Assembly: GCA_022824835.1 (NCBI GenBank)
Contig: JAJDZB010000029.1
Span: forward strand, 39,999-103,998
Direction: 5' to 3'
Source of the DNA: Candidatus Poribacteria bacterium
Lineage (GTDB): Bacteria > Poribacteria > WGA-4E > WGA-3G
Length of the DNA stretch: 64,000 nucleotides
In this document: in pieces, positions 1-64,000 of the stretch
Position numbering within the stretch: the stretch's first letter is position 1
How the letters are laid out: every line of letters begins with the position of its first letter
Position numbers and translations under genes: made by a program
Notes under the pieces: model-generated
Database searches by the model: none
What the model was told of the DNA's origin: nothing
Seen by the model: only the letters and a program-made list of their open reading frames with translations

Positions 1-1287
1 ACAGTAATTGCATCACATCCCAGCTATCAAACACATCGTTGGCGATGGGAGATGATACCGGACAAAACAGAATATATGTTGGGTGAGCTCAAACTGAAAC
101 CTTTTCTTTCTTTAACGGGAAAGGTAGAAGACACCAAGTCAAATCGGTCACGTCAAGGGCTCACTGTACGTTTAAAGATGCACAATACACCTGCTGATTT
201 CTTCCGTGCAGCAGCGCAGCCTGAACATACTGCTACAACTGATCAGGAAGGGAGATTTGTCTTTGCTGAACTACATCCGATAGATTATAGTTTGACAGTT
301 GCACAAAATGATGGTATCATTGCATATCTTGAAACTGTCAACCCACAAACCGATAACCCGCTACACATCCAATTGCCAAACTTGATAGCGTTACACGGTT
401 CGGTTGTTGATACACAACAGCAACCTTTATCAGATGTGCAAGTACGGACAATCCTTCATGCAAAAGAAAGTGGTGGACACGGCGCACACTTAGCCATGAC
501 ACAAACTGACGAACAGGGTGTCTTCAATCTGCAGGTCATTGCAGCTGCTAACGCACTTCTGTCCGTAGAAGTGTCAAAAAAAGGGTATCTATCAAGGGTT
601 TATCCAAATGTCAAAATTAGCAGAGACCCGGTGCATGTTACACTTGAAAAAGGTCATACAGTTAAGGGAACCGTCATTCTTCCGGTAAATACAGCAGCTA
701 CTTACTATGATATCAAGGTTTTTCCTATAGATGTTGAGATGACACCAAAGTTGGATCCACTGGCATTAAACAAACCTATAATGTCCAGACGATTCGATAT
801 GTCAGCACAAGAATTTGTTCTGGACGGTCTTTTTGGAGGGGAATATAAGTTGTTTATCACAGTAAGCAACTTTACATCAATCGGCATGAACGTAGAAGCA
901 GGTGAAAACGATGATGGTATATTAGTCGTTGCGGATAGACCGACGCGTAGCTTAATGGGGCAAGTGATGTGGTCAGATACGGGTGAACCTGTGGAAAACG
1001 CAGTTGTCGTACGTTCCTGGTATCCCTGGGATTTGGATAGATATGATATGTCATTGACCCTGGACCGCTTTGAAACTGAGACAGATGCTGAAGGAAAGTT
1101 TGTGTTTTCAGGTTTAACGCAAGGACGATACGCCTTACTTATCCGTACTGTTCATACGGTCTGGGTAAATGAAACGCGGAAATATAAACGCATCTATACG
1201 CAGAAGCAGGTTGAAATACCAATTTGTAGTGATAACACACATCATATCTATCTGGGAAGACAGGATGGGAGAACCTTCAAAAAATGA
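1..1287 (+). CDS. Protein with carboxypeptidase-regulatory-like (CarbopepD_reg) beta-sandwich repeats. The 5' end is truncated at the window edge.
   Basis: The ORF frame stays open back to position 1. It has repeated G-x-V-x-D...(T/E)D(A/Q)EG(K/R)F(V)F..L..G.Y.L motifs typical of CarbopepD_reg domains. Its stop overlaps the next start (ATGA). Confidence 0.4.
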   Translation, partial: TVIASHPSYQTHRWRWEMIPDKTEYMLGELKLKPFLSLTGKVEDTKSNRSRQGLTVRLKMHNTPADFFRAAAQPEHTATTDQEGRFVFAELHPIDYSLTVAQNDGIIAYLETVNPQTDNPLHIQLPNLIALHGSVVDTQQQPLSDVQVRTILHAKESGGHGAHLAMTQTDEQGVFNLQVIAAANALLSVEVSKKGYLSRVYPNVKISRDPVHVTLEKGHTVKGTVILPVNTAATYYDIKVFPIDVEMTPKLDPLALNKPIMSRRFDMSAQEFVLDGLFGGEYKLFITVSNFTSIGMNVEAGENDDGILVVADRPTRSLMGQVMWSDTGEPVENAVVVRSWYPWDLDRYDMSLTLDRFETETDAEGKFVFSGLTQGRYALLIRTVHTVWVNETRKYKRIYTQKQVEIPICSDNTHHIYLGRQDGRTFKK

Positions 1288-1988
1288 AAGAATCTGTCAA
1301 CAGCCTCAGCCTGTCAATCATCTTATGTCTCGCTTTTCTCCTACCCTTCCTTCTACAAGGGGACGTAGGTGCTGTAACATGGCAGGATGAATTCGATCTT
1401 GAGACGCAAGAAAATTGGCAATTACGAGGAGATGATTCTACCTGGCGAATTGAGGAAGGATACTTGCGCGCAAAAATCAACACCAAAAAGCAGTGGACGA
1501 CTATGTTTGAAGTCTTTGAATATACTAACCATGTAGGAGAGTTCAATAACATTACAATAAAAGCAGAAAACATAGGAGCATCCGGAGACGTCAAATTTGG
1601 TATAGTGATTGGTAAACACTTCCTAAATGACAATGGGGATTTAAAGGAAACAGGTTATTACCTGTTTCTCACAAATGATATGCAGGCATTAAGGGATGGA
1701 AAGGTGTTTCTTAGTACGGGCAGACGCTGGAATACTGATGTGCTTTACCAAATGACACTGCGCTTCAATGAAGGTAGATTTCAGTTTTTTGGTAATGACG
1801 AAACACGCATGGACTTTATAGATGCAAATCTAAAGACGATCGATTTCTTCGGTTTTGTCCTCGTCGGATATGTTACAGATTTGCCGAATACAGGTGAAGG
1901 ATACGTGGAACGCGTTACAATCTCCGGACTACCTGTAACAGCAAAAGATAAATTAACAACAACCTGGGGAGAGTTGAAGCAAGATTAA
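1284..1988 (+). CDS. Secreted concanavalin A-like (DUF1080/LamG-like jelly-roll) protein, paralog A1.
   Basis: It has an N-terminal signal peptide (MKESVNSLSLSIILCLAFLLPFLLQG). The 'WQDEFD...W...G...W.IEEG.L' start is typical of DUF1080-like lectin-fold proteins. The C-terminal KLTTTWGELKQD motif is shared with the genes at 2779..3477 and 48593..49342. Confidence 0.45.
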   Translation: MKESVNSLSLSIILCLAFLLPFLLQGDVGAVTWQDEFDLETQENWQLRGDDSTWRIEEGYLRAKINTKKQWTTMFEVFEYTNHVGEFNNITIKAENIGASGDVKFGIVIGKHFLNDNGDLKETGYYLFLTNDMQALRDGKVFLSTGRRWNTDVLYQMTLRFNEGRFQFFGNDETRMDFIDANLKTIDFFGFVLVGYVTDLPNTGEGYVERVTISGLPVTAKDKLTTTWGELKQD

Positions 1989-2015
1989 ACGCATACAAGC
2001 AGATGTTACACACTT

Positions 2016-2759
2016 ATGTTACAGAAGAATTTAGACCTTATTTTTAATTTATTCTTATTGATAGTACTAATTTCTGTTGCGTTCTGGGGTAAATTTGCAG
2101 GTGCAAGGTTAAACCCCCATGAACGTGCAAATCCAACCGCGTCCGGTGCATATTATCGCACACCCGGCAAAAATGGAAAATGGTTTGGTCCCGAAATTAA
2201 CTCGCTCACACTTTGTAAGGACACACACAACGTCTTTAACAATAGAGGCTTTTTTGACATAGTAGAAACGATTGAAAACGCAGTGGTATCTAAGTCTGAT
2301 ATTAGGGGCGCGCTGCACTGGTACAGGCGACAGAAGTGGACATTTGCAGATGACAACACGCCGTGGGGTACAAATGTGTCCATTATCACGTTGCATGACG
2401 ATCTTGGGTGGAGTGAGATAAGTACTGGAGGCGGGACAACCGGTTATCCGTGGAGTGGAATAGAACGGCATTGGCGCGATGGAAATATCATAAGACAACA
2501 AGCAACTGTGATGGGATGGCGACAGTATGCACGCGGGAGAGAACGATGGGTCTGTCCAATGTACTTCAAAATCGGGGGCTGGCAAGGAGAAGACCTTGAA
2601 GTACACTGCCAAACATATAGAACATGGTTCCCACCTGATTGGCAAGAACTGAAACAACGGGATGGCGACTTCGGGTTCCCAGTCGAACGTAAACCCGGGA
2701 TCATCAGCCGCAGAGGAAAACTAACACATAGATGGTATGATTGTATAAAAATCAACTGA
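2016..2759 (+). CDS. Hypothetical membrane-anchored protein.
   Basis: It has an N-terminal hydrophobic segment (IFNLFLLIVLISVAFW). It is W- and G-rich with no recognisable catalytic motifs. Confidence 0.3.
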   Translation: MLQKNLDLIFNLFLLIVLISVAFWGKFAGARLNPHERANPTASGAYYRTPGKNGKWFGPEINSLTLCKDTHNVFNNRGFFDIVETIENAVVSKSDIRGALHWYRRQKWTFADDNTPWGTNVSIITLHDDLGWSEISTGGGTTGYPWSGIERHWRDGNIIRQQATVMGWRQYARGRERWVCPMYFKIGGWQGEDLEVHCQTYRTWFPPDWQELKQRDGDFGFPVERKPGIISRRGKLTHRWYDCIKIN

Positions 2760-2778
2760 ACATCGTTTAGGTATAGAT

Positions 2779-3477
2779 ATGCGAACTATTCTGATCTTAC
2801 TAATCCTCATGTATTTATCCGTTAACAACACCGTTTCCACATCGGCAGATATATGGCACGATGACTTTGATATGGAGAATACCGAAGCATGGAAAAACAT
2901 CGGTGATAGAAGAGTGTGGAAAGTGGTTGATGGCATGTTACGCATTGAAGTCAATAGAGACTGGGCAGTTGGATATGAACTCTATGAACTCATAGCATTT
3001 CCCGGACACCATAGGGATTTTGTCGTTACAATCAAGAATTTTGGGGGTGACAAACTCCGTTTCGGTTTCTGCGTAGGACGACGTTTTCCTGAAACTGCTG
3101 ATGAAGACCCGTTCTATTATGTATTTTTTCCTGATGAAATTAGAGCACGACGTTTCAACGGCAGAGGCACCAGCCATCCTTTTCGGTATAGGTTGTCTCG
3201 TGAACCACGTCAACGTTGGAACACAGACGTTATAGAGGAGATGGAGTTACATTTTAACTCAGGTTTCTTCCTGCTGTTTGTTGATGGGGAATTCCGGACA
3301 AAATTCAAAGATTCAAACTTCAATCGGATAGAGATTCTCGGTTTTGTTGTGGAAGGAATCAACATCGCTAACGTATGGGAAGCTGAAGGTTGGGTTGATT
3401 CGTTCACTATTTCTGGTCTCAACGTCTCAGCAGAAGTTAAGGCAACAGAAACGTGGGCAGAAATAAAAGGGAACTGA
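2779..3477 (+). CDS. Secreted concanavalin A-like (DUF1080/LamG-like) protein, paralog A2.
   Basis: It has a signal peptide. 'IWHDDFDMENTEAWKNIGDRRVWKVVDGMLRIEV' parallels the start of the gene at 1284. The C-terminal KATETWAEIKGN motif is present. Confidence 0.45.
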   Translation: MRTILILLILMYLSVNNTVSTSADIWHDDFDMENTEAWKNIGDRRVWKVVDGMLRIEVNRDWAVGYELYELIAFPGHHRDFVVTIKNFGGDKLRFGFCVGRRFPETADEDPFYYVFFPDEIRARRFNGRGTSHPFRYRLSREPRQRWNTDVIEEMELHFNSGFFLLFVDGEFRTKFKDSNFNRIEILGFVVEGINIANVWEAEGWVDSFTISGLNVSAEVKATETWAEIKGN

Positions 3478-3497
3478 CAACTTTTTCTATAGTTTGG

Positions 3498-4226
3498 CTA
3501 ACGAACACTGCAAATTGCATCAGCACGTAGAATCTCATAATGAGGTAAACACTCAGATAATACACCTTCCAATTCCGTAGGAAAAGGTTCGCTTTTCGGT
3601 TTATACGGAACGAATCCTACGCTCCGATGCACGTTCTCATACCAATGCGGAGCCCAAACACCATCCGAAGGATGTCCACCACGCGTCCAAGACAGCATGT
3701 CTTCCTCAAACGGTATATCCAACTGAGAACAGAGGATTGACAAAACATGCTTCGGATTAAGCAACAATTCCTTTGCATCTAAGATAGGTGGTATCTGTCC
3801 AATCTTCCGTAATTCAGTCAATAGGTCAGCTTGAATCTTCAAACCCGTATCCTTCAAGGTAGGAATCCCAATTACTTTCGTTAATGAAGGAAGCATCTCC
3901 TTCGGATCACGAATGAGTAAGACATTCACAGTCTCCTGCAAGAATGCTCTGTTAATATTAACAAGATGATGTGCCATCATTTTCATGAAAAGCACAGGTT
4001 TAGCACATGCACCTAAAATAACATCCCGAATCACTACATCCACATCCGTTTCCATTGCGGAAATAACTGCATCTCGACCAGGATGCATTGCACCGGTCGT
4101 GTGTAGATAGTGAGCATATAACGGTTCATCAATAACTTCTGTATCACTCCGTTGTGCAAAAGCGTACATCAGAGCGGTCGATATATTCCGTGGTCCTGAC
4201 CAAAGGCACACTCTTTTCGTTTGCAT
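3498..4226 (-). CDS. P-loop sulfotransferase-like family protein.
   Basis: The N-terminal 'LWSGPRNISTALMYAF' resembles the PAPS-binding P-loop of sulfotransferase-family proteins. The assignment is tentative. Confidence 0.3.
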   Translation of the reverse strand: MQTKRVCLWSGPRNISTALMYAFAQRSDTEVIDEPLYAHYLHTTGAMHPGRDAVISAMETDVDVVIRDVILGACAKPVLFMKMMAHHLVNINRAFLQETVNVLLIRDPKEMLPSLTKVIGIPTLKDTGLKIQADLLTELRKIGQIPPILDAKELLLNPKHVLSILCSQLDIPFEEDMLSWTRGGHPSDGVWAPHWYENVHRSVGFVPYKPKSEPFPTELEGVLSECLPHYEILRADAICSVR

Positions 4227-4250
4227 GTGTATCCTCTAAATTTTATCTGA

Positions 4251-4835
4251 TTACCAACGCATTGCCGCTTCTCGGTAGAGTTGTATCTGTTCCATATTGC
4301 GTGGTACTGTTGCTTGTATAGATTTTCGTTTACGATTAAGATCCTTCAAAACTATCGGTGCGCGAAGCATATTCCTAAGTGTAACAATCCCAGACTCATA
4401 ATACACCCACATCCGTTGTTCTGTATAAGGATTGAGCACATACACGGAATTAAGATTCTCCGATTTACCCACGATTTCTGAGAATGAATCGTATTCGGGA
4501 TAGGTAAGTTCAATTGTCTTGTCGTATCCCTCAAGAAACATCTGATCCGGAGGGGGTTTGGGGGAATATCCACTCAATTTACACCTACAAAACTGTATCG
4601 GTGCAGCTGATTTGTTGATCAGATGGAGAGAAACCACAATGGATAAACGATTATTGTCATCACGATTGATAAACCATGTATCCTCCTGAATTAGGTTGAC
4701 CGTCAAACCGGGAATTTGCCTCCATCTGTGATATACGATTGCCAATGCAATCACGCATCCTAATATGAGTATCACCCACTGTCCTGTTGAAGATGCTATG
4801 AACTTTAGGAGTTCTTTAAATATCTGTTGTAACAA
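4251..4835 (-). CDS. Hypothetical membrane-anchored protein, downstream of tsaC in the same orientation.
   Basis: It has an N-terminal TM helix (WVILILGCVIALAIVY). Its start overlaps the end of tsaC. Confidence 0.35.
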   Translation of the reverse strand: MLQQIFKELLKFIASSTGQWVILILGCVIALAIVYHRWRQIPGLTVNLIQEDTWFINRDDNNRLSIVVSLHLINKSAAPIQFCRCKLSGYSPKPPPDQMFLEGYDKTIELTYPEYDSFSEIVGKSENLNSVYVLNPYTEQRMWVYYESGIVTLRNMLRAPIVLKDLNRKRKSIQATVPRNMEQIQLYREAAMRW

Positions 4836-5431
4836 ATCAACTCCTTCTCAAGTGTTTCATCAGAAATTACGCCTTGCCGATGAACAACGGGGGGTGATAT
4901 TGAAATATCGTAAACTGTTGATGGTATAGAGCCTGATGTCTTTCCATCATCAACGATGTAATCTAATCGAGAACTGAGTTCTTCTCCAAATTCCGATGGT
5001 GAGGTGGCTGCTGGTGTTCCTGAAAGATTCGCACTCGTTATTGCAAGGGGACCTCCGAATTCTTGAAGTATGCGTAATAGTAAGGGTTGATCTGGTATGC
5101 GTAATCCCACAGTATTACCGCCTGCTGTCAACTGAGGCAGCAACCCTTTTGCCTCTACAATGATTGTTAATCCACCTGGCCAAAACTTATCTATCAGATG
5201 ATAAAAGAATCCTGGCAAGTTCTGTGCTACCCTTTCTACATCCTCAGTTGAGCCTAAAACTAAGGGGATCGGTTTCTCTTCTGGTCGTCCCTTTACCGTA
5301 TATAGTTTCTGCACTGCCTCTATATTAAATGGATCAGCACCTATACCGTACACTGTATCAGTTGGAACAGCAATAATTCCCCCAGACTTTATACAGTTCA
5401 CAGCTGATTCAATACGTGTGTCACATTCCAC
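4805..5431 (-). CDS. tsaC: L-threonylcarbamoyladenylate synthase (YrdC/Sua5/TsaC family).
   Basis: 'GGIIAVPTDTVYGIGADPFNIEAVQKLYTVKGRPEEKPIPLVLG' is the YrdC-domain signature. Confidence 0.75.
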   Translation of the reverse strand: MECDTRIESAVNCIKSGGIIAVPTDTVYGIGADPFNIEAVQKLYTVKGRPEEKPIPLVLGSTEDVERVAQNLPGFFYHLIDKFWPGGLTIIVEAKGLLPQLTAGGNTVGLRIPDQPLLLRILQEFGGPLAITSANLSGTPAATSPSEFGEELSSRLDYIVDDGKTSGSIPSTVYDISISPPVVHRQGVISDETLEKELICYNRYLKNS

Positions 5432-5445
5432 GACTATTACTCCAG

Positions 5446-6468
5446 TTAGACATCAACTATTGAACCGTTTGCTGCAGCATTGAGAGAGAGCGCATCACGT
5501 TGTCCTTGCTGATATTTTTCATAGGCGATCCCTGCAATCATAGCTCCATTATCCGTACATAAACTAAATGGAGGATAATATACTTCCGCACCAATTTCTT
5601 GTGCATGTTCCTTTAGAGATGACCTTAGTTTACTGTTGGCAGCAACCCCGCCAGTTAGTGTTATCGTATGACAACCAGTATTCTTTGCGGCTTGAACAGT
5701 CTTTGCTACAAGTACGTCAACAACTGCTGCTTGGAAACTTGCAGCAATATCTTCAATGGTAACTTGACCGTTTTCTATTGTGCCCGCGTGTTCTGCCTTT
5801 TCCACGAAGTATCGGACCGAGGTTTTTACCCCACTAAAACTGAATTGATAGTCGCCGCTGCGGAGCATTGGACGGGGAAAGTCAATAGCTGTCGGATCAC
5901 CTTTCTGTGCAAGTTCATCTATGATCTTTCCTCCCGGAAAACCGAGACCGAGATACTTGGCAACTTTATCATAGACTTCACCCGCAGCATCATCTTGTGT
6001 TGTTCCGAGAACCTTATAATTCCATCCTTCATGAACTTCTACGAGCAAGGTATGTCCACCAGATACAGTCAAACAGATATGCGGAAAGGTTAGGTTATCG
6101 TGCACCATGTAATTGGCGTAGATGTGTCCTTCAATGTGATTGATGCCGAGCAGTGGAAGATTGTGACAGTATGCAAGACTTTTAGCTGCAGCCACACCAA
6201 TCAGTAAAGCACCAATCAGACCTGGTCGGTTTGTCACAGCAACCGCATCTATATCATCAAAAGTCGTATCTGCTTCAACGAGTGCTCTGTTGACGATATA
6301 ATTGATTGACTCTATGTGCTTGCGGGATGCCAATTCTGGCACAATACCCCCGTATGCCTCATGTGCTTTTATCTGTGATGCAACGATGTTTGATTGCACA
6401 TCACGACCATCAACTACTATAGCAGCAGCTGTTTCATCACAAGAGGTATCTATTCCGAGTATCTTCAC
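5446..6468 (-). CDS. tsaD: tRNA N6-adenosine threonylcarbamoyltransferase (Kae1/Gcp/TsaD).
   Basis: 'MKILGIDTSCDETAAAIV...' and HIEGH (metal-binding, ASKH-fold) are typical of TsaD. Confidence 0.85.
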   Translation of the reverse strand: MKILGIDTSCDETAAAIVVDGRDVQSNIVASQIKAHEAYGGIVPELASRKHIESINYIVNRALVEADTTFDDIDAVAVTNRPGLIGALLIGVAAAKSLAYCHNLPLLGINHIEGHIYANYMVHDNLTFPHICLTVSGGHTLLVEVHEGWNYKVLGTTQDDAAGEVYDKVAKYLGLGFPGGKIIDELAQKGDPTAIDFPRPMLRSGDYQFSFSGVKTSVRYFVEKAEHAGTIENGQVTIEDIAASFQAAVVDVLVAKTVQAAKNTGCHTITLTGGVAANSKLRSSLKEHAQEIGAEVYYPPFSLCTDNGAMIAGIAYEKYQQGQRDALSLNAAANGSIVDV

Positions 6469-6486
6469 AATGTTATCTTTTAGCTA

Positions 6487-6723
6487 CTACTTACCGTTCT
6501 TTGAAAAGTCAATGTCCTCAAAAGTTTCTGCGGTGAGGACCTGGTCAAATAGTTCATCAAGGTGGTCAAGGTCATCTATAGCAGTAATCGCATTGAGAAC
6601 AGTGTCTGACTTCTCAGCGAACCGATACTGTACTATTTTGATAACGGCTGTCCGTTTCTCGTTGATTCTGCCGCGTTGTAATACGGCTTCGTAAATAGGT
6701 GATTCTTGCATTATTGCCTCCAA
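6487..6723 (-). CDS. Small protein of DUF4351-like character.
   Basis: A 78-aa ORF resembling the C-terminal domain often found in PD-(D/E)XK/Rpn-associated small proteins. The call is weak. Confidence 0.25.
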   Translation of the reverse strand: MEAIMQESPIYEAVLQRGRINEKRTAVIKIVQYRFAEKSDTVLNAITAIDDLDHLDELFDQVLTAETFEDIDFSKNGK

Positions 6724-6983
6724 TTTCCCATCTTCAAAAAGTTCAGATGGATGAATTAAACCCCCAAATACAGAGTAACTTCACCGTGGGTTGCTCAGTG
6801 TTCAGAGAGTCCATCACTATCACCTGTTTTGTTTTCATAGTCGCCGCTGCAAGGTGGTTGGGTGAGTATCCTCCCAAATGTTTGAATAGTTCATCATAAT
6901 GTGTCATGGTAAGTATTATACACTATAATTCAGGAAAATATCAAGGAGATGCGGGTATGTAAAGTTTTTGTCACTCTATTGGT

Positions 6984-7357
6984 CAGAATCGCGGATTACG
7001 CGGAAGGGGTTTCTTGTGCATTTTATGTTTACTTTCACAAGTTGGCGCGGATCTGACTGTTAAGGGGCAAAATATTTACGCGTCCGTTTTTGTACATAGT
7101 ACTCCGCTGGTGTGCAGCCCGTTGACAATCCTATTTCTATCGATATATTGCTCCGCTGGAGCATGGGTTCAGCGATCCTTCTTTCTGTCAATAAACATTC
7201 AATACCTTCACCAAGAAGATACATTCTGTTAGATTGTGCCTTTCTTTGTAGCACATTCTTTCAGAATGTACTTCTTTGTAACTGATCAATTTCATATAAT
7301 GATCCAGAAAATCCTTCCGTGCAAGCTATGTTAACTGGCACGTAATCCGCGATTCAG
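6984..7357. repeat. Pair of 17-bp inverted repeats flanking about 340 bp inside a large non-coding region.
   Basis: cagaatcgcggattacg at 6984-7000 and its near-perfect reverse complement cgtaatccgcgattcag at 7341-7357, with one mismatch. Confidence 0.4.
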
Positions 7358-7564
7358 ACAGATAGAGTGATAAGATATTTACACAACCCAGTTCATCTCA
7401 TCAAGGGATCCTTATCCTTCGAGTTGTCTGAACCTGGATTTACAGGATTAGAGGATTTTCAAGATAAGAGACATCTTCTCGTATTATATTCTACTGAGAA
7501 TGTGAAACCATTTGCGGTTCATTTCATGAAGTGAGTCTTATCCTGAAAATCCTGGTTTAGACAA

Positions 7565-9445
7565 TTATTTCAATATTAACATTTTCCGTGATGCAGTGAA
7601 ATCGCCAGCTTTAAGCGTATAGAAGAAAACACCACTTGCGACAGATTCACCTACTGCGTTTTTGCCATCCCAATATGCAGCACGACTTCTGTTGTGATAA
7701 ACACCTGCAACTTGGTGACCTAACGCCAATGTTCGAATCAATTGCCCATCTGCAGCATAGATGGAGACACTCACTTCTGCAGACTTTGCTAACTGATACG
7801 GTATCCACGTCTCCGGATTAAACGGGTTCGGGTAGTTTGCTAACAGTGCTGTCTCTTGCGGAACGAGGGATGCCAAAAGACGTTCCAAGTTCGCTATACC
7901 TTGTCGGAACACCAAAGAACCGTCGTTTTCAAGCTGCGCAAGTTCTAACCATTTTTTGACGAGTGCTGGGTCAACACCATCTAACTTCACAACACTTTCA
8001 GGTGCAGCAGCATTTGTTGTCTCCCCAAAATGTCCAGCGACAAGCACCAAGTCTAAGATATTGATACTCCCATCAGCATTGACATCTGCGCGTGGGACGG
8101 CTGTGATCGATCCGCCGATGTTTTGTCCCACAAGCACTAAATCCAATATGTTGACGCTACCGTCCTCATTCACATCCCATGCAGGATACGCGGGCTTTGG
8201 CGTAATCATGAGTTCCGCGGGTTCAAGATGTGGTCTCGTAAGCATGCCTTCACTATCGCTGAAGAGGATCTCTGTGATTTTCAAGGTAGTAACTTCTTCA
8301 CTGATTATATCAAACGTAAGTGTCACAAGTGTGCCATCCCCGTTGGTTTCTCCGACAAGGGACGTTGCTGCAACCGTCACAGTGTTTCCTACGATAATCG
8401 GTTGTATTATGTTTGGGTCTGCTGGTAGGAAATCAGCGTTGGCACTTGAAACATAACGGAGCGCGGATTCATCAAACTGTACAGTTGCCTGATAGCCTGA
8501 GATATTCTCTCCACCGGTAACGTTCAGGTTCAGCATAAGTTGCTCGCCGACAACCGGGGATGCCGAGGGGGCGGGAGATAAACTGACCGTAGCATCTACA
8601 AGTGGTATTATGTCTGGTGCTATGCTCAATGCAATACCAACGGGTGTTTGTAATCCTGAGACAATTGTTTCAACGTTTGATCCATCAAGATTCGCACGCT
8701 GAATTGCACCTGGAGAACCACCATGGTCGGGAGAAGTCCAATACATCTTACTATTTTGCAAATCTAATGTGATTCCTCCTGGAAATTGCAAACCGTCTAC
8801 AATGTCCTGTAGGTTTGAACCGTCAAAATTTGCACGTTGGATTTTCCCAGAATTAGGAATTATTTGACTCGTCGTAGATTCATATTGCCAATGGTTTGCC
8901 CAATACATGTGCTGATTCTCAATATCCAAAGAGAGGTAAGCAAGAAAACCCGATACGTTCGCTAAGTCCTCAACGTCAGTTCCATCAAGGTTTGCACGCC
9001 TAATTTTGTTAACGTCAGTCCAATACATCTTACCACCTGACAGATCTAAAGCGAGACCACGCGGAGTCACTAAAGTACTAACAAGCGTTTCAATGTTTGT
9101 ACCGTCCAAATTTGATCTCTGAATCGTATTCTGTCCTCTCTGAGATTCATTCCAATGGATCCAGTACATTTTTCGTGACGATAGGTCTAAAGCCAACGCC
9201 TCTTTAATGCTATCATCACCAGTAACAAGTATTTCAATATTTGATCCGTCAAGGTTTGCACGTCTGATGGAATTATTTCCATTCCAGTCATTCCAATACA
9301 TCTTTCCATTAGAAACATCTAAGGAAATTCCTACTGGTCTACTTAACCCAGTAATAATGTCTTGCACATTTGAACCATCAAGATGAGCGCGTTGGACTTT
9401 TCCAGATAGAAAGTCTGTCCAATACACATACTCAGGTTCTTCCAT
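7565..9445 (-). CDS. Secreted YWTD (LDL-receptor class B) beta-propeller protein with two dockerin-type repeats and a T9SS-type C-terminal sorting domain (FlgD-Ig/Por_Secre_tail-like).
   Basis: It has repeated '...MYW(T/A)D...IRRANLDGSN...' YWTD blades. The dockerin repeats are 'DVNEDGSVNILDLVLVGQ' and 'DVNADGSINILDLVLVAGHFG'. The C-terminus 'NYPNPFNPETWIPYQL...VSIYAADGQLIRTL...AYWDG...ASGVFFYTLKAGDF...KMLILK' matches the T9SS type-A CTD consensus. Confidence 0.6.
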   Translation of the reverse strand: MEEPEYVYWTDFLSGKVQRAHLDGSNVQDIITGLSRPVGISLDVSNGKMYWNDWNGNNSIRRANLDGSNIEILVTGDDSIKEALALDLSSRKMYWIHWNESQRGQNTIQRSNLDGTNIETLVSTLVTPRGLALDLSGGKMYWTDVNKIRRANLDGTDVEDLANVSGFLAYLSLDIENQHMYWANHWQYESTTSQIIPNSGKIQRANFDGSNLQDIVDGLQFPGGITLDLQNSKMYWTSPDHGGSPGAIQRANLDGSNVETIVSGLQTPVGIALSIAPDIIPLVDATVSLSPAPSASPVVGEQLMLNLNVTGGENISGYQATVQFDESALRYVSSANADFLPADPNIIQPIIVGNTVTVAATSLVGETNGDGTLVTLTFDIISEEVTTLKITEILFSDSEGMLTRPHLEPAELMITPKPAYPAWDVNEDGSVNILDLVLVGQNIGGSITAVPRADVNADGSINILDLVLVAGHFGETTNAAAPESVVKLDGVDPALVKKWLELAQLENDGSLVFRQGIANLERLLASLVPQETALLANYPNPFNPETWIPYQLAKSAEVSVSIYAADGQLIRTLALGHQVAGVYHNRSRAAYWDGKNAVGESVASGVFFYTLKAGDFTASRKMLILK

Positions 9446-9486
9446 GACAGGTTGTGAGGGAACTGTTGTAGACCCTTCCTCTGATA

Positions 9487-10224
9487 TTAACTAAAATTGT
9501 CAAACGAGACTGTCAAATGCCCTTCATATACTGGTTGACATATTCCAACGTATAAACCGACTTGAAGTGGTTCTTGAAGTGCTATCGTTGTTTCACCCAC
9601 ATGTATCCATTCACCTTCTCCCTCAGATTTATACCATGCGTTGTAGTTATCACCGTCGCGTTGCATTCGCATAGCCATAGGTATATCGCCTTTTGGGGGA
9701 GTATCGACTAAACTAATGGCACCTGATGTGCTAAGTTCTCTCTGTTGCAATGCAAGATCAGTTCGATGACTTTGACCCCACGCTTTCAGTGTCACCCACT
9801 CACCATCCCTTCCATATCTATCTTTTGTCGTTGGCGAAGAGATAACTAATCCAACCACAGAACAAGAATTATCGTGATCGAATACGAATGAGCTCTCAAC
9901 TGTGAACTGATCTTCATTTGTGATCTGGTAAAATCGTGTGGTTGTATCATTTCTCCATAGATCTTGATTTAAACCACCCTCAACCACAAGTTTACCATCT
10001 ATCAACTCATAAGGACTCTTGTCTCCGTTTTGGATATGCCAATACGATTCTAACTCTTGACCATCAAAATCGTCGCTTTGTAGAACCTGATTTTCCTGTG
10101 CTTCAGCATTAGTGTGTATGCCTACTGATAGCACCAATAAAACAATGCCAATTTGACAGATCAGACTCATAATTTGAATCTTGTGTTTCATGTTATACCT
10201 CCAGTTAAAATAGTTATGTATCAA
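9487..10224 (-). CDS. Secreted jelly-roll/concanavalin-like protein.
   Basis: It has a signal peptide and the W/G/D pattern of a beta-sandwich lectin or glycoside-hydrolase-like fold. No catalytic motif is recognised. Confidence 0.3.
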   Translation of the reverse strand: MIHNYFNWRYNMKHKIQIMSLICQIGIVLLVLSVGIHTNAEAQENQVLQSDDFDGQELESYWHIQNGDKSPYELIDGKLVVEGGLNQDLWRNDTTTRFYQITNEDQFTVESSFVFDHDNSCSVVGLVISSPTTKDRYGRDGEWVTLKAWGQSHRTDLALQQRELSTSGAISLVDTPPKGDIPMAMRMQRDGDNYNAWYKSEGEGEWIHVGETTIALQEPLQVGLYVGICQPVYEGHLTVSFDNFS

Positions 10225-10314
10225 CTAATGGATATAGAGAAAATATCAGTATGTTATAATTCAAAAGTTAATGGGATGGACATATTAACCATCCATCCCA
10301 TGTAATATCATGCG

Positions 10315-11988
10315 TTATTCTTGAAGATTATTGCTATCTACAGACCGCATCTCATTTCGCTCTTTTATCATACCCGCAAGAACGCATCCACCCATACCTA
10401 ACAGCACAAGCGCGAAAGGGAAACCTGTTGCAAGTGATGCAGCTTGTAACGCCTTCAACCCTCCTCCGAGTAGCAATGCAATTGCGACTAAACCTTCAGC
10501 AGTACACCAGAAAACCCGTTGTGCAACTGGCGCGTCTACCTTACCACCTGCAGCAATGATGTCTATAATTAGTGAACCCGAATCTGATGAGGTGACAAAA
10601 AAGATGATCGTTAGCAACATAGCGGCACACGAAAGCAGCAATGATACTGGTAATTCTGTAAACATTTTAAAGAGTGCCAGTGGGTAATTATATGCTTCTA
10701 CCTCTTCGGTTACACCTGTGAAATCTCCAGTGAGAAACTGGTGGATAGCAGTACCTCCAAATGCACTAAACCACAATAGACACAATAGGGTCGGTAAAAT
10801 AAGCACAAAGAACACAAACTGACGCACGGTGCGTCCTTTTGAAATCCTTGCGATGAATGTTCCAATAAACGGAGCCCAAGCGATCCACCATGCCCAATAG
10901 AACGTAGTCCAATCGTGCAGAAAACCGGTGTCCTCACGTCCAACCCAGTTACTCAACGGCACAATTTCCTTGAAATAGGTACCAAATCCTGCAAAAATAT
11001 TTTGAAAGATATAACGGGTTGGACCAAGAATGAAAATAGTTACGAGCAAAATAAACGCAAGAATTATGTTGAACTGACTAAGTCGTTTAATGCCAACATT
11101 AATGCCTGTCATCACTGATACAAGAGCGATGGCTGTAATCCCAACAATCAACAGAACCATGGTCACCTCGTGTGCTGGTATCCCAAATAGATAGTTAAGA
11201 CCAGAAGTCACCTGTTCTACTCCTAAGCCAAGGGAAGTTGCGAGTCCAAAGATCCCAGCAAAAATGGCGAATGTATCAATAATGTGTCCGGGCCACCCCC
11301 ATATCCGGTCGCCGAGTATGGGATAAAACGCGGATCTGATAAGTAACGGAAATCCTCTATTATATGCGAAAAACGCCAAGGCAAGTCCGACAACGCCGTA
11401 GATTGCCCACCCATGTAGTCCCCAGTGAAAAACTGTTGTTGCTATACTCAAAGAAGCCGCCGATTTTAATTTGGGATCAGCGATGTCAGGAACAGCTGTA
11501 ACACTGTAATCTGCATTTGCGTCATAAACCGTTTCTCTCCCGAGCGGCGAATACTTCACAGCATCAGTATCCCCTTGAAAATAGGTAATCGGTTCCGACA
11601 CGCCAAAGAAGAGTAGTCCAATACCCACGCCTGCAGCAAAAAGCATCGCAAGCCATGTTAAATTGGAGTACTCAGGTTTTGCATCTGGACCTCCAAGTCG
11701 GATTTTACCAAGAGGGGAGATGGCGACAATTACACAAAAGAGAAATACAAGATTAGCTGTGATCATGAAGAGCCAATCAAGATTTGTGGTAAGCCATACT
11801 CGGGTGCTTTTGAAAAGTTCTGTCGCTTGGTCTTGAAAAATTAGTGAACCAGCTACGAATAATACAATGGTGATACTGGAAATTACGAATACAGGCGTTA
11901 AGTAAATGTCTAACCCGAATAGTTTCTTGTACCTGCCTTCATCTACCTGATGTGGCATCTGTTGCGGCTGTTTTTCTGCTTCGTTCAT
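10315..11988 (-). CDS. BCCT-family (betaine/carnitine/choline) transporter.
   Basis: It has 12 TM helices and the BCCT signature region '[28 protein letters not shown]', plus '[24 protein letters not shown]'. Confidence 0.85.
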   Translation of the reverse strand: [557 protein letters not shown]

Positions 11989-12027
11989 TTCAAACTTCTC
12001 CTTTTTTGTTGTAAGGGTGTGAACCGA

Positions 12028-13380
12028 TTAGAAATAAACACCGAAGTTAAAATTAAGACGCCAGTTCCAAACGTTATTGCCGTTTGCACCAACATCACCC
12101 GCGCCATCGTAGATACTGCCGTAACCTTCTCTGATACCATCACCTGCACTGTTGCCTACAAAGGAATTTCCATCAGACAAACCAAAGTCGCTATAGACAT
12201 ACAGTGAGTCAAAGATGTTCCAACTTATTCCTAATGTCACGAGGGTACTCGGGTTGTAAGTATCAACAGTCTTAAGAATAGTACTCCATTCAATGTATGG
12301 CGTTACACTGTTCAACCATGAGATTTTTTCCGTATTAATCCCACCATACCGTAGTGAAAGGGCAGGTATTAACCCCTCAGATGCAACAGGCCACGCAAAT
12401 TCGTAAGCACCCATCGGAATCAGGTCCCCTGTACCCCATGCCGTATCATCTGAAATATTGTGTACGTAATACGTAAACTGGGTATAGAGCGTGAAATCTG
12501 CTGCTGAGTTCTTCATGTGCGCGGAAAGAGCGTAGTGATTTCCGCTGTCATCGTTTCCGACATTCGTTCCTTGCAGCAACCCGAATTGTGCTGAGACGCC
12601 TATATCTGCGACGTTTTCAAAGGAATAGATTGCACGAAGATTAAACTGATGTTGCTCATCATAACCATTCTCCTCAACACCCCATTGCACATTTCCATCT
12701 TCATCCGCTTTTTCTTCCCATTTCACAACGTCGTATCCATAACGGGCACTATTGAGACTATTTCCTATCGTCTGAGGTTCACTCATGAGGAAATAACCTA
12801 CATCATAAGTCAGTTTACCTGTGTTGTTATGCCATACGATTCCCACATCAGGGTCGTCAGCAAGTCCAACATAAAAATGCTGGTCAAAAAACCAACTGGT
12901 AGAAACACCGTAGTCTGTTGGTCCAAAAGGTACTCGCACAACGCCTGCTTTGACCGTACCCGTATCCTTGAAATCATAACCCAACCAAGCAGTATGTATC
13001 ATGCTGTAACCGATTGAACTACCGAAATACCTCGGATACCACCGATATTCCATCTTTCCAATGACGTTATTAAAGTCAAGGTCAACATTCAACCGCAATA
13101 ATTCAAGATCAACATCGCCAAAGTTTGCCCCTCTACCATCGTCCTCCAAATAAGGCTGACCGGAACTATCATATCGCGTGCGGTCTTCATACGTACCGTA
13201 AACGTAGTTGGCACGCATTGCCCCACCGATTTTTATAGGACTCTTCTTGGGTTCGACTTCTGCACTGTTTTCTGTGGTCGTATCAGCCATCGCGAATGGT
13301 AAAGTTATCAAGAAAAAGACAATACAGAATGTTAGTAAAGGTTGGAACTTTCTATTTTTTATATTAAGCCGTTGTATCAT
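12028..13380 (-). CDS. Outer-membrane beta-barrel (porin-like) protein.
   Basis: The signal peptide starts at M17 of the ORF (MIQRLNIKNRKFQPLLTFCIVFFLITLPFAMA). The alternating hydrophobic pattern, Y/G/N/D richness and C-terminal aromatic residue (…FGVYF) are typical of OM beta-barrels. The start could be 13428 instead. Confidence 0.45.
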   Translation of the reverse strand: MIQRLNIKNRKFQPLLTFCIVFFLITLPFAMADTTTENSAEVEPKKSPIKIGGAMRANYVYGTYEDRTRYDSSGQPYLEDDGRGANFGDVDLELLRLNVDLDFNNVIGKMEYRWYPRYFGSSIGYSMIHTAWLGYDFKDTGTVKAGVVRVPFGPTDYGVSTSWFFDQHFYVGLADDPDVGIVWHNNTGKLTYDVGYFLMSEPQTIGNSLNSARYGYDVVKWEEKADEDGNVQWGVEENGYDEQHQFNLRAIYSFENVADIGVSAQFGLLQGTNVGNDDSGNHYALSAHMKNSAADFTLYTQFTYYVHNISDDTAWGTGDLIPMGAYEFAWPVASEGLIPALSLRYGGINTEKISWLNSVTPYIEWSTILKTVDTYNPSTLVTLGISWNIFDSLYVYSDFGLSDGNSFVGNSAGDGIREGYGSIYDGAGDVGANGNNVWNWRLNFNFGVYF

Positions 13381-13504
13381 ACTATTTTTCTCTAGCACAC
13401 TGCTCCTCCTTATGTACATAATACACATTTGGAGGGATTAAACTGAAATACAAAATATAGGCACAATTTCAGCACGTGGCACCTAAATAGATAGACTGTA
13501 CTGT

Positions 13505-13554
13505 TGCACAAACTTTTAGTTTGTGCAGTAGTGTACGCAAACTAAAAGTTTGCG
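13505..13554. promoter_or_regulatory. Two adjacent operator-like palindromes (GCAAACT-N5-AGTTTGC) upstream of the porin-like gene.
   Basis: tgcacaaacttttagtttgtgca at 13505-13527 and cgcaaactaaaagtttgcg at 13536-13554. They lie about 100 bp upstream of the gene at 12028..13380 (-). Confidence 0.3.
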
Positions 13555-13687
13555 CTACAACTGTGTGCAAGTAATTATATATTTCACCATAACAGAAGAA
13601 TAGCAGTTGTGTACACCCCTCCCTTGTACAAAACTGCAAGCCAACATATTATGTATGATAGCACATGTTCTATATAATGTCAAATAA

Positions 13688-13725
13688 AAAAACTCGCCTA
13701 CAATTTCTTGTAGACGAGTTCGTAA
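13688..13725 (-). terminator. Rho-independent terminator downstream of the gene at 13729..15618.
   Basis: An 11-bp stem, ctcgcctacaa/ttgtagacgag with one mismatch, is followed on the minus strand by a run of seven T (plus-strand A at 13689-13695). Confidence 0.5.
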
Positions 13726-13728
13726 TGC

Positions 13729-15618
13729 CTATTGCATTTGTCCCATTGCACTAAACATCATAAATGTTTGCACCAATTGTTTGTAATCACCCACTGCAAT
13801 GTGTAGTTTTGCCCCGACACCACCGTCCCTTACTTTTGCTGAGATACCGATACTGTAGTTTTCAGGGATCCCCATGATCATACCAGCCATCATCTGCATT
13901 TCAGCGGCAGCGTTCGGATCAGCTTTTGAGGCAAGAGAAACGAAACTCTTAATAGCTGCTATAGGAGAAATTCCAAATAGTAGGTTGTTATCTATTCCTA
14001 ACTTTTCAACAAGATTCTGGTAACCTACATTTTCAGATATGCTCTCAACAACTTTAGCTTTGCTATTAAGTGCTTGCTGTATTATTTCTGCCCCCCCTAA
14101 AGAAAAATAGAGTTGTCCATCCGAAAATGCATAAGACCAATGCCATTCATGGGGCATCAGAACAGCCATCTCTACCGGAACATCCTGAAAAGCAACACCA
14201 AAATTCGGAAAGACAATAGTCTTGATCTCTACCTCGTTATGCATAATTGGGTTTCCAACATATCCCCCATCGTAAATGGTGAACTGTGGCGTTTCTCCCA
14301 TTGAATCTTTCATAATTTGCATCATTTTGCTTAGGTTATCCAAGAAGTGTTCATCATAGTAGGTTTTGACTTTCTCTTCATCTTCAAGATCATAAATGAC
14401 CAAAACATCAGGAATTAAACTATCTCTAAAATTCACAGAGAAACCTTGTTCACTACCCAATGCTTTGTACATCTCTTTCATCTCTTCTACGATCTTTTTG
14501 AGGTCCTGACTCTGTTCTTCATCTTCTGAAGGTAGAGCTAACAACCAAGACATGCTCCATTCATATAAACTCAATGCATTTCCTTCAAAACCACCGAAAA
14601 GGAATCCCCCATTTGGTAAATCGTTCATGAGTGCTAATTCATCAGGCATCAGTTCCTTTAGGGTGTCTTGTATTTTCCCATCGTCTTTAAACTTCAGAAA
14701 AGGGGCAAGTTGTACATCAGTACCTTGTATCTGAAGGGTTGCACTCACAGACTCTACATCTCTTATTAGTTCAGCAAATGTACCAAACATACTTTCCATT
14801 ATTGGAACCGCAGACGTGGTAGCGGGATCACTTTCCATTGCATCAACTGCGGTTTTCATGTCTTCCATGATTGTTTCAATATGTGGGGCAAGAATTGTCC
14901 CAAGGTCAAAATACACAGCAAGCTGATCAGTTCCTTTTGCAATCTGATTTAGAAATACGGTGTAATCTGGGTTAGCAGCGATCGCGTTTTGCTCTCCCTT
15001 ACTCACATCAATGATGCTCACACAATCTTTAGCCTGTTGTGTGAAGGCAAGGGTATTACCCAAAATAGCAAAACTACCATCACCTTCAGAACTGAAGTAG
15101 GTTTCACCCTTATACTCGGTAGGTTCGCTGCCCTGTGCTTCTGTCTGAATAACCTGCATCATCGCATCCGGATCTGTCAAGTGTACAGTCGCGGCAACAG
15201 CAACGGGTTCGAAACTCGTAAAGAATATTGCAAAATCATTGTCTAAGTCCAATCCAATCTGTTCCAATTCAGCCAAACTCTCAAAGCCTGCCCCAAAGGA
15301 TTCTGCCAATATGGAGGCAAGGAGTTCAGGCTGTTCACCAACTTGAGGTGCCATTTCTGCCGCACCATCGTTGATCCTTTTATTCAGTTCAGATAGACTT
15401 GGACAGTAGATAATACCTAATGCGTTCTCAGGAATTAAATTTAACACGCTATCTTCAGGTATTCCTTTAGATTCTTCTTCTGTTTTTTCCGCATGTGCAT
15501 CTGTCAAAATATAGTCAGATTGATCAGCAATATTTGGGTGATCTGCATAAATGTTTGTCAATAGAATACATACGCAGCTTACAACGATAAAACTGAGTAG
15601 TGAAATTCGAGTCTTCAT
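13729..15618 (-). CDS. Large secreted hypothetical protein.
   Basis: It has a signal peptide (MKTRISLLSFIVVSCVCILLTNIYA), is 629 aa and acidic, and has no recognised motifs. Confidence 0.35.
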   Translation of the reverse strand: MKTRISLLSFIVVSCVCILLTNIYADHPNIADQSDYILTDAHAEKTEEESKGIPEDSVLNLIPENALGIIYCPSLSELNKRINDGAAEMAPQVGEQPELLASILAESFGAGFESLAELEQIGLDLDNDFAIFFTSFEPVAVAATVHLTDPDAMMQVIQTEAQGSEPTEYKGETYFSSEGDGSFAILGNTLAFTQQAKDCVSIIDVSKGEQNAIAANPDYTVFLNQIAKGTDQLAVYFDLGTILAPHIETIMEDMKTAVDAMESDPATTSAVPIMESMFGTFAELIRDVESVSATLQIQGTDVQLAPFLKFKDDGKIQDTLKELMPDELALMNDLPNGGFLFGGFEGNALSLYEWSMSWLLALPSEDEEQSQDLKKIVEEMKEMYKALGSEQGFSVNFRDSLIPDVLVIYDLEDEEKVKTYYDEHFLDNLSKMMQIMKDSMGETPQFTIYDGGYVGNPIMHNEVEIKTIVFPNFGVAFQDVPVEMAVLMPHEWHWSYAFSDGQLYFSLGGAEIIQQALNSKAKVVESISENVGYQNLVEKLGIDNNLLFGISPIAAIKSFVSLASKADPNAAAEMQMMAGMIMGIPENYSIGISAKVRDGGVGAKLHIAVGDYKQLVQTFMMFSAMGQMQ

Positions 15619-15670
15619 TATTATTTCTCCTTAGAAGGGGACAATTCTTATATCCTTTATGGATATCATA

Positions 15671-16759
15671 TTATTTCCTGTTATCTGTAATTTTCTTTTC
15701 AAGTGCGTTAATCTCATCATTTGAGGTTAACACACTTATTTCGACTTCGTAGTGGCGTCTGCCACCAGGTTCAATGTGTTGTAGCGAACCTTGTTCACGT
15801 TCCGATGCTCTTCCATCAACTCTGCAATTTGAAGGTTCTAAACCCATTACATAGTTTCCTTGACTACACAATTTCCATTGCACAAAGTGAGGAAACTGCG
15901 TCTTATGGTATCGGACTGCTATGCCTATACCTTTATTATCATTGAAACTTCGGTTCACGAGTGCAACACGGATATGGTTGTCAACATCAGGTTCCATCTG
16001 ATGATAGTATACCTGCTCCTTGAAATCAACAGTGGGAGGTTCGCCGCAGTTATAGTTTGATAGGTTATCCTTGGCATGTTCATCGCGAGGTGTGATTTGA
16101 GATGATGGTGCTAAAAGTTCGCTGCCATCTGCAAGTATTGGGAAACCTACATTTATATGGAATAAATACATGAGGGGCGAGTCTTTGTAACCAAGATTTT
16201 CAATAATATCTTCAATATGTATTTTATTCGAGCCTAATTCAGTCCAGATTCGGCGCGTTCTGCATAGATGTTCACCTAACGCTCTTGTTTCAGTGATTTT
16301 ACCTTGTGCCCATAAAATGTATCGGTCACCTTCCCAGCGACTATCAACCCATACATTTTTTGCGGGGATATATGAAGCTCTACCGTGTAGACCGAGTGCT
16401 TCATCCCCATCAACGTTTTTTGCACCTGCTTGTGTCATACCACACGTTGTAAGTAATCCACCATAAAAGCCGCGTAACCATCCATCTTCATGGGGTTCGT
16501 AATGTGCTGCTGCCACATCCCCAGTTCCAGATCGCCAACATAACGGTATACCCTTATAATCCGCATAAGAGATATCAAGACCACGGTTTGTCAAGACAGT
16601 GAAGTTTAACCCTGACCCCGTACGAAAACCGATTGCGTCTGTTCCCTTCTCATTGCCATCATTGAGTTGGATTATTTTAGCTTCCGCAACCTGAGAGATG
16701 TCTCCAATGTGCCGTAAGAGTTGCATTCTCTCATAGTTTTCTCCATATAGATGTATCAA
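15671..16759 (-). CDS. Protein with a galactose-mutarotase-like fold (DUF4432-like).
   Basis: The length and the H/E/D pattern resemble aldose-1-epimerase-like DUF4432 proteins. The assignment is tentative. Confidence 0.25.
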   Translation of the reverse strand: MIHLYGENYERMQLLRHIGDISQVAEAKIIQLNDGNEKGTDAIGFRTGSGLNFTVLTNRGLDISYADYKGIPLCWRSGTGDVAAAHYEPHEDGWLRGFYGGLLTTCGMTQAGAKNVDGDEALGLHGRASYIPAKNVWVDSRWEGDRYILWAQGKITETRALGEHLCRTRRIWTELGSNKIHIEDIIENLGYKDSPLMYLFHINVGFPILADGSELLAPSSQITPRDEHAKDNLSNYNCGEPPTVDFKEQVYYHQMEPDVDNHIRVALVNRSFNDNKGIGIAVRYHKTQFPHFVQWKLCSQGNYVMGLEPSNCRVDGRASEREQGSLQHIEPGGRRHYEVEISVLTSNDEINALEKKITDNRK

Positions 16760-16995
16760 AACGATGCTCTCCTTCCACTAATAGTTTATTGATTCAGATG
16801 TCCATCCCATTCAACTGAGATTGTAGCATAAAATGACAGAATACACAAGCGCGGATTCCAATTTAATAGTAGTAGGCACTTTCCGAGTGCCGTCTCTTAA
16901 AAATGAGTCTCTTCCGAAAACGCTACACACCCTTCCACTTGTTCCTACTTAACTGATAGTCTACAGCAAAAAAAGATAGTTAAATCTTAACATCC

Positions 16996-18162
16996 TTAAA
17001 TTTCGGACCGCAGGATTTCCGCTGCTTCATGTATCACTTGTAGTTTTTTAGATGCAATCTCAGCAGAATTTACGGGTCGGTCAGCAAATGTACCGAATCC
17101 GCAATCTGGATTTAGATAAATCTGTTCAGGTTCGCGATGTTTTAGTAAGTTGCGAACTTTCCCTAAGACAAAGTCAACAGGCTCGACCTCAGTCGTACGT
17201 GGATCAACCACACCTAATCCGATCTCTTTATCTGGTGGAAGTTCACCAAGAACATCAATACTCCCAGCACGTTCAGTTGCATATTCTAATACCAACTGAT
17301 TGACATGCATCTGACTGAAATACGGAATAAGTAGGTCGTAAGAGCCGCGAAGGAGCACATCCTCTTCTTGACTCCAATTGCCACGACAGACATGAAGAGC
17401 GGTTTTCATTTTACCATCAACACCCTCAACAACGCGATTTATCAGTTCTACAGCAAAATTGAGTTCATCCTCCGGAGTGCTCTTCTCTGAAAGTGCAGCA
17501 CACATAAACGAATGTGTTTCGTGGGGACCCGTAAATGCAACCTCGGTAAGCACAGGTTCATCGAACTGCACAAATTCACAACCTGCATCCTGTAAATCAA
17601 ACAACTCTTGCCTCAGCACTGATACGACATCATCTCCTAATGATTCTTTATCGGGATAGAAGTCGTAGGACAACTTCTTAACCCACATTGAACGGGTTAA
17701 CAGATAGGGACCGGGTAGCGTAACTTTTATAGGTTTCGTTGTATGCTCTTTTAAAAACAGGTAGTCTTGCAATACAAGTGTTGAGGAACGACTTATTTTG
17801 CCATCAACGACAGGATTCTTTAAGGCGAAAGCGGGGACATCTAATGCATTGAGAAGTTGTTCAAAAGCAGCTTTATCTTCTACGTAGTCCAACATCTCAG
17901 CAAGCGTCATCAACCGGATACCGTCCATACATCCAGTAATGAAGGAATAGAAGTTATCACGTCGTTGTTCTCCATCGCTTACGATGTCAACACCATCAGC
18001 TTCTTGTGATTTGAGGCTTTCAATCACAGCCTCGTCAGCAATTGCGTTAAATTCAGCATCCGTGACGCGTCCCTTCTGTTTATCTCTTAATGCCCGTGAA
18101 ACTGCTTTCGAACGCGGCATACTACCGACTACAGTCACGGGAAATGCGGGTAAATTATACAA
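16996..18162 (-). CDS. Methyltransferase of the cobalamin-independent methionine synthase family (MetE C-terminal domain-like, Meth_synt_2).
   Basis: 'VVGSMPR', 'KVTLPGPYLL', the zinc-ligand motifs 'ALHVCRGNW' and 'NPDCGFG', and its length of 388 aa. Confidence 0.55.
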   Translation of the reverse strand: MYNLPAFPVTVVGSMPRSKAVSRALRDKQKGRVTDAEFNAIADEAVIESLKSQEADGVDIVSDGEQRRDNFYSFITGCMDGIRLMTLAEMLDYVEDKAAFEQLLNALDVPAFALKNPVVDGKISRSSTLVLQDYLFLKEHTTKPIKVTLPGPYLLTRSMWVKKLSYDFYPDKESLGDDVVSVLRQELFDLQDAGCEFVQFDEPVLTEVAFTGPHETHSFMCAALSEKSTPEDELNFAVELINRVVEGVDGKMKTALHVCRGNWSQEEDVLLRGSYDLLIPYFSQMHVNQLVLEYATERAGSIDVLGELPPDKEIGLGVVDPRTTEVEPVDFVLGKVRNLLKHREPEQIYLNPDCGFGTFADRPVNSAEIASKKLQVIHEAAEILRSEI

Positions 18163-18332
18163 TGATCTGTTCTCCTTATCTGCTTATATAGACAAAGTAT
18201 TAGAGGTTGTCCCTCCATATATTATTTATAAAATATAAGTTACTACTTTGGTGGTGAAGTCTTATCTGATATTGTATCAGATATATGTCAAAAAAATCAA
18301 CTCTGAATAAAGGTTCTCTGTACAGGAAAAAA

Positions 18333-18470
18333 CTTGATACTGCTGTAGCACATTCATCCTTGATTGTGCTTCTTTCTCCAACCTTCATCGTCCATTACCC
18401 CTTTTCCGTACCCATTCATCTTGATATTGCTGTAGCACATTCATCCTTGATTGTGCTTCTTTCTCCAAAC
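18333..18470. repeat. Two direct copies of a 50-bp repeat, period 87 bp, in the 5' leader of the MetE-like gene.
   Basis: cttgata(c/t)tgctgtagcacattcatccttgattgtgcttctttctccaa(a)c at 18333-18382 and 18420-18470. The reverse complement contains AAGGATGAATGTGCTAC (SD-ATG-like). The same core recurs at 48293-48385 and partially at 7244-7262. Confidence 0.6.
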
Positions 18471-18504
18471 ACCTTATGCGTCAATTTAACGTGATCTTGA
18501 TAAT

Positions 18505-18545
18505 AGGATCTGGTTCGGTTAGGAAACCGAACCTACCGGCCTGGG
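18505..18545. repeat. REP-like hairpin of the GTAGG-head family, with its left arm degenerate.
   Basis: ggttcggtt-agga-aaccgaacctaccgg is the same element as the perfect 36-nt palindrome at 50333-50368. Confidence 0.45.
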
Positions 18546-18926
18546 AAAATCTGATTTATCAAACTCACGTTCAATTTAAGGATATTCTCTCTGGTTGGGT
18601 AGGCTATATAAGACCGATTTTAGTCCCATACCTTTTGCATCGCTGGGACTTGGGTTTTCCGGGATTCGTGTTCTATATATACCTTCCGCACCGATGATGC
18701 TGATATGTGATTTTCCAAAGCCTCAGAGAGGTGAAAGGTGTATAGTCCGCATAGATTCCAACCAATAGCAAGCCCCAGAGGGGCGAAAGGTGTATCAACG
18801 CACTAACGTTTTTCACTAAATTGACACCTAAAGTTTATTTACAGAAATTATGTAATGATACCATTGCAAGTTTTCTCTTTATATGGTATCATTTATGAAA
18901 CAAACAAAAAATGTCAAGAGAAGTGA

Positions 18927-19625
18927 ATGCACAAACCACGTACAGTTGATGGAATACTCAGAAAAATAGAAGAAAAAGCAAATACTGGCGAATATCTATA
19001 CCGTGGTGAACCGGAACACTTTCAGGATGTCCCGTATTGTGGGAAGGTTTCCTCTAACTTCTATCGTATTTTCCTTGATGATGAAAACTTTGATATAGAA
19101 GCGGAACACTTTAATATAGAAGAACTCCAAACAGCAGTGTTGAGTATATCTGATCAATTTTCACGAAAACCAATCAGTGATCTTGAACGCTTGTCTGAAA
19201 TTCAACATTATGGAGGTAAAACCAACCTCATTGATTTCACGAAGGATTATCTTATTGCACTTTTTATGGGATGTGATGGGTCTCCTGACGAGGATGGTCG
19301 GATTATCTTGCAAGAAAAGGAATTGATGGAACCCTATATTGAAGAACCTTACGAACCAATAAATCGCGTCATTGCCCAAAAAAGTGTTTTCGTTCGGCAT
19401 CCAGATGGCTTTATTCAACCAGACGAAGAAAACATCATCAATATTAAATCGGACCTCAAAAAGTCAATGTTAGAGCATCTACGATATTCCCACGATATTT
19501 CTTTTGAAACAATCTACAACGATATACATGGCTTTGTAAAAGATCAAAAAAACCACATGCAATTCTACAAGACGATTTATGAAGGTATACTCCAAAAGCA
19601 GAAAGGAGATACAGGATATGGCTAA
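18927..19625 (+). CDS. FRG-domain protein.
   Basis: 'LYRGEPEHFQDVPYCGKV' (the YRGQ/FRG motif) and 'IQHYGGKTNLIDFTKDYLIALFMGC' (the QHYG...LDWT box) define PF08867. Confidence 0.5.
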   Translation: MHKPRTVDGILRKIEEKANTGEYLYRGEPEHFQDVPYCGKVSSNFYRIFLDDENFDIEAEHFNIEELQTAVLSISDQFSRKPISDLERLSEIQHYGGKTNLIDFTKDYLIALFMGCDGSPDEDGRIILQEKELMEPYIEEPYEPINRVIAQKSVFVRHPDGFIQPDEENIINIKSDLKKSMLEHLRYSHDISFETIYNDIHGFVKDQKNHMQFYKTIYEGILQKQKGDTGYG

Positions 19626-21309
19626 TGAATCTAAGATGGCACACTATGAAGCAGCTGTCAAACACTTTAGCGAAGCCATTCGTATGAGACCTGGCTTTGC
19701 TATGACCTATATCTACCGTGGTGAGGTTTACCATAAAATGGGGAAGTTTGATCTTGCAATTGATGACTATACCCAAGCAATTTTCTGGACACGCAAACCT
19801 GCAAGGGCTTATCATAGTCGTGGCATGGCACATGGTGCTAAAGGTGATTTTGACAAGGCAATTGAAGACTTCACGAAAGCAATCCAACATGAACCTGATT
19901 ATGCAGAGGCATACTTTCATCGTGGTCACGCGTATGTTAATAAAAACGAGTTTGACATCGCTATTGAAGATTGTGACAAGGCAATACAACTTAATCCTGA
20001 TATTGCTGATGCCTATTTAATTCGTGGTAATGCCTATAGTGGAAAAGAAGGTTTTGATTTTGCCATTATGGACTATAGCAAGGCGATACGACTTAAACCA
20101 GATTACGTTCTTGCCTATATCGTTCGCGGCAACGCTTATAACAGCAAACAGGGGTATAATCTGGCAATTGCAGATTATACAAAGGCACTAAACCTGAATC
20201 CGAATTTTGTTGATGCTTATGTTGTTCGCGGACATGCTCATGTCCTACGAGGCGATTTTGAGTCTGCTATTGAGGACTGTGAGAAAGTCATAGAATTTGT
20301 GCCTGATGTTGCCGGACCTTATATCACACGTGCAACTGTATATAGCCTTCAGGAGGATTTTGATTCTGCTATTGCAGACTGCACCAGTGCATTAGAACGG
20401 AATCCGAAGGCTGCTGATGCATACCTGATTCGTGGAATGGCTTATAGTAACAAGGAGAAGCCTGACTTAGCTATTGCAGATTTTTCAGAAGCGATAGAAT
20501 GGCAACCCAATTACCCTAATGCATACTATGAACGTGGCAACTCATACAGCAATATGGGTGAGTTTGACAAAGCAATTGAAGACTATACGAAGGTGATAGG
20601 ACATAATCCGTATCACATTGAATGCTATATAAATCGTGGTTTTGCATATAGCAGAAAACGACAGTTTGATAGAGCATTTGGAGACTATAATACGGTCATC
20701 CAAATTCAACCTGATTATGTTCCAGCTTATGTCGATCGTGGTATCACTCTTGCGGTCAAAGGTGACTTAAACAATGCAATTGCAGATTTCACACGAGCGT
20801 TAAAACTCAATCCACTGTTAGACAAATTGTATTATAATCGAGGAAAAGTCTATACCAGTCAATTGAACTATGATATGGCTATCGCAGATTTTAATACAGC
20901 GATACAGCTTAACCCTGATAATGCACAAGTGTATTATAGTCGTGCAAAAGTCTGGTTACATCAGCAAGAATGGGAAAAAGCAAAATCGGATTTTAAAAAT
21001 GCTAAGAAGATGCAATTAGACATTTCAGGTCAATTTCATAGGGACTATCCTAAAATACTTGATTTTGAAAAGAAAATTGGTGCTAAATTACCTGATGATA
21101 TCGCTAATATGTTGATGCTACAGGATGGAAAAATTCAAATGCAACTTATGGATGAAAGTTTATTCCTGTCTTCAAAAGGAATTGATTCTTCCACTCTTGA
21201 AAAAAAAGATGTCATAAGAGCGATACATAAAAAACGAGCCCAAACTCTTTCTGATAAATTAAATAATTCCAATAGCATAACCTCAACTCATAGCGCAATA
21301 GCGAGTTAA
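19618..21309 (+). CDS. TPR-repeat protein with about 14 TPR units.
   Basis: The A-x2-Y/A-x-RG-x-AY-x3-G-x-(F/Y)D-x-AI-xD(Y/F)-x2-AI-x(L/F)-xP unit repeats 14 times. The start ATG at 19618 overlaps the FRG stop (ATGGCTAA), with AGGAGAtacagg as SD. Confidence 0.7.
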   Translation: MANESKMAHYEAAVKHFSEAIRMRPGFAMTYIYRGEVYHKMGKFDLAIDDYTQAIFWTRKPARAYHSRGMAHGAKGDFDKAIEDFTKAIQHEPDYAEAYFHRGHAYVNKNEFDIAIEDCDKAIQLNPDIADAYLIRGNAYSGKEGFDFAIMDYSKAIRLKPDYVLAYIVRGNAYNSKQGYNLAIADYTKALNLNPNFVDAYVVRGHAHVLRGDFESAIEDCEKVIEFVPDVAGPYITRATVYSLQEDFDSAIADCTSALERNPKAADAYLIRGMAYSNKEKPDLAIADFSEAIEWQPNYPNAYYERGNSYSNMGEFDKAIEDYTKVIGHNPYHIECYINRGFAYSRKRQFDRAFGDYNTVIQIQPDYVPAYVDRGITLAVKGDLNNAIADFTRALKLNPLLDKLYYNRGKVYTSQLNYDMAIADFNTAIQLNPDNAQVYYSRAKVWLHQQEWEKAKSDFKNAKKMQLDISGQFHRDYPKILDFEKKIGAKLPDDIANMLMLQDGKIQMQLMDESLFLSSKGIDSSTLEKKDVIRAIHKKRAQTLSDKLNNSNSITSTHSAIAS

Positions 21310-21349
21310 AGTGTCAAATAAGACGTTTCCTGAATAGAAGATCGTCTCT

Positions 21350-21517
21350 ATGTTCTTTCTAAACAAACCCACCCAAAACAACACCGGATGGTATGTATCA
21401 GAAGAACCCAGAACACGCCTTGGCAAGGGAATTATAGGTCAGATTAAGTATTCTCCAGATGGCACTCAACTTGCTATCGGGAGTTCCATTGGGATTTCTC
21501 CTTCTTCAATTGCTTGA
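21350..21517 (+). pseudogene. Remnant of a WD40-family paralog (N-terminal about 55 codons only).
   Basis: It translates to MFFLNKPTQNNTGWYVSEEPRTRLGKGIIGQIKYSPDGTQLAIGSSIGI.... This is near-identical in pattern to residues about 35-70 of the WD40 genes at 28361, 30506 and 32499 (RIGKGEIGAIKYSPNGTQLAVATTIGIWLYD), but it stops after 55 codons. Confidence 0.45.
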
Positions 21518-21614
21518 AGTAACGCTTCTGCATCTTCCATTGTCACCTGGTGAGATTTATTAATAGCTTCCAAGATTTGTTTAGGTTGTCCCTTCGGTTC
21601 TAAGTTCGGTTCCC

Positions 21615-22355
21615 TTACACCACGCGCAGCTCAACATCAATATCAACATCACGAGTCAGAGTATTCGTCACTGGGGAAGCAGCAAGGGTTTCCTCCCATA
21701 ACGCCTCCAGAATCTCATCGTCTGCATCAGATGCGACATAGATCGTTCCACGCACTGCATTAAAACCGCTATGTCCATCCTGTTCCGTTCCGAGAAAAAC
21801 GAAGATGTTATCAATCTGTCCACTCAATGAGATCTCCAACTCATCTATTTCAATCTTCTGCTGAGATGCGCGAATCTGAAAACCCATTGCCAAACACGCA
21901 CCGAGTGCACCTAAGACATACTCAACAGCACTCGGAGCAGCATCGCGCACATCAAAACTCGCAGGTTGACCTACCGACCACGAATGATTTCTACAGAAAA
22001 CCTTCGCTTGTAGACCACCATCCCAATGGATACGGGTCTGCCATTTATAATCTCGCGCTTGAGCATAAGCAGCATCAGCATCCTGTTCTGCTTCACCGCG
22101 TTGAACGAAATACTTGTTGTGTGATGGTGCAGGTCTCCAGCCAAGATAGGGATTCTCTGTCATACGACACCACGCAGGGAGATCCTCCTTGACACTAATC
22201 TCTGTACTGCGAATCTCCAACACATCACCATCTGGCACTTTTTCCATCGATTTCCGAATCAGAAGCAGTAGACCGGAACCACAATCAAGGTTTCCACCTT
22301 CACAGATATGTAGTGTCTGTAGACTTTCAGGTGCTTGTAAATCTTCTTCTCGCAT
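21615..22355 (-). CDS. Fusion of a TusA-like (SirA/YedF/YeeD fold) domain and an OsmC/Ohr domain.
   Basis: The N-terminus 'ICEGGNLDCGSGLLLLIRKSMEKV' is TusA-like. The C-terminus 'PSAVEYVLGALGACLAMGFQIRA...' is the OsmC core. Confidence 0.45.
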   Translation of the reverse strand: MREEDLQAPESLQTLHICEGGNLDCGSGLLLLIRKSMEKVPDGDVLEIRSTEISVKEDLPAWCRMTENPYLGWRPAPSHNKYFVQRGEAEQDADAAYAQARDYKWQTRIHWDGGLQAKVFCRNHSWSVGQPASFDVRDAAPSAVEYVLGALGACLAMGFQIRASQQKIEIDELEISLSGQIDNIFVFLGTEQDGHSGFNAVRGTIYVASDADDEILEALWEETLAASPVTNTLTRDVDIDVELRVV

Positions 22356-22667
22356 TGATATTAATACCCTGGGATTGTAATTGAATTGTAAGATGTGAAT
22401 CCTAAGTGTTGATATATATTAGAATGGACTGTAGTGAGTTTCTTGGCAGGACTGATGAATTATATCTTTTTTAAAGTGTATCTTTTAGGAATATGAATGA
22501 GTATCCCTCCTTTGGAAAAAAGTTGGCAGTGTATCAACCATGCACAATTTACTTTCGTAAGGAAACCTTTTCCATAATGGGAGGGAGACTCTAAGTTCTG
22601 GTTTTGGATTCAGCCGAACCCTTATGAAGATTCCTGCCATGCATAGCAGAAACTCCTTTTTCAGTTG

Positions 22668-23027
22668 TCAATAGGTTAGACTTGATCCGCCCGTAATTAA
22701 AAACTCAACAGCCTTAGCCCCCCCAACAATGACTGCATTCTCTACAAGGTTTTCTTCATCAAGGTTCCGCTTTTTGAAGCATGGTGAACAGACCCAGATT
22801 GTTCCGCCAACCTCAGCAAAGTCTGTCATGAGTTGTTTCAACGGTGCGAAACCTTCTTCGTGTATATCATCTGCATACCCATCTTGTGATAAATGCACAC
22901 CTTCTGTGCTAAGAAAAACAACGGTTTCAATACCAGAGGCTACAGAAGCATTTGCAACAACAAAACCGACAGTTGCTTTGTCGGTGTTATCTTTAGCGTG
23001 CGTAATGCTTATCATGAGTTTAGACAT
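22668..23027 (-). CDS. DsrE/DsrF-like sulfur-relay family protein.
   Basis: It is a 119-aa YchN-fold protein with 'ITHAKDNTDKATVGFVVANAS...VVFLSTEGVHL...VCSPC'. Confidence 0.55.
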   Translation of the reverse strand: MSKLMISITHAKDNTDKATVGFVVANASVASGIETVVFLSTEGVHLSQDGYADDIHEEGFAPLKQLMTDFAEVGGTIWVCSPCFKKRNLDEENLVENAVIVGGAKAVEFLITGGSSLTY

Positions 23028-23326
23028 TAAGTTCTATCTCCTTTTTTAATATAAAAATAGGCATTGTCTTCACCGCAACAGTCTGCGAGAAGGTCATTGC
23101 CTATCATGTTACACCATGCTGCTATATCCACAGGTGCACCGGGGTCAACAGCATGGACTTGTGCGATCTGTCCTGATTCAAGAGTCCTCATCGCTTTCAA
23201 TAATGCCACGATAAGATCGCCACATCCGAGTTCTCCAAAATCAAAAACAGCATCTGGCTCAATATTTGGTAGTTGGTTCATAACTTTCATGGTATAAAGA
23301 ATACCATGTAAGTCTTCAGACGTCAA
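23027..23326 (-). CDS. TusA-like sulfurtransferase-family small protein.
   Basis: 'VFDFGELGCGDLIVALLKAMRTL' parallels the TusA 'LDxRGLxCPxPLLxxKKAL' motif. Its stop overlaps the DsrE-like start. Confidence 0.5.
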   Translation of the reverse strand: MTSEDLHGILYTMKVMNQLPNIEPDAVFDFGELGCGDLIVALLKAMRTLESGQIAQVHAVDPGAPVDIAAWCNMIGNDLLADCCGEDNAYFYIKKGDRT

Positions 23327-23364
23327 GGCATTTTCTTATAACTTAAGCTCCAACAAGACACAGA

Positions 23365-24234
23365 TTAACGTTCAAGCCAACCCGGTAGCTTAATCTCACC
23401 AGATAACTTCCAGGCTGTCAGGTAAAGTGAAGCTGTCCACTGAACGCCTTCCCGTGAGAGACTATTCGTAAATTCAAGCAGTTCTTCAGATGGGTTTTGC
23501 AGGTCTTGATAATCCTGAACAAGATGATATACACGATCTACTAAGTTATTCCCAATTTTCATCTGTTCAACAATAGCTGGCATTAATTCCTTGACAGGTT
23601 TAACCTCATGTCCTTCGGAAAGTTTGATCGGGTCAAGTTTCATGACTTCAATTGATGCGTCAACCTTTTCATGGATTCCTGCATGTAACTTTGAACCGTC
23701 TTCTTGGACAATTCCGTCAAAGTGCACTGTTAAGTGCAAAGGTTGACACATATCCTGTGCATAATGTGCCAAGAATCCTGCGTAAACATAACACTTGTAT
23801 TGAATAATTGGATTATCTGGCCATTTTCGGTATTCTGCAAAGGCAAAAGCGAGTCGTTCTGTATATTCAGCTACTGCATAAGGTAAAAGTCCAACCTTTC
23901 TTGGCTCAAGTTCCATCTTGGCACAGAGTTTCAGAAATTCATCTCGATTCTCAGGCACTGGATTATCTTTGATAAGCTCAAGATCAAAGTAGTGTTCACC
24001 ATACTCAGCAGCCCGTGCATGGGGCACATAACGTTCTTTTGACAGATCGGGATCATAAGAACAGTGTGCTATCATTTTCTCGGCAGTTGCAGAACGGAAG
24101 AATTCTGGCATCTCATCTGGGAGTGTTTTAATAGTAGCTTGTGTAAGTATGTCGTGTCCACCACCCCACCATGCCCAAGCGGGTGTGGATAGAACAAGTA
24201 AGATTAACACGAATATATTTCGTAGACGTTTCAT
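23365..24234 (-). CDS. S1/P1 nuclease family protein, secreted.
   Basis: It has a signal peptide, then 'AWAWWGGGHDILTQATIKTL' and 'HYAQDMCQPLHL' (zinc-ligand motifs of S1/P1 nucleases). Confidence 0.65.
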   Translation of the reverse strand: MKRLRNIFVLILLVLSTPAWAWWGGGHDILTQATIKTLPDEMPEFFRSATAEKMIAHCSYDPDLSKERYVPHARAAEYGEHYFDLELIKDNPVPENRDEFLKLCAKMELEPRKVGLLPYAVAEYTERLAFAFAEYRKWPDNPIIQYKCYVYAGFLAHYAQDMCQPLHLTVHFDGIVQEDGSKLHAGIHEKVDASIEVMKLDPIKLSEGHEVKPVKELMPAIVEQMKIGNNLVDRVYHLVQDYQDLQNPSEELLEFTNSLSREGVQWTASLYLTAWKLSGEIKLPGWLER

Positions 24235-24266
24235 AGTTCTCCTTTTCTCTTGATAAAAGTAAACGA

Positions 24267-25238
24267 TCAGTCTGCAGCAAGATATTCACTGGATTCGTCA
24301 TCGTGCCATTGGAGTTGCAGTTCTGCTGTTTCGTGAGGTTTAAAAGGTATTGCTATGGAGTCAACATCAGGTCCGATAATCTCAATATTATCAAGATTAG
24401 CAGTACCGTATTCCAAATCGTTAGCATAATTGAGAAGTCCGATATCCATCGGTTCAAATCCCATAGCCTTTGATGTAACCGCATCAGCTGCGAAGACATC
24501 CGCACTTGCAACAGCGATACCGAGTTGTACGGAATTGGTGCCTCCTGGACCGTTTCCTTGTAAACCCAATGTGCCATCAATGATAGCGATATCCGGTCTC
24601 AAGAAGCGCGAGAGACGCAATAGGTTGATATTTATCGTCTGTGCTTCTCGCGGCAACATTCGGTCCCCATGACTTAGATATCCATGCACTTTAATACGGT
24701 CAGCCTTATGAATAGTACCCATAATCATGTTCTTCATTGCAAGTGTAACAACGCATGCATCATGTGTCTTGGCGATTGCAACAGAAATCGTGCATGGACA
24801 GTCGAGAACTGTCTTCGGCATTCGTACTGTTTCTGATTCCCTTCCAGAGAGAAATACTTCTGTTTCAACCCATTCAGTCTCTTCATGTAGGTCAAGGAGT
24901 CTAATAGGTATATCGTATTCCACTTGCAGGGCATCGTAACCGAAGATTTGAAATGCTTCTCCAGAGAAGGATTCATTTGCCCCTTCAGCGATAATTACCT
25001 CTTTAGGTGGTTGTGGTGTGCTCATCAAGAAGTCCAATGCCCCACGCATTGCATCTACATGTGAAGAAGCGAGTTGATTAGTGCTGGATAAAAAGTTCGG
25101 TTTTAACAGCACCTGTTCACGGACTCTTGGCGTGACCTCTTCCCGTATATTGTTCAATGCCTCATAGACATTAGAACGACGTCTGCCAGTCTTGGCAAGA
25201 CCAACTTTTGTACCAACTTTTATAACTGTATCAGACAT
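24267..25238 (-). CDS. DUF362 domain protein.
   Basis: 'LLKPNFLSS', 'ISVAIAKTHDACVVTLAMKNMIMG' and 'DGTLGLQGNGPGGTN' match the DUF362 pattern. Confidence 0.5.
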   Translation of the reverse strand: MSDTVIKVGTKVGLAKTGRRRSNVYEALNNIREEVTPRVREQVLLKPNFLSSTNQLASSHVDAMRGALDFLMSTPQPPKEVIIAEGANESFSGEAFQIFGYDALQVEYDIPIRLLDLHEETEWVETEVFLSGRESETVRMPKTVLDCPCTISVAIAKTHDACVVTLAMKNMIMGTIHKADRIKVHGYLSHGDRMLPREAQTININLLRLSRFLRPDIAIIDGTLGLQGNGPGGTNSVQLGIAVASADVFAADAVTSKAMGFEPMDIGLLNYANDLEYGTANLDNIEIIGPDVDSIAIPFKPHETAELQLQWHDDESSEYLAAD

Positions 25239-25281
25239 TTAGTTCCCCCTATCTTATGGATGTATCAGGTCTGGTTTTAGA

Positions 25282-26178
25282 TTATTCTCTAATTTCACTT
25301 TCAGTTAATATCGGACGTAAGAAACCGTGATGTTTCTCCAAGAGATCTATAGCCTCTCTCTTCTCAATCCCTTTCGTCAACATAACAATCGCTACTTTAG
25401 CATTTCCATCAGATTCCTTCAACGTTGCTTGTGCGGTGGTATCATCAACATTCGTAACGGTTTGTATAATTCGGATACTCCGTTCAACTAATTTTGTATT
25501 TGACGCGTTCACATCCACCATCAAATTATCATAGACTTTCCCAATCTTTATCATTGAAATTGTCGTAAGCATGTTGAGTATTAGTTTCGTTACTGTTCCC
25601 GCTTTTAATCGGGTTGAACCCGTAATAATCTCTGGTCCGACAATTGGTGTAATGAAATGGTCAATGTATGCATTTAGTTCTGTTTTTGGTGGAACACAAC
25701 AGAGGAAAATCGTCTTTGAACCGATGCTGTGTGCTTCCTTTAGTGCCCCTAAGACGTACGGTGTTCTTCCACTGCTTGCTATCCCAACGATTACGTCTTC
25801 AGGAGTCAGAGCATATTCCCTTATCGTCTGTGCACCACTTTCAGGTTTATCCTCTTCCCCCTCAACCGATTTTCGTAAAGCTATATCACCACCTGCTATA
25901 ATACCTTGCACCAGCTCTGGTTCTGTACTAAAAGTCGGTGGACATTCAGAGGCGTCCAATACACCGAGTCTCCCACTTGTTCCAGCACCGATGTAAAACA
26001 GTCTTCCTCCCTGAGAAAACGCATCAACGATCATTTCTACCGCAAACGAGATTGCATCTGATTGACTGGCAACAGCATCTACAGCCTTTCTGTCTTCCTC
26101 ATGGAATATGTTTACTATTTCTGGTATCGACTTTAAATCAATGTCTATTGAGTTAGGATTTCGTTGTTCTGTAATCAC
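25282..26178 (-). CDS. murQ: N-acetylmuramic acid 6-phosphate etherase.
   Basis: It has a SIS domain with 'GGRLFYIGAGTSGRLGVLDASECPPTF', is about 298 aa long, and is adjacent to a sugar kinase. Confidence 0.75.
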   Translation of the reverse strand: MITEQRNPNSIDIDLKSIPEIVNIFHEEDRKAVDAVASQSDAISFAVEMIVDAFSQGGRLFYIGAGTSGRLGVLDASECPPTFSTEPELVQGIIAGGDIALRKSVEGEEDKPESGAQTIREYALTPEDVIVGIASSGRTPYVLGALKEAHSIGSKTIFLCCVPPKTELNAYIDHFITPIVGPEIITGSTRLKAGTVTKLILNMLTTISMIKIGKVYDNLMVDVNASNTKLVERSIRIIQTVTNVDDTTAQATLKESDGNAKVAIVMLTKGIEKREAIDLLEKHHGFLRPILTESEIRE

Positions 26179-26221
26179 TGTTTAAAATTTATATTGAATC
26201 AGGCCTGGGATAAAAAATGAA

Positions 26222-27130
26222 TTATTGAAGTGTCCTTGCCAACAACACTGCACCGTAAACTGGTTCGTGTTTAGGCAGCGTTGCAGTCGCGCCTATTATG
26301 TTTTTCTCAATCCATTGACTCAGTTTATCTGCCAATAGGGGTTGATGTATCAGATTACCACCACTCAATAGTATATCAAAAGTATCAGTGAAGTTCAGCA
26401 TCCTGACAACAGTTTCTATTGCAAGCATGAGTTCTTCTGCAGCTGAATCTATTATTGTTTCTGCTTTTTTATCACCTATTTCAACTGCCTTAAACACGAC
26501 TTTAGATAGTTCTGCAATTTCGTCTCTATTTGCCGCATGTATCCATGGAATTATATCACTTGGCTTGTTCAAGGCAAGCTTATTTAGCATTAAACGGGTT
26601 AATTCAGTCGGCGGTTCACGTTTGTCTGTTGAGCGAGCAACTGCTTGAAGTCCTTTAATACCGATTTCATATCCACTGCCTTCATCTCCAAGCAGATACC
26701 CCCAACCCCCTGCACGTGTCTCTTGACCAAATTGATCAATACCATAGACAATAGAACCCGTACCAGAAATTACGATGACACCCGCCTGTTTACCAGTTCC
26801 ACCAACAAATGCGATATGTGCATCGTGCGTTAGAATACGCTTTTTACTTATTCCAATTTCATCACAGAGCTGTCCGATGATTTTTCGATCATCTTCACGT
26901 CCTAAACCCGCCATGCCTAAACAGAATCTGATTGAATCTAATTCTGTCTTGTCAACGTTTTCTGTTAGATTGCGGATAATCTCTACTAATACCTTCTTTG
27001 TCTGTTCTGTTCCAACAACATGATAATTTGATGGACCGGTTTGCGTTTTGGCTACCTCTTCACCTTTGTTTGTCGTTAACATGCCAACGGTCTTTGTTCC
27101 GCCGCCATCTATACCAATAATGTAATCCAT
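26222..27130 (-). CDS. BadF/BadG/BcrA/BcrD-type ATPase (N-acetylglucosamine/N-acetylmuramic acid kinase-like, MurK-like).
   Basis: 'MDYIIGIDGGGTKTVGML' is the ASKHA N-terminal motif. Being co-oriented with murQ suggests cell-wall sugar recycling. The start is taken at M23 of the ORF. Confidence 0.6.
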   Translation of the reverse strand: MDYIIGIDGGGTKTVGMLTTNKGEEVAKTQTGPSNYHVVGTEQTKKVLVEIIRNLTENVDKTELDSIRFCLGMAGLGREDDRKIIGQLCDEIGISKKRILTHDAHIAFVGGTGKQAGVIVISGTGSIVYGIDQFGQETRAGGWGYLLGDEGSGYEIGIKGLQAVARSTDKREPPTELTRLMLNKLALNKPSDIIPWIHAANRDEIAELSKVVFKAVEIGDKKAETIIDSAAEELMLAIETVVRMLNFTDTFDILLSGGNLIHQPLLADKLSQWIEKNIIGATATLPKHEPVYGAVLLARTLQ

Positions 27131-27333
27131 TTTAGTTACGGTACACGGAGAGTGTCTACTACTATTAAGAATAATGATTGTCTCAAAGAACGGCACACGG
27201 AGAGTGCCTACTACTTTAAAGACAGTGAAATTTCATTGACAACTGATACATAATCCATTATAGTTAATTTATCACGATCCATCCGAAAATGCAATAGATT
27301 TAACAGGTGCAATTCTTTAACAGGTGCAAGGCC

Positions 27334-28296
27334 ATGATTAAATTAAGACATTACGTTCTCACGCTCACACTTATGAGTTTTCTTTTCATCGGTTGTGCAC
27401 AAGACTCAAAACAAATTACATGGGAAAAAGTTAACAGCGGGACCAGCGCGCACCTTTACGGCGTGAGTTTCTTGGATGGAAAGAATGTCTGGGCAGTTGG
27501 AAGTGATGGCACCGTTCTATCATCTAAGGACGGTGGGAAGAACTGGAGTGGAAACGATGAAAAGTCCATTGCCACGTATACGTTGACACATGTCAATTTT
27601 ACCACTCCCATAAATGGTTGGATTGTGGGCAGAGGAAATATACATTATACCGGTAGCGCGGGTAATTCGTGGAAGATACAACATCAGATACGATCCACAA
27701 GTAATATAACCCCCGGTATCTTAGACCTGTATTTTATCAATACAACAGAAGGTTGGGCTGTCGGAGGAGTTGACGGAATCGGTATGTCAACGATACTCTA
27801 TACGCAAAATGGTGGTGGATCATGGGAAAAAGTCAACAACCCTTCAGATAGACATCTCTGGGGAGTACATGCTTTTGAATCATCCGTTTGGGTTGTCGGA
27901 GAAAAGGGAGAAATCTTACATTCACCAAATGGTGGGAAACAGTGGACTCGTCAGCTCAGCAATGCAGAACAACCGTTATTCGCTGTACATTTCCCACATC
28001 CCTCTAAAGGCTGGATAGTTGGATCCGATGGTCTGATTTTGCATACTACGGATAAAGGAATAAACTGGACGCGACAAACGAACCCGATGAAACAGAGTCT
28101 AAGAGATGTTCATTTTCAAGACGAAGAACGGGGATGGGCAGTCGGTGAGGAAGGCGTCATACTTCATACGCAAGATGGCGGAAAAACGTGGACAAACTAT
28201 CCTTCACCGACAACAAAAAACTTGCAGGATATCCATTTCAACGGGAATATCGGATGGATCGTCGGTGAGAAGGGTGTTATCTTACGAACAAAATAA
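27334..28296 (+). CDS. Ycf48-like/BNR (Asp-box) beta-propeller lipoprotein.
   Basis: It has a lipoprotein signal (LMSFLFIGC) and repeated 'S.DGGK.W' Asp-box motifs (SKDGGKNWS, TQNGGGSWE, SPNGGKQWT, TTDKGINWT, TQDGGKTWT). Confidence 0.6.
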   Translation: MIKLRHYVLTLTLMSFLFIGCAQDSKQITWEKVNSGTSAHLYGVSFLDGKNVWAVGSDGTVLSSKDGGKNWSGNDEKSIATYTLTHVNFTTPINGWIVGRGNIHYTGSAGNSWKIQHQIRSTSNITPGILDLYFINTTEGWAVGGVDGIGMSTILYTQNGGGSWEKVNNPSDRHLWGVHAFESSVWVVGEKGEILHSPNGGKQWTRQLSNAEQPLFAVHFPHPSKGWIVGSDGLILHTTDKGINWTRQTNPMKQSLRDVHFQDEERGWAVGEEGVILHTQDGGKTWTNYPSPTTKNLQDIHFNGNIGWIVGEKGVILRTK

Positions 28297-28360
28297 CCTT
28301 CTGATGCAAAATGCTTTGACCAATTCCGAATTGCAGTGAAGGTTCTGCAAGGACAGTGTC

Positions 28361-30505
28361 ATGAAAAAGTTACTATTTCTGAATATCTTTTCTCTAATCC
28401 TCCTTACAACATACTACCATTCTAACGTTTCGGCTGAGAACCATACGCGTTGGGATTTACCAGATGGTGCAATTGCACGTATTGGAAAGGGTGAAATTGG
28501 TGCAATAAAGTACTCACCTAATGGCACGCAACTCGCGGTCGCCACTACCATCGGTATATGGCTATATGACGCTAAAACATATCAAGAATTAGACCTGTTA
28601 AAGGAGGCAGATGTTTCCCCTTATGACGAAAGAGGAATTGCTTTCAGTCCAGATGGTAACACCCTCGCGACTTCTAATGGTAGTTTTGGAGGTATTAAAC
28701 TATGGGATATTGCAAATGGCACAATAAAGAAAACACTATTGGACGGGATTATACCTAAGGGTGCTGAGAATGTGTTGTTCAGCCCTGATGGTACAACGCT
28801 TGCAACTTATAGATACAAGGAGCTATTTTTATGGGATGTTGTTACTGGTAAAAACAGGACTCTCGGCGGAAATACAGATTATGTTGGAGGATTCGCGTTA
28901 AGTCCTGATGGAAAGATACTCGCGAGTGGTAGCAGGGATCAGACTATCATTCTGTGGGATGTTGATACAGGTTCAATTAAACATACACTTAAGGGACATA
29001 CGGATTCTGTTACCAGTGTTTCTTTTAGTCCCGACGGTAAAACGCTTGCAAGCGGTAGTAGTGATAACGCAATCAGATTTTGGGATATTGAAACAGGCAC
29101 ACATGTGAAAACTTTCAAAGAAGCGGAGGTTAATGTTACACAAATATCATTTAGTCCGAATGGACAATTCATTTTAAGTTGGGGGAAGGGTAATTCCAAA
29201 ATCCTCTTGTGGGATGTCAATACTGGAGAATACAAGCAGATTGATGATAATAAGAAGCGACGCATGGGTGTCTGTTTCAATCCTGACGGTAATATGATCG
29301 CTGCAGCACATGAATACCATACTATCGATTTTTTTAATTTAACTACTGGAGAACACAAAAAAAGAATAGTTGGAAATAACTATAAAGATCTTACGTTTTT
29401 TATGGGTAAATTTGCTGATCTTACGCTAAGTCCTGATGGTACAAAGTTCGTAAGTATGAATATTGACAACTCTATTAACCTATGTGATATTACGTCTGGA
29501 CAATGCAAATTGCTAATACCACATACACCAGACCATAGTATCAGAAGTCTGAATAGATTTCTGTTTAGCTCAGATAGTAACCTGTTTGCGGGGATGTCTT
29601 CGGACGGTTTTATAGGGTTGTGGGATGCAAATACAGGTAATGAACGACACACTTCCAAAAGAATACAATTATTTGAAAAGAATCATACGGCATTAGATCA
29701 TAGTCCTCTGTATGCACCTGTATTCGGTTTTGCTTTTAGTCCAGATAGTCAGATACTCGCAAGTGCAAGTTCAAAACATTCAATCCATCTATTAGATACT
29801 ACAACGGGGAATATTAGACACTCACTCCAAGGTCATACTGCAAGGGTCGGGAGTCTCTCTTTTAGTTCCAATGGACAAACACTTGTGAGTGGAAGTCATG
29901 ACGGTACGATACGCTTTTGGAATACAACCACCGGAAAACTAAATAAAACCATAACAAACCGAATATTAACAAAGCAACAGACAATGGAACCCATCGCTAT
30001 CTCTACAATAGCATTAAATCCAGAAGGGGATAGAGTCGCAAGCGGCAACCAAGATGGAACTATCGTTATGTGGAATGTTGTTACCGGAGAAAAACAACTA
30101 ACTTTTACAGGACACGCTGATGCAATCTCAAAGATCTTTTTCAGTCCAGATGGACGTAAAGTCGTCAGCACAAGTAAAGACGGATCAGTTCGCCTATGGG
30201 ATGTCGCAACTGGACAGCAAGAATACGCCATCGCTGGTTACAGACTAACGGATTGGAAAGTATTTCTATATGAAAATGGAGTGTCACTGGCAAGCGAGAC
30301 GAAACTGGTGCTAGGTGCTGCTGGAAAACCTTATGTTAACTTATGGGATTTAAACACTAAAAAACGCATAAAAATACTGACAGGACACAATGATAGAGTC
30401 ACGAGCATCGATTTCAGTGACGATGGTAAGACGCTTATCAGCGGTAGCAGAGATGGAACTGTCCTTGTGTGGGATATCCCGAGCATCATTCAGGAGGTCG
30501 AATAA
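28361..30505 (+). CDS. WD40-repeat protein (about 14 blades, two propellers) with an N-terminal signal/anchor.
   Basis: It has repeated '...SPDGKTLASGSxDxTIxLWDVxTG' WD40 units and an N-terminal hydrophobic segment. Confidence 0.8.
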   Translation: MKKLLFLNIFSLILLTTYYHSNVSAENHTRWDLPDGAIARIGKGEIGAIKYSPNGTQLAVATTIGIWLYDAKTYQELDLLKEADVSPYDERGIAFSPDGNTLATSNGSFGGIKLWDIANGTIKKTLLDGIIPKGAENVLFSPDGTTLATYRYKELFLWDVVTGKNRTLGGNTDYVGGFALSPDGKILASGSRDQTIILWDVDTGSIKHTLKGHTDSVTSVSFSPDGKTLASGSSDNAIRFWDIETGTHVKTFKEAEVNVTQISFSPNGQFILSWGKGNSKILLWDVNTGEYKQIDDNKKRRMGVCFNPDGNMIAAAHEYHTIDFFNLTTGEHKKRIVGNNYKDLTFFMGKFADLTLSPDGTKFVSMNIDNSINLCDITSGQCKLLIPHTPDHSIRSLNRFLFSSDSNLFAGMSSDGFIGLWDANTGNERHTSKRIQLFEKNHTALDHSPLYAPVFGFAFSPDSQILASASSKHSIHLLDTTTGNIRHSLQGHTARVGSLSFSSNGQTLVSGSHDGTIRFWNTTTGKLNKTITNRILTKQQTMEPIAISTIALNPEGDRVASGNQDGTIVMWNVVTGEKQLTFTGHADAISKIFFSPDGRKVVSTSKDGSVRLWDVATGQQEYAIAGYRLTDWKVFLYENGVSLASETKLVLGAAGKPYVNLWDLNTKKRIKILTGHNDRVTSIDFSDDGKTLISGSRDGTVLVWDIPSIIQEVE

Positions 30506-32458
30506 ATGAAAACAAAACTACGTCCAATTTACATTATCCTGTGCGGTATAATCGCTGTTCTAATCCTGAGTCTTGTCTTAAGTCAATCTCAAAAAGAACA
30601 TTTTCAAAATGAGACTATTCTTCACGAGTCCCCCCAACTGAATCTACCTAAAGATGTTAAACTGCGTATCGGCAAAGGGAGTGTGAACGAGTTAACATAT
30701 TCACCGGATGGTTCTGCTTTAGCAGTCGTAACTTCCACAGGTATATGGCTGTATGATACGACCACATATCAAATGCAAACTGTGTTGTCAGGTGGAAGTT
30801 ATGGTAATATGAATGCGGTGTTTAGTCCCGATGGAAGATTTCTCATCGCTGGCAGCCCAGATAGAATTATCTATTTATGGGATACTTCAACATACAGACT
30901 CAAACAGACTCTTGTTGGGCATGAGAGTGCAATAACGAATCTCCTATTTAGCTTTGATGGAAAAACAATTGTAAGTACGGACATACACGAGATTAACCTG
31001 TGGGATGTCTCTACTGGTACCCATAAGAACTACAGCAGGGGTTATGTTCCAAGGCTGGGGTGTAGTATATGGCTCAATAATGATGAGGGACTTTTGGCAA
31101 CTACGGAATCCAATAATGACAATAGAGTACGTATATCCGATCTCATCACAAGGGAAGTAAAGATGGAACTGGGTGGACACACGAACCATATAAAAAGCCA
31201 ATCATTTAGTCCAGATGGAAAGTTACTCGCAAGTGGGAGTTGGGACACAACCATACGGATATGGAGAATGCCAGAAGGAATACATAAGTCGACCTTAAAG
31301 GGACATGAGAAAAGTATCAATAAAATTGTGTTTAGTCATGATAGCCAATTTCTTGCGAGTGCAAGTAGGGATGACACCGTCCGTATATGGAATGTGAATT
31401 CAGGTAAACTTAAAAACACTCTTAAAGCACATTCAGCAGATGTTAAGCACATAGCACTCAGTCCTGATGGGAAAACACTTGCAAGTTGGGGGTACGATCA
31501 CATGCTACACATCTGGGATGTTGACACTGGAAAACTCAAGCAGACAATCACCGGCCACCTTGCACCTATTTCGTCCGTTTCATTTCGTCGCGATTCAGAG
31601 ATGCTTGCGTTCGGAGCATCCAAAGAAATCCATCTTTGGGATATAGTTGAAGGTTTACACTATAAGACACTTTTCGGCCACAAAGGATCTGTCGACTGCC
31701 TGGCATTTAATCCTTCTGACAATACACTCGCAAGTGGTAGTGTTGACGAGACAATACGACTGTGGGATACAGACTCCGGCAACAGTAGAAAAACTATCAA
31801 AGGACATGTTACTGATAAAGATACTTACTCAAAAATTAGAAGCCTATCTTATAGTCCTGATGGGAAAACACTTGCAAGCTCAAGCAACGATAGGACGATC
31901 CGTTTGTGGAAGGCAAGAAGTGGTTGGCATCAGAAGACTATCAAAGGACATACAGACGCGGTTAGATCGCTTGCGTTCAGTCCTGATGGGAAAACAGTGG
32001 CAAGCGGTGGGGGCTCGGACGATAGTACCGTTCGGTTGTGGGATGTTACAAACGGAAAACAGAAGATAATACTTACTGATTTTACATCAGGTGTATCTGC
32101 AGTAACGTTCAGTCCAAATGGAAACATCCTTGCAAGTGGCGATAAAGATAGTGTTAAACTATGGGATGTTAACACAGGTGTATTACTGAGAGTTTTAGGT
32201 TCGGATATATTTATTGTTAGTAGTTTATCTTTCAGTCCTGATGGGAAAACACTTGCATGTGGGAGTTGGGATAGTAAAGTCAGACTATGGGATGTTGCTA
32301 CAGGAAAGTTGAAAGAAACACTTACAGGACACTCAAATTTGGTCTTTGGTGTGGCGTTTAGTTCTGATGGGAAGACTCTGGCAAGTGCCAGTGCAGACGG
32401 AACTGTGTTGCTCTGGGATATGGAAGCAATTATCAATAGAACAGATCTCGTGAAATAA
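30506..32458 (+). CDS. WD40-repeat protein, paralog 2.
   Basis: It has the same architecture as the gene at 28361. Its start immediately follows the stop of the previous gene (TAAATG). Confidence 0.8.
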   Translation: MKTKLRPIYIILCGIIAVLILSLVLSQSQKEHFQNETILHESPQLNLPKDVKLRIGKGSVNELTYSPDGSALAVVTSTGIWLYDTTTYQMQTVLSGGSYGNMNAVFSPDGRFLIAGSPDRIIYLWDTSTYRLKQTLVGHESAITNLLFSFDGKTIVSTDIHEINLWDVSTGTHKNYSRGYVPRLGCSIWLNNDEGLLATTESNNDNRVRISDLITREVKMELGGHTNHIKSQSFSPDGKLLASGSWDTTIRIWRMPEGIHKSTLKGHEKSINKIVFSHDSQFLASASRDDTVRIWNVNSGKLKNTLKAHSADVKHIALSPDGKTLASWGYDHMLHIWDVDTGKLKQTITGHLAPISSVSFRRDSEMLAFGASKEIHLWDIVEGLHYKTLFGHKGSVDCLAFNPSDNTLASGSVDETIRLWDTDSGNSRKTIKGHVTDKDTYSKIRSLSYSPDGKTLASSSNDRTIRLWKARSGWHQKTIKGHTDAVRSLAFSPDGKTVASGGGSDDSTVRLWDVTNGKQKIILTDFTSGVSAVTFSPNGNILASGDKDSVKLWDVNTGVLLRVLGSDIFIVSSLSFSPDGKTLACGSWDSKVRLWDVATGKLKETLTGHSNLVFGVAFSSDGKTLASASADGTVLLWDMEAIINRTDLVK

Positions 32459-32498
32459 GGCAGATACTAAGAGAAGTCTATCAAGGAAAAGACATAAA

Positions 32499-34583
32499 AT
32501 GAAAAAGACATTGCTTTCAATTGCTCTGATAGTAGGCATCGTTGCGTTTTTTTTAATACTGCAAACTATTTCAAAACGCGAACATCCGGATCACATGATG
32601 TTTATTCCTGATAATCCACAGTTAAACTTACCGGAAAATGTGAAGGCACGGTTAGGAAAAGGTAGCGTTGAAATGTTAGTGTTTTCTCCTGATGGTAACG
32701 TATTAGCAGTTGTGAGTACTATTGGCATTTGGTTGTATGATGCACATACTGGTGAATTTCAATCAATGGTGTCGGCTAACTCTGGACAGATAGCAGATAT
32801 TGCCTTCACACCAGATAGCCAGACACTTGCCTGTGGGGAAGAGGACGGACCCATCAGTTTGTGGGATGTGTCAACAGGAACTCTCAAGAGAACCTTAAGA
32901 ATAGATCGCATGTGGTCACTTAGCAGTATTGCGTTTATTAACAACGGAAAAACATTAGTTAGTGCAGCGGATTATCATTATTTGGACTTTTGGGATGTGT
33001 CAACAGGAGAACTTCCGCTGTCTCACTTTAATGGATATTCACGAGACAAAACTGTTTTTAGTCCTGATGGGATGAAACTTGCCAGTACAAATCCCAAATT
33101 TGAAATCACGCTATGGGATGTTCCAACAGGTCAACATAGTGAAACTGTCTTAAAAAATGAAAACACTGTTACGGATTTGAGATTTAGTCCTGACGGAAAA
33201 GTATTGGTAAGTATAGCTGCAGATAAAACTATACACTTGTGGGATGTTGAAGAGCTCAAGTACTTACGGACAATTCAAGAAAAAAGGAATTACGCTTCTA
33301 CAGTTGCGTTCAGTCCGGATGGTAAACTTCTTGCGCGTCCGAATGCTGATAATACAATACATTTCTGGGATGTTGCCACTGGCACACTTGAAAGAACCAT
33401 TACTGGACACACATCTCCTGTCAAGAACGTAGTATTTAGTCCTGATGGTAAGACATTAGCAAGCTGGAGTGAGCACGGACTTCTTCATTTGTGGGATTTC
33501 GCAACAGGAGAGATCAAGAAAACGATCACGGGTCATATTTCTAATACTCAAAAGGTATTGCTGAGTCCAGACGGACAGACATTAGCAACACAGGATGTTA
33601 TAGATAAAAAGATAATTCATCTGTGGAATGCCAATACAGGGGAACACGAGAAAACGCTCTTAGGACATAAGAAAAATATCCAAGATGTGGCATTTAGTCC
33701 TGTTGGAACTATACTTGCAACGGCAGCTAATAAAACCATCCGTTTATGGGATATTGAATCAGGTAAACAGAAGAAAGCATTTAAAGGACATACACAACTA
33801 ATTATCGACCTTTCGTTTAGTCCTAATGGTAAAATGCTGGCAAGTATAGATTTCTACGGTGTTATTCGCCTCTGGGATATGGAGTCGGGAAAAAGATTTG
33901 GAACTATCAGGACGCGTACAGGTGGATTTTCCCATATAGAGTTTAGTTCCGATGGCAAAACACTTTTAAGAGTATTCTGGGACCGTTCTTTCAAATTATG
34001 GGATGTAGCAACATTTAAGCAAAAGCAAACTAATATCGTAAAAGGAGATGAACCTAAAATTGATAATCTATCTAAACTGAGTCCAGATTTTCAGACGGTA
34101 GCAACTTCACTTTCTGATCGTAAGGGTTGGACAGGACCAGATTTTCAGATAGGCCTGTGGGATGTTGCTTCGGGTGAGTTTACACATACACTTATTGGAC
34201 ATACCGATAGCATTACATCCATTGCTTTCAGTCCAGATAGTAACATGTTGATAAGCTGCGCGAATGATAATACAATCAGAATGTGGGATGTCGCCTCGGG
34301 TGAGCAGAAACGTATAATTACTCGTCAAGATCTTCCATTTCCACAGAACGTTGTTTGGCAGACCGTTGTTTGGGATGAGGGATTCAGTTTGGATGGTCGC
34401 ATTCTCACCCACACAACGGGGGAAGGTCTTATACATCTATGGGATTCATTTACTGGTCAACATAAGAAAACACTCAAAGGACATACAGATAAAATTGTTA
34501 GTTTATCATTCAGTATAGACAATCATATCTTAGTCAGTAAGAGCAAAGATGGGACAGTCTTGGTATGGGACTTGCAACATTAA
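32499..34583 (+). CDS. WD40-repeat protein, paralog 3.
   Basis: It has the same architecture, with an N-terminal TM segment and 13-14 WD40 units. Confidence 0.8.
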   Translation: MKKTLLSIALIVGIVAFFLILQTISKREHPDHMMFIPDNPQLNLPENVKARLGKGSVEMLVFSPDGNVLAVVSTIGIWLYDAHTGEFQSMVSANSGQIADIAFTPDSQTLACGEEDGPISLWDVSTGTLKRTLRIDRMWSLSSIAFINNGKTLVSAADYHYLDFWDVSTGELPLSHFNGYSRDKTVFSPDGMKLASTNPKFEITLWDVPTGQHSETVLKNENTVTDLRFSPDGKVLVSIAADKTIHLWDVEELKYLRTIQEKRNYASTVAFSPDGKLLARPNADNTIHFWDVATGTLERTITGHTSPVKNVVFSPDGKTLASWSEHGLLHLWDFATGEIKKTITGHISNTQKVLLSPDGQTLATQDVIDKKIIHLWNANTGEHEKTLLGHKKNIQDVAFSPVGTILATAANKTIRLWDIESGKQKKAFKGHTQLIIDLSFSPNGKMLASIDFYGVIRLWDMESGKRFGTIRTRTGGFSHIEFSSDGKTLLRVFWDRSFKLWDVATFKQKQTNIVKGDEPKIDNLSKLSPDFQTVATSLSDRKGWTGPDFQIGLWDVASGEFTHTLIGHTDSITSIAFSPDSNMLISCANDNTIRMWDVASGEQKRIITRQDLPFPQNVVWQTVVWDEGFSLDGRILTHTTGEGLIHLWDSFTGQHKKTLKGHTDKIVSLSFSIDNHILVSKSKDGTVLVWDLQH

Positions 34584-34697
34584 TGCACACAACAGAACCT
34601 ATAAGATAAAAGTTATCAACTGTAGTTGGTTTCTAATTGGATTTTCAATTTTTTTTACACTTCTTCTATAGGAGCGATCTCCAAATTGCAAGTCATA

Positions 34698-35882
34698 ATG
34701 AATCATTATACGTCCGCTATAATCGTTGTTCTCTTTGTTCTAATTTCCTGTGTTGCCGGATGTGAGATCATTCCAACAGAGGCAATCACCACTGAACCGG
34801 TAAAAAAAGTTGCCATTGCAAACATCACGGCATTAGATGGGAGCAGTCTGACAGGCACCGCGACATTCACTGAAACTGACATGGGTGTTCATACTATTAT
34901 TGAGATACACAATGCTACACCCGGTTTACATGCAGCACATCTCCATATCGGTAGCAACTGTGCGAATGTAGGACCGCATTGGCATCCGATGAGTGTGCCC
35001 GCAGGCAATGTTGGTATCCCCGTAGCAGAGGCAAATCTTGACATGCCCCCAATCGGCATAGGTGAGATCGGAAACATTCCAGTCGATCAAAACGGAACGG
35101 GTATTTTGGAATTCACAACACCGTTCTGGTCAATTGGTGGAGAACCGAGTACTGATATACTCGGTAAATTGCTGCTTATCCACGAAACAGGTGATACCTT
35201 CATAACCCATCCGCACGCTTCTCCGATAGATAACACGGATACAACCCCAGGAACTCACATCCATACTATAGGACAGACGGAACCAGTACAAGCAACCCAT
35301 CTATGTACTTTGGCAGTACTCGGACAACAAGTAGATCTTGAGACAGCGCATCATCTTCCAGGTGAATCCGTGAGTCCGCATAGTCACGACCTGTTAGAGC
35401 TGCTGCTAAAGTGTTTTCTAAAGCCTGAACAGTTAGTTGATCCACGAATTGCCTTTACGATTCCGCTGGAGGGAACACCAGAATTCCGAGCATTCATGGA
35501 TATCGAACCCAAAAGTTTAGTCGCATATCACGAATTCTTTATTTCTATAGGGCTACCTGTAGATCCTGATTTCTTCACAAATCAGTTTAAACTAACTTAC
35601 ACTACTGGTACTCCTGAAGATTTTGTAATGGAGATGCAGAATAGGCTAACACATCTTTATATCACGTCTGGAATAGATATTGAGAATCCAGCTGATGAGA
35701 CGGGTTATAGTTTGTTACTTACAATGTTCTTAGATGAACAAACGACAGCGTGGGTGTTGGGTTATTTTCAAGGAGATGATGCTGCTTTTGGGGAGTGGAT
35801 AAACAGTGTGCTTGGGGAGTTACAGGTGCGTCCAGGCGGCGGTTCTCGTGTGGGATGTGGTGTAATCGGATTGGTGGAGTAG
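34698..35882 (+). CDS. Lipoprotein with a Cu/Zn superoxide dismutase-like domain and a long His-rich C-terminal extension.
   Basis: It has a lipobox (LISCVAGC). 'ATFTETDMGVHTIIEIHNATPGLHAAHLHIGSNCANVGPHWHP' and 'GEIGNIPVDQNGTGILEFTTPFWSIGGEPSTDILGKLLLIHETGD' parallel the SodC motifs (GLxPGxHGFHVH, GPHFNP, GDLGNI...SIIGRSLVVH). Confidence 0.5.
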   Translation: MNHYTSAIIVVLFVLISCVAGCEIIPTEAITTEPVKKVAIANITALDGSSLTGTATFTETDMGVHTIIEIHNATPGLHAAHLHIGSNCANVGPHWHPMSVPAGNVGIPVAEANLDMPPIGIGEIGNIPVDQNGTGILEFTTPFWSIGGEPSTDILGKLLLIHETGDTFITHPHASPIDNTDTTPGTHIHTIGQTEPVQATHLCTLAVLGQQVDLETAHHLPGESVSPHSHDLLELLLKCFLKPEQLVDPRIAFTIPLEGTPEFRAFMDIEPKSLVAYHEFFISIGLPVDPDFFTNQFKLTYTTGTPEDFVMEMQNRLTHLYITSGIDIENPADETGYSLLLTMFLDEQTTAWVLGYFQGDDAAFGEWINSVLGELQVRPGGGSRVGCGVIGLVE

Positions 35883-35943
35883 TATATCATTCAAACAAAA
35901 CTCCTTGACCTAAACATCATTATCCGTTATTATATCCAACACA

Positions 35944-36951
35944 ATGAAAACACAAAATCACATCATAATCTTAGCAGTATACATCACTATTCTAATGACA
36001 ATAACTACTGTAATTGTAGAAGCACAAATATTAATTGATTCTGTAATTGCAGTCGTCAATAAGCAAGCAATTACGCAAAGCGAACTTGTGAACGAGTTCC
36101 GTATCAATGCGATTGTTGATAAACACCTTATAAGTGAACCGAATGATGACGAAAAACGCACGCAACTAAATCACATAATTGACCGAAAGTTTGTCCTGCA
36201 AGAGGCAGAGAGAATCGGTATTACGGATACTGACCAAAAGCAACAGATCTCGGAACGAATTGCTGCTATACAGAAAGAATATACATCAAAGAGAGAGTTC
36301 AGTCAGGTCTTGCAAAAGCAAGATATAGAAATCCAAGCATTGGAAAAATGGGTATATGATCACATTATCTATGATGAATACTATAGATTAAAATTTGTTA
36401 ATTCTATTAATCGTAAAGAGATCGAAGAATTAGCACCGCAGTACTTTGAAACAAATAAGAAACACTTCATTGCCCCCGCTACCGTCACAATTCGTTCAAT
36501 TCTCGTTTCTATCCCCAAGGACAGCTCGAATATAGAAAAGCGATCTCTCAAGACGTTATCGGAGGATATAAGTCTGCACTTTAAACAGGGAAATACGTAT
36601 GCTGAAGTGAGTCAAAAGTATAAACCGAATCCATCAGTTTCTTTCGCTACATTAACACTAAATTCTGATACACCGTTGGGAGAGATAGTTTCGCAAATGA
36701 AACCCAACGATCACATGGGACCTATTCCTGTTCCTGAAGGTTTACGGATCGTTGAATTAGTTCAGAAAAGACCATCTCGGCAGAAACAATACTCTGAAGT
36801 AAAAGATGAGATCGCAGCTCTAATAAGGAATAGCAGGGCTGAAACAGCATTCAAAAAATGGTTAATTAAACAGAAAGAAAATGACCCTTGGTATATCTTA
36901 GATGATGCACTTAGACATGTATCAGTGACGAATATAAAAACCAAAGAATAG
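35944..36951 (+). CDS. SurA/PpiC-type peptidyl-prolyl isomerase-like chaperone.
   Basis: It has a SurA-N-like 'IDSVIAVVNKQAITQSELVNEF' followed by a parvulin-like region. Confidence 0.5.
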   Translation: MKTQNHIIILAVYITILMTITTVIVEAQILIDSVIAVVNKQAITQSELVNEFRINAIVDKHLISEPNDDEKRTQLNHIIDRKFVLQEAERIGITDTDQKQQISERIAAIQKEYTSKREFSQVLQKQDIEIQALEKWVYDHIIYDEYYRLKFVNSINRKEIEELAPQYFETNKKHFIAPATVTIRSILVSIPKDSSNIEKRSLKTLSEDISLHFKQGNTYAEVSQKYKPNPSVSFATLTLNSDTPLGEIVSQMKPNDHMGPIPVPEGLRIVELVQKRPSRQKQYSEVKDEIAALIRNSRAETAFKKWLIKQKENDPWYILDDALRHVSVTNIKTKE

Positions 36952-36955
36952 TCCG

Positions 36956-38578
36956 ATGAAACCCCTACGATATCGTTCTTTTCTCTCAACTATCTTTCTC
37001 TTATTGCCCCTCTTATTGACTACCTCTGTGCTTGCAGATGTGACATCATGGGATATTTCAACCTATCCAAAAATCGTTCAGGAAAAACTTCAGAAAGCAC
37101 AAAACGCATTCAAAGAGGAAAACTACCAGCAAGCACTTGATTTATACAGATCACTCACAAAAGAGGAACCAGAACTTCTTGCTGCGTTCATTGGACAAGG
37201 TGATTCCTTCGCAAAGTTAGGAGATTACACTGAAGCGATTAGCATATATCAACAATCATTACGACTGATTTCTGCGTCGACGCAACCTGAACGTTTCGCA
37301 TATCAGCCTTTTGTGGAAGCGAAACTTGCGACCGCTTACCATCGCAATAAACAACTTGAAAAGGCTGATGACCTGTTTCAAAGTGCTGTCAAAGGTGCAG
37401 GAGCAAATACACCAGTGACGTGGTACATTGCGTTGGCACAGATTGAAACAGAACGTAACAACTTAGAAAAGGCGCGTAGATATTACATCGTTGCAGTGCA
37501 GCTCTATCCAGATAATACTGCTACATACAGCAACCTGAGACATGTGTTACTAAAACTGAACAGACTTGATGAGGCGGATGCAGTCTTCCGACAGGCACTG
37601 ATTTTGGATAACACTTTGGGACGCGCTGCTTTTGGACGCGGAGAAGTCGCAGCAAAACGTGGAAATTTCACATTAGCACGTCAATACTATGAAAACGCTA
37701 TACAAAGTACACCCAACGAACCGATATTCCATAAATCTCTTGCTGAGATTCTCACAATAATGGGTGATGTTCAAGGAGCAGAATCTACGAATAGACGTTA
37801 TAAACAGACATTGGCAGAAGTCTATCGGCAACAAGCACTCCCTTTTATAAAAAAAAGACAAGGGATCCCTGCATTGGAACTACTAAAAAAGTCGATTGAA
37901 ACAGATGAGACCTACCTACCTGCCTTGAAAGACTATGCTTATGTGCAGATGCAGTTAGACAACTTAGATATAGCAAAACAGACTTATCAGAAAGTACTAA
38001 ACAGAGAACCCAATTCAGTACAAGCATTGCTACACCTGGGTATGATAGAATCAAGACGCGGTAATAGAAATGTAGCAGAATCGTATTTTCAGACGTTAAT
38101 CAATAATGAACCAGAATTCATGGATACTTACTATCAACTTTCAAAACTGCGCGAGATATCAGGAGACTTAAAAGGAGCAGAAAATGCATTGACTTCTGGT
38201 ATTCAGAAGAATCCGTCGTGGGCACCAGGATATTTGTGGAGAGGACACATCTATCTCAAGCGCGATCTAACACATAAGGCTGAGATAGATTATCGACAAG
38301 CAATAAAACATGCACCTAATGTCCCATTTCCTAAAGATGCGTTAGCATCATTGCTTGCAAAAGAGAATAGATTGCTAAACGAAGCTCTTAGATTTTCTGA
38401 AGCAGCAGTCGCAATAGACCCCCGTCCTACACACATTGCAACGCGTGCGTATGTGTACTTTCGGCTAAATCGTCTTACAGAAGCGAAACGTGAAATATCT
38501 AAGGCTTATGTACTATCACCAAAAAGTCCTTATGTTTTACACATACGCACTGAAATTCTTAATCCTGACTTAAAGTAA
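36956..38578 (+). CDS. Secreted TPR-repeat protein.
   Basis: It has a signal peptide and multiple TPR units (AxxxLGxxYxxxGxxxxAxxxYxxAL). Confidence 0.6.
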   Translation: MKPLRYRSFLSTIFLLLPLLLTTSVLADVTSWDISTYPKIVQEKLQKAQNAFKEENYQQALDLYRSLTKEEPELLAAFIGQGDSFAKLGDYTEAISIYQQSLRLISASTQPERFAYQPFVEAKLATAYHRNKQLEKADDLFQSAVKGAGANTPVTWYIALAQIETERNNLEKARRYYIVAVQLYPDNTATYSNLRHVLLKLNRLDEADAVFRQALILDNTLGRAAFGRGEVAAKRGNFTLARQYYENAIQSTPNEPIFHKSLAEILTIMGDVQGAESTNRRYKQTLAEVYRQQALPFIKKRQGIPALELLKKSIETDETYLPALKDYAYVQMQLDNLDIAKQTYQKVLNREPNSVQALLHLGMIESRRGNRNVAESYFQTLINNEPEFMDTYYQLSKLREISGDLKGAENALTSGIQKNPSWAPGYLWRGHIYLKRDLTHKAEIDYRQAIKHAPNVPFPKDALASLLAKENRLLNEALRFSEAAVAIDPRPTHIATRAYVYFRLNRLTEAKREISKAYVLSPKSPYVLHIRTEILNPDLK

Positions 38579-38767
38579 CCTATGCGTTTAAATTTTGTTG
38601 AAAAAAACAAAAAAATGTGATATTATTAATTTAGTTTGTGTATACATGAATTTGAAGAGTTACATACAAAGGTAAAACGGATTTTTAATTATAGAAGCTT
38701 TACCTTTAATCTTAAACTCTTCTCTTAATTTTATTCTTAAGATATAAATAAAATAAGGAGCATTATA

Positions 38768-39367
38768 ATGCTAAAATATCAGATCGCATTTCTTATCATG
38801 CTAATCGGTTGCGTCGCCATAGTGTCATGTAGTCGAATTCAGGATACGTTAATGCAAGTCCCGGATGATCCAGAACCGGATGCATACCGAACCTGGACAG
38901 ATATGATAACACTTGATGGACCATTGGTGGAATTTAAGGGAGAAGCTCATGATTTTGGATCCCGTACAATCTACTTTAACGAAGCCGCTGCTATGGCTAA
39001 TAACGAAGGAACAGACTATCCGGTCGGTTCCATGATAGTTAAAGAATCAATGGATATGACCAACTCATTTATCTCACAGATCTCAACGATGACTAAAACC
39101 GAGTCTGCAGAAAATGGCGGTTGGGCTTATGGCGTAACCGGTCCATTTGGTGATGCAGCTGTAGATCCGAAGGGAATAAATAATCTGACAGCAGAAATGG
39201 CTGCAGGCGCATGTGTGGGTTGTCATACAGTAGCAGCTGATACCGATTTTGTCTTCGTTAAACTCGCCATGGAAGATGATGGCATGACCGATGATGGCAT
39301 GACCGATGATGGTGATGGTGAAACTACCACCACTACCAACGGTAATGGAAACGGGAACGGTGCCTAA
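38768..39367 (+). CDS. c-type haem (CXXCH) lipoprotein, cytochrome P460-like, with an acidic repeat tail.
   Basis: It has a lipobox (LIGCVAIVSCS) and a single CVGCH motif near the C-terminus, as in cytochrome P460. The tail is MTDDGMTDDGMTDDGDGETTTTTNGNGNGNGA. Confidence 0.4.
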   Translation: MLKYQIAFLIMLIGCVAIVSCSRIQDTLMQVPDDPEPDAYRTWTDMITLDGPLVEFKGEAHDFGSRTIYFNEAAAMANNEGTDYPVGSMIVKESMDMTNSFISQISTMTKTESAENGGWAYGVTGPFGDAAVDPKGINNLTAEMAAGACVGCHTVAADTDFVFVKLAMEDDGMTDDGMTDDGDGETTTTTNGNGNGNGA

Positions 39368-39708
39368 TCCATCCTAATGACACTAACAATAAACGGATTG
39401 ACTCCCACATCTTGTGTCAGAGTCAATCCGTTTTGTTTCAATACAATACCCACCAAAGACGCATCTAAAGGATTAGAGTCATCGGCTTTGTCCCAATTAA
39501 AACTACGGAGTTTTCGGATGTCCAACACACTTCCATTGCCGGTTCAACTTCAATTGCTTACTATTTATGAGATATGCTGTAGTGACAACGGACTCAAAAT
39601 GAAAAATGGAATTAAAGTTTTTCTCACGGTAAGGTTTCTTCTTCTTTAGAATTACTGTTTATATTCAGGGCAAGGGTTCTGTGTCTCCCGCAGTATGTAA
39701 TCTATTGT

Positions 39709-40863
39709 TTATGTGCCTTCCACAAAATCAAGCACAACCTGTTGATGTTCTATGACAGGGCTTTCCCCTGAAACCGCAGCTGCACTGATTTCGAAGTAAG
39801 GACTTTTCAAAGATTTTTGTTGTTGTTCACAAGCATAGACATCTTCTTTCATAAAGTCGCCTGTTGCCATCGGATCGGTTTTGGGGTCCCCTTTATACTT
39901 CCCTGAGACATGTTTGCTCCAAAAACCGCTTGACCGCCAAGCTTGTGCTTCAAACTTCCATCTTGATACATTCTTGACCTTTGTCCGCAGTTCTACCTGT
40001 GTCAAGTCCGGTGCAAGGGGTGTAATATGGTAGATACTCCAACTGGACTCATCTTCAGCGAGTCCCAATCCTGGGAATAACATCGGCACCCAGACACCGA
40101 GACGGTCTCTCGGTATTTCATCAAGTAATGGCATTGATGCGTTTTTCTCTATCTCCTTTCCATACCACTCTGCAAGCGGTTCCCAAAATACATAATGGGG
40201 TCCCACGAAACTGTACTCGGCATGGCTATGCTTATACATGTGCAGCGTGCCTGAGTGAAGATGTGAGAGATGGTATACATCAATATAGTTTTCTACAACG
40301 ATCTTCCAATTCGCTTTGATCTCAAGCATTGTTCTTGCATCAGGATATTCTATGAGGTTATCTACCTGATGGGGGCCAAGGTGCGGCTCTATATCACCGA
40401 ACCATTCTGTTATTGAACACGTGTCCGGATCAGGGTGCACCCATAGCATGCCACGCCATCTATCTACGGCGGCAGGTTTTAGACCGAGACACGATTTATC
40501 TAAATCAGGAAACTCTGTTGCTGCTTCTGGCACGGCAATTAGGTTGCCCTCTAAATCATACGTCCAATCGTGATACGGGCAAGTAATCGCTTGCTTCCTT
40601 TTACCCACGGCACGCAGCAGCTGTGTGCCACGATGACGGCAGATATTATGAAACGCACGCAGCTGCCGGTCACCACCCATCACAATAAAGATATTGTTCA
40701 ATCCTGCCTGCACAGCAATATAGTCTCCCGGTTCGCTTACATCTTCAGCGAAACCGGCATACCGCCAAATCTTTGAGAAAATCTGTTCCTGCTCTCGGTC
40801 AAACCATTCTTGTGAAGTATACGCTGTGACGGGTAACACATGCATCATTTGTGTTGCGGACAT
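39709..40863 (-). CDS. Rieske [2Fe-2S] non-haem iron oxygenase, alpha-subunit type.
   Basis: The Rieske motifs are 'CRHRG' and 'CPYHDW'. The catalytic domain carries His/Asp ligands (YHLSHLHSG...). Confidence 0.75.
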   Translation of the reverse strand: MSATQMMHVLPVTAYTSQEWFDREQEQIFSKIWRYAGFAEDVSEPGDYIAVQAGLNNIFIVMGGDRQLRAFHNICRHRGTQLLRAVGKRKQAITCPYHDWTYDLEGNLIAVPEAATEFPDLDKSCLGLKPAAVDRWRGMLWVHPDPDTCSITEWFGDIEPHLGPHQVDNLIEYPDARTMLEIKANWKIVVENYIDVYHLSHLHSGTLHMYKHSHAEYSFVGPHYVFWEPLAEWYGKEIEKNASMPLLDEIPRDRLGVWVPMLFPGLGLAEDESSWSIYHITPLAPDLTQVELRTKVKNVSRWKFEAQAWRSSGFWSKHVSGKYKGDPKTDPMATGDFMKEDVYACEQQQKSLKSPYFEISAAAVSGESPVIEHQQVVLDFVEGT

Positions 40864-40898
40864 CCTCTCCCTCCATTTCGCTATTCAATCAAATACGG

Positions 40899-41246
40899 TC
40901 AATTCCACTGGAGCCACGGAATAAAACTGGATAAAATCACATACACAGACATCCATACCCACGTCCCTACGATAATCCAATATAAGACCTTATGCTCAGA
41001 ACGATCTACCGGTTCAATGATATAGACACTTCCAGACAAAATACTCGGGACAACCCACACTAAAAAGAAGATACCCCACACCCAGTTCCACTCTGGAACA
41101 AAAGTTATGGCATAAACGACGATAAGTAGAAGCACTGTGCGGATTTTATAACGGGAGATTAAACTTTCTTTACGCCCGTTCATATTGACAATACCTCTCT
41201 CTTGTAATACAGGGTTTGGCGGCTCCCCGCAGGACAGAAATGTCAT
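40899..41246 (-). CDS. Small hypothetical membrane protein.
   Basis: It is 115 aa with three hydrophobic helices. Confidence 0.3.
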   Translation of the reverse strand: MTFLSCGEPPNPVLQERGIVNMNGRKESLISRYKIRTVLLLIVVYAITFVPEWNWVWGIFFLVWVVPSILSGSVYIIEPVDRSEHKVLYWIIVGTWVWMSVYVILSSFIPWLQWN

Positions 41247-41296
41247 TCAAGAAGAGTAACCTAATGCTTAGTCAAGTGATAATTGATGGTTTGGAA

Positions 41297-41441
41297 GAGT
41301 CGGGAATCGGCCAGTTTTATATATAGTTTCCCTCCCACCATAAGCAGCCCAACGGTAGGAGTTTAAAAGGGTCGGGAATCGGAGTTCCCTCCTACCATTA
41401 GCAGCCTATCGGTAGGAACGATCTCCGAATCGCGACATTTA
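41297..41441. repeat. Two tandem REP-like nested hairpin units.
   Basis: gtcgggaatcgg...ccctcc(c/t)acc-N13-cggtaggag/aacg...ccgaatcgcgac. Each unit has cctacc/ggtagg arms. Confidence 0.45.
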
Positions 41442-41660
41442 CCCGAACGGTTAGAATGGACTATCTACTAATTTTTCTGTCATTACCATGTGGAAATGAA
41501 ATAGAGAACGGCACAATCTAACAGAATGTGCTACAATAACTGCAATAAAGGGGTATTATCAATTAGAAATGGCAAAAAGTAGAAATGGTATAAGGCACTA
41601 CCTATCATCAAGAAACCGTATATCCAATACCCGACTTGTGTGCATTCCCATAACTAAAGA

Positions 41661-42587
41661 CTACTCATCACCCCATGCACGACCACGTTTGATCCATAGG
41701 TTTTGTCCAACACTCAATCTTGTGCGATCAAATATATAATCATCCTGGTTAGCCTCAACCAAACGCTTCCATAGTTCCTCATTATCAAAGATTTCTGGAC
41801 GTGAAGCGATACGTTTTAGGGCAATCTCACCGTTACCATCTTCAATATCCTCCGCACGCACACGGTAACTTTTAAGTTTCTCTGGACTGGTGATACTAAA
41901 GGAGAAACTGTACGCGTTCTCAAGTGCATTCTTTGCCATATCAGTCGCACCAGAAACAGTAACAGTATACATCCGACCACAACGCATCGGCTGCTCCGAA
42001 GTGAAAGTAACAGTTTCTCCACTACCACTCACTGCACCAGAAAGCGTAGGTTGTGCGGGTTCACTCAATGAATCTTCGGTTTTAGCAACAGAAACGTCAA
42101 TGGAAACTGTATCTACATCAACCGTTTCACTGAAACTCACTGAGAGAGTATCTAATACATTTAGTGAATCTTCGTATTCAGAAAAAACCGTACCATCCTC
42201 TGGATCCGTACTGACTACTGTGGGTGGCGTAGCATCTGTATAGGTAAATTGCTCTGAAAGTGTGACAGGAACATCAGGTTTGCCTTTATTGGTTATGATA
42301 ACATCAACTGATTCACCTGCGGTACCTTCGGGTGTTAAAACAGTCAACTCCGTTGCTTCTGTAACCGTAACGTTTTCGCCATCCTTCCCACCGAAAGTTA
42401 CAGTAACACCGTTTTTCACATCAAATTTTTCACCTATAATAGTAACCGTAGTACCCCCTGTCTCTGGACCATCAGTGGGTGACATGCCGCTGGGTACTGG
42501 TTCCGGATTACAACCACCGCATCCCATGATCCATACACAGACCGCTGCAAAAATTGCATGAAAAACAATTCTGCTCTGTTTATTCAT
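41661..42587 (-). CDS. Lipoprotein with IPT/TIG and Ig-like (SbsA-type) domains and a C-terminal LysM-like domain.
   Basis: It has a lipobox (MGCGGC). 'TGGTTVTIIGEKFDVKNGVTVTFGGKDGENVTVTEATELTVLTPEG' is IPT/TIG. The C-terminus 'YRVRAEDIEDGNGEIALKRIA...LSVGQNLWI' is LysM-like. Confidence 0.4.
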   Translation of the reverse strand: MNKQSRIVFHAIFAAVCVWIMGCGGCNPEPVPSGMSPTDGPETGGTTVTIIGEKFDVKNGVTVTFGGKDGENVTVTEATELTVLTPEGTAGESVDVIITNKGKPDVPVTLSEQFTYTDATPPTVVSTDPEDGTVFSEYEDSLNVLDTLSVSFSETVDVDTVSIDVSVAKTEDSLSEPAQPTLSGAVSGSGETVTFTSEQPMRCGRMYTVTVSGATDMAKNALENAYSFSFSITSPEKLKSYRVRAEDIEDGNGEIALKRIASRPEIFDNEELWKRLVEANQDDYIFDRTRLSVGQNLWIKRGRAWGDE

Positions 42588-42878
42588 TTATCCCTTCTCC
42601 TTTTGTCAGGAACATAGTATGTTCAAACTAAACAAATCGTGTTTACTCACAATATCATTTATTACCAAGTTTTATAGTGAAGTTTAAAAATAATTACACA
42701 CTTTCGGACCACGGTAGGTGCGGTTTCCCAACCGCACTGGTACAGACTGTATAATTAATTCAAAAATTTACTATAAAGATGTATGCTTGCATTTATTTCA
42801 TGAATCCTGATTTTTTAAAATTATACCTGCAAAGCATCGTCATTGTCAACTATTTTATCAACTCCATCAAGTTGTTCG

Positions 42879-43730
42879 TTAGGTTGTACGCCAGGTTGTA
42901 CGTTTTAGGGGGTCGTAGACATCAACGCATAACTCCGGACCGAACCCCTCAATGGCTAAGCGCACCGTATCCCCATCACCGACTGCTGTCAGTGCCTCAT
43001 GGTGTGTACCGGTAGAAACAACATCCCCCGGCTGAAGCGTGAGTACGTTCGTCACCTCAGCAAGTAACTCAGGGACAAATCGTGCCATTGAGTTCGTAGA
43101 GAAATCATGTTGAAGTCTATCATTTATCCAAAGATGGACATCAAGCGCGTTCGGATCTGCAACCTCATCTGCTGTCACGAGAACGGGTCCCATCGGCGCA
43201 AATGTGTGCCAGCTCTTCCCTAAAAAGAATCCTCCTGGCAATCCCCGCGCAGAGACATCAATAAATTGTGTGTAACCAAATACACAATCAAGCGCGTTGT
43301 CTTCAGTCAGATGTTTTGCCGTCTTCCCTATTACAATTGCTAATTCAGGTTCAAAGTGAAATACAGTAACATCTGCTTCGGGGAGTCGCACTGTTTCTTT
43401 CGTTGAGATAACACTGGTTGGGGATTTTAGAAAGGCGTTAAACTCACCACGAGAAGGACTATCAGGTTCAATATAATTACCTGCAAGACAAACAAGTTGC
43501 CCAGGTTGTGGTAATGGTGCTTTAAAACGGATACGCTCTAAAGGTTTTGGCGAACCGTTCCTTACTGCATCCGCAATCTTCGGGAGAAGACTGTGATAGT
43601 CTATAATCACAGTCTGAATCAGCTCTTGCGGTGAATGATATGAGATTTCTGATAAAGCCTCGCTAATGTCAACAATTCCATTATCTGTTATCACACCGAG
43701 TTTGTAATCATCAAAGAACGCAAATTTCAT
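42879..43730 (-). CDS. Fumarylacetoacetate hydrolase (FAH) family protein.
   Basis: 'MKFAFFDDYKLGVI...' and 'ICLAGNYIEPD...' are typical of FAH-family hydratases/isomerases. Confidence 0.65.
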   Translation of the reverse strand: MKFAFFDDYKLGVITDNGIVDISEALSEISYHSPQELIQTVIIDYHSLLPKIADAVRNGSPKPLERIRFKAPLPQPGQLVCLAGNYIEPDSPSRGEFNAFLKSPTSVISTKETVRLPEADVTVFHFEPELAIVIGKTAKHLTEDNALDCVFGYTQFIDVSARGLPGGFFLGKSWHTFAPMGPVLVTADEVADPNALDVHLWINDRLQHDFSTNSMARFVPELLAEVTNVLTLQPGDVVSTGTHHEALTAVGDGDTVRLAIEGFGPELCVDVYDPLKRTTWRTT

Positions 43731-43777
43731 TAAGTTGTTTACTCCTGTTTTGAATCGTTAAGAATTGAATGGATAGC

Positions 43778-44782
43778 TTACCTTTTCATTTCCAACAATT
43801 GCTGCCACTGTTTTTCGTCCACAAGCACACCCTTTTCAAGACTCTCCTGACGGATCTGCAACATACCCTCACCTGGATATCGGACCTTATTGTTTTCATC
43901 TAAAGGAGTCGCAGTGCGAAAGTCATTAATTATTGCTTCTACAGTCTCGTTCAAAATCCCAGCTCCCATCATACCAGAAGCATCAATGGCGATGTAGACC
44001 TGTGAAACAGCATATTCAGATTTCTGTTCTGCTATCTGATGTGTGGCTTGACCCCCTGAAATTACAGCAGCAAGCGTATCAAGCACTAATGCTAAACCTG
44101 AACCTTTCCAATAACCGATAGGGAGTGCTCTTCTCGATTTAAGTATTTCTGCTGGGTCAACTGTAAGATTTCCAGATGTATCATAACCACCGGGGAGTGG
44201 TAACGTCTTATCCTGTATCTTTAGCACTTCTAATTTACCGTTTGAATACTGGCTCATCGCCATATCAAGCAGTATGTGTCCCTCCTTACGGGGAATAGCA
44301 ATTGCCATAGGGTTATTACCGATGCCTTTCTCTGCAGAACCCCAAGGTGGCATTAGTTTCGTAGTGTTTGTCCAACAGATACCGATAAACCCCGCTTCCG
44401 CAGCTTGAAGTGCATAAGCACCGCCACGCATCCAGTGATTTGTATTAGACAATCCGATACAACCTATGCTGTGTTTTTCTGCCAACGCCATAGTCCGGTC
44501 CATACAGAAATGTGCATTGACAAGTCCAACCCCCATCTTACCATCCCATCGTTCCAATGCACCGAAACTCTCAATTTTCACAGGCGTCGCACGGTAATCT
44601 ACCTGTTTGCTATGCAGTCCTGACACGAATCCTGGAAAACGATTCAGACCGTGTGAATAAACACCATCGCGTTGATTCTCTGCAAATAAAGTGGCACATA
44701 ATCTTGCATTCTCACCGGTATAACCTACAGATGTGAGTACACGATAGAACGTATCACATAATGTTTGGAATGGAACACGCAT
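43778..44782 (-). CDS. Ldh_2-family (malate/L-lactate/sulfolactate-type) dehydrogenase.
   Basis: 'GHILLDMAMSQYSNGKLEV' and 'HKGSGLALVLDTLA' fit the Ldh_2 family. The start is taken at M14 of the ORF. Confidence 0.6.
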   Translation of the reverse strand: MRVPFQTLCDTFYRVLTSVGYTGENARLCATLFAENQRDGVYSHGLNRFPGFVSGLHSKQVDYRATPVKIESFGALERWDGKMGVGLVNAHFCMDRTMALAEKHSIGCIGLSNTNHWMRGGAYALQAAEAGFIGICWTNTTKLMPPWGSAEKGIGNNPMAIAIPRKEGHILLDMAMSQYSNGKLEVLKIQDKTLPLPGGYDTSGNLTVDPAEILKSRRALPIGYWKGSGLALVLDTLAAVISGGQATHQIAEQKSEYAVSQVYIAIDASGMMGAGILNETVEAIINDFRTATPLDENNKVRYPGEGMLQIRQESLEKGVLVDEKQWQQLLEMKR

Positions 44783-44830
44783 TAGGCAATTCTCTTTCTC
44801 TATTGTGAAAACTGAGTGCAAAAAGACTCT

Positions 44831-45688
44831 CTACCACATTTTTAGCCACTGTTCAAGTGTTGTCACAGGTTCAGTTTGACTACGAATAACCCACTTGAAG
44901 TCAGGGTCTTTCCAATAGATCGAACCTGGATGGTCACCATCACGTAGATATCGAATGTCAATTGCCCACCGGATAATCTCACTTGTCGTGTGTTGTAATG
45001 AGCGATGCAATGTTAAGTTATTGAACACCAACGCATCCCCAATATCCATCTGACACGTTACAATCTTTTCCTCATCTACAAGACTATCCATTACTTCAAG
45101 AAACTTGCCTTCACGATTTTCTGTATGGTGATTAACCACACCTAACTTATGTGAACCTGCAACAACCTGAAGACAACCGTTCGTCTCATCCACAGGGACG
45201 AGAGGAATCCAAGCTGTAGGGATAAGCGATTGTTCACTAACAGTACCGAAATAACCGCTATCTTGGTGCCATGGAACCACAGTTAATTGTTGTCCTGGAA
45301 GTTTCGGACGCGCATTGAAAACTGGATGTCCTATCACATCTGTTCCTGTCAGTTGAGCGATAGCATCAACAAGCGGACCTGCGTAGTGTAGATCGAATAT
45401 CTCAGAGGTAGCAATCTGACCACGCCACGAACGACCAAAACGATTTGCGTGTTCACCTGCAACCTTCCAATATCTTGTTTCAAATGGAAGTTCCGCACCT
45501 TCCTCCTCAACAATATCCTGCTCTTTCAGCTGTTGTATGATACCATCAACGACGTGGTTAAATCTATCACGGACACCATTGATTTCCGCCATGGGAACAA
45601 CGTCTTTTAATAGGAGATATCCATCATTTTCCCATTGTGCCATCTGTACAGAAGATAGCGGTAGGGATTGTTTTGCATCTGTTTCCAT
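44831..45688 (-). CDS. Phytanoyl-CoA dioxygenase (PhyH) family Fe(II)/2-oxoglutarate oxygenase.
   Basis: 'VPWHQDSGYF' (HxD) and the later His in 'VAGSHKLG' form the facial triad. Confidence 0.6.
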   Translation of the reverse strand: METDAKQSLPLSSVQMAQWENDGYLLLKDVVPMAEINGVRDRFNHVVDGIIQQLKEQDIVEEEGAELPFETRYWKVAGEHANRFGRSWRGQIATSEIFDLHYAGPLVDAIAQLTGTDVIGHPVFNARPKLPGQQLTVVPWHQDSGYFGTVSEQSLIPTAWIPLVPVDETNGCLQVVAGSHKLGVVNHHTENREGKFLEVMDSLVDEEKIVTCQMDIGDALVFNNLTLHRSLQHTTSEIIRWAIDIRYLRDGDHPGSIYWKDPDFKWVIRSQTEPVTTLEQWLKMW

Positions 45689-45842
45689 TTTTTCTCCTTC
45701 GTCTCAACCATTCTTATTTTGACTCTTATACCATTTCTAATTATAGCACTTTTTCGGATAAATGACTACTCTTTTGATAGCGATATAGCAATTGACTTTT
45801 TTATTTGAAAATGATACATTACCAAAACGAGGAGGACACAAC

Positions 45843-47222
45843 ATGGCAACACTATCACAAACTGAAAATCAGATTAGACCCCTGTACATAGATGGATACA
45901 CAGATCAACTCAGTTATGCACCTAAAGAAGAAATCGCCTTTAACGTGTCAACGAGTGCTGGACAATATGCACTGGAGATTGCACGAATCGGGGTAACGCG
46001 TGAGGTTGTATTCAATGAATCAGGAATTCCCGGACAGGCACAACCAATTCCTATCAATGCTTCATCTCATGGGTGCGGATGGAATCCTACTTTTAAACTT
46101 GAAGTGCCAGAAGATTGGAAAAGCGGCTATTATGAAGCCATACTCCGCGCATCAGATGGCGGTGGTGATACCATCTATAGAAATCATCGCACCGCAGAAA
46201 GTTCACTCTTCTTTATTGTGCGCGCAGCAGATCCTGGCGTAAATACACCTATTTTACTCCAACTTTCTACAAACACTTACAATGCCTATAACAATTGGGG
46301 TGGTTTCAGTCTTTACGGATACCACGGACAAAACACGCTACAGGGTAACCGCGTCTCATTTAACCGACCAACCGAAGGGATTTTCAGAAACTGGGAATTA
46401 CCCTTTATTGTCTGGGCAGAACAGAACGGATACATATTGGATTATGCTGCCAATAGTGACCTGGAGTTTCATCCTGACATATTGGAACACTATAAGTTGG
46501 TATTGAGTGTTGGTCATGACGAATACTGGTCAGCACCGATGCGTGATAATCTTGAGACTTATATTGCAAATGGTGGTAACGCAGCCTTCTTCAGCGGGAA
46601 TTCAGTCTGTTGGCAGGTGCGGTCAGAAGATGAAGGACGCGCATTAGTCTGTTGGAAACAGAGTTTCAACTTAGACCCAATCTACAAGACCGATGACTAC
46701 AGCACGTTGAGCACGCTGTGGAGTCATCATCTGGTAAATCGTCCCGAAAATCAACTCACAGGTGTCGGATTCCTTCAAGGAGGATATCACCTGAGTCACG
46801 GACAATTTATGGACGGTGACGGAGCTTATACTGCACACCGTCCAGAACACTGGGTGTTTGAAGGTACAGACTTGAAACAAAACCAAAAATTTGGTGGACA
46901 GAATACCATTGTAGGGTACGAGTGTGATGGCTGTGAATTTACAATTGAAGATGGGTTACCTGTACCCACCTATAAAGACGGTACACCTGAAGGGTTTACA
47001 ATTCTCGCAACTGCACCTGTCCGATGGCATCCAGATGATTGTGAATGGTATGAACGATGGGAACAAGGACATACAGGTGCAGCAACGATGGGTATCTACA
47101 CAAAAGGTGGCACTGTCTTTACCGCAGCTACAACTGACTGGTCACACGGATTAGCAGGGAGTGACACTGTTGTTGAAAGGATTACACACAATGTATTGAA
47201 AAAACTTGCAGGTTTGCAGTAG
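45843..47222 (+). CDS. N,N-dimethylformamidase large-subunit-like (DmfA2-like) protein.
   Basis: 'STNTYNAYNNWGGFSLYGYHG' and 'ANGGNAAFFSGNSVCWQVR' resemble the DmfA2 family. AGGAGG lies 7 nt upstream of the ATG at 45843. Confidence 0.4.
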   Translation: MATLSQTENQIRPLYIDGYTDQLSYAPKEEIAFNVSTSAGQYALEIARIGVTREVVFNESGIPGQAQPIPINASSHGCGWNPTFKLEVPEDWKSGYYEAILRASDGGGDTIYRNHRTAESSLFFIVRAADPGVNTPILLQLSTNTYNAYNNWGGFSLYGYHGQNTLQGNRVSFNRPTEGIFRNWELPFIVWAEQNGYILDYAANSDLEFHPDILEHYKLVLSVGHDEYWSAPMRDNLETYIANGGNAAFFSGNSVCWQVRSEDEGRALVCWKQSFNLDPIYKTDDYSTLSTLWSHHLVNRPENQLTGVGFLQGGYHLSHGQFMDGDGAYTAHRPEHWVFEGTDLKQNQKFGGQNTIVGYECDGCEFTIEDGLPVPTYKDGTPEGFTILATAPVRWHPDDCEWYERWEQGHTGAATMGIYTKGGTVFTAATTDWSHGLAGSDTVVERITHNVLKKLAGLQ

Positions 47223-47238
47223 AATAATATACGCAGTA

Positions 47239-48288
47239 TTAGCTTACGGAACGTAGCGATGATCTACGAATACTGTCTAATTCTTCTGCACTGAATACAC
47301 CCGATAGATAAAGATTGCGATACTCATCTGATACAGTCTGATCGAAAATCATCAGATCATCAGTGTTGATTGTCACAGGAACACCGTTGTCAAACAGGAC
47401 GCGAATTGGATGGAAATCAATATCTTGCACTGCACGCAACATCACATTACTGGTAGGACAAACATTCAACTGTATATTGTTTTCAGAAAGCCATTTCATG
47501 ACTTCTTCTGATTCTATAGCGGCAATACCGTGCTGAACCTCGTCTAAACCGAGTATTTCAACCGTTCTTCTAATCTCTTCAGCACCACCGAATTCACCGA
47601 CATGTGCTTTCAACTTCATACCACGTTTACCCGCTTCTCTATACAGGGGTTCCACTGCTTCGGGGGGACATGCATCCTGATGACTATATAGGTCAATAGA
47701 ATGAAATACCCCAGACTCAATCGCCTTATGCGTTAATCTCACTAAGTTTGTATCATCAGCACATTTTCGAGAAAAGCCCAATTCTGGACGCAATTCAACC
47801 TGTTGACGATACTTTTCAACTAAATTCTGAACGTAGTCATAGAACTGCTGTAGTCCATCGGAATAAAATTCTGCGATACGAATATCAAAACTTATTTCAA
47901 GCAAAACAACCCCATCCTGTATCGCATCTTTTACTGCTGAATCTCCAATAAACTCAAACCCTTTCATATTTCTGATATGAGGAATTAATGCAGTGCCTAC
48001 ATAACTGAGCATACCTTCAAGACCATCCATTTTAGACGGAGGTTTAACCAGAGATTGTCCAAGCCAACGTTCCACACTCTGTCTGCGTGTACTAAACATC
48101 ACATGACTATGAACATCTGTTTTAGGAAATGACTTGATACTCTTAATGTCAGCATTTTCGAGTGCTTGAACGAAATCCTTATGCATAGTGTGACCTTTCT
48201 TATCCATTAACCCAAATTGCCCAGGGATATTGTGAGTAATTTTTGGTTGTGTACCATAGGCGTCAATATTAACGATTCCCGAAACCAT
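47239..48288 (-). CDS. Adenosine/AMP deaminase-family metallohydrolase.
   Basis: 'FPKTDVHSHVMFS' (HxH metal site) and 'VPVTINTDDLMIFDQTVSDEY' (the TDDP-type motif). The start is uncertain; it could be the ATG at 48288 or 48207, because the ORF's extended N-terminus is encoded by the tandem repeat. Confidence 0.5.
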   Translation of the reverse strand: MVSGIVNIDAYGTQPKITHNIPGQFGLMDKKGHTMHKDFVQALENADIKSIKSFPKTDVHSHVMFSTRRQSVERWLGQSLVKPPSKMDGLEGMLSYVGTALIPHIRNMKGFEFIGDSAVKDAIQDGVVLLEISFDIRIAEFYSDGLQQFYDYVQNLVEKYRQQVELRPELGFSRKCADDTNLVRLTHKAIESGVFHSIDLYSHQDACPPEAVEPLYREAGKRGMKLKAHVGEFGGAEEIRRTVEILGLDEVQHGIAAIESEEVMKWLSENNIQLNVCPTSNVMLRAVQDIDFHPIRVLFDNGVPVTINTDDLMIFDQTVSDEYRNLYLSGVFSAEELDSIRRSSLRSVS

Positions 48289-48292
48289 TGCT

Positions 48293-48385
48293 GTAGCACA
48301 TTCATCCTTGATTGTGCCTCTTTGTAGCACATTCATCCTTGATTGTGCCTCTTTCTACAACATTCATCCTTCATTACACTTCTCC
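48293..48385. repeat. Tandem 31-bp repeat of three copies (the third degenerate), related to the repeat at 18.3 kb.
   Basis: gtagcacattcatccttgattgtgcctcttt at 48293-48323 and 48324-48354, then ctacaacattcatccttcattacacttctcc. The reverse complement carries AAGGATGAATGTGCTAC. Confidence 0.6.
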
Positions 48386-48592
48386 GTACTAAATTCACGC
48401 TTAAGGTACGATATCCCCATCGCACTGGGATGATTTTTCTTGCATGAAATTAACTTCTATTGTATGATACACACGTTATTAGTGATGAAGTGTTTCTTTA
48501 AGTATAACATCGTTTGATATTTTACGATACAGAAATCACATCTCCACTCTCCATCTACGGTGATGGAGCCAAAATCAGAAAAGGAGGAAAAG

Positions 48593-49342
48593 GTGACATA
48601 TAGAAAGACTTTTATGACGGTAATAATCTTAACCATTATACTATCACCAAGTGTCGTATTGGCTGCCGGTCTTTCGGATAATCTCGTGGGATATTGACCC
48701 TTGGATGGTAATGGTAAAGACGAATCAGGTAATGGAAATGATGCAACATTGGAAACTGGTGCAAAATGGGTGACAAATGGATGGATCAACGGTGCCATAG
48801 AAGTAGATGGCAATGGTGGACACGCGGTTGTTGATGCTGGATTTGAACTGGTTACCACAGAAATCACTGTTGCAGCAAGAGTTAACGGGTGGAGAACAAT
48901 CCCGTGGTCAGGTGTAGTTGTCGGTCGTAGTGATACAACATTTTGGTTAGGGATTGCAGACAACGACACATTGACTTATGTGTGGAATAATAACTCCGGT
49001 GAGACCTGGGGTTGGAAAGGTGCACCCGCATTTCCCCAAGACAGATGGGCGTTAGTTGCCATCGCAATCGCAGAAGATAAAGCTACCAGTTATGTCTACG
49101 ACAGAGACAGTGGAACTCTGGATTCCGCTGACAATGAAATTTCACACGTTGAGCAGACAGTCATTAATCTGAAATTCGGATGGGACGATTGCTGTGGCGC
49201 GAGATATTTCAAAGGTATCATAGACGACGTCATGGTTTTTGATCGCACTTTAAGTGCTGATGAAATTACAGATTTAGCAGCTGGTGGACTTCCTGTTGAA
49301 AGCAGAGGTAAACTCACCACTACCTGGGCAGCACTTAAGTAA
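48593..49342 (+). pseudogene. Secreted LamG (Laminin_G_3) domain protein interrupted by an in-frame TGA at the conserved Trp of the LVGYWPLDG motif.
   Basis: After the RBS AAGGAGG, GTG at 48593 gives MTYRKTFMTVIILTIILSPSVVLAAGLSDNLVGY-TGA(48695-48697)-PLDGNGKDESGNGNDATL.... Downstream, 'RYFKGIIDDVMVFDRTLSADEI' is canonical LamG_3. It ends with the C-terminal KLTTTWAALK motif. Confidence 0.55.
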
Positions 49343-49356
49343 CTTCACTTTTTTGC

Positions 49357-49535
49357 TTAGCTTGTAACGTGAGTTTGATAAATCAGAACAAATAACTTAC
49401 GTAGGTTGGGTTGAGGAACGAAACCCAACATCTTGACCTATTATAGAACAATACATGTTGCCAGTTAATATTTGATTGGCGTTCCTCAACCCAACCTACA
49501 ACGCATATTGCATTTAATTATCAAACTCACGTTAA
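49357..49535. mobile_element. REPIN/MITE-like nested inverted-repeat element of about 180 bp.
   Basis: The outer 17-bp perfect inverted repeat is taacgtgagtttgataa / ttatcaaactcacgtta. The inner 20-bp inverted repeat is cgtaggttgggttgaggaacg / cgttcctcaacccaacctac, with a GTAGG head. Confidence 0.5.
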
Positions 49536-49671
49536 CTTGTAGGATAAAAGTGCATCCAAAAAAGTGTATAGGTGAATCGTCCATTTTTAGGTATCCTACT
49601 GTCGTTCAATTCTAACAAAAATTATTACTGAAATCAACGATTTCACATAACACAAAAAAGGAGATTCCTCT

Positions 49672-50157
49672 ATGTCAAAACAGAAAATCGCAGCAAGCTT
49701 CAAAAACTTCCACGTCATTGCTCACGATTTAGATGAGACAGAAGATCTTAAAACCGAATGCAAAGAGCAATTGGGTGAAGGTGTTCGTCTTGCTGACTGG
49801 AACGATATTCTCGCCTACATTGAAGCAGGTGGTTCGGTGAAGGAGTTCATTGAAACCCTAAAGATACCACTGGAGTATGTCCATCCGGACGATATGGATC
49901 CAATCCCCAATACCGCCTATCGTATATCAATGAATGGAGAACTGCATTGGGACGATGATCGGCACTATTTCTTCGCAAGACACGATCACAAATTACGTGG
50001 AGATTTCTTAGCACACGATCATATTGATGATTTCCACCTATCGTTGGGATCATGGTTTGGTAAAGGTGGGTATGCACTACTCTTCGGAGATCCAGATAGC
50101 ACTGTTGCCCCTCCAGAACCTGAAATTAGAGAAATCGAGCAAACATCTGGCGGCTGA
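49672..50157 (+). CDS. Hypothetical acidic protein.
   Basis: It has a good RBS (AAAAGGAGA). It is bracketed by REPIN-like elements. A (GCTGAG)x3 microsatellite sits at the stop. Confidence 0.4.
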   Translation: MSKQKIAASFKNFHVIAHDLDETEDLKTECKEQLGEGVRLADWNDILAYIEAGGSVKEFIETLKIPLEYVHPDDMDPIPNTAYRISMNGELHWDDDRHYFFARHDHKLRGDFLAHDHIDDFHLSLGSWFGKGGYALLFGDPDSTVAPPEPEIREIEQTSGG

Positions 50158-50180
50158 GGCTGAGGCTGAGGAGGCTAACA

Positions 50181-50210
50181 CAGTGGCGGTGCCACTGTTC
50201 ATTTTATCTA
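50181..50210 (+). terminator. Rho-independent terminator.
   Basis: A perfect 7-bp stem (cagtggc-ggt-gccactg) is followed by ttcattttatc. Confidence 0.5.
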
Positions 50211-50332
50211 ATACTTGTTTCATACTCTCGTAATGCACAACCGTTTTTAAAGCAGAATTCAACGTTGAGGCGATGCTGATATTTCAGCATCGCCTTGATT
50301 TGTTTTTTATAGATTTACGCTATAAATTTCAG

Positions 50333-50368
50333 GTCGGTAGGTTCGGTTAGGAAACCGAACCTACCGAC
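50333..50368. repeat. REP-like 36-nt perfect palindrome with a GTAGG head.
   Basis: gtcggtaggttcggtt-agga-aaccgaacctaccgac. It sits between convergent genes, immediately 3' of the ADH gene. Confidence 0.55.
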
Positions 50369-50393
50369 ACTGGAAGGACAGAAAATCGACAAA

Positions 50394-51413
50394 TCACTCC
50401 GCCCACGGTTCCAAGACTACCTTACCACACTCACCTGTCACTTGCAATTCCCAGGCTTTTTGCACATCACGCATCGGAAATGTATGTGTAATAAATGTAT
50501 CAACTTTATCTGCAGAATCTTTTATCACCTTCATCAGTTTAGGAAAGAAACCGAGGTTATAGTGCCAATTACCTCGCAAAACTAAACCTTTACGTATCAT
50601 ATCTCTACTGGCTGCAAGTGGGAATTCGCCGCCTTCACCAACAAATGTGACTTGTCCTTTTCTACGGGCTGCATCAACCATTAACCGATGCGCTGCAGAT
50701 GCACCTGAGCAATCTACTGCTTTGTCTATACCGATACCGTTTGTCAGCTCCCGTATTTGACCGAGAATGTCCTCATCAGTCGGGTTCAGCACAACCTCTG
50801 CCCCTAACTTTTTGGCGAGTTCTGCGCGATACGGATGACTCTCCACGCCGATGACACGGGCACCACGATAACTCGCATTGATGATACCCCCTAAACCGAC
50901 AGGTCCCAAACCCGTTACCATGACAGTATCAAGAGCATCTACCTCCATCTGTTCCATTGCGCCAAATGTAGGTCCGAGCCCACAACACGCCATCCCCCCG
51001 TGTGCATAACTCATGTCATCTGGAATAGGAAATAAGAGATCCTCCATCTTATGCATATATTGGGCATAGGTTGCCCCGAAGATATCCCCTTCTACCATTT
51101 CCCGATTGTTACGTCCTCCCATACAGTGGATATGCTCACCGATAACACACATATTACACTTACCGCATGCATTTTGTGGTTGCACAACAACACGATCGCC
51201 TACTTTTACGCGTCCGGGTTGTGCCACTTCTACAACTTCTCCAGCTGCTTCGTGTCCGAAGTGTTCACCTGTATTACCAGCTTTGAATCCTTTATATTCA
51301 GTGCACATCGGAACAGCATGGATTTTGACGACAACAATATCTCCACCTGCTTTAGGATCGGGTTTGTCAACCAATCCACCTTTACCTTCACCAAACATTG
51401 CTGCTACTTTCAT
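50394..51413 (-). CDS. Zinc-dependent alcohol/polyol dehydrogenase (MDR family).
   Basis: 'GHEAAGEVVEV', 'CGKCNMC' and 'VTGLGPVGLG' (Rossmann fold). The start is at M15 of the ORF, with a GAGGTGA RBS. Confidence 0.75.
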   Translation of the reverse strand: MKVAAMFGEGKGGLVDKPDPKAGGDIVVVKIHAVPMCTEYKGFKAGNTGEHFGHEAAGEVVEVAQPGRVKVGDRVVVQPQNACGKCNMCVIGEHIHCMGGRNNREMVEGDIFGATYAQYMHKMEDLLFPIPDDMSYAHGGMACCGLGPTFGAMEQMEVDALDTVMVTGLGPVGLGGIINASYRGARVIGVESHPYRAELAKKLGAEVVLNPTDEDILGQIRELTNGIGIDKAVDCSGASAAHRLMVDAARRKGQVTFVGEGGEFPLAASRDMIRKGLVLRGNWHYNLGFFPKLMKVIKDSADKVDTFITHTFPMRDVQKAWELQVTGECGKVVLEPWAE

Positions 51414-51533
51414 ATTATCACCTCTATTTCGGTATTGAGAACACTGAAACTGCAACCGATTCTCCTATATCAAAAAATACTTTACTAAATTATATAGAAA
51501 GAATTGGTGCTATTTGACTGTCAATGCCTACAT

Positions 51534-51617
51534 GTAGGTCGGGTAGAGCGAAGCGAAACCCGACATGATAGTTCCAATCCATACGTGTCGGGTTTCGCTT
51601 CGCTCTACCCGACCTAC
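51534..51617. mobile_element. REPIN-like element: a 32-bp perfect inverted repeat around a 20-bp spacer.
   Basis: gtaggtcgggtagagcgaagcgaaacccgaca ... tgtcgggtttcgcttcgctctacccgacctac. Confidence 0.55.
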
Positions 51618-51674
51618 AAGTTTAACTTATGCTATTCCCGCATTTGTTACGCCATGCAAATTACGCCATTCAAT

Positions 51675-52448
51675 TTATGAAAGACCCATCTCTTGAAGAT
51701 TTTTTAGACTCATGCCTAAACTCTCAAACGGATCACGTTCATAGCAGGAATCTTGCTCAACAATATACCATTCAACCTCTGCATATTCACATGCGTCCAA
51801 AATAGCAGTCCAGTTAAGGTTTCCTTCACCGACTTCAGCATAACGTTGTGAGTTCCCCACCACTGCCATATCTTTGAGATGGACAATGTGCGCGCGACCT
51901 TTCAACTTACGAATCCACTCCGCAGGGTCGCCACCACCGTGCTGAATCCAATACGTGTCAATCTCACTATTAAAATACGCAGGATCGCTATCTTCATACA
52001 AAATCTGCAGTCCAGTACGTCCATCATCATAACGTTCCAATTCAAAACTGTGATTGTGATACGAGAAGGTCAAACCCCCTTCAGCAAGACGTTTCGCAAC
52101 ATCAGAAGCTTCCTTAGCAAACTTGGAATACCCTTCAGTGCTGCGATATTCACCGGGAAGTCCACCGATTGCTGCGTGTTTGCATCCCCACAGATTATGT
52201 TCATCGATCACTGCTTGCGGTTCATCCTGCATCTTTGCGTAACTTGTGTGTGTAGCACAAATTGTAATACCTTCATTATCAACAATGTTCTTCAATGCTT
52301 CAGGTTCAATCGGTCCAAGTGCTGAACATTGAACAGCCTCGTAACCGAGCTCACGAACCTTTTTCATCGTCTTCGCAATGTCTTCCTCTGTTTTCGTAAA
52401 TTCCCTAAGCGTATAGAGTTGCGCTGCGAGTTGAGTTCCCATATTCAC
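51675..52448 (-). CDS. Sugar phosphate isomerase/epimerase (xylose isomerase-like TIM barrel) family protein.
   Basis: 'QLYTLREF' and the conserved E/H/D metal-ligand pattern (..VHLKD.., ..EQDS..). Confidence 0.65.
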   Translation of the reverse strand: MNMGTQLAAQLYTLREFTKTEEDIAKTMKKVRELGYEAVQCSALGPIEPEALKNIVDNEGITICATHTSYAKMQDEPQAVIDEHNLWGCKHAAIGGLPGEYRSTEGYSKFAKEASDVAKRLAEGGLTFSYHNHSFELERYDDGRTGLQILYEDSDPAYFNSEIDTYWIQHGGGDPAEWIRKLKGRAHIVHLKDMAVVGNSQRYAEVGEGNLNWTAILDACEYAEVEWYIVEQDSCYERDPFESLGMSLKNLQEMGLS

Positions 52449-52494
52449 TCCTTTTTATGGTAAATTATAAAAATAAATTGACATTTTCGCCACT

Positions 52495-52524
52495 CGGTAG
52501 GCGAGGTTTCCTAACCTCGCCGAT
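52495..52524. repeat. REP-like hairpin of the same family, with a TCCT loop.
   Basis: cggtaggcgaggtt-tcct-aacctcgccgatg. Confidence 0.45.
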
Positions 52525-52670
52525 GCAGCGTGTCTAAATAATTCTAAAATCTGATATAATTTGAAATCTGTTTGTGTAAGTATAATAACCTACAAGGCAG
52601 ATGTCAAGACATAATTTATGGATTGAAAAATTCGTTTGCATAAAACACATGATTTTTGCTAATATACAGT

Positions 52671-53024
52671 ATGATCAATCCATTTTTCTTCGGCAGTAGA
52701 GGACGGGGTATATTTCGTTTTTTACGAATCTTTCTCCATTTTCCGAACTTCATAAAGCTGACGTTGCGACTATTCCGCGACAAGCGCGTTCCTATTTATC
52801 GTAAGGCGATCCTTGTCGTTTTTGAAATCCTCGCAGCTGCTTTTGCTATTGCATACTTTATATATCCATTCGATGCTGATTTCATACTGCCAATTATTGG
52901 TCGCTTCGACGACATTCTTATAGGAGCATTTGTGATTCTTGTGCCGGGAGCATGGTTATTTATAAAATCCTGTCCTCAAAACGTTGTACGCGAACATGTG
53001 GACAGAATCGCTCGTGGTGAATAA
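52671..53024 (+). CDS. DUF1232 (YkvA-like) membrane protein.
   Basis: 'YPFDADFILPIIGRFDDILIGAFVI' is the DUF1232 signature. Confidence 0.5.
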   Translation: MINPFFFGSRGRGIFRFLRIFLHFPNFIKLTLRLFRDKRVPIYRKAILVVFEILAAAFAIAYFIYPFDADFILPIIGRFDDILIGAFVILVPGAWLFIKSCPQNVVREHVDRIARGE

Positions 53025-53154
53025 AAAACTATTTTTACGAACTTTTTTTGCAACTTTCAATCTTATTATGTGTGTTTTTAGATGAAAACATAAAAAACAA
53101 ATAAAGACTAATCGCAATATTACATTTTAAAACTAACTTCGGAGGTATTAAACC

Positions 53155-54741
53155 ATGTTAAATATAGGACACATACACCGCAGACGCGTCGTAATTCTAT
53201 TAGTCGTAGCAGGACTTGCCGTTGCAGCAGGGCTTATTATCAATCAAGGTGCAAACGAGTTTGTCGTACCAACTGCTATCGGTGAAACAAACGAAACTTT
53301 TGAACAGACTGAAGATTTTCAATATCTGGAACGTGCTAATCGCGCATTCATCAATTTGGTAGCACGCACACGATCCTCTGTGGTGCAAATAACAACAAAA
53401 ATAGAACGAGATGAGGAACAGACACTACCTAAAACCCTCATAATCCCGCCTGAAGGTATGGATAGGGAAGATTTTAGATGGAGAGATGACGAATTAGATC
53501 CAGAAAGATGGTTTAGATTCCGTTTTGGTGAACCTGCTCCACAAAGACCTACTACAGGTGTCGGTTCAGGGGTAATCGTCAGTGAAGACGGGTATATCCT
53601 CACGAATAATCATGTGATTAAGCGAGCGGATAAAATTACTGTCACCCTGGCAGATGGCAAGAACTACGAAGCAACGTTAGTCGGACGAGATGACGCAGAG
53701 GAAAATGGCGGCGGAACCGATCTGGCGGTCATCAAAATTGATGCAAAAGGACTACCTGTACTCCCCTTCGGTGACTCAGATAGTCTTGAAGTCGGAGAAT
53801 GGGTGATTGCTATCGGAACACCGCTAAACTTGTCGCAAACTGTAACACGTGGTATTGTAAGCGCGAAAGAACGGCAATCGGGAATTACCACTTACGGCAA
53901 CTTTATTCAGACAGACGCGCCAATCAATCGTGGAAACAGCGGCGGTGCCTTGATTAACATACGCGGGGAACTTGTCGGGATAAATACCTTTATCGCAACG
54001 GGTGGATTATCTGTAGGAAATATCGGTTTAGGGTTCGCACTCCCAAGTAATCTCGTCAAACAGATTTTACCTGAACTCATTGAAAATGGAAAAATCGAAC
54101 GCGGGTGGCTCGGTATCACAATGGGAACCATTGACCAAGAAATAGCGGATAAGTATAATCTCGATTCAACTGAAGGCGTATTGGTCAATCTCGTCGGCAG
54201 AGATAGTCCTGCATATAGAGGCGGTTTGCGAGATGACGATATTATCATCCAGTTTGATGGAGAAAAGATAAAGGACATGTCGCACCTAAGACATGCTGTC
54301 GCTGCTACACCTGTAGGAAAATCCGTTAAAGTAGACGTGCTTCGAGATGGTAAAGAAAAGCAACTGACTATTAAGTTGGGTAGACGGACAGAAGAGACAG
54401 TGGCATCACTTAAGGAATTAAATTTTGCAGGACTTAGAGTTCAAGACCTAACCCCAGAAATCGCAACAGAATTAGGGTACTCTGAGGATGACACGGGTGT
54501 TGTCATAACGCATGTTGAAAAAGGTAGTGACGCAGAACGGAAAGGTATCAAACCCGGATACCTCATTCAAGAAATGGAATATGCAAATATAAAGGATTTT
54601 AAGACCTATTCTGTGATCCTCAACAAAATTAAACAGAATAATGAAACGCGTATTCTACTCTATGTCAAATCTCCCTACCAACAAGGAACAGGTTATGTTA
54701 CACTCAATATAGCACCCAATATAGCACCGTCAGATAGATAG
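53155..54741 (+). CDS. HtrA/DegP-family periplasmic serine protease with two PDZ domains.
   Basis: 'GSGVIVSEDGYILTNNHVI' (His), 'DLAVIKI' (Asp) and 'TDAPINRGNSGGALIN' (Ser), followed by two PDZ-like regions. Confidence 0.85.
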   Translation: MLNIGHIHRRRVVILLVVAGLAVAAGLIINQGANEFVVPTAIGETNETFEQTEDFQYLERANRAFINLVARTRSSVVQITTKIERDEEQTLPKTLIIPPEGMDREDFRWRDDELDPERWFRFRFGEPAPQRPTTGVGSGVIVSEDGYILTNNHVIKRADKITVTLADGKNYEATLVGRDDAEENGGGTDLAVIKIDAKGLPVLPFGDSDSLEVGEWVIAIGTPLNLSQTVTRGIVSAKERQSGITTYGNFIQTDAPINRGNSGGALINIRGELVGINTFIATGGLSVGNIGLGFALPSNLVKQILPELIENGKIERGWLGITMGTIDQEIADKYNLDSTEGVLVNLVGRDSPAYRGGLRDDDIIIQFDGEKIKDMSHLRHAVAATPVGKSVKVDVLRDGKEKQLTIKLGRRTEETVASLKELNFAGLRVQDLTPEIATELGYSEDDTGVVITHVEKGSDAERKGIKPGYLIQEMEYANIKDFKTYSVILNKIKQNNETRILLYVKSPYQQGTGYVTLNIAPNIAPSDR

Positions 54742-54797
54742 GTGGGTGTGGACATACCGTGGACACTGCTGACAACGTTAGATTGATAATAAAAAAC

Positions 54798-54855
54798 TTG
54801 AAGGATAGTCGTTTTTCTGATATACTCTTGAGAACGACTATCCTTCATCTTTTTA
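54798..54855 (+). terminator. Hairpin with a T-tract between htrA and the downstream dehydrogenase gene.
   Basis: A 14-bp stem gaaggatagtcgtt...aacgactatccttc is followed by atcttttt. The loop is long (19 nt), so this may be an attenuator rather than a full terminator. Confidence 0.35.
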
Positions 54856-54869
54856 AGGTGTGATACTTT

Positions 54870-55871
54870 ATGAAAGCACAACGAGTTATTTGGCCAGAAC
54901 GTGCAACGGTTGATATTGAGACGTTTGAACTGCCTAATATCAAGGATGACGAAATTCTAATAGCAACCGAATGCACACTGATTAGTCCTGGCACGGAACG
55001 CGCATTCCTGCTATCACTTCCGAACGCACGCGGTGGATATCCATCACGTCCAGGGTATAGCAATATCGGCAAAGTCGTAGAGGTTGGCGAAAACGCCAGT
55101 GGTTATACGGTAGGTGACCGTGTCGCATCAACCCACGGACACACCAGCCACTTTGTCTCATCACCGAGTCGCGTACTCAAGATAGAACCATCCGACGCGC
55201 CATCCGAAGAGTTGGTCTTCTTTAATCTCAGCGCAATAGCCTTACAAGGCGTGAGAAAAGCACGAATAGAATTAGGGGAATCAACAATCGTCATCGGACA
55301 AGGTCTCATCGGTTCACTTGCGTTGCAGCTCGCAAAACTGAGCGGAGCAGTACCTGCAATTGCAGCAGATTTAACAGATAGTCGCTTGGAACTATCTAAA
55401 GACATCGGTGCAGACTTCACGTTAAATCCTGAAGATACAGATTTTGCCAAACAGTTAGCCGATGCCACTATGGGGAAGGGACCTATCGTTGTCATAGAAG
55501 CAACAGGACATCCTGATGCGATTACCACCGCTCTGGACGTAGCAGGTTGGGGGGCGCGGGTCGTATTGTTAGCAAGTACACGCGGTGAAACACCGAAAGT
55601 CAATTTCTATCGCGATGTACATAAGAAAGGTCTTATCCTTTACGGTGCACACAATTCCATTCGTCCACGGCAAGAATCGTCACCGAACTTCTGGACCAGT
55701 GAAGATGATGGACGTTTAATGTTATCCCTTATCGCAAATGGACGTTTTAACGTTGCCCCGTTGATAAGCCATCGGTTCGCAGGACACGATGCACCGAAAG
55801 CCTATCAACTGCTTATGGAATGGAATCCTGAATTACTTGGTGTTGTGCTACAGTGGAACAGTGAGATGTAG
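54870..55871 (+). CDS. MDR-superfamily zinc-type dehydrogenase-like oxidoreductase.
   Basis: It has the GroES-like N-terminal region plus 'IVIGQGLIGSLALQLAKLSGA' (Rossmann fold). Confidence 0.5.
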   Translation: MKAQRVIWPERATVDIETFELPNIKDDEILIATECTLISPGTERAFLLSLPNARGGYPSRPGYSNIGKVVEVGENASGYTVGDRVASTHGHTSHFVSSPSRVLKIEPSDAPSEELVFFNLSAIALQGVRKARIELGESTIVIGQGLIGSLALQLAKLSGAVPAIAADLTDSRLELSKDIGADFTLNPEDTDFAKQLADATMGKGPIVVIEATGHPDAITTALDVAGWGARVVLLASTRGETPKVNFYRDVHKKGLILYGAHNSIRPRQESSPNFWTSEDDGRLMLSLIANGRFNVAPLISHRFAGHDAPKAYQLLMEWNPELLGVVLQWNSEM

Positions 55872-55899
55872 ATTTTTTAGTTGCCTTGAAAGGAAATAG

Positions 55900-57996
55900 A
55901 TGGCACGCGAATACCCTATAGAAAAAGTACGCAACATCGGGATTGCCGCACACATTGATGCAGGTAAAACAACAACTACCGAACGAATTCTTTTCTATAC
56001 AGGAAAAAAACACAAACTCGGTACAGTTGACGACGGTACTACCGAAATGGATTGGATGGTACAGGAACGTGAACGCGGTGTAACAATCACTGCCGCCGCA
56101 ACAACATGCTTCTGGCAAGACCACGCAATACACCTAATTGATACCCCCGGACACGTCGATTTCACTGTAGAAGTAGAACGTTCATTACGTGTCTTGGACG
56201 GCGTGATCGCGCTGTTTTGCGCTGTTGGTGGGGTGGAACCGCAATCTGAAACCGTTTGGAATCAAGCCGAACGCTATCAGATACCACGTATCGCATTCGT
56301 CAATAAAATGGATAGGGTAGGTGCAAATTTCACACGCGTCCTCGAAATGATGCGCGAACGATTCGGTACAAATCCTGTACCATTACAGATACCACTCGGT
56401 GAAGGACGCGATTTTGCAGGAGTCGTTGATCTTATACAGATGAAAGCAATACAATGGGATGAAACAGACCAAGGAAAAACATTTCAAGAGATTGATATCC
56501 CAACAGAATTCCAAGATGCAGCGACAATAGCGCGAGAATCGCTCGTGGAAAATGTCGCCTCTGAGAACGATGAGCTCCTTGAGAAATACCTTGAAGGCAC
56601 AGAGATTACATCTTCCGAATTAATCGCAGGTATCCGAAGTGCGACACTTAATGGAACCATAATCCCTATACTCTGCGGAAGTTCACTAAAAAATCAGGGA
56701 GTCCAACCGCTCCTTGATGCAGTCGTTTCGTTTCTGCCTTCACCGGTCGAAGTACCCCCAATTGAAGGTGAAATACCGAAACCTACAAAAGGCAAATCTT
56801 CCAGACGTGATACCGAACAAACATTAGAAAAAGTTGTCCGTCATGCAGACGACTCCGAACCGTTTTCTGCTTTGGCATTCAAGGTCGCAAGCCATGAAAA
56901 TGTGGATAAACTCGTCTACTGCAGGGTCTATTCCGGCACGCTCAAACGCGGCGCGGTTGTGTATAACGTTGCGACAGAAAAACGGGAACGTGTCAACCGT
57001 ATCCTACAGATGCATGCAAACAAAGAAGCGAGCTGTGATGCCGCTTATGCGGGAGACATTGTCGCTCTCGTCGGGATGCGTACAACGAAGACCGGACATA
57101 CATTGAGCGATATAAACAACCCACTGCTGTTAGAATCGATTGAATTTCCACCACCCGTTATATCCGTTGCCATTGAACCTGAACGCGCCAGCGATACAGA
57201 CGCATTGGAAGAAACACTCGAAAAACTCATGGACGAAGACCCAACGTTTACCGTCGGTATTGACCAAGAAACAGGACAACGGATTATCTCTGGTATGGGA
57301 GAACTGCATTTAGAAATCCTCACGGACCGCATGATCCGAGAATTCGGTGTGAATGCACGCGTCAGCAAACTACAAGTAGCCTATCGTGAGACGATCAGCT
57401 CCACCGCAAAAGCACGCGGAACGCATGTTCATAAAACAGAAGAGGAAGGGATTTACGGTGATGTGGAACTCTCTGTAGCACCATTAGAACGCGAAGAAGG
57501 CTTTCAGTTTGAGGACAGAACAGATGAAACACAGATACCGCGGCAGTTTATGCCAGCTATAGAAAAGGCACTTGAAGGGGCAATGGGGTCTGGCGCGCTG
57601 ATGGGATATGCATTGCAAGATATTAAGGTAACATTGACCGGTGGTTCCACACACCCCACAGATGCATCAGAGGTCGCTTATGAAGCGGCAGCAGCATTGG
57701 CTTTTGAAAAAGCTGTCAGACAGGCGAACCCTTTACTCCTTGAACCGATAATGCACATACACATCACTGTCCCAGATGAGCATGTGGGAAAAGTCATTGG
57801 AGACCTAAATTCCCGTCGTGCACAGATCAGCGAGACGACTACGCAGGACACATCTAACATCATCAATGCCATCATTCCGTTAGCAGAGACCTTTCAATAT
57901 ACAACCCATCTCCGTTCTATGACACAAGGTCGTGGTGCGTTCACATTAGAGTTCTCACACTACGATGTAGCACCGTCATCCATCACCGCATCATAG
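55900..57996 (+). CDS. fusA: Translation elongation factor G. It is a stand-alone copy, not in an rpsL-rpsG-fusA-tuf context.
   Basis: '[15 protein letters not shown]', 'DTPGHVDF', 'NKMDR' and domains IV/V ('GELHLEI'). Confidence 0.8.
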
Positions 57997-58009
57997 ACCA
58001 CACGATAGA

Positions 58010-60561
58010 TTACCCACTATCAGTTAAGCGTGCTGTTATTTCCAAAAACTCCTGATCGTTGAATACCAATTGAAAAATACCCTTCCATCTGGAACTATCA
58101 CGCACAACCATAGTACCCGCAGCATTAAATGCCCCCTCAAGCGTTTCCAATACTTTACGTTTATATTCGGTATCAAGATTACCACTGAGATGTTGTCCTT
58201 TCGTATCAAAAATCAACACGCGGGTCAAACCGTTTACCTCGTTTGTCATTGCAACGAAATCAGGATAGATTCGTCCCTGTTTCCACCCCTGCAGGTAATA
58301 CTCACCACGTTGGCGTGCTGCCACACGATACCACCATTGCAATGCGCGTTCCTCATCAAGGTAGTAGGCAAATTGCTTTTCCAAATCACTATCAAACTGT
58401 TTCTCAAAAATCGGTTCAAATAGGCTTAATTGCACTGGTTCAAAATTATTCAGAAGTGGTCTATCATTATCAGGATTGACTTGTATCTCATAATTATCTA
58501 CCATCCGATAATTGCGTTCTTGTGTTTCCAAGTCAAAACGGATTTCTCCGTGTTCAAGCTTTCTGCGAAAGATCTCCTCTGCTTGCTTTTCTACTTCAGT
58601 TTTTACATGCTCTCGCAACACATGTGCAAGGTATGAACGTCTATCGTAAATGTCCGCCTCGGTTTCACCGTCTGCAATAAGCCGTTTGCTCATCTCCTGT
58701 GCAATACGTGCTGCTTGCCACAAGTTCGGCACAATATCCGACAAGCGGCGTGCAAAATCAGAAATACTAACCCGCTTTTCAACGTACGGTTCTTGATCAG
58801 TATGGAAAACAAGTAATTCCTCACCCACATCAACCGTAGCAGATTGTCGTCTTACGTTTTGCGGAGCGGATGCATTCGGATCAGGCGGTTCAATTGCTGC
58901 CCAGTCTATACAAGGTAAGATATGCGCCTGATAATTGAGATGAATCCACGCATCGCCATTTTTATGGAGCACAACAGGAAGATAGATATCTTTGCTTCTG
59001 AATTCTTGACGCCGTTTAACTTTTTGAGGTTGTGAACCGTCTTGCTGCGTTGTTCCTGAAGCACTCATGACTTCGTCACTCAAGCCTGTGAGTCCTTCCG
59101 ATTCCAAGCCATGCTTAACTTGTTGGACTACAGTAGCGACATCAGTGTTATTGCAATAGACATAGCATTGGTTCAACGGTTCTCTATCGGTCAGTTGTGC
59201 GTGCGGTTGCCGCATCACGCGCCCGACAAGCTGCGTAATCGCCCTTTGTGCTTGCGTGTTGTCTAACATCACTAACAGATATGCAAACGGACAATCCCAA
59301 CCCTCCATAAGTGCAGATTTTGTGATTATCCACCGCACCTGTGAATACGCTGATAGTAGATCTTCACGTCCGAGTTCATCGTTCTCAGCAGACTTCACAC
59401 GCACTGCATCAGACGGTACATGCAAAGTCTGTGTGAGATATTCGCGGACATCTTCAGCATGAATATGTTTATTATCTCGCTGATCTTTACCCGTTCGCTC
59501 CACACGGACAACAGCAATCGGACGGATATACCGTCCCGTGTTGTTTTCAAGTGCCTTTGCTTCTACATCAAGCCGTTCAAGTTCATCAACTGCTTGACTT
59601 AACGTCAGTTCCCATTCTGCGTTTGGAAATGAAGTTACCTGTACCGGTAACTTTATCATCTCTTCCTTTTTTAAATCAGGACCATCTATATCAACAAGCA
59701 GATTGCTAATGCCGCGGTTCGGTGTTGCGGAGAGTTCAATCACCATGCGTGGGTCAAGTCTACTGATGGATCGTGCAAATTCTTCATTTGCATCACGACT
59801 TCTTGCACCATACGCCTTATGTGCTTCGTCCAAAACAACGATAGGACGTAATATCTTAAACACATTAAAAAGACTCTGTTTGACGTATTTATCTTTCCCT
59901 CCGTTTCCAGATCGGGATATTCGTTTCGCAGACGGGCATCACCGAAGATGTCATCACTGTCAGGGAAAAAACTGTGATATTTCCCTGTATTCCTGAACAT
60001 ACGTAAGAACTCTTTACCTTTTCGTCGATTTGCTGCGGGTAACATCAGCAGCATGACGCACAGATAATTGTTTATATCGTCTCTGCTGAAAGTATCCTCT
60101 TTTTCCAGCATTTTGACGCGCCCGGCAGCTGCCCGTTGCAACATTTTTCGGTAAGGGTGTTCCTTATTCCACAAGGCAGCTTTCGTTTGCGCGTAGATTG
60201 CTTTAGTTGGCACAATCCACAAGACTAAACCTCTTTGCCAAGGGACATGTTCTAATGCAGCGGCAGCGAGTAAGGTTTTACCGCCACCTGTCGGCACTTT
60301 AAAGCAGATATGTGGAATTGGTCGGTTTGCGTCATCGGTGCGGTCTACGTATTCACCTGCAGTTGCTGCAACCTCACCTTTTTCTTTTAACTTTTGCCAA
60401 GCAGATCTCGGATAATTGCGTAACGCCTCGGGAACATCGACTGATGTTTGTTCTAATGCTGCAATCGCAGTTTCTAACTCATGTTGTGTGTTTTCAAGCG
60501 TTTCTAACCAACGGGTGAATGCATCAAGTGCGTTGCGTTGATATACTTTTAATTCCATCAT
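58010..60561 (-). pseudogene. res: Type III restriction enzyme Res subunit (SF2 helicase-nuclease) with its reading frame broken between helicase motifs I and II.
   Basis: ORF 59740-60561 carries motif I 'FKVPTGGGKTLLAAA'. ORF 58010-59863 carries motif II 'VVLDEAHKAY' and motif III 'IELSATP'. Both frames are open over 59740-59943, and the switch is most plausibly at the GGAGGGAAAG run (plus strand 59894-59903). Confidence 0.55.
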
Positions 60562-60626
60562 GATGTTTTACTTTTGGTTTTCGTTTGAATCGTGAATTAT
60601 TGGGATTTTAGGATAAAGAATAAAAG

Positions 60627-60651
60627 AACCCCTACCTTTATGGTAGGGGTG
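60627..60651. repeat. Perfect 9-bp stem hairpin (GGTAGGGG family) between the small basic-protein gene and res.
   Basis: acccctacc-ttta-tggtaggggt, flanked by T-rich sequence on the minus strand. It is either an intrinsic terminator/attenuator or a REP-like unit. Confidence 0.4.
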
Positions 60652-60680
60652 TTGTCAACTATAGTATATTTGAAACTGTC

Positions 60681-60965
60681 CTACTTTTTTTTGGTTTTAA
60701 TTGCATCGGTTGGCACGTCATTGGATCCGAGTGGATGCGATAGACGGTATTTCGCCCCTCGTGCTCTTTGAATAGCACCTCCAGAAGCATCAACAAGTCT
60801 GTAAAAATCTGATAAAAGTTGTGCATCAACTTTGGGATTTTTTTTGATAGTGGCTGCGTCAATATTTCGGTTGATAGTTCTACTCTTTTTAACACTTTGT
60901 TGAGTAGGTTTTTTGGTAGTTGCCTTAACATTTGAAGTGGCCAAAGCGTGGTGTAAGCCCTTCAT
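60681..60965 (-). CDS. Small basic Lys-rich protein.
   Basis: It is 94 aa and ends ...AIKTKKK. An overlapping alternative frame (60659-60931) is also open, so frame and existence are uncertain. Confidence 0.25.
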   Translation of the reverse strand: MKGLHHALATSNVKATTKKPTQQSVKKSRTINRNIDAATIKKNPKVDAQLLSDFYRLVDASGGAIQRARGAKYRLSHPLGSNDVPTDAIKTKKK

Positions 60966-60980
60966 TATTCTTCTCCTTTT

Positions 60981-61844
60981 TTAGAAATATTCTCGCGTAT
61001 GAATAAATAAACTAAGTTCTTCTCTCTGCATATAATCTTTGAGCAATCCTACATAATCATCAAGAGCAGACAAAAGATCTGGATTATTTTCAATTTTTTC
61101 GATTCTTAAACGCAGGTTTTCCGATTTAGAGGTTAGAGTGTCTCTGGTAATCATGCGTCCGTGAGACCGCCATTTTTTATTGTCACTCAGGATTTCAGCA
61201 ATTTCTTCAGCTCTCTCTCGTTTTTTCTTTTTAGGAACAGATTTTCCTGTAGACTTGTCGATCCAATCCTTGAATTTATATTCGGAAAGCCAATTCGTCA
61301 AAAGATCGTGTGATAACTTACGGGCTTGTTCAAACTGGTAGAGTTCACCCGGGTCAAGATTGTTGAGTAGCATGAGTTCCACTGTGTTCAACTGCCCTTT
61401 CTCCGCTTTATCATACAGTCGCTGATATTGGTTCAAATATGACAGAGCGGGGACAAACTTTCCATCCTTCTCAATTTGAGGATCAATAGGTCCTAAGCAT
61501 GAAGAGTCACTCATAAAGATCTGGTCTCCCGCCATCACGAATACTGTGCCTGCGGACATCGCCCTGTCAGGAATAATAAAGAGAACTTCTTTGTAGTGTT
61601 TACGGATAACATGTACCATACGTTCTACTACTTCAACATACCCCCCTGTTGTGTCTAATACAATTGCTATTCTGTCTTTTTGATCTTGGAATAACTTTAT
61701 TGCATTTTTCACTATATTTTCTAAACCGGACCACATTGGACTAAAAATTGTGACAACATCAGCATCAAGAGTTTGTTCAATTTTTTCAAGATATAAGTTC
61801 AGATGTGTTCGTGTATGACGATGAACAGGTCGTAATAACTCCAA
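60981..61844 (-). CDS. ClpP-fold serine peptidase of the SDH (serine dehydrogenase proteinase, PF01972-like) family.
   Basis: 'IAIVLDTTGGYVEVVERMVHVIRKHYKEVLFIIPDRAMSAGTVFVMAGDQIFMSDSSCLGPIDPQI' parallels the SDH consensus (ILHTPGG...VPHYAMSGGTLIALAADEIVM...LGPVDPQL). Confidence 0.55.
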   Translation of the reverse strand: MELLRPVHRHTRTHLNLYLEKIEQTLDADVVTIFSPMWSGLENIVKNAIKLFQDQKDRIAIVLDTTGGYVEVVERMVHVIRKHYKEVLFIIPDRAMSAGTVFVMAGDQIFMSDSSCLGPIDPQIEKDGKFVPALSYLNQYQRLYDKAEKGQLNTVELMLLNNLDPGELYQFEQARKLSHDLLTNWLSEYKFKDWIDKSTGKSVPKKKKRERAEEIAEILSDNKKWRSHGRMITRDTLTSKSENLRLRIEKIENNPDLLSALDDYVGLLKDYMQREELSLFIHTREYF

Positions 61845-61993
61845 AAGTTATTTCCTTGAACTACAATTTTAATTTGCCATTTTTCATATTATACCCTAAA
61901 AAAAATAATTTCACAACAAGAATATCTAAAAGTATAATTTTCAAGTCAAAACTAACTTTTTTGTCATTTCGCTTCTATCATATTGAGGCATTC

Positions 61994-63607
61994 TTACCTT
62001 TCATGCAATGCATCCGGTAGCTGACAAAAAATAATACCCATTCCCGTAAGTTCACGTTGCCCGATGTATTTCCCCGCCGCATACACAATCGCCTTTCTAC
62101 CATTTGCACCGCACGCATCGCGGATACGTTCTGCTCGCTCCAAGTTGAGTACCGCATCATCACTACGTAGATAATCAAGGTCAGGTTTGTAAAGTAGGTA
62201 GTAGTCATATTCGTCATCGTTGTAAAAAAATCCATCGCTGTTCTGTGAATCTAACGTATCCGATCCTATAGCATTCCCAGATTTCGTTAACAATAGATTT
62301 GCGGCAAGGGCAGAGAATTCGGGCAAACCTTCTCCAGTAAGCATCGTTTCAACCTCAATCGGTTTGCCCAAAGTGCAGTAAGTAAAAGAACCGCCTAACC
62401 CTTCGCGCAATGCATCGTCACTGGCATCGGGAACACCGTTGATAACGCGGCGGACACGTTCTGCGGTGATGGTATCTGCATAACCTTCACATTCAATAAG
62501 GATAAATTTACGATTACCACCATCTTCTTTGTTGAGGGAAAGAACAGCGTGTGCTGTTGTTCCACTACCTGCAAAGGAGTCAAGGACAATATCTTCATTC
62601 TTGGTGCAGAGTGAAATCAACTCCTTTATCAGTAATGATGGTTTAGGATAAGGGAATTGGTTTGACCTCATGATGTTTTTTAATTCAATACTTCCATGGG
62701 CAGTAGTTCTAACTATTTCAGAATTCAACATGGATGGGTAGGCTGTATACGTTTCAGTTCCAGCAGGTATAATTCTATATGCCTCAATACGACCATCAGA
62801 GTGTTGTTCAAAAACAACTAAATCATTCTCAATGAGTTGTTGCATTGTAGATTGAGCAACTCTCCAACGACCTTCAGTACCGTCTGGTCTTATAGGAAAT
62901 ATATCACCGAATTCGGATGAGTGAACAGGATAATACATAGTAGGTCTATCTTCTCTCCGATCTCCTTGTCCCCATTGTCTTAATCTCTCTCTTGAGTCTG
63001 TTTCTCTAACTCTCACCTCTTCTCTGAATGCTATTGATGTGATGTCTTTAGCATATACGATTATATGCTCATGAAGTTTTGATGTGTTTCTTGATGTTGC
63101 TCCACGTCCTAACCGCGATCGCCAGACAAATGACTCAATAAAGTTCTGCTCAAAGAATATTTCATCCATCAACATCCGCAAATGATGTACTTCATTATCA
63201 TCAATAGAGATAAAGATTACCCCATCTTCAGCAAGCAATTCTCTTAGTAGGTGCAACCTCGGCCACATCATGCAAAGCCATTTGTCATGTTTCTCAAGGT
63301 CTTCGTTGTCAACGGAGGCATTCTTTGTAAGCCAGTTTTGCATCAGCGGACTGTTCACATTGTCGTTGTATACCCATCCTTCGTTACCAGTGTTGTAGGG
63401 TGGGTCGATGTAAATACACTTGACACGATTTTTATAGCGTGGCAGTAATGCTTTTAAGGCATGCAGGTTGTCGACGTGGATAATTAGGTTGTCGTTTTCA
63501 TCTGTCGGGTTGCAGGATCGGGTTTCGTCTGTTTCAAGGGGGCGGTAGGGTACGGTGAGGTGGTGGGCATAGATGTGTTGTTTTCCTTTGAATTCCAGTG
63601 TGGGCAT
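61994..63607 (-). CDS. mod: N6-adenine DNA methyltransferase, beta-class, Type III Mod-like.
   Basis: Motif IV 'CIYIDPPYNTG' precedes motif I 'VLDSFAGSGTTAHAV' (beta-class order). It is about 537 aa, and a Res-type helicase lies downstream on the same strand. Confidence 0.75.
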   Translation of the reverse strand: MPTLEFKGKQHIYAHHLTVPYRPLETDETRSCNPTDENDNLIIHVDNLHALKALLPRYKNRVKCIYIDPPYNTGNEGWVYNDNVNSPLMQNWLTKNASVDNEDLEKHDKWLCMMWPRLHLLRELLAEDGVIFISIDDNEVHHLRMLMDEIFFEQNFIESFVWRSRLGRGATSRNTSKLHEHIIVYAKDITSIAFREEVRVRETDSRERLRQWGQGDRREDRPTMYYPVHSSEFGDIFPIRPDGTEGRWRVAQSTMQQLIENDLVVFEQHSDGRIEAYRIIPAGTETYTAYPSMLNSEIVRTTAHGSIELKNIMRSNQFPYPKPSLLIKELISLCTKNEDIVLDSFAGSGTTAHAVLSLNKEDGGNRKFILIECEGYADTITAERVRRVINGVPDASDDALREGLGGSFTYCTLGKPIEVETMLTGEGLPEFSALAANLLLTKSGNAIGSDTLDSQNSDGFFYNDDEYDYYLLYKPDLDYLRSDDAVLNLERAERIRDACGANGRKAIVYAAGKYIGQRELTGMGIIFCQLPDALHER

Positions 63608-63638
63608 GGGGGATCCTTTGCAGTGGTAGAATGTATTG

Positions 63639-64000
63639 TTAATAGATCTTGTTCATATCAACATGGAAACCTGCGTTTTTCATTTCTTGTCCGAGCTTTA
63701 GTTTCCAATCTTCACTATCCATAGACACATAGACTACGCCATCAATATCTGAAGGGTTCTCTATCTCTCCTTTAAAGAGCGGACATACTCGTTCTCGTCC
63801 TAAATTTCCCATGAAATAACCGAGTTCAAAGACAACGTTTTGGCGTGCTCTGGGTTTCCTCCCGTCCTCTATCGTATCTTTTAAGGCACCAACATCGTCG
63901 GGTGTAAGCAAGACTATTGCAAAACCTGCATTGTCGGCATATTTTTCAAGTTTCTCAATAATCGTTAGGCCTTCGCTAGGTTGTTCGTGAAGGATGATTG
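63639..64000 (-). CDS. TIR-like domain protein (PF10137/COG4271-like). The 5' end is truncated at the window edge.
   Basis: The frame is open to position 64000: '...IILHEQPSEGLTIIEKLEKYADNAGFAIVLLTPDDVGALKD...PRARQNVVFELGYFMGNLGRERVCPLFKGEIENPSDIDGVVYV'. This matches the hallmark 'AVVLLTPDD...RARQNVIFELGFF...PSDxxGVxY' of the predicted nucleotide-binding TIR-like family. Confidence 0.6.
   Translation of the reverse strand, partial: IILHEQPSEGLTIIEKLEKYADNAGFAIVLLTPDDVGALKDTIEDGRKPRARQNVVFELGYFMGNLGRERVCPLFKGEIENPSDIDGVVYVSMDSEDWKLKLGQEMKNAGFHVDMNKIY

Follow-up and report, generated by a model that had tools for sequence, protein, structure and literature searches.

Three genes in a 64,000-nucleotide stretch of a Candidatus Poribacteria contig (hereafter, the window) encode proteins that close with the same short peptide, and this locus raises the question of whether such an ending is a relic of common descent or a signal attached to proteins that are otherwise unrelated. 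To our knowledge, Poribacteria are among the most abundant symbionts of sponges and have never been cultivated, and the poribacterial proteins that reach the cell surface or the host have so far been inferred from domain content only. A first-pass annotation of the window had described the three genes as secreted lectin-fold paralogs, and had proposed that their ending serves in sorting, anchoring or processing.

Tagged genes of the window

The proposed ending, K[LA]T[TE]TW[GA]x[LI]K, was found in all three ORFs, 0-2 residues before the stop; the terminal sequences obtained by translation are given in Table 1 with the other features of the locus. A six-frame scan of the whole window for TW[GAS]x[LIVM]K returned four occurrences, three of which are the extreme C-termini of these ORFs, while the remaining one falls within a stop-to-stop segment of 21 codons on the minus strand (63069-63134).

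Table 1. Coordinates of the tagged genes, their signals and associated features in the window.
Feature	Position	Strand	Basis
CarboxypepD_reg-repeat protein, operon partner upstream of gene 1	52..1287	+	Pfam
Tagged gene 1: 234-aa protein, predicted to be exported, with a putative jelly-roll (ConA/GH16-like) fold	1284..1988	+	ORF
Signal peptide of gene 1, MKESVNSLSLSIILCLAFLLPFLLQGDVGA then VTWQ	1284..1373	+	read from sequence; putative cleavage site
C-terminal tag of gene 1, LPVTAKDKLTTTWGELKQD	1929..1985	+	read from sequence
Conserved 247-aa gene between both tagged genes	2016..2759	+	ORF, N-terminal hydrophobic segment
Tagged gene 2: 232-aa paralogue of gene 1	2779..3477	+	ORF, BLAST
Signal peptide of gene 2, MRTILILLILMYLSVNNTVSTSA then DIW	2779..2847	+	read from sequence; putative cleavage site
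Degenerate C-terminal tag of gene 2, LNVSAEVKATETWAEIKGN	3418..3474	+	read from sequence
YWTD/LDL-receptor-B, cohesin and dockerin protein with canonical T9SS type A CTD (...NYPNPFNPETW...GVFFYTLKAGDFTASRKMLILK)	7565..9445	-	Pfam, TIGR04183
Tagged gene 3: Laminin_G_3 protein, TGA-interrupted	48563..49342	+	Pfam PF13385
In-frame TGA at conserved Trp codon (LVGY-stop-PLDG vs LVGYWPLDG)	48695..48697	+	translation, orthologue comparison
C-terminal tag of gene 3, LPVESRGKLTTTWAALK, stop directly after Lys	49289..49339	+	read from sequence

Genes 1 and 2 are paralogues (33% identity, E 2e-36), and it is these two that carry the clear signal peptides which had been ascribed to two of the three proteins. 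Neither body matched a Pfam family. The AF2 model of gene 1 is a beta-sandwich (pLDDT 74; tag region 57-64) for which Foldseek returned GH16 enzymes and legume lectins at a probability of 1.0, but with a TM of only 0.4-0.5. The tail is kept in 70 of 70 gene 1 homologues, in which an Ala followed by VTWQ is also conserved past the hydrophobic stretch. On the tail matrix described below, gene 1 scores 48 bits as against 16 bits for gene 2, whose tail is a degenerate variant; its orthologues read KVTSTWAQLK, RLTSTWGQLK and RLTLIWGRLK. The synteny of gene 2 is conserved in loci L001, L002 and L109. Upstream of gene 1, the stop of the CarboxypepD_reg-repeat gene overlaps the gene 1 start (ATGA); its product is probably cut by the window edge, its homologues being of 712 aa (L001) and 698 aa (L002). 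The gene between the two paralogues had no match in Pfam or NCBIfam and ends in ...GKLTHRWYDCIKIN, a tag-like sequence which nevertheless does not score as a tag.

The body of gene 3 is a Laminin_G_3 domain (E 2.4e-13; 50.9 bits against a gathering cut-off of 27.6). This gene had been taken as an open frame from 48593 to 49342, but it is not continuous: the TGA sits between the signal peptide, which starts from the ATG at 48563, and the LamG body. An orthologue that is 96% identical (P0241, 261 aa) is uninterrupted, and since orthologues read Trp at this position, the TGA of the window copy is either a nonsense change (TGG>TGA) or an error of sequencing; gene 3 is thus a pseudogene or the product of such an error. 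Alignment of ORF3 with ORF1 is confined to the last 25 residues, and the window proteins are therefore not three paralogues as first described, the relationship holding for genes 1 and 2 while gene 3 has only the tail in common with them. The three genes are ordinary members of a large tagged set.

Sequence and position of the tag

While the ending first reported is real, the conserved unit is longer, at about 17 residues: L-A-V-[ED]-[PA]-x-G-K-L-T-T-T-W-G-x-[LI]-K (consensus LAVEPxGKLTTTWGxLK) or, in its wider form, [LTF]-[APS]-V-[EDS]-[PA]-x-[GDA]-K-L-T-T-T-W-[GA]-x-[LI]-K, behind which come another 0-8 residues, most of them polar or basic. The unit opens with L-A/P-V-E/D/S-P/A, five residues ahead of the Lys, and these columns are conserved even though they lie outside the search pattern, with Val at -5 in 146/150 tails, L-A before it and E/D-P after it; Pro occupies -3 in 93/150, and there is no Pro ahead of the Glu. 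K, L, T, T, T, W and K are near-invariant across the carriers and the substitutions seen in the tail are conservative (G/A, L/I/M, T/A). Upstream of position -7, information content drops below 1 bit and the sequence is an unconserved linker.

Placement of the tag is strict. Each of the 150 regex matches, which come from 122 loci, is followed by a stop after no more than 0-8 residues, and an 18-column matrix scored 189 of 835 ORFs at 10 bits or more at the C-terminus while the best of 241,881 internal positions reached -6.3 bits, i.e. no internal match. The trailing residues are rich in R/S/Q/N/K, with a net charge of mostly 0 to +1. Mean hydropathy of the tail core is -0.18, and in 15-residue averages over the last 30 aa the maximum was 1.47 and the median 0.41, such that none of the 132 carriers has a hydrophobic transmembrane helix in its tail (0/132 reach 1.6).

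AF2 models of two unrelated bodies, ORF1 and the LamG orthologue P0249, render the tail as a low-confidence strand-turn-strand and a short helix over WGxLKx; in P0249 the tail has a pLDDT of 57-65 as against 94-98 for the body. The tail may accordingly be modelled as a flexible appendage on a well-folded body, with which the low AF2 confidence is compatible but of which it is no proof.

Carriers and distribution

When 185,579 species genomes were scanned with a degenerate DNA pattern, at least 120 loci were obtained, where about 13 matches would be expected by chance in the whole collection under uniform base composition. Among the 120 loci listed, 111 are labelled Poribacteria and 117 have the peptide 0-8 residues before a stop; seven of the tail-bearing loci are labelled as unclassified MAGs or other phyla. 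The Synechococcus and Clostridia loci, two chance matches, were without the C-terminal tail. A scan of viral contigs gave one match, covered by no listed ORF (≥30 aa). We consider it probable that the tag is specific to Poribacteria. A profile search extended the set to 1,797 representatives of 50%-identity clusters (E ≤ 1e-3), and the case that the first-pass annotation had named against itself, a motif restricted to three paralogs, therefore does not apply.

By BLAST, the 132 full-length carriers divide into at least 26 body groups with no link between them, and they span more than 10 unrelated Pfam folds. Their families include Laminin_G_3, F5_F8_type_C, 3keto-disac_hyd, CBM9, CBM_4_9, He_PIG, Kelch, LTD, HmuY, Ank, Reprolysin, LRR, WD40 and Cadherin; DUF1080, discoidin and giant adhesin-like proteins are among the carriers. 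Tandem LamG paralogues make up many of the carriers, as many as 5 tails being present within 8 kb, and in the giant carriers the tail comes after a conserved, seemingly FN3-like module of about 100 aa. An N-terminal hydrophobic stretch is present in 119/129 tagged proteins (about 92%) as compared to 206/536 untagged ones (odds ratio 19, p 3e-31), the call being a hydrophobicity heuristic which 38% of untagged ORFs also pass. A lipobox-like motif was seen in only 4/132 carriers. Together with the absence of internal matches, these figures support the earlier suggestion of a C-terminal tag on divergent secreted proteins.

Comparison with known C-terminal signals

That the ending differs from known signals was likewise borne out: it has no transmembrane segment, no Pfam model matches the tail, and in NCBIfam neither ten isolated tails (E ≤ 10) nor whole tagged proteins had a match. 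We found no description of the tag in the literature.

The T9SS type A CTD provides a positive control, as the YWTD protein of the window, to which such a domain had been attributed, passes the corresponding model TIGR04183 (26.3 bits against a cut-off of 23) and has CTD orthologues in loci L122 and L013. The presence of a canonical CTD protein in the same window indicates that the KLTTTW tag is a separate signal. The two systems share a logic, in which many unrelated proteins that a diderm secretes or displays at its surface would pair an N-terminal Sec signal with a helix-free C-terminal signal, and they occur in the same genomes on the same kinds of passenger. The T9SS CTD is, however, a folded beta-sandwich of 70-100 aa, whereas the tag has about 17 conserved residues of low predicted order outside the body and lacks the NYPNPF and K-x-L-x-K signatures; TIGR04183 matched neither the tagged proteins nor their tails. 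This model has been reported on poribacterial WD40 and other repeat proteins, and no T9SS machinery genes were found in poribacterial single-cell genomes (Kamke et al. 2014, PMC3909097).

Like PEP-CTERM/exosortase (TIGR02595), LPXTG, GlyGly-CTERM and MYXO-CTERM signals, the tag is extreme C-terminal, lineage-restricted and shared by many unrelated exported proteins, and its short V-E/D-P signature, ahead of a short basic end, may be comparable to the (V)PEP of PEP-CTERM. In signals of this class, motif and basic cluster are separated by a hydrophobic transmembrane helix of some 20 residues, whereas the tag has none, and TIGR02595 did not match the ten isolated tails at E ≤ 10 or the whole proteins. 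We know of no precedent among sortase-type signals for 17 residues without a transmembrane helix, and the sortase analogy is hence one of logic only.

Encapsulin and microcompartment cargo peptides are also stretches of some 10-20 conserved residues at the very end of unrelated proteins, attached by a variable linker and read by one receptor, but those cargos are cytoplasmic while the tagged proteins have predicted signal peptides, and the sequences are unrelated. The tag may also resemble the beta-signal of outer-membrane beta-barrels (BAM), a C-terminal beta-strand motif read in the periplasm. The beta-signal has an aromatic last residue and is part of the barrel, in contrast to the tag, which ends in a variable number of polar or basic residues and sits on soluble domains.

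A proposed sorting or anchoring tag

A tail found at the very end of many unrelated exported families looks like an address label for secretion or surface attachment. We therefore regard it as probable that the motif is a modular, phylum-specific tag of about 17 residues for sorting or anchoring after Sec. The precursor, whose type I signal peptide-like N-terminus is observed, would pass the inner membrane via Sec. The folded passenger, which may be a domain of lectin or CBM-like type, a giant protein resembling adhesins or a repeat protein of eukaryote-like kind, would then be joined through a variable linker to the tag, itself flexible and outside the fold, as suggested by the AF2 confidence and by the loss of conservation upstream of the tag. 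A lineage-specific receptor, which could take the form of a translocon in the outer membrane, a shuttle or an anchor at the surface, may recognize the KLTTTW strand, beta-strand addition being the probable mode of binding, and deliver the protein to the cell surface or hold it there. Since 0-8 residues may follow the tag, such a receptor would need a free C-terminal end and not the terminal carboxylate. More speculatively, the invariant Val and the E/D-P, both just ahead of this strand, may mark a site of processing or transfer, an analogy drawn from PEP, from LPXTG and from T9SS CTDs, which PorU cleaves.

No candidate for a receptor, sortase or protease was found among the neighbours of tagged genes, whose families (GFO/IDH/MocA, PhyH, FGE-sulfatase, FG-GAP, TPR, ECF sigma, PBP1 and DUF6785) are only those abundant in these genomes anyway. 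We put forward, as a tentative extension held with less than even confidence, that Poribacteria possess an undescribed secretion or surface-anchoring pathway, parallel to the T9SS-type CTD signal, in which this TM-less tag is read by a dedicated putative receptor or processing enzyme and lectins, giant adhesins and eukaryote-like repeat proteins are delivered for interaction with the sponge host.

If the tag acts in this way, it would represent a kind of C-terminal sorting signal distinct both from folded domains and from motifs followed by a transmembrane helix and a basic end. A tag recognizable from sequence on about 1,800 clusters would define a candidate surface proteome and exoproteome comprising LamG/CBM lectins, cadherin/LTD giants and ankyrin, LRR, WD40 and Kelch proteins; most such 'hypothetical proteins' would gain a first functional attribute, and a concrete search for the machinery that reads the tag would become possible. 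The tag also bears on the question, raised by Kamke et al. 2014 (PMC3909097), of how repeat proteins are exported where no Por genes were found.

Alternative explanations

Low-molecular-weight penicillin-binding proteins have C-terminal amphipathic segments that act as direct anchors, and the tail could similarly be an interfacial peptide, with Lys/Arg flanks and a Trp/Leu/Thr core, that attaches to the outer membrane, lipopolysaccharide or a surface polysaccharide without a protein receptor. Its two invariant Lys, invariant Trp and conserved Leu, the Arg-rich trailing residues of neutral to slightly positive charge, the short helix in the AF2 models and the lack of a partner gene among the neighbours would all suit such an anchor. 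Anchors that bind lipid tolerate wide sequence variation, however, and the near-invariance of the core across about 1,800 clusters, with V-E-P also conserved, points to a specific protein contact; nor is the core simply amphipathic, and its mean hydropathy is -0.18. We therefore think a direct anchor unlikely.

Similarly improbable, in our judgement, is a structural or self-association role, in which the tail would be a C-terminal beta-hairpin cap or zipper for the oligomerization of secreted lectins and adhesins or for a common extracellular matrix. This would accord with the strand-turn-strand and helix modelled in two families, with the predominance of binding modules and adhesin-like proteins among carriers, and with the FN3-like module of the giant proteins, which the tail might complete. 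However, the tail follows jelly-rolls, beta-propellers, ankyrin and LRR solenoids and a metalloprotease, and it cannot be an integral strand of each; the contrast in pLDDT with the body and the unconserved linker also speak against it, and a motif for oligomerization would not require strict C-terminal placement.

Simple paralogy, by which the ending is a remnant of the shared ancestry of a few lectin genes, draws on the kinship of genes 1 and 2 and on the tandem LamG paralogues, but conservation ends abruptly 7 residues ahead of the Lys, and this very improbable account is refuted by the tail-only match of ORF1 with ORF3 and by the number of unlinked groups and folds. Least probable of all is a terminator, recombination site or repeat at gene 3' ends with the peptide as its by-product, which would explain why the motif always adjoins a stop codon but is refuted by variation at every degenerate codon position (Leu is encoded by six codons and each Thr by four), by the mixture of stops (TAA 81, TAG 46, TGA 23), by a motif-stop distance that ranges from 0 to 8 codons and by the conservative nature of the amino-acid substitutions. 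This synonymous variation implies that selection acts on the protein, and orthologues retain the tail at identities as low as 44%, a pattern of purifying selection.

Three genes of the window end in a common tail

The genes ORF1, ORF2 and ORF3, the last of which encodes a Laminin_G_3 (LamG) protein, have the common ending that the first-pass annotation had described, as is read directly in the window sequence: KLTTTWGELKQD, KATETWAEIKGN and KLTTTWAALK, respectively, each followed by the stop codon. In a six-frame scan the pattern TW[GAS]x[LIVM]K occurred four times in the window; three occurrences were these termini and the fourth lay in a minus-strand stop-to-stop segment of 21 codons. Signal peptides are indeed clear on ORF1 and ORF2. 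The description of all three as paralogs holds for ORF1 and ORF2 (33% identity), whereas ORF3 aligns with ORF1 over the last 25 residues only. The ending ISGL[PA]VSPKxKLTT[TI]WGxLK is kept in 70 of 70 ORF1 homologues.

ORF3 had been taken for a continuous reading frame, which it is not: an in-frame TGA separates the signal peptide (ATG at 48563) from the Laminin_G_3 body, and the remaining 213 codons are intact. Since a 96%-identical orthologue (P0241) and approximately 100 further homologues read LVGYWPLDG here, with Trp at the TGA site, we attribute the codon to a recent nonsense mutation (TGG>TGA) or to a sequencing or assembly error; read-through is less likely.

The four-gene arrangement that contains ORF1 and ORF2 recurs with conserved synteny in two or more closed genomes of Poribacteria. 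Its first gene encodes a CarboxypepD_reg-repeat protein of about 700 aa in relatives, the stop of which overlaps the ORF1 start (ATGA). A Sulfotransfer_5 gene is found at this arrangement on the opposite strand. The 247-aa protein has a conserved, tag-like ending of its own, ...GK(L/K)T(H/Q)(R/Q)WYDCIKI(N/R), here GKLTHRWYDCIKIN; we examined it as a possible fourth carrier of the tag and dismissed it, as it gave no score on the tail matrix.

Features of the window and of related loci, with the tail peptide written out
Feature	Location	Strand	Remarks
Conserved four-gene arrangement (CarboxypepD_reg-repeat protein, ORF1, 247-aa gene, ORF2)	52-3477	+	
ORF1	1284-1988	+	234 aa
Conserved 247-aa protein between ORF1 and ORF2	2016-2759	+	N-terminal hydrophobic segment
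ORF2	2779-3477	+	232 aa
YWTD/LDL-receptor class B, cohesin and dockerin protein	7565-9445	-	
Three tandem WD40 beta-propeller proteins	28361-34583	+	650-714 aa; signal-peptide-like N-termini
Lipoprotein-like ORF	38768-39367	+	
ORF with PF20254 match	45792-47222	+	
ORF3	48563-49342	+	in-frame TGA at 48695-48697
247-aa protein in other loci	L001 10733-11476; L002 10606-11475; also L031, L073, L109		
PD40 propeller proteins of L065	1424-4511 and 7151-7999	-	
Tail peptide			LAVEPQGKLTTTWGKLKSR

Distribution of the tail

One genome from each of 185,579 species was scanned with a degenerate DNA pattern for K-[LF]-T-T-T-W-[GA]-x-[LIVM]-K, which matched at least 120 loci, against a chance expectation of about 13 for the whole collection, calculated on the assumption of uniform base composition. 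Among the matches listed, 111 of 120 loci have Poribacteria in the title and 117 of 120 carry the tail at a C-terminus, with one further locus cut at the edge. The two loci that lack it, a Synechococcus contig and a Clostridia contig, are of the chance class, and on these matches the tail is restricted to one phylum. Contig names and a 99%-identical protein (P0001) assign the window itself to Poribacteria. The same scan of viral contigs gave a single match, covered by no listed ORF of at least 30 aa. Canonical tails were also seen on two contigs binned elsewhere, L024 (Pseudomonadota RHO2_bin_21) and L042 (Planctomycetota NIOZ-UU13); L024 is possibly mis-binned because its coverage is low and its sponge sample series (RHO2) also yielded a Poribacteria bin.

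A tail profile seeded with ORF fragments of 41-70 aa that a 40-column profile had matched was searched against 1.84 billion cluster representatives. It detected 1,797 proteins at E≤1e-3, of which 180 reached E≤1e-10, and in nearly all of the best 150 the match ended six or fewer residues from the C-terminus. The three tails in the 64-kb window, together with the unselected flanks of loci L001 and L002, suggest roughly a hundred tagged genes per genome, which is a rough estimate and not a count.

Position, consensus and selection

The placement is strictly C-terminal. Between the regex match and the stop there are 0-8 residues (mode 3) in all 150 cases, and on an 18-column matrix 189 of the 835 locus ORFs reach 10 bits or more within their last 10 residues, while the best score at internal positions is -6.3 bits (n=241,881). 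Conservation extends beyond the search pattern: counted back from the motif Lys, position -5 is Val in 146 of 150 tails, preceded by L and A and followed by E/D-P/A, so that the consensus reads L-A-V-E-P-x-G-K-L-T-T-T-W-G-x-[LI]-K. Upstream of -7 the information content is less than 1 bit. Tails differ in their synonymous codons, in the stop codon used and in how many residues trail the motif; it is hence the peptide that is under purifying selection, and we reject a DNA element at the gene ends as a source of the motif.

Some lineages and families have variant tails, e.g. ...MWGWLKQLGAGGR and ...LSTWGWLK. In locus L065 (uncultured bacterium SRP200020_co5_420), PD40 propeller proteins with the divergent tails ...HRAVMWGWLKQLGAGGRNQ and ...ELSTWGWLKATGR adjoin Kelch proteins with a canonical KLTTTWGAMK, which suggests that the tag drifts by lineage.

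Proteins that carry the tail

The motif is not confined to the three window genes, and paralogy does not account for it: once the tails are cut off, the 132 full-length carriers form 26 groups with no BLAST link between them, and ORF3 and ORF1 are alike in the tail only. Pfam families of the carriers include Laminin_G_3, F5_F8_type_C, 3-keto-disaccharide hydrolase (DUF1080), CBM9, CBM_4_9, He_PIG, Kelch, LTD, HmuY, ankyrin and reprolysin. A hydrophobic N-terminal stretch is present in about 92% of tagged versus 38% of untagged ORFs (odds ratio 19, p 3e-31). A lipobox-like motif is rare among the carriers (4 of 132). Homologue searches for bodies with other C-terminal signals returned almost only tail-bearing poribacterial proteins.

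The best profile matches are mostly of 900-2,200 aa and have signal peptides and LTD, cadherin, Big, LRR or WD40 domains. This poribacterial family (P0093-P0240; loci L015, L027, L040, L075 and L083) shares a module of about 100 aa, LPVxLSxF...NNAGFNILRS...VVYYYQIEDVSLDG... (also written ...PNVVYYYQIEDVSLDG...), that leads into ...AAGKLTTTWGxLK. The C-terminal module (about 140 aa searched) had no Pfam or NCBIfam match. A similar module, LPVxLSxF...NNxGFxIxRS...YxYRL, may precede T9SS CTDs in other phyla.

Comparison with known signals

None of the tails has a stretch able to span a membrane (15-residue hydropathy at most 1.47), which excludes the architecture of PEP-CTERM, LPXTG, GlyGly-CTERM and MYXO-CTERM. 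Searches of whole carriers and isolated tails against Pfam and NCBIfam (release 20) matched no tail model even at E≤10. The YWTD protein of the same window, in contrast, has a canonical T9SS type A CTD, with a TIGR04183 score above the cut-off; the two signals thus coexist and are distinct, and the motif differs from PEP-CTERM, GlyGly-CTERM and the T9SS CTD as first proposed. Nor is the tail an OMP beta-signal, since it has no terminal aromatic residue and its passengers are soluble. The tail profile gave chance-level internal matches only (E ~0.1) against PDB sequences.

In full-text literature searches the motif was nowhere described, and the only relevant paper, Kamke et al. 2014 (PMC3909097), reported TIGR04183 domains on poribacterial repeat proteins and no detection of Por genes, with no mention of the KLTTTW tail. 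The phylum-wide C-terminal tag is real, apparently undescribed, and would be a variant among the C-terminal sorting signals already known.

Predicted structure and proposed function

AF2 models ORF1 as a jelly-roll sandwich (pLDDT 74); its likeness to GH16 enzymes and to legume lectins is no more than loose. In P0249, a LamG orthologue of ORF3, the body is modelled at pLDDT 94-98 and the last 21 residues at 57-65 (<50 at 237-240); the tail is modelled as a short strand (LAVE) and, after a break, another strand (KLTTT) followed by a helical turn (WGTLKR), and the ORF1 model has the same pattern. From this drop in confidence and the shared pattern, the tag appears to behave as a flexible appendage outside the passenger fold.

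We consider it somewhat probable that the tag is an address for surface delivery or retention after Sec export, read by a putative lineage-specific receptor. The precursor would first be exported by Sec, and binding of the tag would then bring the protein to the cell surface or keep it there. The simplest binding mode would be beta-strand addition to KLTTTW, and the conserved V-E/D-P might, speculatively, be a processing or transfer site. The varying number of trailing residues (0-8) argues against recognition of the terminal carboxylate, and, as a free end is needed, threading or end-on strand insertion is favoured.

Two rivals to the receptor-read address are live. A lipid or glycan anchor that requires no receptor is unlikely. 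We give the same low weight to a structural or oligomerisation role of the tail. A sortase, receptor or outer-membrane protein was sought by neighbourhood enrichment in the 122 loci, which returned only genome-abundant families; PBP1 and DUF6785, considered as enriched neighbours, were explained by conserved synteny or multi-copy families.

Other genes of the window

The C-termini of the three tandem WD40 proteins were read and have neither a KLTTTW tail nor a T9SS-CTD-like ending; WD40 proteins with the tail (P0198) are found elsewhere in Poribacteria. The lipoprotein-like ORF has the N-terminus ...LIGCVAIVSC and a low-complexity acidic and Thr/Asn-Gly tail (DDGMTDDGMTDDGDGETTTTTNGNGNGNGA). 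A further gene has a strong match (E 1.7e-86) to PF20254, the C-terminal domain of N,N-dimethylformamidase beta subunit-like proteins.

Follow-up and report, generated by a model that had tools for sequence, protein, structure and literature searches.

The repeated sequence found ahead of a MetE-like gene and an adenosine-deaminase-like gene in the window, a 64,000-nucleotide stretch of a Candidatus Poribacteria genome, is a new family of a known kind: a REP-like extragenic hairpin organised in modular arrays. By a modest balance of probability, its unit is a repetitive extragenic palindrome of the REP type and belongs to a high-copy, most likely selfish family. We read the unit in this way because the same genomes hold other GTAG-hairpin families that flank RAYT-like Y1 transposase genes, and because a linker is common to those repeats and to the present one. 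The 25-mer GTAGCACATTCATCCTTGATTGTGC has four exact matches on the + strand of the window (starting at 18345, 18432, 48293 and 48324), where none is expected by chance and none of 100 dinucleotide-preserving shuffles contained a match. The hairpin repeat is real and stands far above chance expectation.

The sense strand is taken here as the strand that reads GCACAATCAAGGATGAATGTGCTAC, which is the minus strand at both the 18xxx and 48xxx arrays. On this strand the unit consists of GCACA, an A·A mismatch, TC, a loop, GA and TGTGC, which together make an imperfect palindrome, and then CTAC. The inverted repeat (A)GCACA...TGTGC(T), which is absent from the earlier note on this DNA, is the basis of a hairpin of about 22 nt with a stem of 5+2 bp and a loop of 5-6 nt, and the CTAC of the purine-rich sense strand is a GTAG ahead of the hairpin on the other strand. 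The unit therefore has two of the features by which REP sequences are recognised, namely a short imperfect palindrome able to form a hairpin and a GT(A/G)G tetranucleotide, here GTAG, at the 5' foot of the palindrome. Folded as DNA it reaches -6.5 to -7.4 kcal/mol (z = -4.3 to -5.4 relative to shuffled sequence), and the hairpin is predicted for either strand in both DNA and RNA folds; its stability is well above that of shuffled sequence.

Two main loop types share this stem. Type A (GCACAATC-AAGGAT-GAATGTGC-TAC) carries what had been described as an 'SD-ATG' core, and type B (GCACAATC-TAACA-GAATGTGC-TAC) has neither a Shine-Dalgarno-like stretch nor an ATG. The statement that each copy holds AAGGA followed by ATG is correct for every type A unit but fails for type B, which makes up about 40% of the units. 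Among 196 type A units at least 190 keep CTAC, and among 140 type B units at least 136 do so; conservation of the asymmetric CTAC and of the linker equals that of the palindromic stem. Covariation within the stem is not significant (50 distinct variants, one compensatory pair, with 53 of 500 shuffles reaching the observed score) because the repeat family hardly varies. The features of the window are as follows, where loci surveyed in related genomes are denoted by L and a number.

18457-18489, minus strand: left module of array 1, TTAAATTGACGCATAAGGTGTTTGGAG and then an AAAGAA linker (repeated 20-mer).
18432-18456, minus strand: 5'-most type A unit of array 1, GCACAATC-AAGGAT-GAATGTGC-TAC (exact 25-mer; RNA and DNA folds).
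18370-18431, minus strand: two degenerate purine-rich sub-repeats between the hairpins, ..AGCAATATCAAGATGAATGGGTACGG / AAAAGGGGTAATGGACGATGAAGGTTGGAG.. (sequence reading).
18345-18369, minus strand: the other type A unit of array 1, 87 nt away from that at 18432 (exact 25-mer).
18314-18344, minus strand: 3' tail of array 1, with which the repeated sequence ends, AGCAGTATCAAGTTTTTTCCTG... (BLAST depth; same tail in L007 and L023).
18271-18300, minus strand: promoter-like site, TTGATT, 18 nt, TACAAT, with TG before the -10 (extended -10), conserved in the ortholog L008.
16996-18162, minus strand: MetE-like gene with a Meth_synt_2 domain (Pfam E = 4.9e-33).
48378-48406, minus strand: left module of array 2, in which the TAAATTGACGC motif is present in inverted form as GCGTGAATTTAG (homology with the left parts of L030 and L064).
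48355-48379, minus strand: degenerate unit on the 5' side of array 2, 18/25 identity (sequence; Tandem Repeats Finder).
48324-48348, minus strand: type A unit of array 2 (exact 25-mer; Tandem Repeats Finder).
48293-48317, minus strand: type A unit of array 2, at 31 nt from that at 48324 (exact 25-mer; Tandem Repeats Finder).
48254-48292, minus strand: right module of array 2 (AGCAATGGTTTCGGGAATCGTTAATATTGACGCCTATGG), including the gene-start-like ATG 48288 (repeated sequence reaches 48254).
47239-48207, minus strand: adenosine-deaminase-like gene (Pfam A_deaminase E = 5.3e-35).
41511-41534, plus strand: solitary type B unit, antisense to both flanking genes (exact match; absent from the earlier note).
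7218-7271, minus strand: two degenerate units, of which one is of the TAACA-loop type and has a damaged arm and the other is the variant GTACATTC-TGAAA-GAATGTGC-TAC (sequence; inside the composite repeat 6955-7392).

The two copies with an 87-bp period that had been placed at 18333-18470 are borne out as exact 25-mers at 18345 and 18432, although they read AAAGAAGCACA..., rather than AAAGAGGCACA... as had been stated. Three 31-bp copies had been claimed at 48293-48385; two of them are exact and 31 nt apart, but the third is degenerate, and Tandem Repeats Finder describes 48292-48375 as 2.7 copies of a 31-nt period with 92% matches. The partial copy assigned to 7244-7262 also exists, but consists of two degenerate units, one at 7218-7240 (TAACA type) and one at 7248-7271 (GTAGCACATTC-TTTCA-GAATGTAC on the + strand). 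The repeat form of about 90 nt, as in array 1, comprises one hairpin and two degenerate purine-rich relatives, and the same architecture recurs in L064, L013 and L030. BLAST depth across 18314-18489 rises to 248, and the 20-mer TTAAATTGACGCATAAGGTG, with up to three mismatches, occurs 28 times in 26 loci; a right module related to that of array 2 (CATGGTCTTGGGAATCGCTAAATTGA) is found at about 20 other loci, all without a deaminase. Between units lie repeated linkers or degenerate units and no unique spacers, in agreement with the earlier judgement that the repeat is not CRISPR.

A search with a 20-nt core against one genome per prokaryotic species gave more than 104 stretches, and among the matches listed all lie in eight Candidatus Poribacteria genomes. 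The core has no match in IMG/VR viral contigs and, as far as was seen, the family is restricted to Candidatus Poribacteria, which are sponge symbionts. Of the representatives, JAJEJA01 is the closest to the window (~94% identical over 18183-27461), followed by CBDBFT01 (~91%). In the 780 kb of fetched loci together with the window (~840 kb) we counted 355 units, of which 174 match type A exactly and 104 match type B exactly; the uniformity of type B is no sampling artefact because the search query did not contain it. Rfam returned only chance snoRNA and miRNA matches (the window at gathering thresholds, both loci at E up to 10). None of the literature searched connects Poribacteria with REP, RAYT or CsrA in this way, and the one match to 'RAYT' proved to be an author name, Raytselis.

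The arrays hold 1 to 13 units in the same orientation, with types A and B mixed. Unit spacing peaks at 30-35 nt and 84-93 nt, which correspond to the two periods seen in the window, and spacings of 87-90 nt are the commonest. Successive units are arranged in the same orientation, rather than as the inverted REP doublet that defines a REPIN, and inverted unit pairs are only occasional (L004, L033, L047 and L068). Conservation is far higher in the hairpin core than in its flanks, and the core sits in at least three distinct module contexts. In L030 and L064 the arrays extend over 700-900 nt, with GGA-rich repeats interspersed with hairpins. The orientation of the arrays shows no significant link to genic GC skew (p = 0.23) or to position on the closed 5.9-Mb chromosome, where the best two-breakpoint split accounts for 24 of 32 (permutation p = 0.18).

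The long arrays of L030 (6200-7500, plus strand) and L064 (2400-3700, minus strand) contain very long purine-rich stretches (GGAAGGTTGGAAGGATGGAAGAGGG...) between hairpins, with strong strand asymmetry and many GGA and G-run motifs. A sigma-54-like TGGCAC-N5-TTGCA in L064 was dismissed, as it overlaps a terminal repeat and is missing in the sister element L030.

The arrays are strictly extragenic as well as high in copy number, as is typical of REP sequences. When gene positions are approximated by a long-ORF heuristic (ORFs of at least 150 aa, no gene caller), none of the 116 arrays lies inside such an ORF, even though these ORFs cover 73% of the bases (P ~5e-67). Roughly one array in four is located between convergent genes or right after a stop codon.

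An indication of how such repeats may be spread comes from the other GTAG-hairpin families of these genomes. The window holds at least five of them (13494-13560, 16862-16900, 27138-27225, 41300-41430 and 51519-51628, in addition to the core of an element at 18484-18573), and in related genomes such families flank Y1 (IS200-like, PF01797) transposase genes that are RAYT-like. This arrangement, seen at L088, L105-L111, L113 and L118-L120, consists of direct copies upstream and inverted or direct copies downstream of the gene, often as head-to-tail arrays with purine-rich linkers. Flanking of this type is the known arrangement of REP-associated tyrosine transposases, and one of the Y1 homologs bears the JGI name 'REP element-mobilizing transposase RayT'. 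Most of the Y1 homologs listed were seen on a single contig. The linker CTACAAAGAA(AGAG) that follows the hairpin of the 18xxx/48xxx type recurs as the linker in the repeat at the flanks of the Y1_Tnp genes in L105 and L108, and L108 comes from the genome with the most arrays. The GCACA/TGTGC hairpin itself flanks none of the 12 Y1_Tnp genes examined, whose flanking repeats, where present (one gene had none upstream), belong to other GTAG-hairpin families, and no Y1_Tnp gene adjoins this hairpin in 780 kb of hairpin-bearing tiles. We infer that a RAYT mobilises the GCACA/TGTGC hairpin.

In the REP-type explanation, the single-stranded hairpin with its GTAG would be the substrate that a RAYT-like Y1 (HUH) transposase recognises and cleaves in trans. 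Units would be added beside existing units, or arrays would be altered by slippage or unequal recombination, and the outcome would be same-orientation arrays with both loop types mixed and with periods of about 31 and 90 nt. Such arrays would persist at harmless sites, downstream of genes and upstream of promoters. The AAGGATG stretch is simply the loop of one unit type, and its resemblance to a Shine-Dalgarno sequence with an ATG is incidental. The head-to-tail arrangement speaks against the REP-type explanation, in that classical REP/BIME and REPIN sequences are mostly inverted pairs. It might be that Poribacteria RAYTs build head-to-tail REP arrays of a kind not described so far, inserting beside the CTAC of an existing unit.

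Like the REP, BIME and REPIN sequences and their RAYTs (TnpA-REP, Y1 HUH) in E. coli and Pseudomonas, the Poribacteria units are short imperfect palindromes with a GTAG foot; they are extragenic, high in copy number, lineage-specific in sequence and clustered in composite mosaics, and the genomes that contain them also have genes for RAYT-like Y1 transposases with other GTAG-hairpin repeats at their flanks. Unlike those sequences, the Poribacteria units run head-to-tail at 31 or ~90 nt with purine-rich linkers instead of forming inverted pairs, and they have a short stem, two loop variants on one stem and no cognate RAYT among the genes examined. The BOX elements of Streptococcus pneumoniae (boxA-boxB(n)-boxC) resemble the arrays in placing tandem units, variable in number, between a left and a right module, in being intergenic and strain-variable in copy number, and in the inverted ends of some copies. 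However, BOX is unrelated in sequence and belongs to another phylum, and the Poribacteria repeat differs from it in its internal GTAG-hairpin and in that many arrays have no end modules.

The arrays change quickly between related genomes. In the orthologous array of L008, whose flanks are ~95% identical, the units are A-B-B-A-B (31-nt tandem) compared with A-x-x-A in the window. One array, located after a stop codon in L101, has no counterpart at this site in either the window or L008, where the deletions are imprecise, and none of the presence/absence differences compared is a clean insertion or excision with target duplication. The fast turnover of the arrays, combined with a constant unit sequence, implies either ongoing homogenisation and spread or a strong constraint on the core. 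The near-perfect identity of the core across species beside diverging flanks could equally reflect a host function under selection.

The arrays could alternatively be internal modules of MITE- or BOX-like non-autonomous elements that end in GGGTGTGTAAAGTTTTTG and are moved by a DDE-type transposase, with the hairpins as passengers. Inverted termini of 21 nt do enclose the long arrays of L064 and L030. The GGGTGTGTAAAGTTTTTG terminus is found 121 times in ~840 kb, where it heads several different internal modules, and it is present within 500 nt on both sides of 12 of 104 arrays and on one side of a further 30. In the window, the composite repeat 6955-7392 has inverted ends of ~50 nt (GGGTrTGTAAA...GAATCGCGGATTACG) around its two degenerate hairpin units. 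As a general account we nevertheless consider this unlikely. The remaining 62 of the 104 arrays, arrays 1 and 2 included, have no GGGTGTGTAAAGTTTTTG within 500 nt, the hairpin sits in several unrelated module contexts, and no transposase with GGGTGTGTAAAGTTTTTG ends was identified. Nor do the copies each show the terminal inverted repeats and target-site duplication of a MITE, with no target duplication at arrays 1 and 2. Correia/NEMIS elements of Neisseria and similar MITEs are likewise small, non-autonomous intergenic repeats near promoters, and some Poribacteria arrays have inverted termini as well; in contrast to them, the Poribacteria repeat has no observed target-site duplication and no internal promoter, and mostly no inverted termini. 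Some hairpin copies may still move as cargo of another element, because 42 of the 104 arrays lie within 500 nt of the terminal repeat GGGTGTGTAAAGTTTTTG.

The position of the arrays relative to promoters raises the possibility that a dimeric regulator or a nucleoid-associated protein binds the palindrome as duplex DNA, and that the arrays are regulatory or architectural. A strong promoter follows within 300 nt downstream in 36 of 112 arrays, often within 100 nt, and these downstream promoters are located in unique DNA past the end of the repeat. The GCACA-N12-TGTGC motif is extremely conserved across species, and placement without regard to orientation would suit a role at the level of DNA. 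We regard this explanation as distinctly unlikely, however, since no promoter is expected at the quarter of arrays that lie between convergent genes or after stops, arrays of up to 13 units with fast turnover are unlike operators, and the conservation of the asymmetric CTAC and linker equals that of the palindrome.

The orientation of the arrays and the promoters around them argue against a role at the level of RNA. Relative to their flanking genes the arrays are unbiased (22, 20, 20 and 18 over the four configurations, among 116 arrays surveyed), and of the strong sigma-70-like promoters within 300 nt, 56 point away from the arrays and only 15 into them, 5 in the sense and 10 in the antisense direction. 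That the arrays are transcribed as strand-specific tandem-hairpin RNAs, which titrate or recruit an RNA-binding protein across hundreds of loci, is very unlikely in our estimate. In a more specific form, the type A hairpin would be an RNA site for a protein of the CsrA/RsmA type and the transcribed arrays would be CsrB/RsmZ-like sponges or cis-regulatory sites. The hairpin predicted for the purine-rich strand presents UCAAGGAUGA with GGA in the loop, and the consensus of CsrA/RsmE is reportedly (A/U)CANGGANG(U/A), which the type A hairpin fits strikingly well; arrays such as L030 and L064, moreover, hold dozens of GGA motifs on the same strand. Type B, by contrast, has an equal stem and CTAC but a GGA-free UAACA loop, and is freely mixed with type A. 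Hundreds of dispersed copies per genome in random orientation, with inward promoters scarce and none of their own, are unlike a sponge RNA gene, and neither a match in Rfam nor a strand preference in the stem (15 G·U versus 9 A·C) lends support. A tblastn search for csrA, fliW and hfq found none in the window and the 780 kb of loci, which is a weak test, as they are a small part of any genome. The CsrA/RsmA explanation therefore has very little probability.

It is extremely improbable that the repeat is, as the earlier note had suggested, a repeated translation-initiation or decoy element (Shine-Dalgarno and ATG) in the 5' leaders of downstream genes: AAGGA does stand 3 nt ahead of ATG in each type A unit and arrays 1 and 2 of the window are upstream of genes on the same strand, but the family has no preference of orientation or position for gene starts, type B has neither element, the 31-nt period is no multiple of three, and in the predicted fold AAGGAUG is held within the hairpin, with AGGA as the loop and UG(A) paired in the stem. 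A leader, translation or Shine-Dalgarno decoy role is not supported, because the arrays are intergenic with unbiased orientation and strong promoters mostly point away from them. Copies are found on either strand relative to genes, a pattern that the earlier note had itself set against a leader-specific function, and in the window the type B unit at 41511-41534 is antisense to both of its neighbours, ORFs 39709-40863(-) and 41661-42587(-). Another possibility raised at the time, that of a small mobile repeat, is consistent with the family-wide evidence.

The two genes that had suggested a leader function can be read without it. At the MetE-like gene, the start codon lies 183 nt downstream of the closest hairpin unit and is a TTG with AAGGAG 9 nt ahead of it. 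The array ends ~20-30 nt upstream of the promoter-like site 18300-18271, which on its sequence is a putative promoter; since this site is conserved in the ortholog and lies downstream of array 1, the array is probably upstream of the MetE-like promoter and outside the leader. At the adenosine-deaminase-like gene, the ORF 47239-48336 carries the N-terminal extension MNVLQRGTIKDECATA..., which had rightly been called a spurious Met-initiated product of the repeat, and ATG 48288 with its first codons sits inside sequence that is repeated at many other loci. The true start is probably ATG 48207 or 48186, rather than 48288 or 48336; an alignment with PDB sequences was not decisive on this point.

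The repeat is not surprising in kind, and its main use is in annotation. The AAGGATG loop creates false start codons and ORFs, such as the 16-codon extension of the adenosine-deaminase-like gene, ATG 48288 and ORFs of ~100 aa that consist wholly of repeats, and gene callers applied to Poribacteria MAGs should mask the arrays. The arrays are also likely break points in short-read assemblies, and, as their unit content differs between genomes that are ~94% identical, they could serve as strain markers. With many GTAG-hairpin families, several RAYT-like lineages and head-to-tail REP arrays, Poribacteria offer a rich and unexplored case of REP/RAYT co-evolution.

Several other repeats lie in the window. 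Two of them, at 18484-18573 (minus strand) and 49365-49534, are small hairpin elements that have (A)ACGTGAGTTTGATAA as their inverted ends. The first of these, of 90 nt, has TTAAATTGA(A/C)CG at both flanks and looks like a recent insertion, because the orthologous L008 locus has no such element and the same flank stands on both sides. A 174-aa Y1 transposase in L113 is flanked by the hairpin that forms the core of this element, CCGGTAG+GGTTCGGTT-TCCT-AACCGAACC, which occurs there in at least 12 tandem copies. A second repeat is present in three copies at 18672-18834 (for example CACCTTTCGCCCCTCTGGGGC and CGGTGCGGAAGGTATATATAGAAC). In L088 and L105-L107 this repeat stands at the flanks of a conserved 157-aa RAYT-like Y1 transposase; its stem covaries between genomes, with GCACC...GGTGC in some and GCCCC...GGGGC in others (L088, L105-L107). 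The sites 13494-13560 and 51519-51628 are inverted GTAG-hairpin doublets and thus REPIN-like, with the sequences GTAGCGCAAAC-TTTTA-GTTTGCG...GCACAAAC-TAAAA-GTTTGTGC and GTAGGTCGGGTAGAGCGAAGCGAAACCCGAC with its inverted copy. The families at 16862-16900, 27138-27225 and 41300-41430 have the sequences TAGTAGTAGGCACTCTCCGTGTGCCG and GTAGGAGGGAACTCCGATTCCCGAC / GATCTCCGAATCGCGA, and the GTAGGAGGGAACTCCGATTCCCGAC / GATCTCCGAATCGCGA family flanks Y1 transposase genes in L105, L108, L118 and L119.

Among the remaining features, 21450-21610 is the remnant of a small antitoxin-like gene, which is intact in L101 (~6830-7700) and adjoins a PIN-like toxin gene there, while the window and L008 have differing deletions. 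Three adjoining WD40-repeat ORFs (714, 650 and 694 aa) and a 576-aa TPR protein are encoded within 28361-34583 and 19579-21309, and the DNA repeats of the WD40 ORFs make up most of the repeat finder's output; eukaryote-like repeat proteins of this kind (WD40, TPR) are typical of sponge symbionts. Within the ORF 38768-39367, GATGATGGCATGACC forms a perfect tandem repeat with a 15-nt unit and 2.5 copies (39275-39312).

Follow-up and report, generated by a model that had tools for sequence, protein, structure and literature searches.

Within a window of 64,000 nucleotides (the whole stretch of Candidatus Poribacteria DNA analysed here) we identified three co-oriented WD40 genes, which probably form a genuine, vertically inherited cassette specifying anciently diverged, exported proteins that we infer to serve as protein-binding scaffolds of the cell envelope. 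ORF analysis placed all three on the + strand between positions 28361 and 34583, with products of 714, 650 and 694 aa (WD1, WD2 and WD3, respectively), and the first two are separated by TAAATG only, in agreement with a preliminary description of this DNA.

Gene products and export signals

The products of WD1, WD2 and WD3 matched PF00400 (WD40) with E-values of 1e-72 to 5e-112 (237–362 bits against a cutoff of 27 bits). Using a repeat HMM we counted 15 units in WD1, 14 in WD2 and 15 in WD3; the earlier estimate of about 14 blades each therefore holds for WD2 and has to be raised for the other two. Each protein possesses a single N-terminal hydrophobic segment. For the a-type gene WD1 (28361..30505, + strand), manual reading identified a short h-region and the sequence SNVSA/EN, which resembles a cleavable Sec signal peptide and is accompanied by the LPDGAIARIGKG head. 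For the b-type gene WD2 (30506..32458, + strand) and for WD3 (32499..34583, + strand), the segments comprise 19 residues with Kyte–Doolittle means of 2.9 and 2.6, respectively, resembling TM anchors, and are followed by a linker (~20 residues in WD2) and the WD40 repeats. The start codon of WD2 abuts the stop codon of WD1 (GAATAA followed directly by ATG), with AGGAGG located 8 nt upstream of the ATG.

Comparison of orthologs revealed that the N-termini of WD1, WD2 and WD3 are kept across five or six lineages. Localization was judged from hydrophobicity, the −3/−1 rule and family context: WD1 would leave the Sec pathway as a free periplasmic protein, and the propellers of WD2 and WD3 would project into the periplasm from an anchor in the inner membrane. 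In the WDb relatives of WD2 (see below), positive charge is found on both flanks of the TM segment, making orientation less clear.

Predicted structures and variable positions

In the AlphaFold2 model of WD2, a TM helix and a linker precede 14 blades made up of 56 strands (pLDDT 87.4, pTM 0.83), and WD3 was modelled as ~15 blades (pLDDT 81.9, pTM 0.75), with N-terminal helices at residues 6–34 and 2–24, respectively. A Foldseek search with the WD2 model returned 2ymu_A as the best match (E 2e-49, 37 % identity), together with 7mqa_LQ (TMq 0.69) and Aip1 (1nr0), whilst the WD3 model matched 7mq8_LQ (TMq 0.68). Both models match known two-propeller structures; as such, WD2 and WD3 are predicted to fold as tandem double propellers, and the 15-unit proteins would split 7+8 or 8+7. 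The original proposal, of paralogs with two propellers each behind a putative N-terminal export signal or anchor, is supported by sequence identity, by the hydrophobic segments and by these AlphaFold2 and Foldseek results.

Among orthologs, variation was highest at repeat positions 14–16, 18 and 34–36, corresponding to the D-A and B-C loops on the top face of the blade, and the structural positions FS, DG and LWD were nearly invariant. Some excess variability of top-face loops is expected in any WD40 protein.

The wider family and the question of host interaction

WD1–WD3 are members of a large family whose proteins open with an export signal (a signal peptide, a lipobox or a TM anchor) and carry the motif LPEGAKARLGKG after it. 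A homology search with WD2 was dominated by long generic WD40 proteins, and the orthologs of 80–91 % identity were not among the listed matches; across 123 WD2 relatives, the head motif stood straight after the N-terminal signal peptide or anchor in 36 and after a longer N-terminal region in 24 more. With a 57-aa head as the query, 1,899 cluster representatives were retrieved at E ≤ 1e-10. A hydrophobic leader was present in 97 of the 103 best matches with an N-terminal head, a lipobox in four and a T9SS CTD motif in 31, and the family relative P0077 scored 35 bits with TIGR04183, the model of the T9SS type A sorting domain, which is above the 23-bit cutoff.

The presence of this sorting domain on about a third of the family members with an N-terminal head lends itself to an alternative explanation, in which WD1–WD3, either exposed on the cell surface or released from it, interact with the host as adhesins or effectors that bind sponge matrix or phagocytic machinery, and are not periplasmic scaffolds. 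Such a role has been hypothesised for ELPs in the literature (PMC3909097) and would suit a sponge or coral symbiont; the focus of variation on putative binding loops and the mosaic recombination that we detected in WD3 are likewise consistent with it. We nevertheless view this as a possibility of the somewhat unlikely kind, as no match to TIGR04183 was found in WD1, WD2 or WD3, which lack the CTD and have C-termini that stop directly after the last blade; moreover, two of the three proteins are predicted to be TM-anchored, and hence held at the inner membrane, no T9SS structural genes were found in Poribacteria by Kamke et al. (2014; PMC3909097), and no WD40 ELP is known to have been tested for function. 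In the envelope-scaffold reading that we prefer, WD1–WD3 would bind proteins via the top faces of their blades, the site at which ortholog variation is concentrated, and would belong to an accessory 'eukaryote-like' envelope repertoire of the symbiont, not to its essential machinery.

Divergence of the three genes and a recurring gene pair

Pairwise protein identity among WD1, WD2 and WD3 amounts to only 31–36 %, and at the DNA level similarity is limited to short WD motifs. Near-identical copies would have raised the suspicion of an assembly duplication artefact, for which only the richness of these genes in repeats could speak; given such low identity and the lack of extended DNA similarity, this explanation retains next to no probability. 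Furthermore, the array was assembled independently in L001, L003, L005, L006 and L020 (related loci are identified here by L numbers), and six assemblies, each independent of the others, show the same order, one instance being a 5.9-Mb contig (ctg105762 of ERZ25069580).

In a neighbour-joining tree WD1 grouped with the WDa genes of L014, L015 and L023 (99 % bootstrap) and WD2 with WDb (100 %); WD3 branched as the sister of WD2 and WDb together, with weak support (66 %). WD1 and WD2 are 40 and 51 % identical, respectively, to these second-locus genes, whereas they share only 31 % with each other. A recent tandem duplication was rejected on the grounds that each is nearer to its second-locus counterpart than to the other, with the high bootstrap values given above; as judged from these comparisons, WD1, WD2 and WD3 are ancient subfamilies.

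The tree also shows that WD1, of the signal-peptide type, and WD2, of the TM-anchor type, are a conserved gene pair recurring at a second Poribacteria locus. There, the WDa–WDb pair is flanked by genes for a 250-aa protein and DUF6785, both of them unrelated membrane proteins, and the stop–start abutment of the a–b pair is conserved. WDa and WDb may be paralogs of WD1 and WD2 within one genome or, alternatively, relocated orthologs. One could envisage that the translationally coupled pair encodes a dedicated heteromeric envelope WD40 complex, with a soluble periplasmic double propeller docked on a membrane-tethered one. We hold this to be unlikely; if true, the a–b complex would amount to a WD40 scaffold system located outside the cytoplasm, without a characterised bacterial counterpart.

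Conservation and loss across related loci

The closest loci were found in Candidatus Poribacteria MAGs, in which the Ycf48-like protein encoded upstream of the array is 84–94 % identical and flanking genes in syntenic loci are 72–94 % identical. Gene order, including the flanks, is conserved in L003, L005, L006 and L020. At the distant locus L020, identity to the window is 76–79 % for the WD genes, compared with 79 % for the SOD-like gene and 68–69 % for the SurA and TPR genes.

Several loci have lost all or part of the array. In L004, a complete Poribacteria chromosome (OZ242325.1), WD1–WD3 are missing and the Ycf48-like gene directly precedes the SOD-like gene; blastn break points at window positions 28334 and 34697 delimit an absent stretch of 6.4 kb (28335..34696). 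L002 has lost WD1 and most of WD2, with 264 codons missing from the start of WD2 along with another three repeats, and L005 has lost four WD3 repeats in frame. L021 and L022 retain the SOD-like, SurA, TPR and P460 genes, with the WD genes and the Ycf48-like gene absent. As the array is present in L020, a lineage more distant than the array-less L004, these comparisons indicate that the cassette is old and probably inherited vertically, and that it is eroding through deletions, of which several lie between WD repeats and keep the frame. The preliminary description had seen an expansion in a host-associated bacterium; the phylum is indeed one of sponge and coral symbionts, but the direction of change appears to be mainly loss, not expansion.

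Family turnover had also been claimed on the strength of a truncated fourth copy, and the deletions in L004, L002 and L005 now document it better than that relic does. The relic itself (21350..21517, + strand) is a 55-codon ORF containing the head motif and first blade only, with no signal peptide, and is 51 % identical to WD1 aa 22–66; its DNA matches that of the WD1 head in L006 and L003 at 72 % identity. The surrounding region, 21310–21610, has no counterpart in L006 and the relic is absent from the related loci; neither the window nor these loci yielded any further WD fragment or copy.

Erosion of this kind might suggest that the WD genes are remnants in decay that no longer have a function, a view with which the relic, the deletions in L002, L004 and L005, and dN/dS values about twice those of neighbouring genes would be in keeping (three Ycf48-like comparisons were left out, because the sequence ahead of the true start contained an in-frame stop). 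We consider it highly improbable, as the window, L003, L006 and L020 all have intact WD ORFs, dN/dS for the WD genes (0.29–0.67) is below 1 in every comparison, the FS, DG and LWD positions and the N-terminal signals are conserved, and in L020, the deepest comparison, conservation of the WD genes equals that of the SOD-like gene. The WD genes thus appear to be under purifying selection, although the elevated dN/dS and the deletions in three lineages also fit relaxed constraint.

Flanking genes

The array lies within a co-oriented block on the + strand. The best sigma-70-like promoter match ahead of it (27236..27264, + strand; TTGACA-17-TATAGT, 11/12) is a consensus match only, with site counts not above those of shuffled sequences, and no terminator-like sites were found on the + strand between 26800 and 39800. 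The first gene (27334..28296, + strand) specifies a BNR/Asp-box beta-propeller lipoprotein (PSII_BNR, PF14870, E 8e-48; lipobox FIGC). The earlier designation of this neighbour as BNR/Ycf48-like is upheld as regards the BNR propeller and lipobox, but the protein is only Ycf48-like: it was rejected as a true Ycf48/HCF136, with 143 bits against the 326-bit cutoff of the NCBIfam Ycf48 model. Ycf48 equivalogs occur in oxygenic phototrophs, and Poribacteria are not known to be phototrophic. A metagenome scan with the Ycf48-like alignment yielded only relatives of 28–31 % identity, none of which shared the gene context.

Downstream, the predicted Cu/Zn-SOD-like lipoprotein and SurA-like chaperone are both present. 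The former (34698..35882, + strand, with the ATG at 34698 as the true start) matched PF00080 (Sod_Cu, E 7e-14) and bears the lipobox VAGC; as a genuine SodC it was rejected, scoring 31 bits against the 250-bit equivalog cutoff. In a split alignment with 7b4o, the Cu histidines, bridging His, catalytic Arg and disulfide Cys are retained, the equivalents of the Zn ligands (which we take to be H71, H80 and D83 in that numbering) are substituted, and an insertion of ~205 aa interrupts the SOD barrel ahead of its last strand. Among 247 relatives of this protein, all those with a source name are labelled Poribacteria. The SurA-like PPIase chaperone (35944..36951, + strand) matched PF13145, PF13624 and PF09312 (SurA_N/Rotamase) and has a hydrophobic N-terminus, either signal or anchor. 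It is followed after 4 nt by an exported TPR protein (36956..38578, + strand; signal peptide VLA/DV) and then by a cytochrome P460-like lipoprotein (38768..39367, + strand; PF16694, E 7.5e-11, with a lipobox), which ends the co-oriented block.

The co-orientation, short gaps, single upstream promoter-like site and lack of terminator-like sites could be taken to mean that the WD proteins form one envelope-biogenesis or redox module with the Ycf48-like, SOD-like, SurA-like and TPR proteins, particularly as every partner bears a lipobox or signal peptide, so that all products carry export signals, and as the order is kept in L003, L005, L006 and L020. However, L004 retains the Ycf48-like, SOD-like and SurA genes without any WD gene, L021 and L022 keep the SOD-like, SurA, TPR and P460 genes with neither the WD genes nor the Ycf48-like gene, and the related WDa–WDb pair lies among unrelated membrane-protein genes. 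Since these three loci keep flanking genes without the WD genes, an obligatory functional link is weakened, and we regard such a module as decidedly unlikely. The cassette of envelope scaffolds would sit inside a putative operon whose products all bear export signals.

Discussion

No genomic signature of sponge symbiosis is cited more often than eukaryotic-type repeat proteins; to our knowledge, there is no WD40-class ELP with a known location, partner or function. In Poribacteria, WD40 domains are abundant and over-represented relative to free-living bacteria, frequently accompany a TMH or signal peptide, and occur on genes that also carry TIGR04183 (Kamke et al., 2014; PMC3909097). The proteins described here resemble those ELPs in phylum, in PF00400, in their predicted N-terminal TMHs or signal peptides and in having relatives with a Por/T9SS sorting domain; they differ in that the earlier study gave domain counts without resolved loci (Kamke et al., 2014; PMC3909097) and in that the window proteins, unlike their relatives, have no sorting domain.

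With respect to structure, Npun_R6612 of Nostoc punctiforme (PDB 2YMU) is similar to WD2 in its 14 repeats and two seven-bladed propellers; its repeats are near-identical, whereas those of WD1–WD3 have diverged and are accompanied by predicted N-terminal export or anchor signals. We know of no report of an export signal for Npun_R6612. Fourteen-repeat WD40 proteins are over-represented in prokaryotes (PMC5587647). Eukaryotic 7+7 WD40 proteins (Aip1, 1NR0; UTP/WDR3-type SSU-processome subunits; Gemin5) have the same overall tandem-propeller fold, with query-normalised TM-scores of 0.67–0.70 over 630–710 alignment columns, but they are cytoplasmic or nuclear and only 14–21 % identical to the window proteins, and the resemblance is therefore one of fold, without a functional link. 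TolB and PD40-type propellers are, similarly, periplasmic beta-propeller scaffolds of Gram-negative envelopes and gave weak NCBIfam matches; TolB membership was rejected (TIGR02800, 56–69 bits against a cutoff of 343 bits), the window proteins having true WD40 repeats (GH...WD), two propellers and no TolB N-terminal domain.

The WD array is a sound but mostly ordinary addition to a repeat-protein class known to be abundant in Poribacteria; the present analysis adds to it a recurring a–b gene pair, a LPEGAKARLGKG head, models with double propellers and a history of deletions. The locus offers handles in the form of a head motif linked to an export signal and a two-gene pair testable for complex formation, and it provides natural deletion variants among closely related symbionts (0, 1.4, 2.7 and 3 genes) that may be correlated with host or niche. 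In addition, entire blades have been lost in frame through recombination between repeats, which shows a route by which propeller size can change. Current views of these proteins are refined, not overturned, by the WD locus.

Three diverged WD40 genes within a block of putatively exported proteins

Three co-oriented genes, WD1 (28361-30505), WD2 (30506-32458) and WD3 (32499-34583), encode proteins of 714, 650 and 694 aa. As stated in the preliminary description, the first two nearly touch: the stop of WD1 abuts the start of WD2 (TAA/ATG), and an AGGAGG motif precedes this ATG by 8 nt. Each of the three scores strongly as a WD40 protein (237-362 bits to PF00400). Using a repeat HMM built from the three proteins themselves, we counted 15, 14 and 15 units, respectively; the ∼14 blades ascribed to each therefore hold for WD2, but not for WD1 and WD3. 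Because the proteins share only 31-36 % pairwise identity, and at the DNA level resemble each other in short WD motifs alone, they are not the near-identical copies that an assembly duplication would yield. Additionally, the exact WD2 protein recurs in an independent Logan assembly, flanked by the neighbours that it has in the window.

Every product of the block at 27334-39367 carries an N-terminal signal, anchor or lipobox. By consensus matching only, the top-ranking promoter-like site immediately precedes its first gene, and no terminator-like sites were found on the plus strand inside it. The first gene (27334-28296; lipobox FIGC) matches PSII_BNR/Ycf48 with an E-value of 8e-48; with a score of just 143 bits, well under the NCBIfam Ycf48 cutoff of 326 bits, its product is not Ycf48 but a BNR propeller resembling it. 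The array is followed by four further genes. The first, whose true start is ATG 34698, encodes a Cu/Zn-SOD-like lipoprotein (lipobox VAGC); the others encode, in order, a SurA-like PPIase, an exported TPR protein and a cytochrome P460-like lipoprotein. The Ycf48-like, SOD-like and SurA-like neighbours agree with the earlier assignments. The SOD barrel of the SOD-like lipoprotein (34698-35882, plus strand) is split by an insert of ∼205 aa: positions 13-137 of SOD correspond to residues 43-173, and the last strand corresponds to residues 379-392. The protein retains the Cu histidines, catalytic Arg and disulfide Cys, whereas other residues appear to occupy the Zn-ligand positions. Its 247 relatives at E ≤ 1e-30 are labelled Poribacteria wherever a source label exists.

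When the Ycf48-like protein was searched against species-representative genomes, five loci were recovered (84-94 % identity), one being a complete 4.25-Mb chromosome. Four are labelled Candidatus Poribacteria and one (L002) 'uncultured bacterium', which bears out the proposed sponge-symbiont source. Relatives of a protein from a second WD locus, described below, are likewise labelled Poribacteria wherever the source is named.

N-termini, predicted structure and the wider family

A signal or transmembrane anchor had been proposed for each protein, and the pattern of the N-termini would fit this. That of WD1 (MKK, an h-region of 12 residues, then VSA/EN) has the pattern of a putative cleavable Sec signal peptide, whilst in WD2 and WD3 the opening MKTKLRP and MKKT, respectively, lead into a strongly hydrophobic stretch of 19 residues (Kyte-Doolittle means of 2.9 and 2.6). 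No hydrophobic segment besides the N-terminal one occurs in any of the three, and these N-termini are nearly unaltered among orthologs of five or six lineages.

The AlphaFold2 model of WD2 (pLDDT 87.4, pTM 0.83; input alignment of 13 rows) consists of a helix (residues 6-34) and, past a disordered linker, 56 strands that make up 14 blades. Its top Foldseek match in the PDB is 2YMU (E-value 2e-49, 37 % identity), a Nostoc protein that likewise has 14 repeats; two-domain WD40 proteins with this number of repeats, 2YMU being an example, are common in prokaryotes (Hu et al., 2017; PMC5587647). Subsequent matches are tandem seven-plus-seven propellers, namely UTP/WDR3-type subunits (TMq 0.69), Aip1 (1NR0) and Gemin5. 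The WD3 model (pLDDT 81.9, pTM 0.75; helix 2-24, about 15 blades) matched the same class. For the two proteins modelled, the suggestion of two propellers per protein is thus borne out; in the 15-unit proteins, WD1 and WD3, the split could be either 7+8 or 8+7.

Following the leader, WD1-WD3 and a WD1-like relic share a head motif, LPxxxxxR(I/L)GKG...YSPDG..LAV...IGIW(L/I)YD. It is present in 60 of 123 relatives of WD2, directly after an N-terminal hydrophobic leader in 36 (junction often ..FAQDYTQWxLPEGAKARLGKG) and behind an N-terminal domain of ∼200-350 residues in 24. A phmmer search with the 57-residue WD1 head gave 1,899 matches at E ≤ 1e-10 among 1.84 billion cluster representatives. Among the best 147 of these, the head lies inside the first 110 residues in 103, of which 97 carry a hydrophobic leader; a lipobox is seen in four of the 103, and a C-terminal motif of T9SS type in 31. 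Export routes therefore vary by family member between signal peptidase I sites, lipoboxes, uncleaved anchors and sorting domains, and this spread is our main argument that the propellers are probably extracytoplasmic.

WD40 domains are highly abundant in Poribacteria, proteins of this sort frequently carry a TMH or SP, and it is WD40 genes in particular that bear the sorting domain TIGR04183 (Kamke et al., 2014; PMC3909097). One relative in the family, P0077, exceeds the TIGR04183 cutoff; WD1-WD3, in contrast, do not, and end directly past the last blade. Surface display is accordingly less likely for these three than for relatives bearing such C-terminal domains. A second 'eukaryote-like' exported protein of the window (7565-9445, minus strand; 626 aa) combines LDL-receptor class B (YWTD) repeats, cohesin, dockerin and a C-terminal FlgD_ig/T9SS-like domain; the LDL-receptor type was also highlighted by Kamke et al. 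(2014; PMC3909097). Two minus-strand ORFs at 12028-13428 and 13729-15618 (466 and 629 aa) had no Pfam match at E ≤ 1e-5.

A conserved gene pair in two genomic contexts

The closest non-orthologous relatives of WD1 (753-795 aa, 37-40 % identity) and WD2 (634-649 aa, 50-51 %) are neighbouring genes, WDa then WDb, at a separate Poribacteria locus ordered GFO_IDH, 250-aa membrane protein, WDa, WDb and two DUF6785 genes. At the three such loci (L014, L015 and L023), the WDa-WDb genes invariably come after one for a hydrophobic protein of 219-250 aa and before two for tandem 648-aa DUF6785 membrane proteins; L014 and L015 also have a Type ISP restriction enzyme in the vicinity. In a neighbour-joining tree (100 bootstraps), WD1 joins WDa at 99 % support and WD2 joins WDb at 100 %, so that a signal-peptide type and a TM-anchor type keep together at two different sites; WD3 is sister to the WD2/WDb clade with weak support (66 %). 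The WD1/WD2 stop-start abutment is kept in four related loci (L003, L005, L006 and L020). The two pairs may be either paralogs within one genome or one pair relocated: the SOD-like protein of the WDa-WDb lineages is only 58-63 % identical to that of the window, and at this distance WD identities of 40-50 % could reflect orthology.

Gain, loss and recombination

The array is complete in L003, L006 and a 5.9-Mb contig, L020 (712, 672 and 705 aa). In the complete chromosome OZ242325.1 (L004) the WD genes are absent, homology stopping at 28334 and restarting at 34697. Provided that the flanks follow the species tree, the cassette would have been lost secondarily in L004, because the array-bearing L020 has the most diverged flanks of the set (Ycf48-like 72 %, SurA 69 %; 84 and 78 % in L004). 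In L002 (∼96 % DNA identity to the window), 28362-31296 is missing, and with it WD1 and part of WD2 (264 codons); another 393 bp, corresponding to three repeats, are also gone. What is left is a signal-less remnant of 257 aa and an intact WD3. In L005, WD3 is reduced to 537 aa by an in-frame 504-bp deletion (four repeats) with a 37-bp overlap at the junction. The reported truncated fourth copy at 21350-21517 is indeed a WD1-related relic, a head plus first blade within a 300-bp patch absent from L006. Turnover of the family is therefore real, as had been claimed, but in this clade it runs mostly towards loss and not expansion.

More distant loci (L021 and L022) retain the SOD-like gene without adjoining WD genes or Ycf48-like gene. 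We find no support for a role of WD1-WD3 linked to the genes on either side, since these persist where WD genes are missing and the related WDa-WDb pair has unrelated neighbours. A second variable slot lies between the SOD-like and SurA-like genes, with three minus-strand ORFs (227, 164 and 206 aa) in L002 (10406-12197) and different insertions in L021 and L022.

On its minus strand, the relic patch (21310-21610) contains part of an ORF, ..KQILEAINKSHQVTMEDAEALLQAIEEG.., resembling the end of a further broken gene, and an FRG-domain gene (18927-19625) is an insertion relative to L006; together they form a small junkyard of gene fragments beside an expanded TPR gene. At 21615-23027 (minus strand) lie a TusA-OsmC fusion and a DsrE-like gene of sulfur-relay type, upstream of divergent BadF-ATPase/SIS/DUF362 genes and conserved (95-99 % identity) across related loci of Poribacteria.

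At the DNA level, the 5' half of WD3 (32400-33600) shares 93-97 % identity with L003 and L005, against 83-87 % for flanking genes, and dS of WD3 is 0.13 versus 0.34-0.42 in neighbours; this half looks like a recombination tract swapped between lineages.

Selection and proposed role

Compared with their orthologs, the WD genes have dN/dS values of 0.29-0.67, against 0.05-0.32 for neighbouring genes, and are constrained, if less tightly than the latter. In the deepest comparison, L020, WD conservation equals that of the SOD-like protein and exceeds those of SurA and TPR. Stacking ortholog variation on the repeat frame, we found the fraction of variable columns to be 0.47-0.63 at repeat positions 14-16 and 0.40-0.57 at 34-36, which correspond to the top-face D-A and B-C loops. 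The bottom loops gave 0.11-0.38, and the FS, DG and LWD core gave 0.00-0.17. This pattern fits evolving binding surfaces, and in part would be expected of any WD40 protein.

From these data we infer both localization and function. Most likely, WD1 would be exported by Sec and then released into the periplasm, WD2 and WD3 would stay tethered to the inner membrane through uncleaved anchors and ∼20-residue linkers, and all three would serve as envelope protein-binding platforms. The evidence supports their membership of a known class, the exported 'eukaryote-like' WD40 proteins of Poribacteria, to which the conserved a-b gene pair (WD1/WDa with WD2/WDb), the family head motif and blade-wise deletions add new details.

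Follow-up and report, generated by a model that had tools for sequence, protein, structure and literature searches.

A probable recent, lineage-private TGG to TGA nonsense mutation at an invariant tryptophan codon of a LamG gene in a sponge-associated Poribacteria genome

A conserved gene for a LamG domain protein, located at 48593-49342 on the plus strand of the window (the whole 64,000-nucleotide stretch of a Candidatus Poribacteria contig that was analyzed here), most likely carries a real, recent and lineage-private TGG to TGA nonsense mutation; the probability of this reading can be put at roughly 0.8. A single G>A transition at 48697 would have converted TGG to TGA at codon 35 (48695-48697) of a protein of about 250 amino acids that is predicted to be secreted and to adopt a ConA-like lectin fold, so that the gene would be a newly formed pseudogene or a null allele at the strain level in this sponge-associated genome. 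The event is ordinary, is of a kind already known, and involves no unusual genetic code.

The reading frame of the LamG gene extends from a GTG codon (48593-48595) to a TAA codon (49340-49342) and comprises 249 codons, with the TGA as the sole interruption. The GTG is preceded, with a spacer of 5 nucleotides, by the Shine-Dalgarno sequence AAGGAGG (48581-48587). Both elements are as described in an earlier note on this DNA and are invariant in an alignment of nine close orthologous loci (GTG in 9/9); furthermore, the GTG aligns with the methionine start of distant orthologs that begin with MAYR, MKYR or MNYK. Some gene callers choose an upstream in-frame ATG, which is missing from one sequence of the nine-sequence alignment (L007). 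Given the invariance of the GTG and the Shine-Dalgarno sequence, and the absence of the upstream ATG from L007, position 48593 is supported as the start. Residues 1-25 (48593-48667) form a predicted Sec-type signal peptide with a basic n-region (R4 and K5), a hydrophobic core and a cleavage-like motif VLA-A. This predicted N-terminal architecture is common to every full-length homolog, in agreement with the earlier description of a signal peptide ahead of the stop, and the protein is presumably secreted.

In translation, the frame reads VTYRKTFMTVIILTIILSPSVVLAAGLSDNLVGY, then TGA, then PLDGNGKDESGNGNDATL and onward, the immediate context of the stop being LSDNLVGY*PLDGNGKDESGNGNDATL. The 214 codons after the stop (codons 36-249, which together with the TAA occupy 48698-49342) are open, and the protein is 98% identical to the nearest intact ortholog, P0130. 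With the Trp restored, a match to the Laminin_G_3 profile (PF13385) spans residues 72-225 (48806-49267) with E = 4.4e-13 and a score of 50.1 bits against a Pfam gathering cut-off of 27.6. The match covers profile positions 1-150 of 151, in agreement with the earlier description of a complete domain after the TGA. The open reading frames listed for the locus are a 45-aa N-terminal stub and a TTG-initiated fragment of 213 aa (48701-49342, plus strand; P0121), with nothing longer. It is this fragment, which contains neither the signal peptide, as previously described, nor the first beta-strand, that ORF finders and gene callers report.

A search of 5.8 billion proteins for homologs yields 182 relatives, mostly of about 250 amino acids; those that are named carry the annotation 'LamG domain-containing protein [Candidatus Poribacteria bacterium]' (e.g., P0006 and P0066). 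Tryptophan occupies the column of the stop in 33 of the 33 aligned homologs that cover this position and in each of the other 14 sequences that share its 90% cluster, and the column is still invariant after the addition of relatives with 26-29% identity. At the DNA level, all 82 other loci examined, including those of relatives that are about 97% identical in nucleotides, have TGG at this position. These loci, all titled Poribacteria, consist of 3 close relatives from metagenome assemblies and 79 GTDB species representatives; two patterns were used to fetch them, one of which does not include the Trp, so that TGA-bearing copies were recoverable. No recurrence of TGA at codon 35 was detected among these 82 loci. 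Scans of JGI metagenomes for the exact TGR allele and for the degenerate pattern G-Y-TGA-P-L-D-G-N-G-K-D also gave no match, but each of these is a weak negative, the scans having had no positive control for the TGG form. The alignment with eight close relatives reveals a single G>A difference at 48697, with the flanks otherwise nearly identical. The alignment to LamG homologs thus bears out both parts of the earlier observation, namely, that the TGA replaces the conserved W of the motif LVGYWPLDG and that it arose by a TGG to TGA transition. A premature stop that corresponds to a sense codon in every other locus, and is not conserved as a stop, is what is expected of a null allele.

Before the mutation is considered further, the possibility has to be weighed that the organism actually has TGG and that the A at 48697 is a sequencing error, a polishing error or the consensus of a mixed population. 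The difference concerns a single base in a metagenome-assembled genome (MAG), and the TGA allele is known from no more than a single sample or assembly pair: the 213-aa product is found on two contigs, one of 135,622 bp (NCBI, ENA and Logan), which is presumably the source of the window, and one of 1,067 bp (Logan). The latter (L002, run SRR16351696) is 100% identical to window positions 48325-49391, including the TGA, and it breaks off within a 31-nt tandem repeat at one end and a palindromic region at the other, away from the substitution at 48697. An assembler-specific artefact is unlikely given this second assembly with the TGA. The reads of this assembly are possibly the same as those of the MAG, and if so, a systematic error or a minority-allele consensus would still be compatible with the identity of the two sequences. 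A W-restored version of the exact allele is absent from a collection of 15 billion proteins, with both plausible starts tried. In the 3.3 kb for which three or more relatives provide coverage, 23 substitutions (about 0.7%) are private to the window, a level that far exceeds any consensus error rate, so that any private difference is most likely real. The spectrum of these substitutions is ordinary, with 9 GC>AT transitions, 7 AT>GC transitions and 7 transversions. Because private divergence of this magnitude shows a normal spectrum, the TGA is best interpreted as one of many genuine lineage differences. A DNA damage artefact or another mutational oddity, considered in view of three private G>A substitutions within the gene, was rejected for the same reason. 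Together, these observations make an error at 48697 quite improbable, and we infer that the A is the true, major base in the reads.

The nonsense mutation is, judging by the state of the gene, recent. Apart from the TGA, the window copy has no lesion, with the Shine-Dalgarno sequence, the start codon and the frame all intact. The sites in the gene that are private in comparison with seven relatives are the TGA itself, an ATG>ATA substitution (M69I) and a synonymous TTG>TTA substitution; a further site, 48889, is private only with respect to a smaller set of four relatives. Among the intact LamG orthologs, omega is 0.09-0.25, which indicates that the family is under purifying selection. The combination of an intact remainder, only two or three other private substitutions and purifying selection on the family implies that the lesion is young. 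A comparison of the window gene with L003 shows 6 synonymous and 4 non-synonymous differences (dN/dS 0.195), which are too few to discriminate relaxed constraint; this value is within the range for the neighboring genes compared with L003 (0.015-0.65). The lack of a relaxed-constraint signal after the stop would be expected if the mutation is very recent and would be expected equally if the gene is still functional.

The fold of the protein was modeled with AlphaFold2 on the intact ortholog P0001 (96% identical). The model (pLDDT 86.7, pTM 0.82) is an all-beta sandwich of the ConA-like/LamG jelly roll type, in which residues 6-37 form a lone helix of low confidence (pLDDT 56-70) that corresponds to the signal-peptide stretch. 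The first beta-strand, E41-45, which belongs to a block with a pLDDT of 94, ends with the tryptophan in question (residue 45 in P0001). A Foldseek search of the PDB started with this model identifies ConA-like/LamG lectin domains with the probability of 1.00, in particular, domain 4 of the Geobacillus GH43 arabinanase AbnA (5hon_A), the lectin-like subdomain of tetanus/botulinum neurotoxin Hc, and the lectin domain of trans-sialidase. Translation from the GTG at 48593 would end after 34 residues, that is, the signal peptide and approximately 9 mature residues, and full-length LamG would be lost or greatly reduced, provided that termination at the UGA is efficient enough.

The stop is followed, at a distance of 4 nucleotides, by the start-capable TTG at 48701, and termination-reinitiation over such short distances occurs in bacteria. 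It is therefore conceivable that the gene yields a truncated cytoplasmic LamG protein with a function of its own. However, no Shine-Dalgarno sequence is found ahead of this TTG, and the product would lack both the signal peptide and, according to the P0001 model, the first beta-strand of the sandwich. Nor is such an architecture natural in any homolog: the short entries that were checked in DNA (L065/P0128, L067, L074 and L082) turned out to be IS-disrupted, frameshifted or nonsense copies, with other short entries, such as P0077 and P0108, lying outside this check. A functional reinitiation product is thus highly unlikely. Being a restart product that has no export signal, no strand 1 and no Shine-Dalgarno sequence before its TTG, the 213-aa 'LamG' protein P0121 is a gene-calling artefact of the premature stop. 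For annotation, this means that the headless P0121 is artefactual and that the locus should be marked as a pseudogene by automated pipelines.

Loss of LamG is also observed in other Poribacteria. Four of the 79 N-terminus-containing loci at the species level hold truncated copies, with unrelated lesions at different positions. The 93%-identical ortholog L065 (3495-4769, on a 5.9-Mb contig) is broken after the sequence DTLTY by a gene for a 424-aa IS605-type TnpB (OrfB_IS605, 8e-28; Cas12f1-like TNB, 5.6e-20), and its 3' part is removed. L074 (approximately 3560-4019) is disrupted by the insertion of an IS200-like Y1 transposase (3.9e-24), and L067 (185-917) by a frameshift or a small deletion. 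The paralog L082 (3001-3732) contains a TAG nonsense codon where its relatives have CAG or ATG. In addition, the database proteins P0046, P0094 and P0126 look internally deleted or frameshifted. Because the lesions differ in kind and position, LamG appears to have been lost repeatedly, and given these losses elsewhere, one more null allele is unsurprising. The preferred reading of the window locus would then make it a neat case of a null allele that arose very recently, in the gene for an accessory lectin-like protein that a sponge symbiont probably secretes or displays on its surface. Combined with the four independent disruptions elsewhere, it suggests that the Poribacteria-restricted LamG is an accessory protein that is selected for yet conditionally dispensable. 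By analogy with host-interaction and surface proteins, of which this is typical, such dispensability may be host- or niche-dependent.

Several Poribacteria genomes encode two LamG paralogs each, namely, L061 and L076 (OX638316.1), L028 and L084 (CATQHZ020000001.1), and L059 and L082 (OZ244048.1). The two paralog types, which can be denoted by their motifs GYWPLDGNGKD and NYWPLDGDATD, are about 45% identical. A second paralog, as seen in these other genomes, could compensate for the loss of one.

The genomic context of the LamG gene is conserved among close relatives: the window shares the gene order A_deaminase, LamG, hyp161, ADH with L001 and L003, to which it is about 97% identical in nucleotides, and the synteny of the window with L003 extends over 20 kb at approximately the same identity. 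Upstream, the minus strand carries a divergent gene for adenosine deaminase (47239-48207), beyond which is a gene with a DMFA2_C domain; downstream are the 161-aa hypothetical protein gene and a gene for a Zn-dependent alcohol dehydrogenase. No functional link of these neighbors to the LamG gene is evident. An antisense ORF of 170 aa (48457-48969) has no family match and was taken as spurious. A scan for sigma-70 promoters found 6 sites against 4.6 expected and is uninformative; a scan for terminators found none.

The adenosine deaminase ORF on the minus strand (47239-48336) appears to encode 365 aa, compared with 315-322 aa in relatives (ATG at 48186 or 48207). The 43-aa N-terminal extension is due to a 221-bp segment and is probably spurious. 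This segment (48208-48428), located in the intergenic region between adenosine deaminase and LamG, is missing from the close relatives L001, L003 and L004, but L065 contains it. It was considered as a second, genome-specific promoter lesion and rejected as such because L065 has it too; rather, it is a polymorphic repeat-bearing intergenic segment. The segment contains 2.7 tandem copies (48292-48384) of a 31-nt unit, TGTAGCACATTCATCCTTGATTGTGCCTCTT, with a potential for a GCACA...TGTGC hairpin. The same unit, which has no Rfam match, recurs at 18333-18468 of the window and at 2523-2836 and 6072-6256 of L065. Given this recurrence in another intergenic region and in L065, it belongs to a dispersed REP/MITE-like repeat family of the lineage. 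The second intergenic region (18163-18926) is unusually long, about 760 bp, and contains two 49-nt direct repeats 87 nt apart that include the 31-nt unit, as well as a pair of 26-nt direct repeats with a spacing of 52 nt (18718-18795); neither an Rfam family nor a tRNA was found there.

On the other side of the LamG gene, the gap between its stop codon and the next gene (49365-49534) contains nested perfect inverted repeats of 17 nt (49365-49381/49518-49534) and 20 nt (49401-49420/49480-49499). These repeats are 98% conserved in L003 and show neither a T-run terminator nor an Rfam family; they might fold into a large hairpin or cruciform, or else represent a palindromic element. Farther away, about 2.2 kb (39435-41649) present in the window and absent from the syntenic L003 carry a gene for the alpha subunit of a Rieske/ring-hydroxylating oxygenase (39709-40863, minus strand), which amounts to variation in gene content between strains. 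Next to it, the cytochrome P460 gene (38768-39367) encodes 199 aa in the window compared with 255 aa in L003.

The presence of TGA at a tryptophan position is a signature known from code-4 organisms, and this is the sole support for an alternative decoding of the codon, either through a genome-wide reassignment of the code 4/25 type or through insertion of selenocysteine at codon 35. The codon counts argue strongly against the former. The window is crowded with long table-11 ORFs. Its 47 other genes (17,997 codons) contain no in-frame TGA against 314 TGG, and within the LamG gene, TGG occurs 11 times and TGA once. Furthermore, TGA serves as a terminator: the stop codons of the 48 long ORFs of the window are TAA in 31, TAG in 10 and TGA in 7 cases, and two of the TGA-terminated ORFs (49672-50157 and 50394-51455) match called genes in L003, the first of these encoding 161 aa in both. 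A scan of the window for in-frame stops between long open stretches revealed no further real gene that a TGA splits; the remaining junctions are off-frame, antisense or intergenic. Thus, within the window, these counts and terminators rule out code 4/25-type reassignment, and they uphold the earlier judgment that genome-wide recoding of TGA as Trp is unlikely given neighboring genes that end cleanly at TGA. Selenocysteine was rejected as well: no SECIS-like hairpin is found in the 91 nt that surround and follow the TGA, for which the minimum free energy is -9.8 kcal/mol against a mean of -15.3 kcal/mol for shuffled sequences (z = +1.99), and the homologous position is Trp in every homolog aligned, with TGG in all relatives and never Cys or Sec. 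With regard to decoding components, no tRNA gene and no Rfam family at the gathering threshold was detected within the whole window, and an ARAGORN scan of the fetched loci found no tRNA-Trp and only one tRNA-Tyr. All in all, either form of alternative decoding is almost certainly wrong for this codon.

Programmed readthrough was rejected on related grounds, namely, that the stop is private to the lineage and is followed by no stimulatory structure, the downstream fold being weaker than that of the shuffled sequences. Among the options that the earlier note had left side by side, recent nonsense mutation is accordingly the best supported one, given the private G>A and the intact remainder of the gene, whereas readthrough falls in its programmed form.

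What remains is leaky readthrough, in which the near-cognate tRNA-Trp(CCA) would read UGA-C and the allele would be a hypomorph, tolerated or maintained by selection, rather than a dead gene. The base next to the TGA is C, and UGA followed by C reportedly is a weak termination context in E. coli. Insertion of Trp at codon 35 would recreate exactly the ancestral protein; because misreading would in this way restore the native product, a hypomorph is plausible, and the remainder of the LamG gene shows no decay. In E. coli reporters, no premature stop is read through as often as TGA, nearly always with insertion of Trp in its place, and the extent of readthrough varies with context, temperature and nutrition or stress from undetectable to very high (PMC11126739). 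The endogenous tRNA-Trp(CCA) causes background UGA readthrough, which is raised by variants with a 4-bp anticodon stem (PMC13092985); Poribacteria are not mentioned in this survey or in the supplements consulted. Against these considerations, the stop is conserved in 0 of 82 other loci, which argues against a programmed feature, the fold downstream is weak, the absence of decay is equally well explained by recency, and all the readthrough data come from E. coli and not from Poribacteria. On balance, a gene that functions through leaky readthrough seems rather improbable. The label 'pseudogene' may nevertheless overstate the loss of function, in that some wild-type protein may be produced via UGA misreading. 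A stronger version, in which UGA is appreciably decoded as Trp in this lineage, so that the TGG>TGA change would be nearly neutral and native full-length LamG would still be made, is very unlikely. If true, it would capture UGA-to-Trp reassignment at its ambiguous-intermediate stage, in a free-standing genome of 5 Mb with a GC content of about 42%; only if UGA is read as Trp at high rates here would the site be of interest for the evolution of the genetic code.

The reading of the locus as a recent nonsense mutation can be set against several known systems. At the level of the fold, the protein resembles the members of PF13385 and the ConA-like lectin/glucanase superfamily, with an HMM score above the gathering threshold and a confident beta-sandwich in the P0001 model, but the identity to solved ConA-like structures is only 13-18%, and the domain stands alone here instead of being a module of an enzyme or toxin. 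At the level of the family, its affinity is with the Poribacteria group of ~250-aa LamG proteins, to whose nearest members (the closest intact ones being P0130 and P0001) the window protein is full-length colinear and 96-98% identical. The group has in common the GTG start with its Shine-Dalgarno sequence, the signal peptide-like N-terminus, the motif GYWPLDGNGKD, and the synteny from adenosine deaminase via LamG to the 161-aa hypothetical protein. Within this group, the window copy alone has TGA in place of TGG at codon 35 and does not possess an uninterrupted frame from the signal peptide to the C-terminus, and is thus a disrupted member. [quoted passage not shown] The locus can also be compared with ordinary bacterial nonsense pseudogenes, or strain-level null alleles of accessory surface proteins: there is one private stop, the remainder is intact, the orthologs are under purifying selection, and other lineages have lost LamG by IS insertion, frameshift or a different stop. 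Nothing sets the window locus apart from such pseudogenes, the sole curiosity being that the stop is a UGA at a Trp codon, where misreading would restore the native residue.
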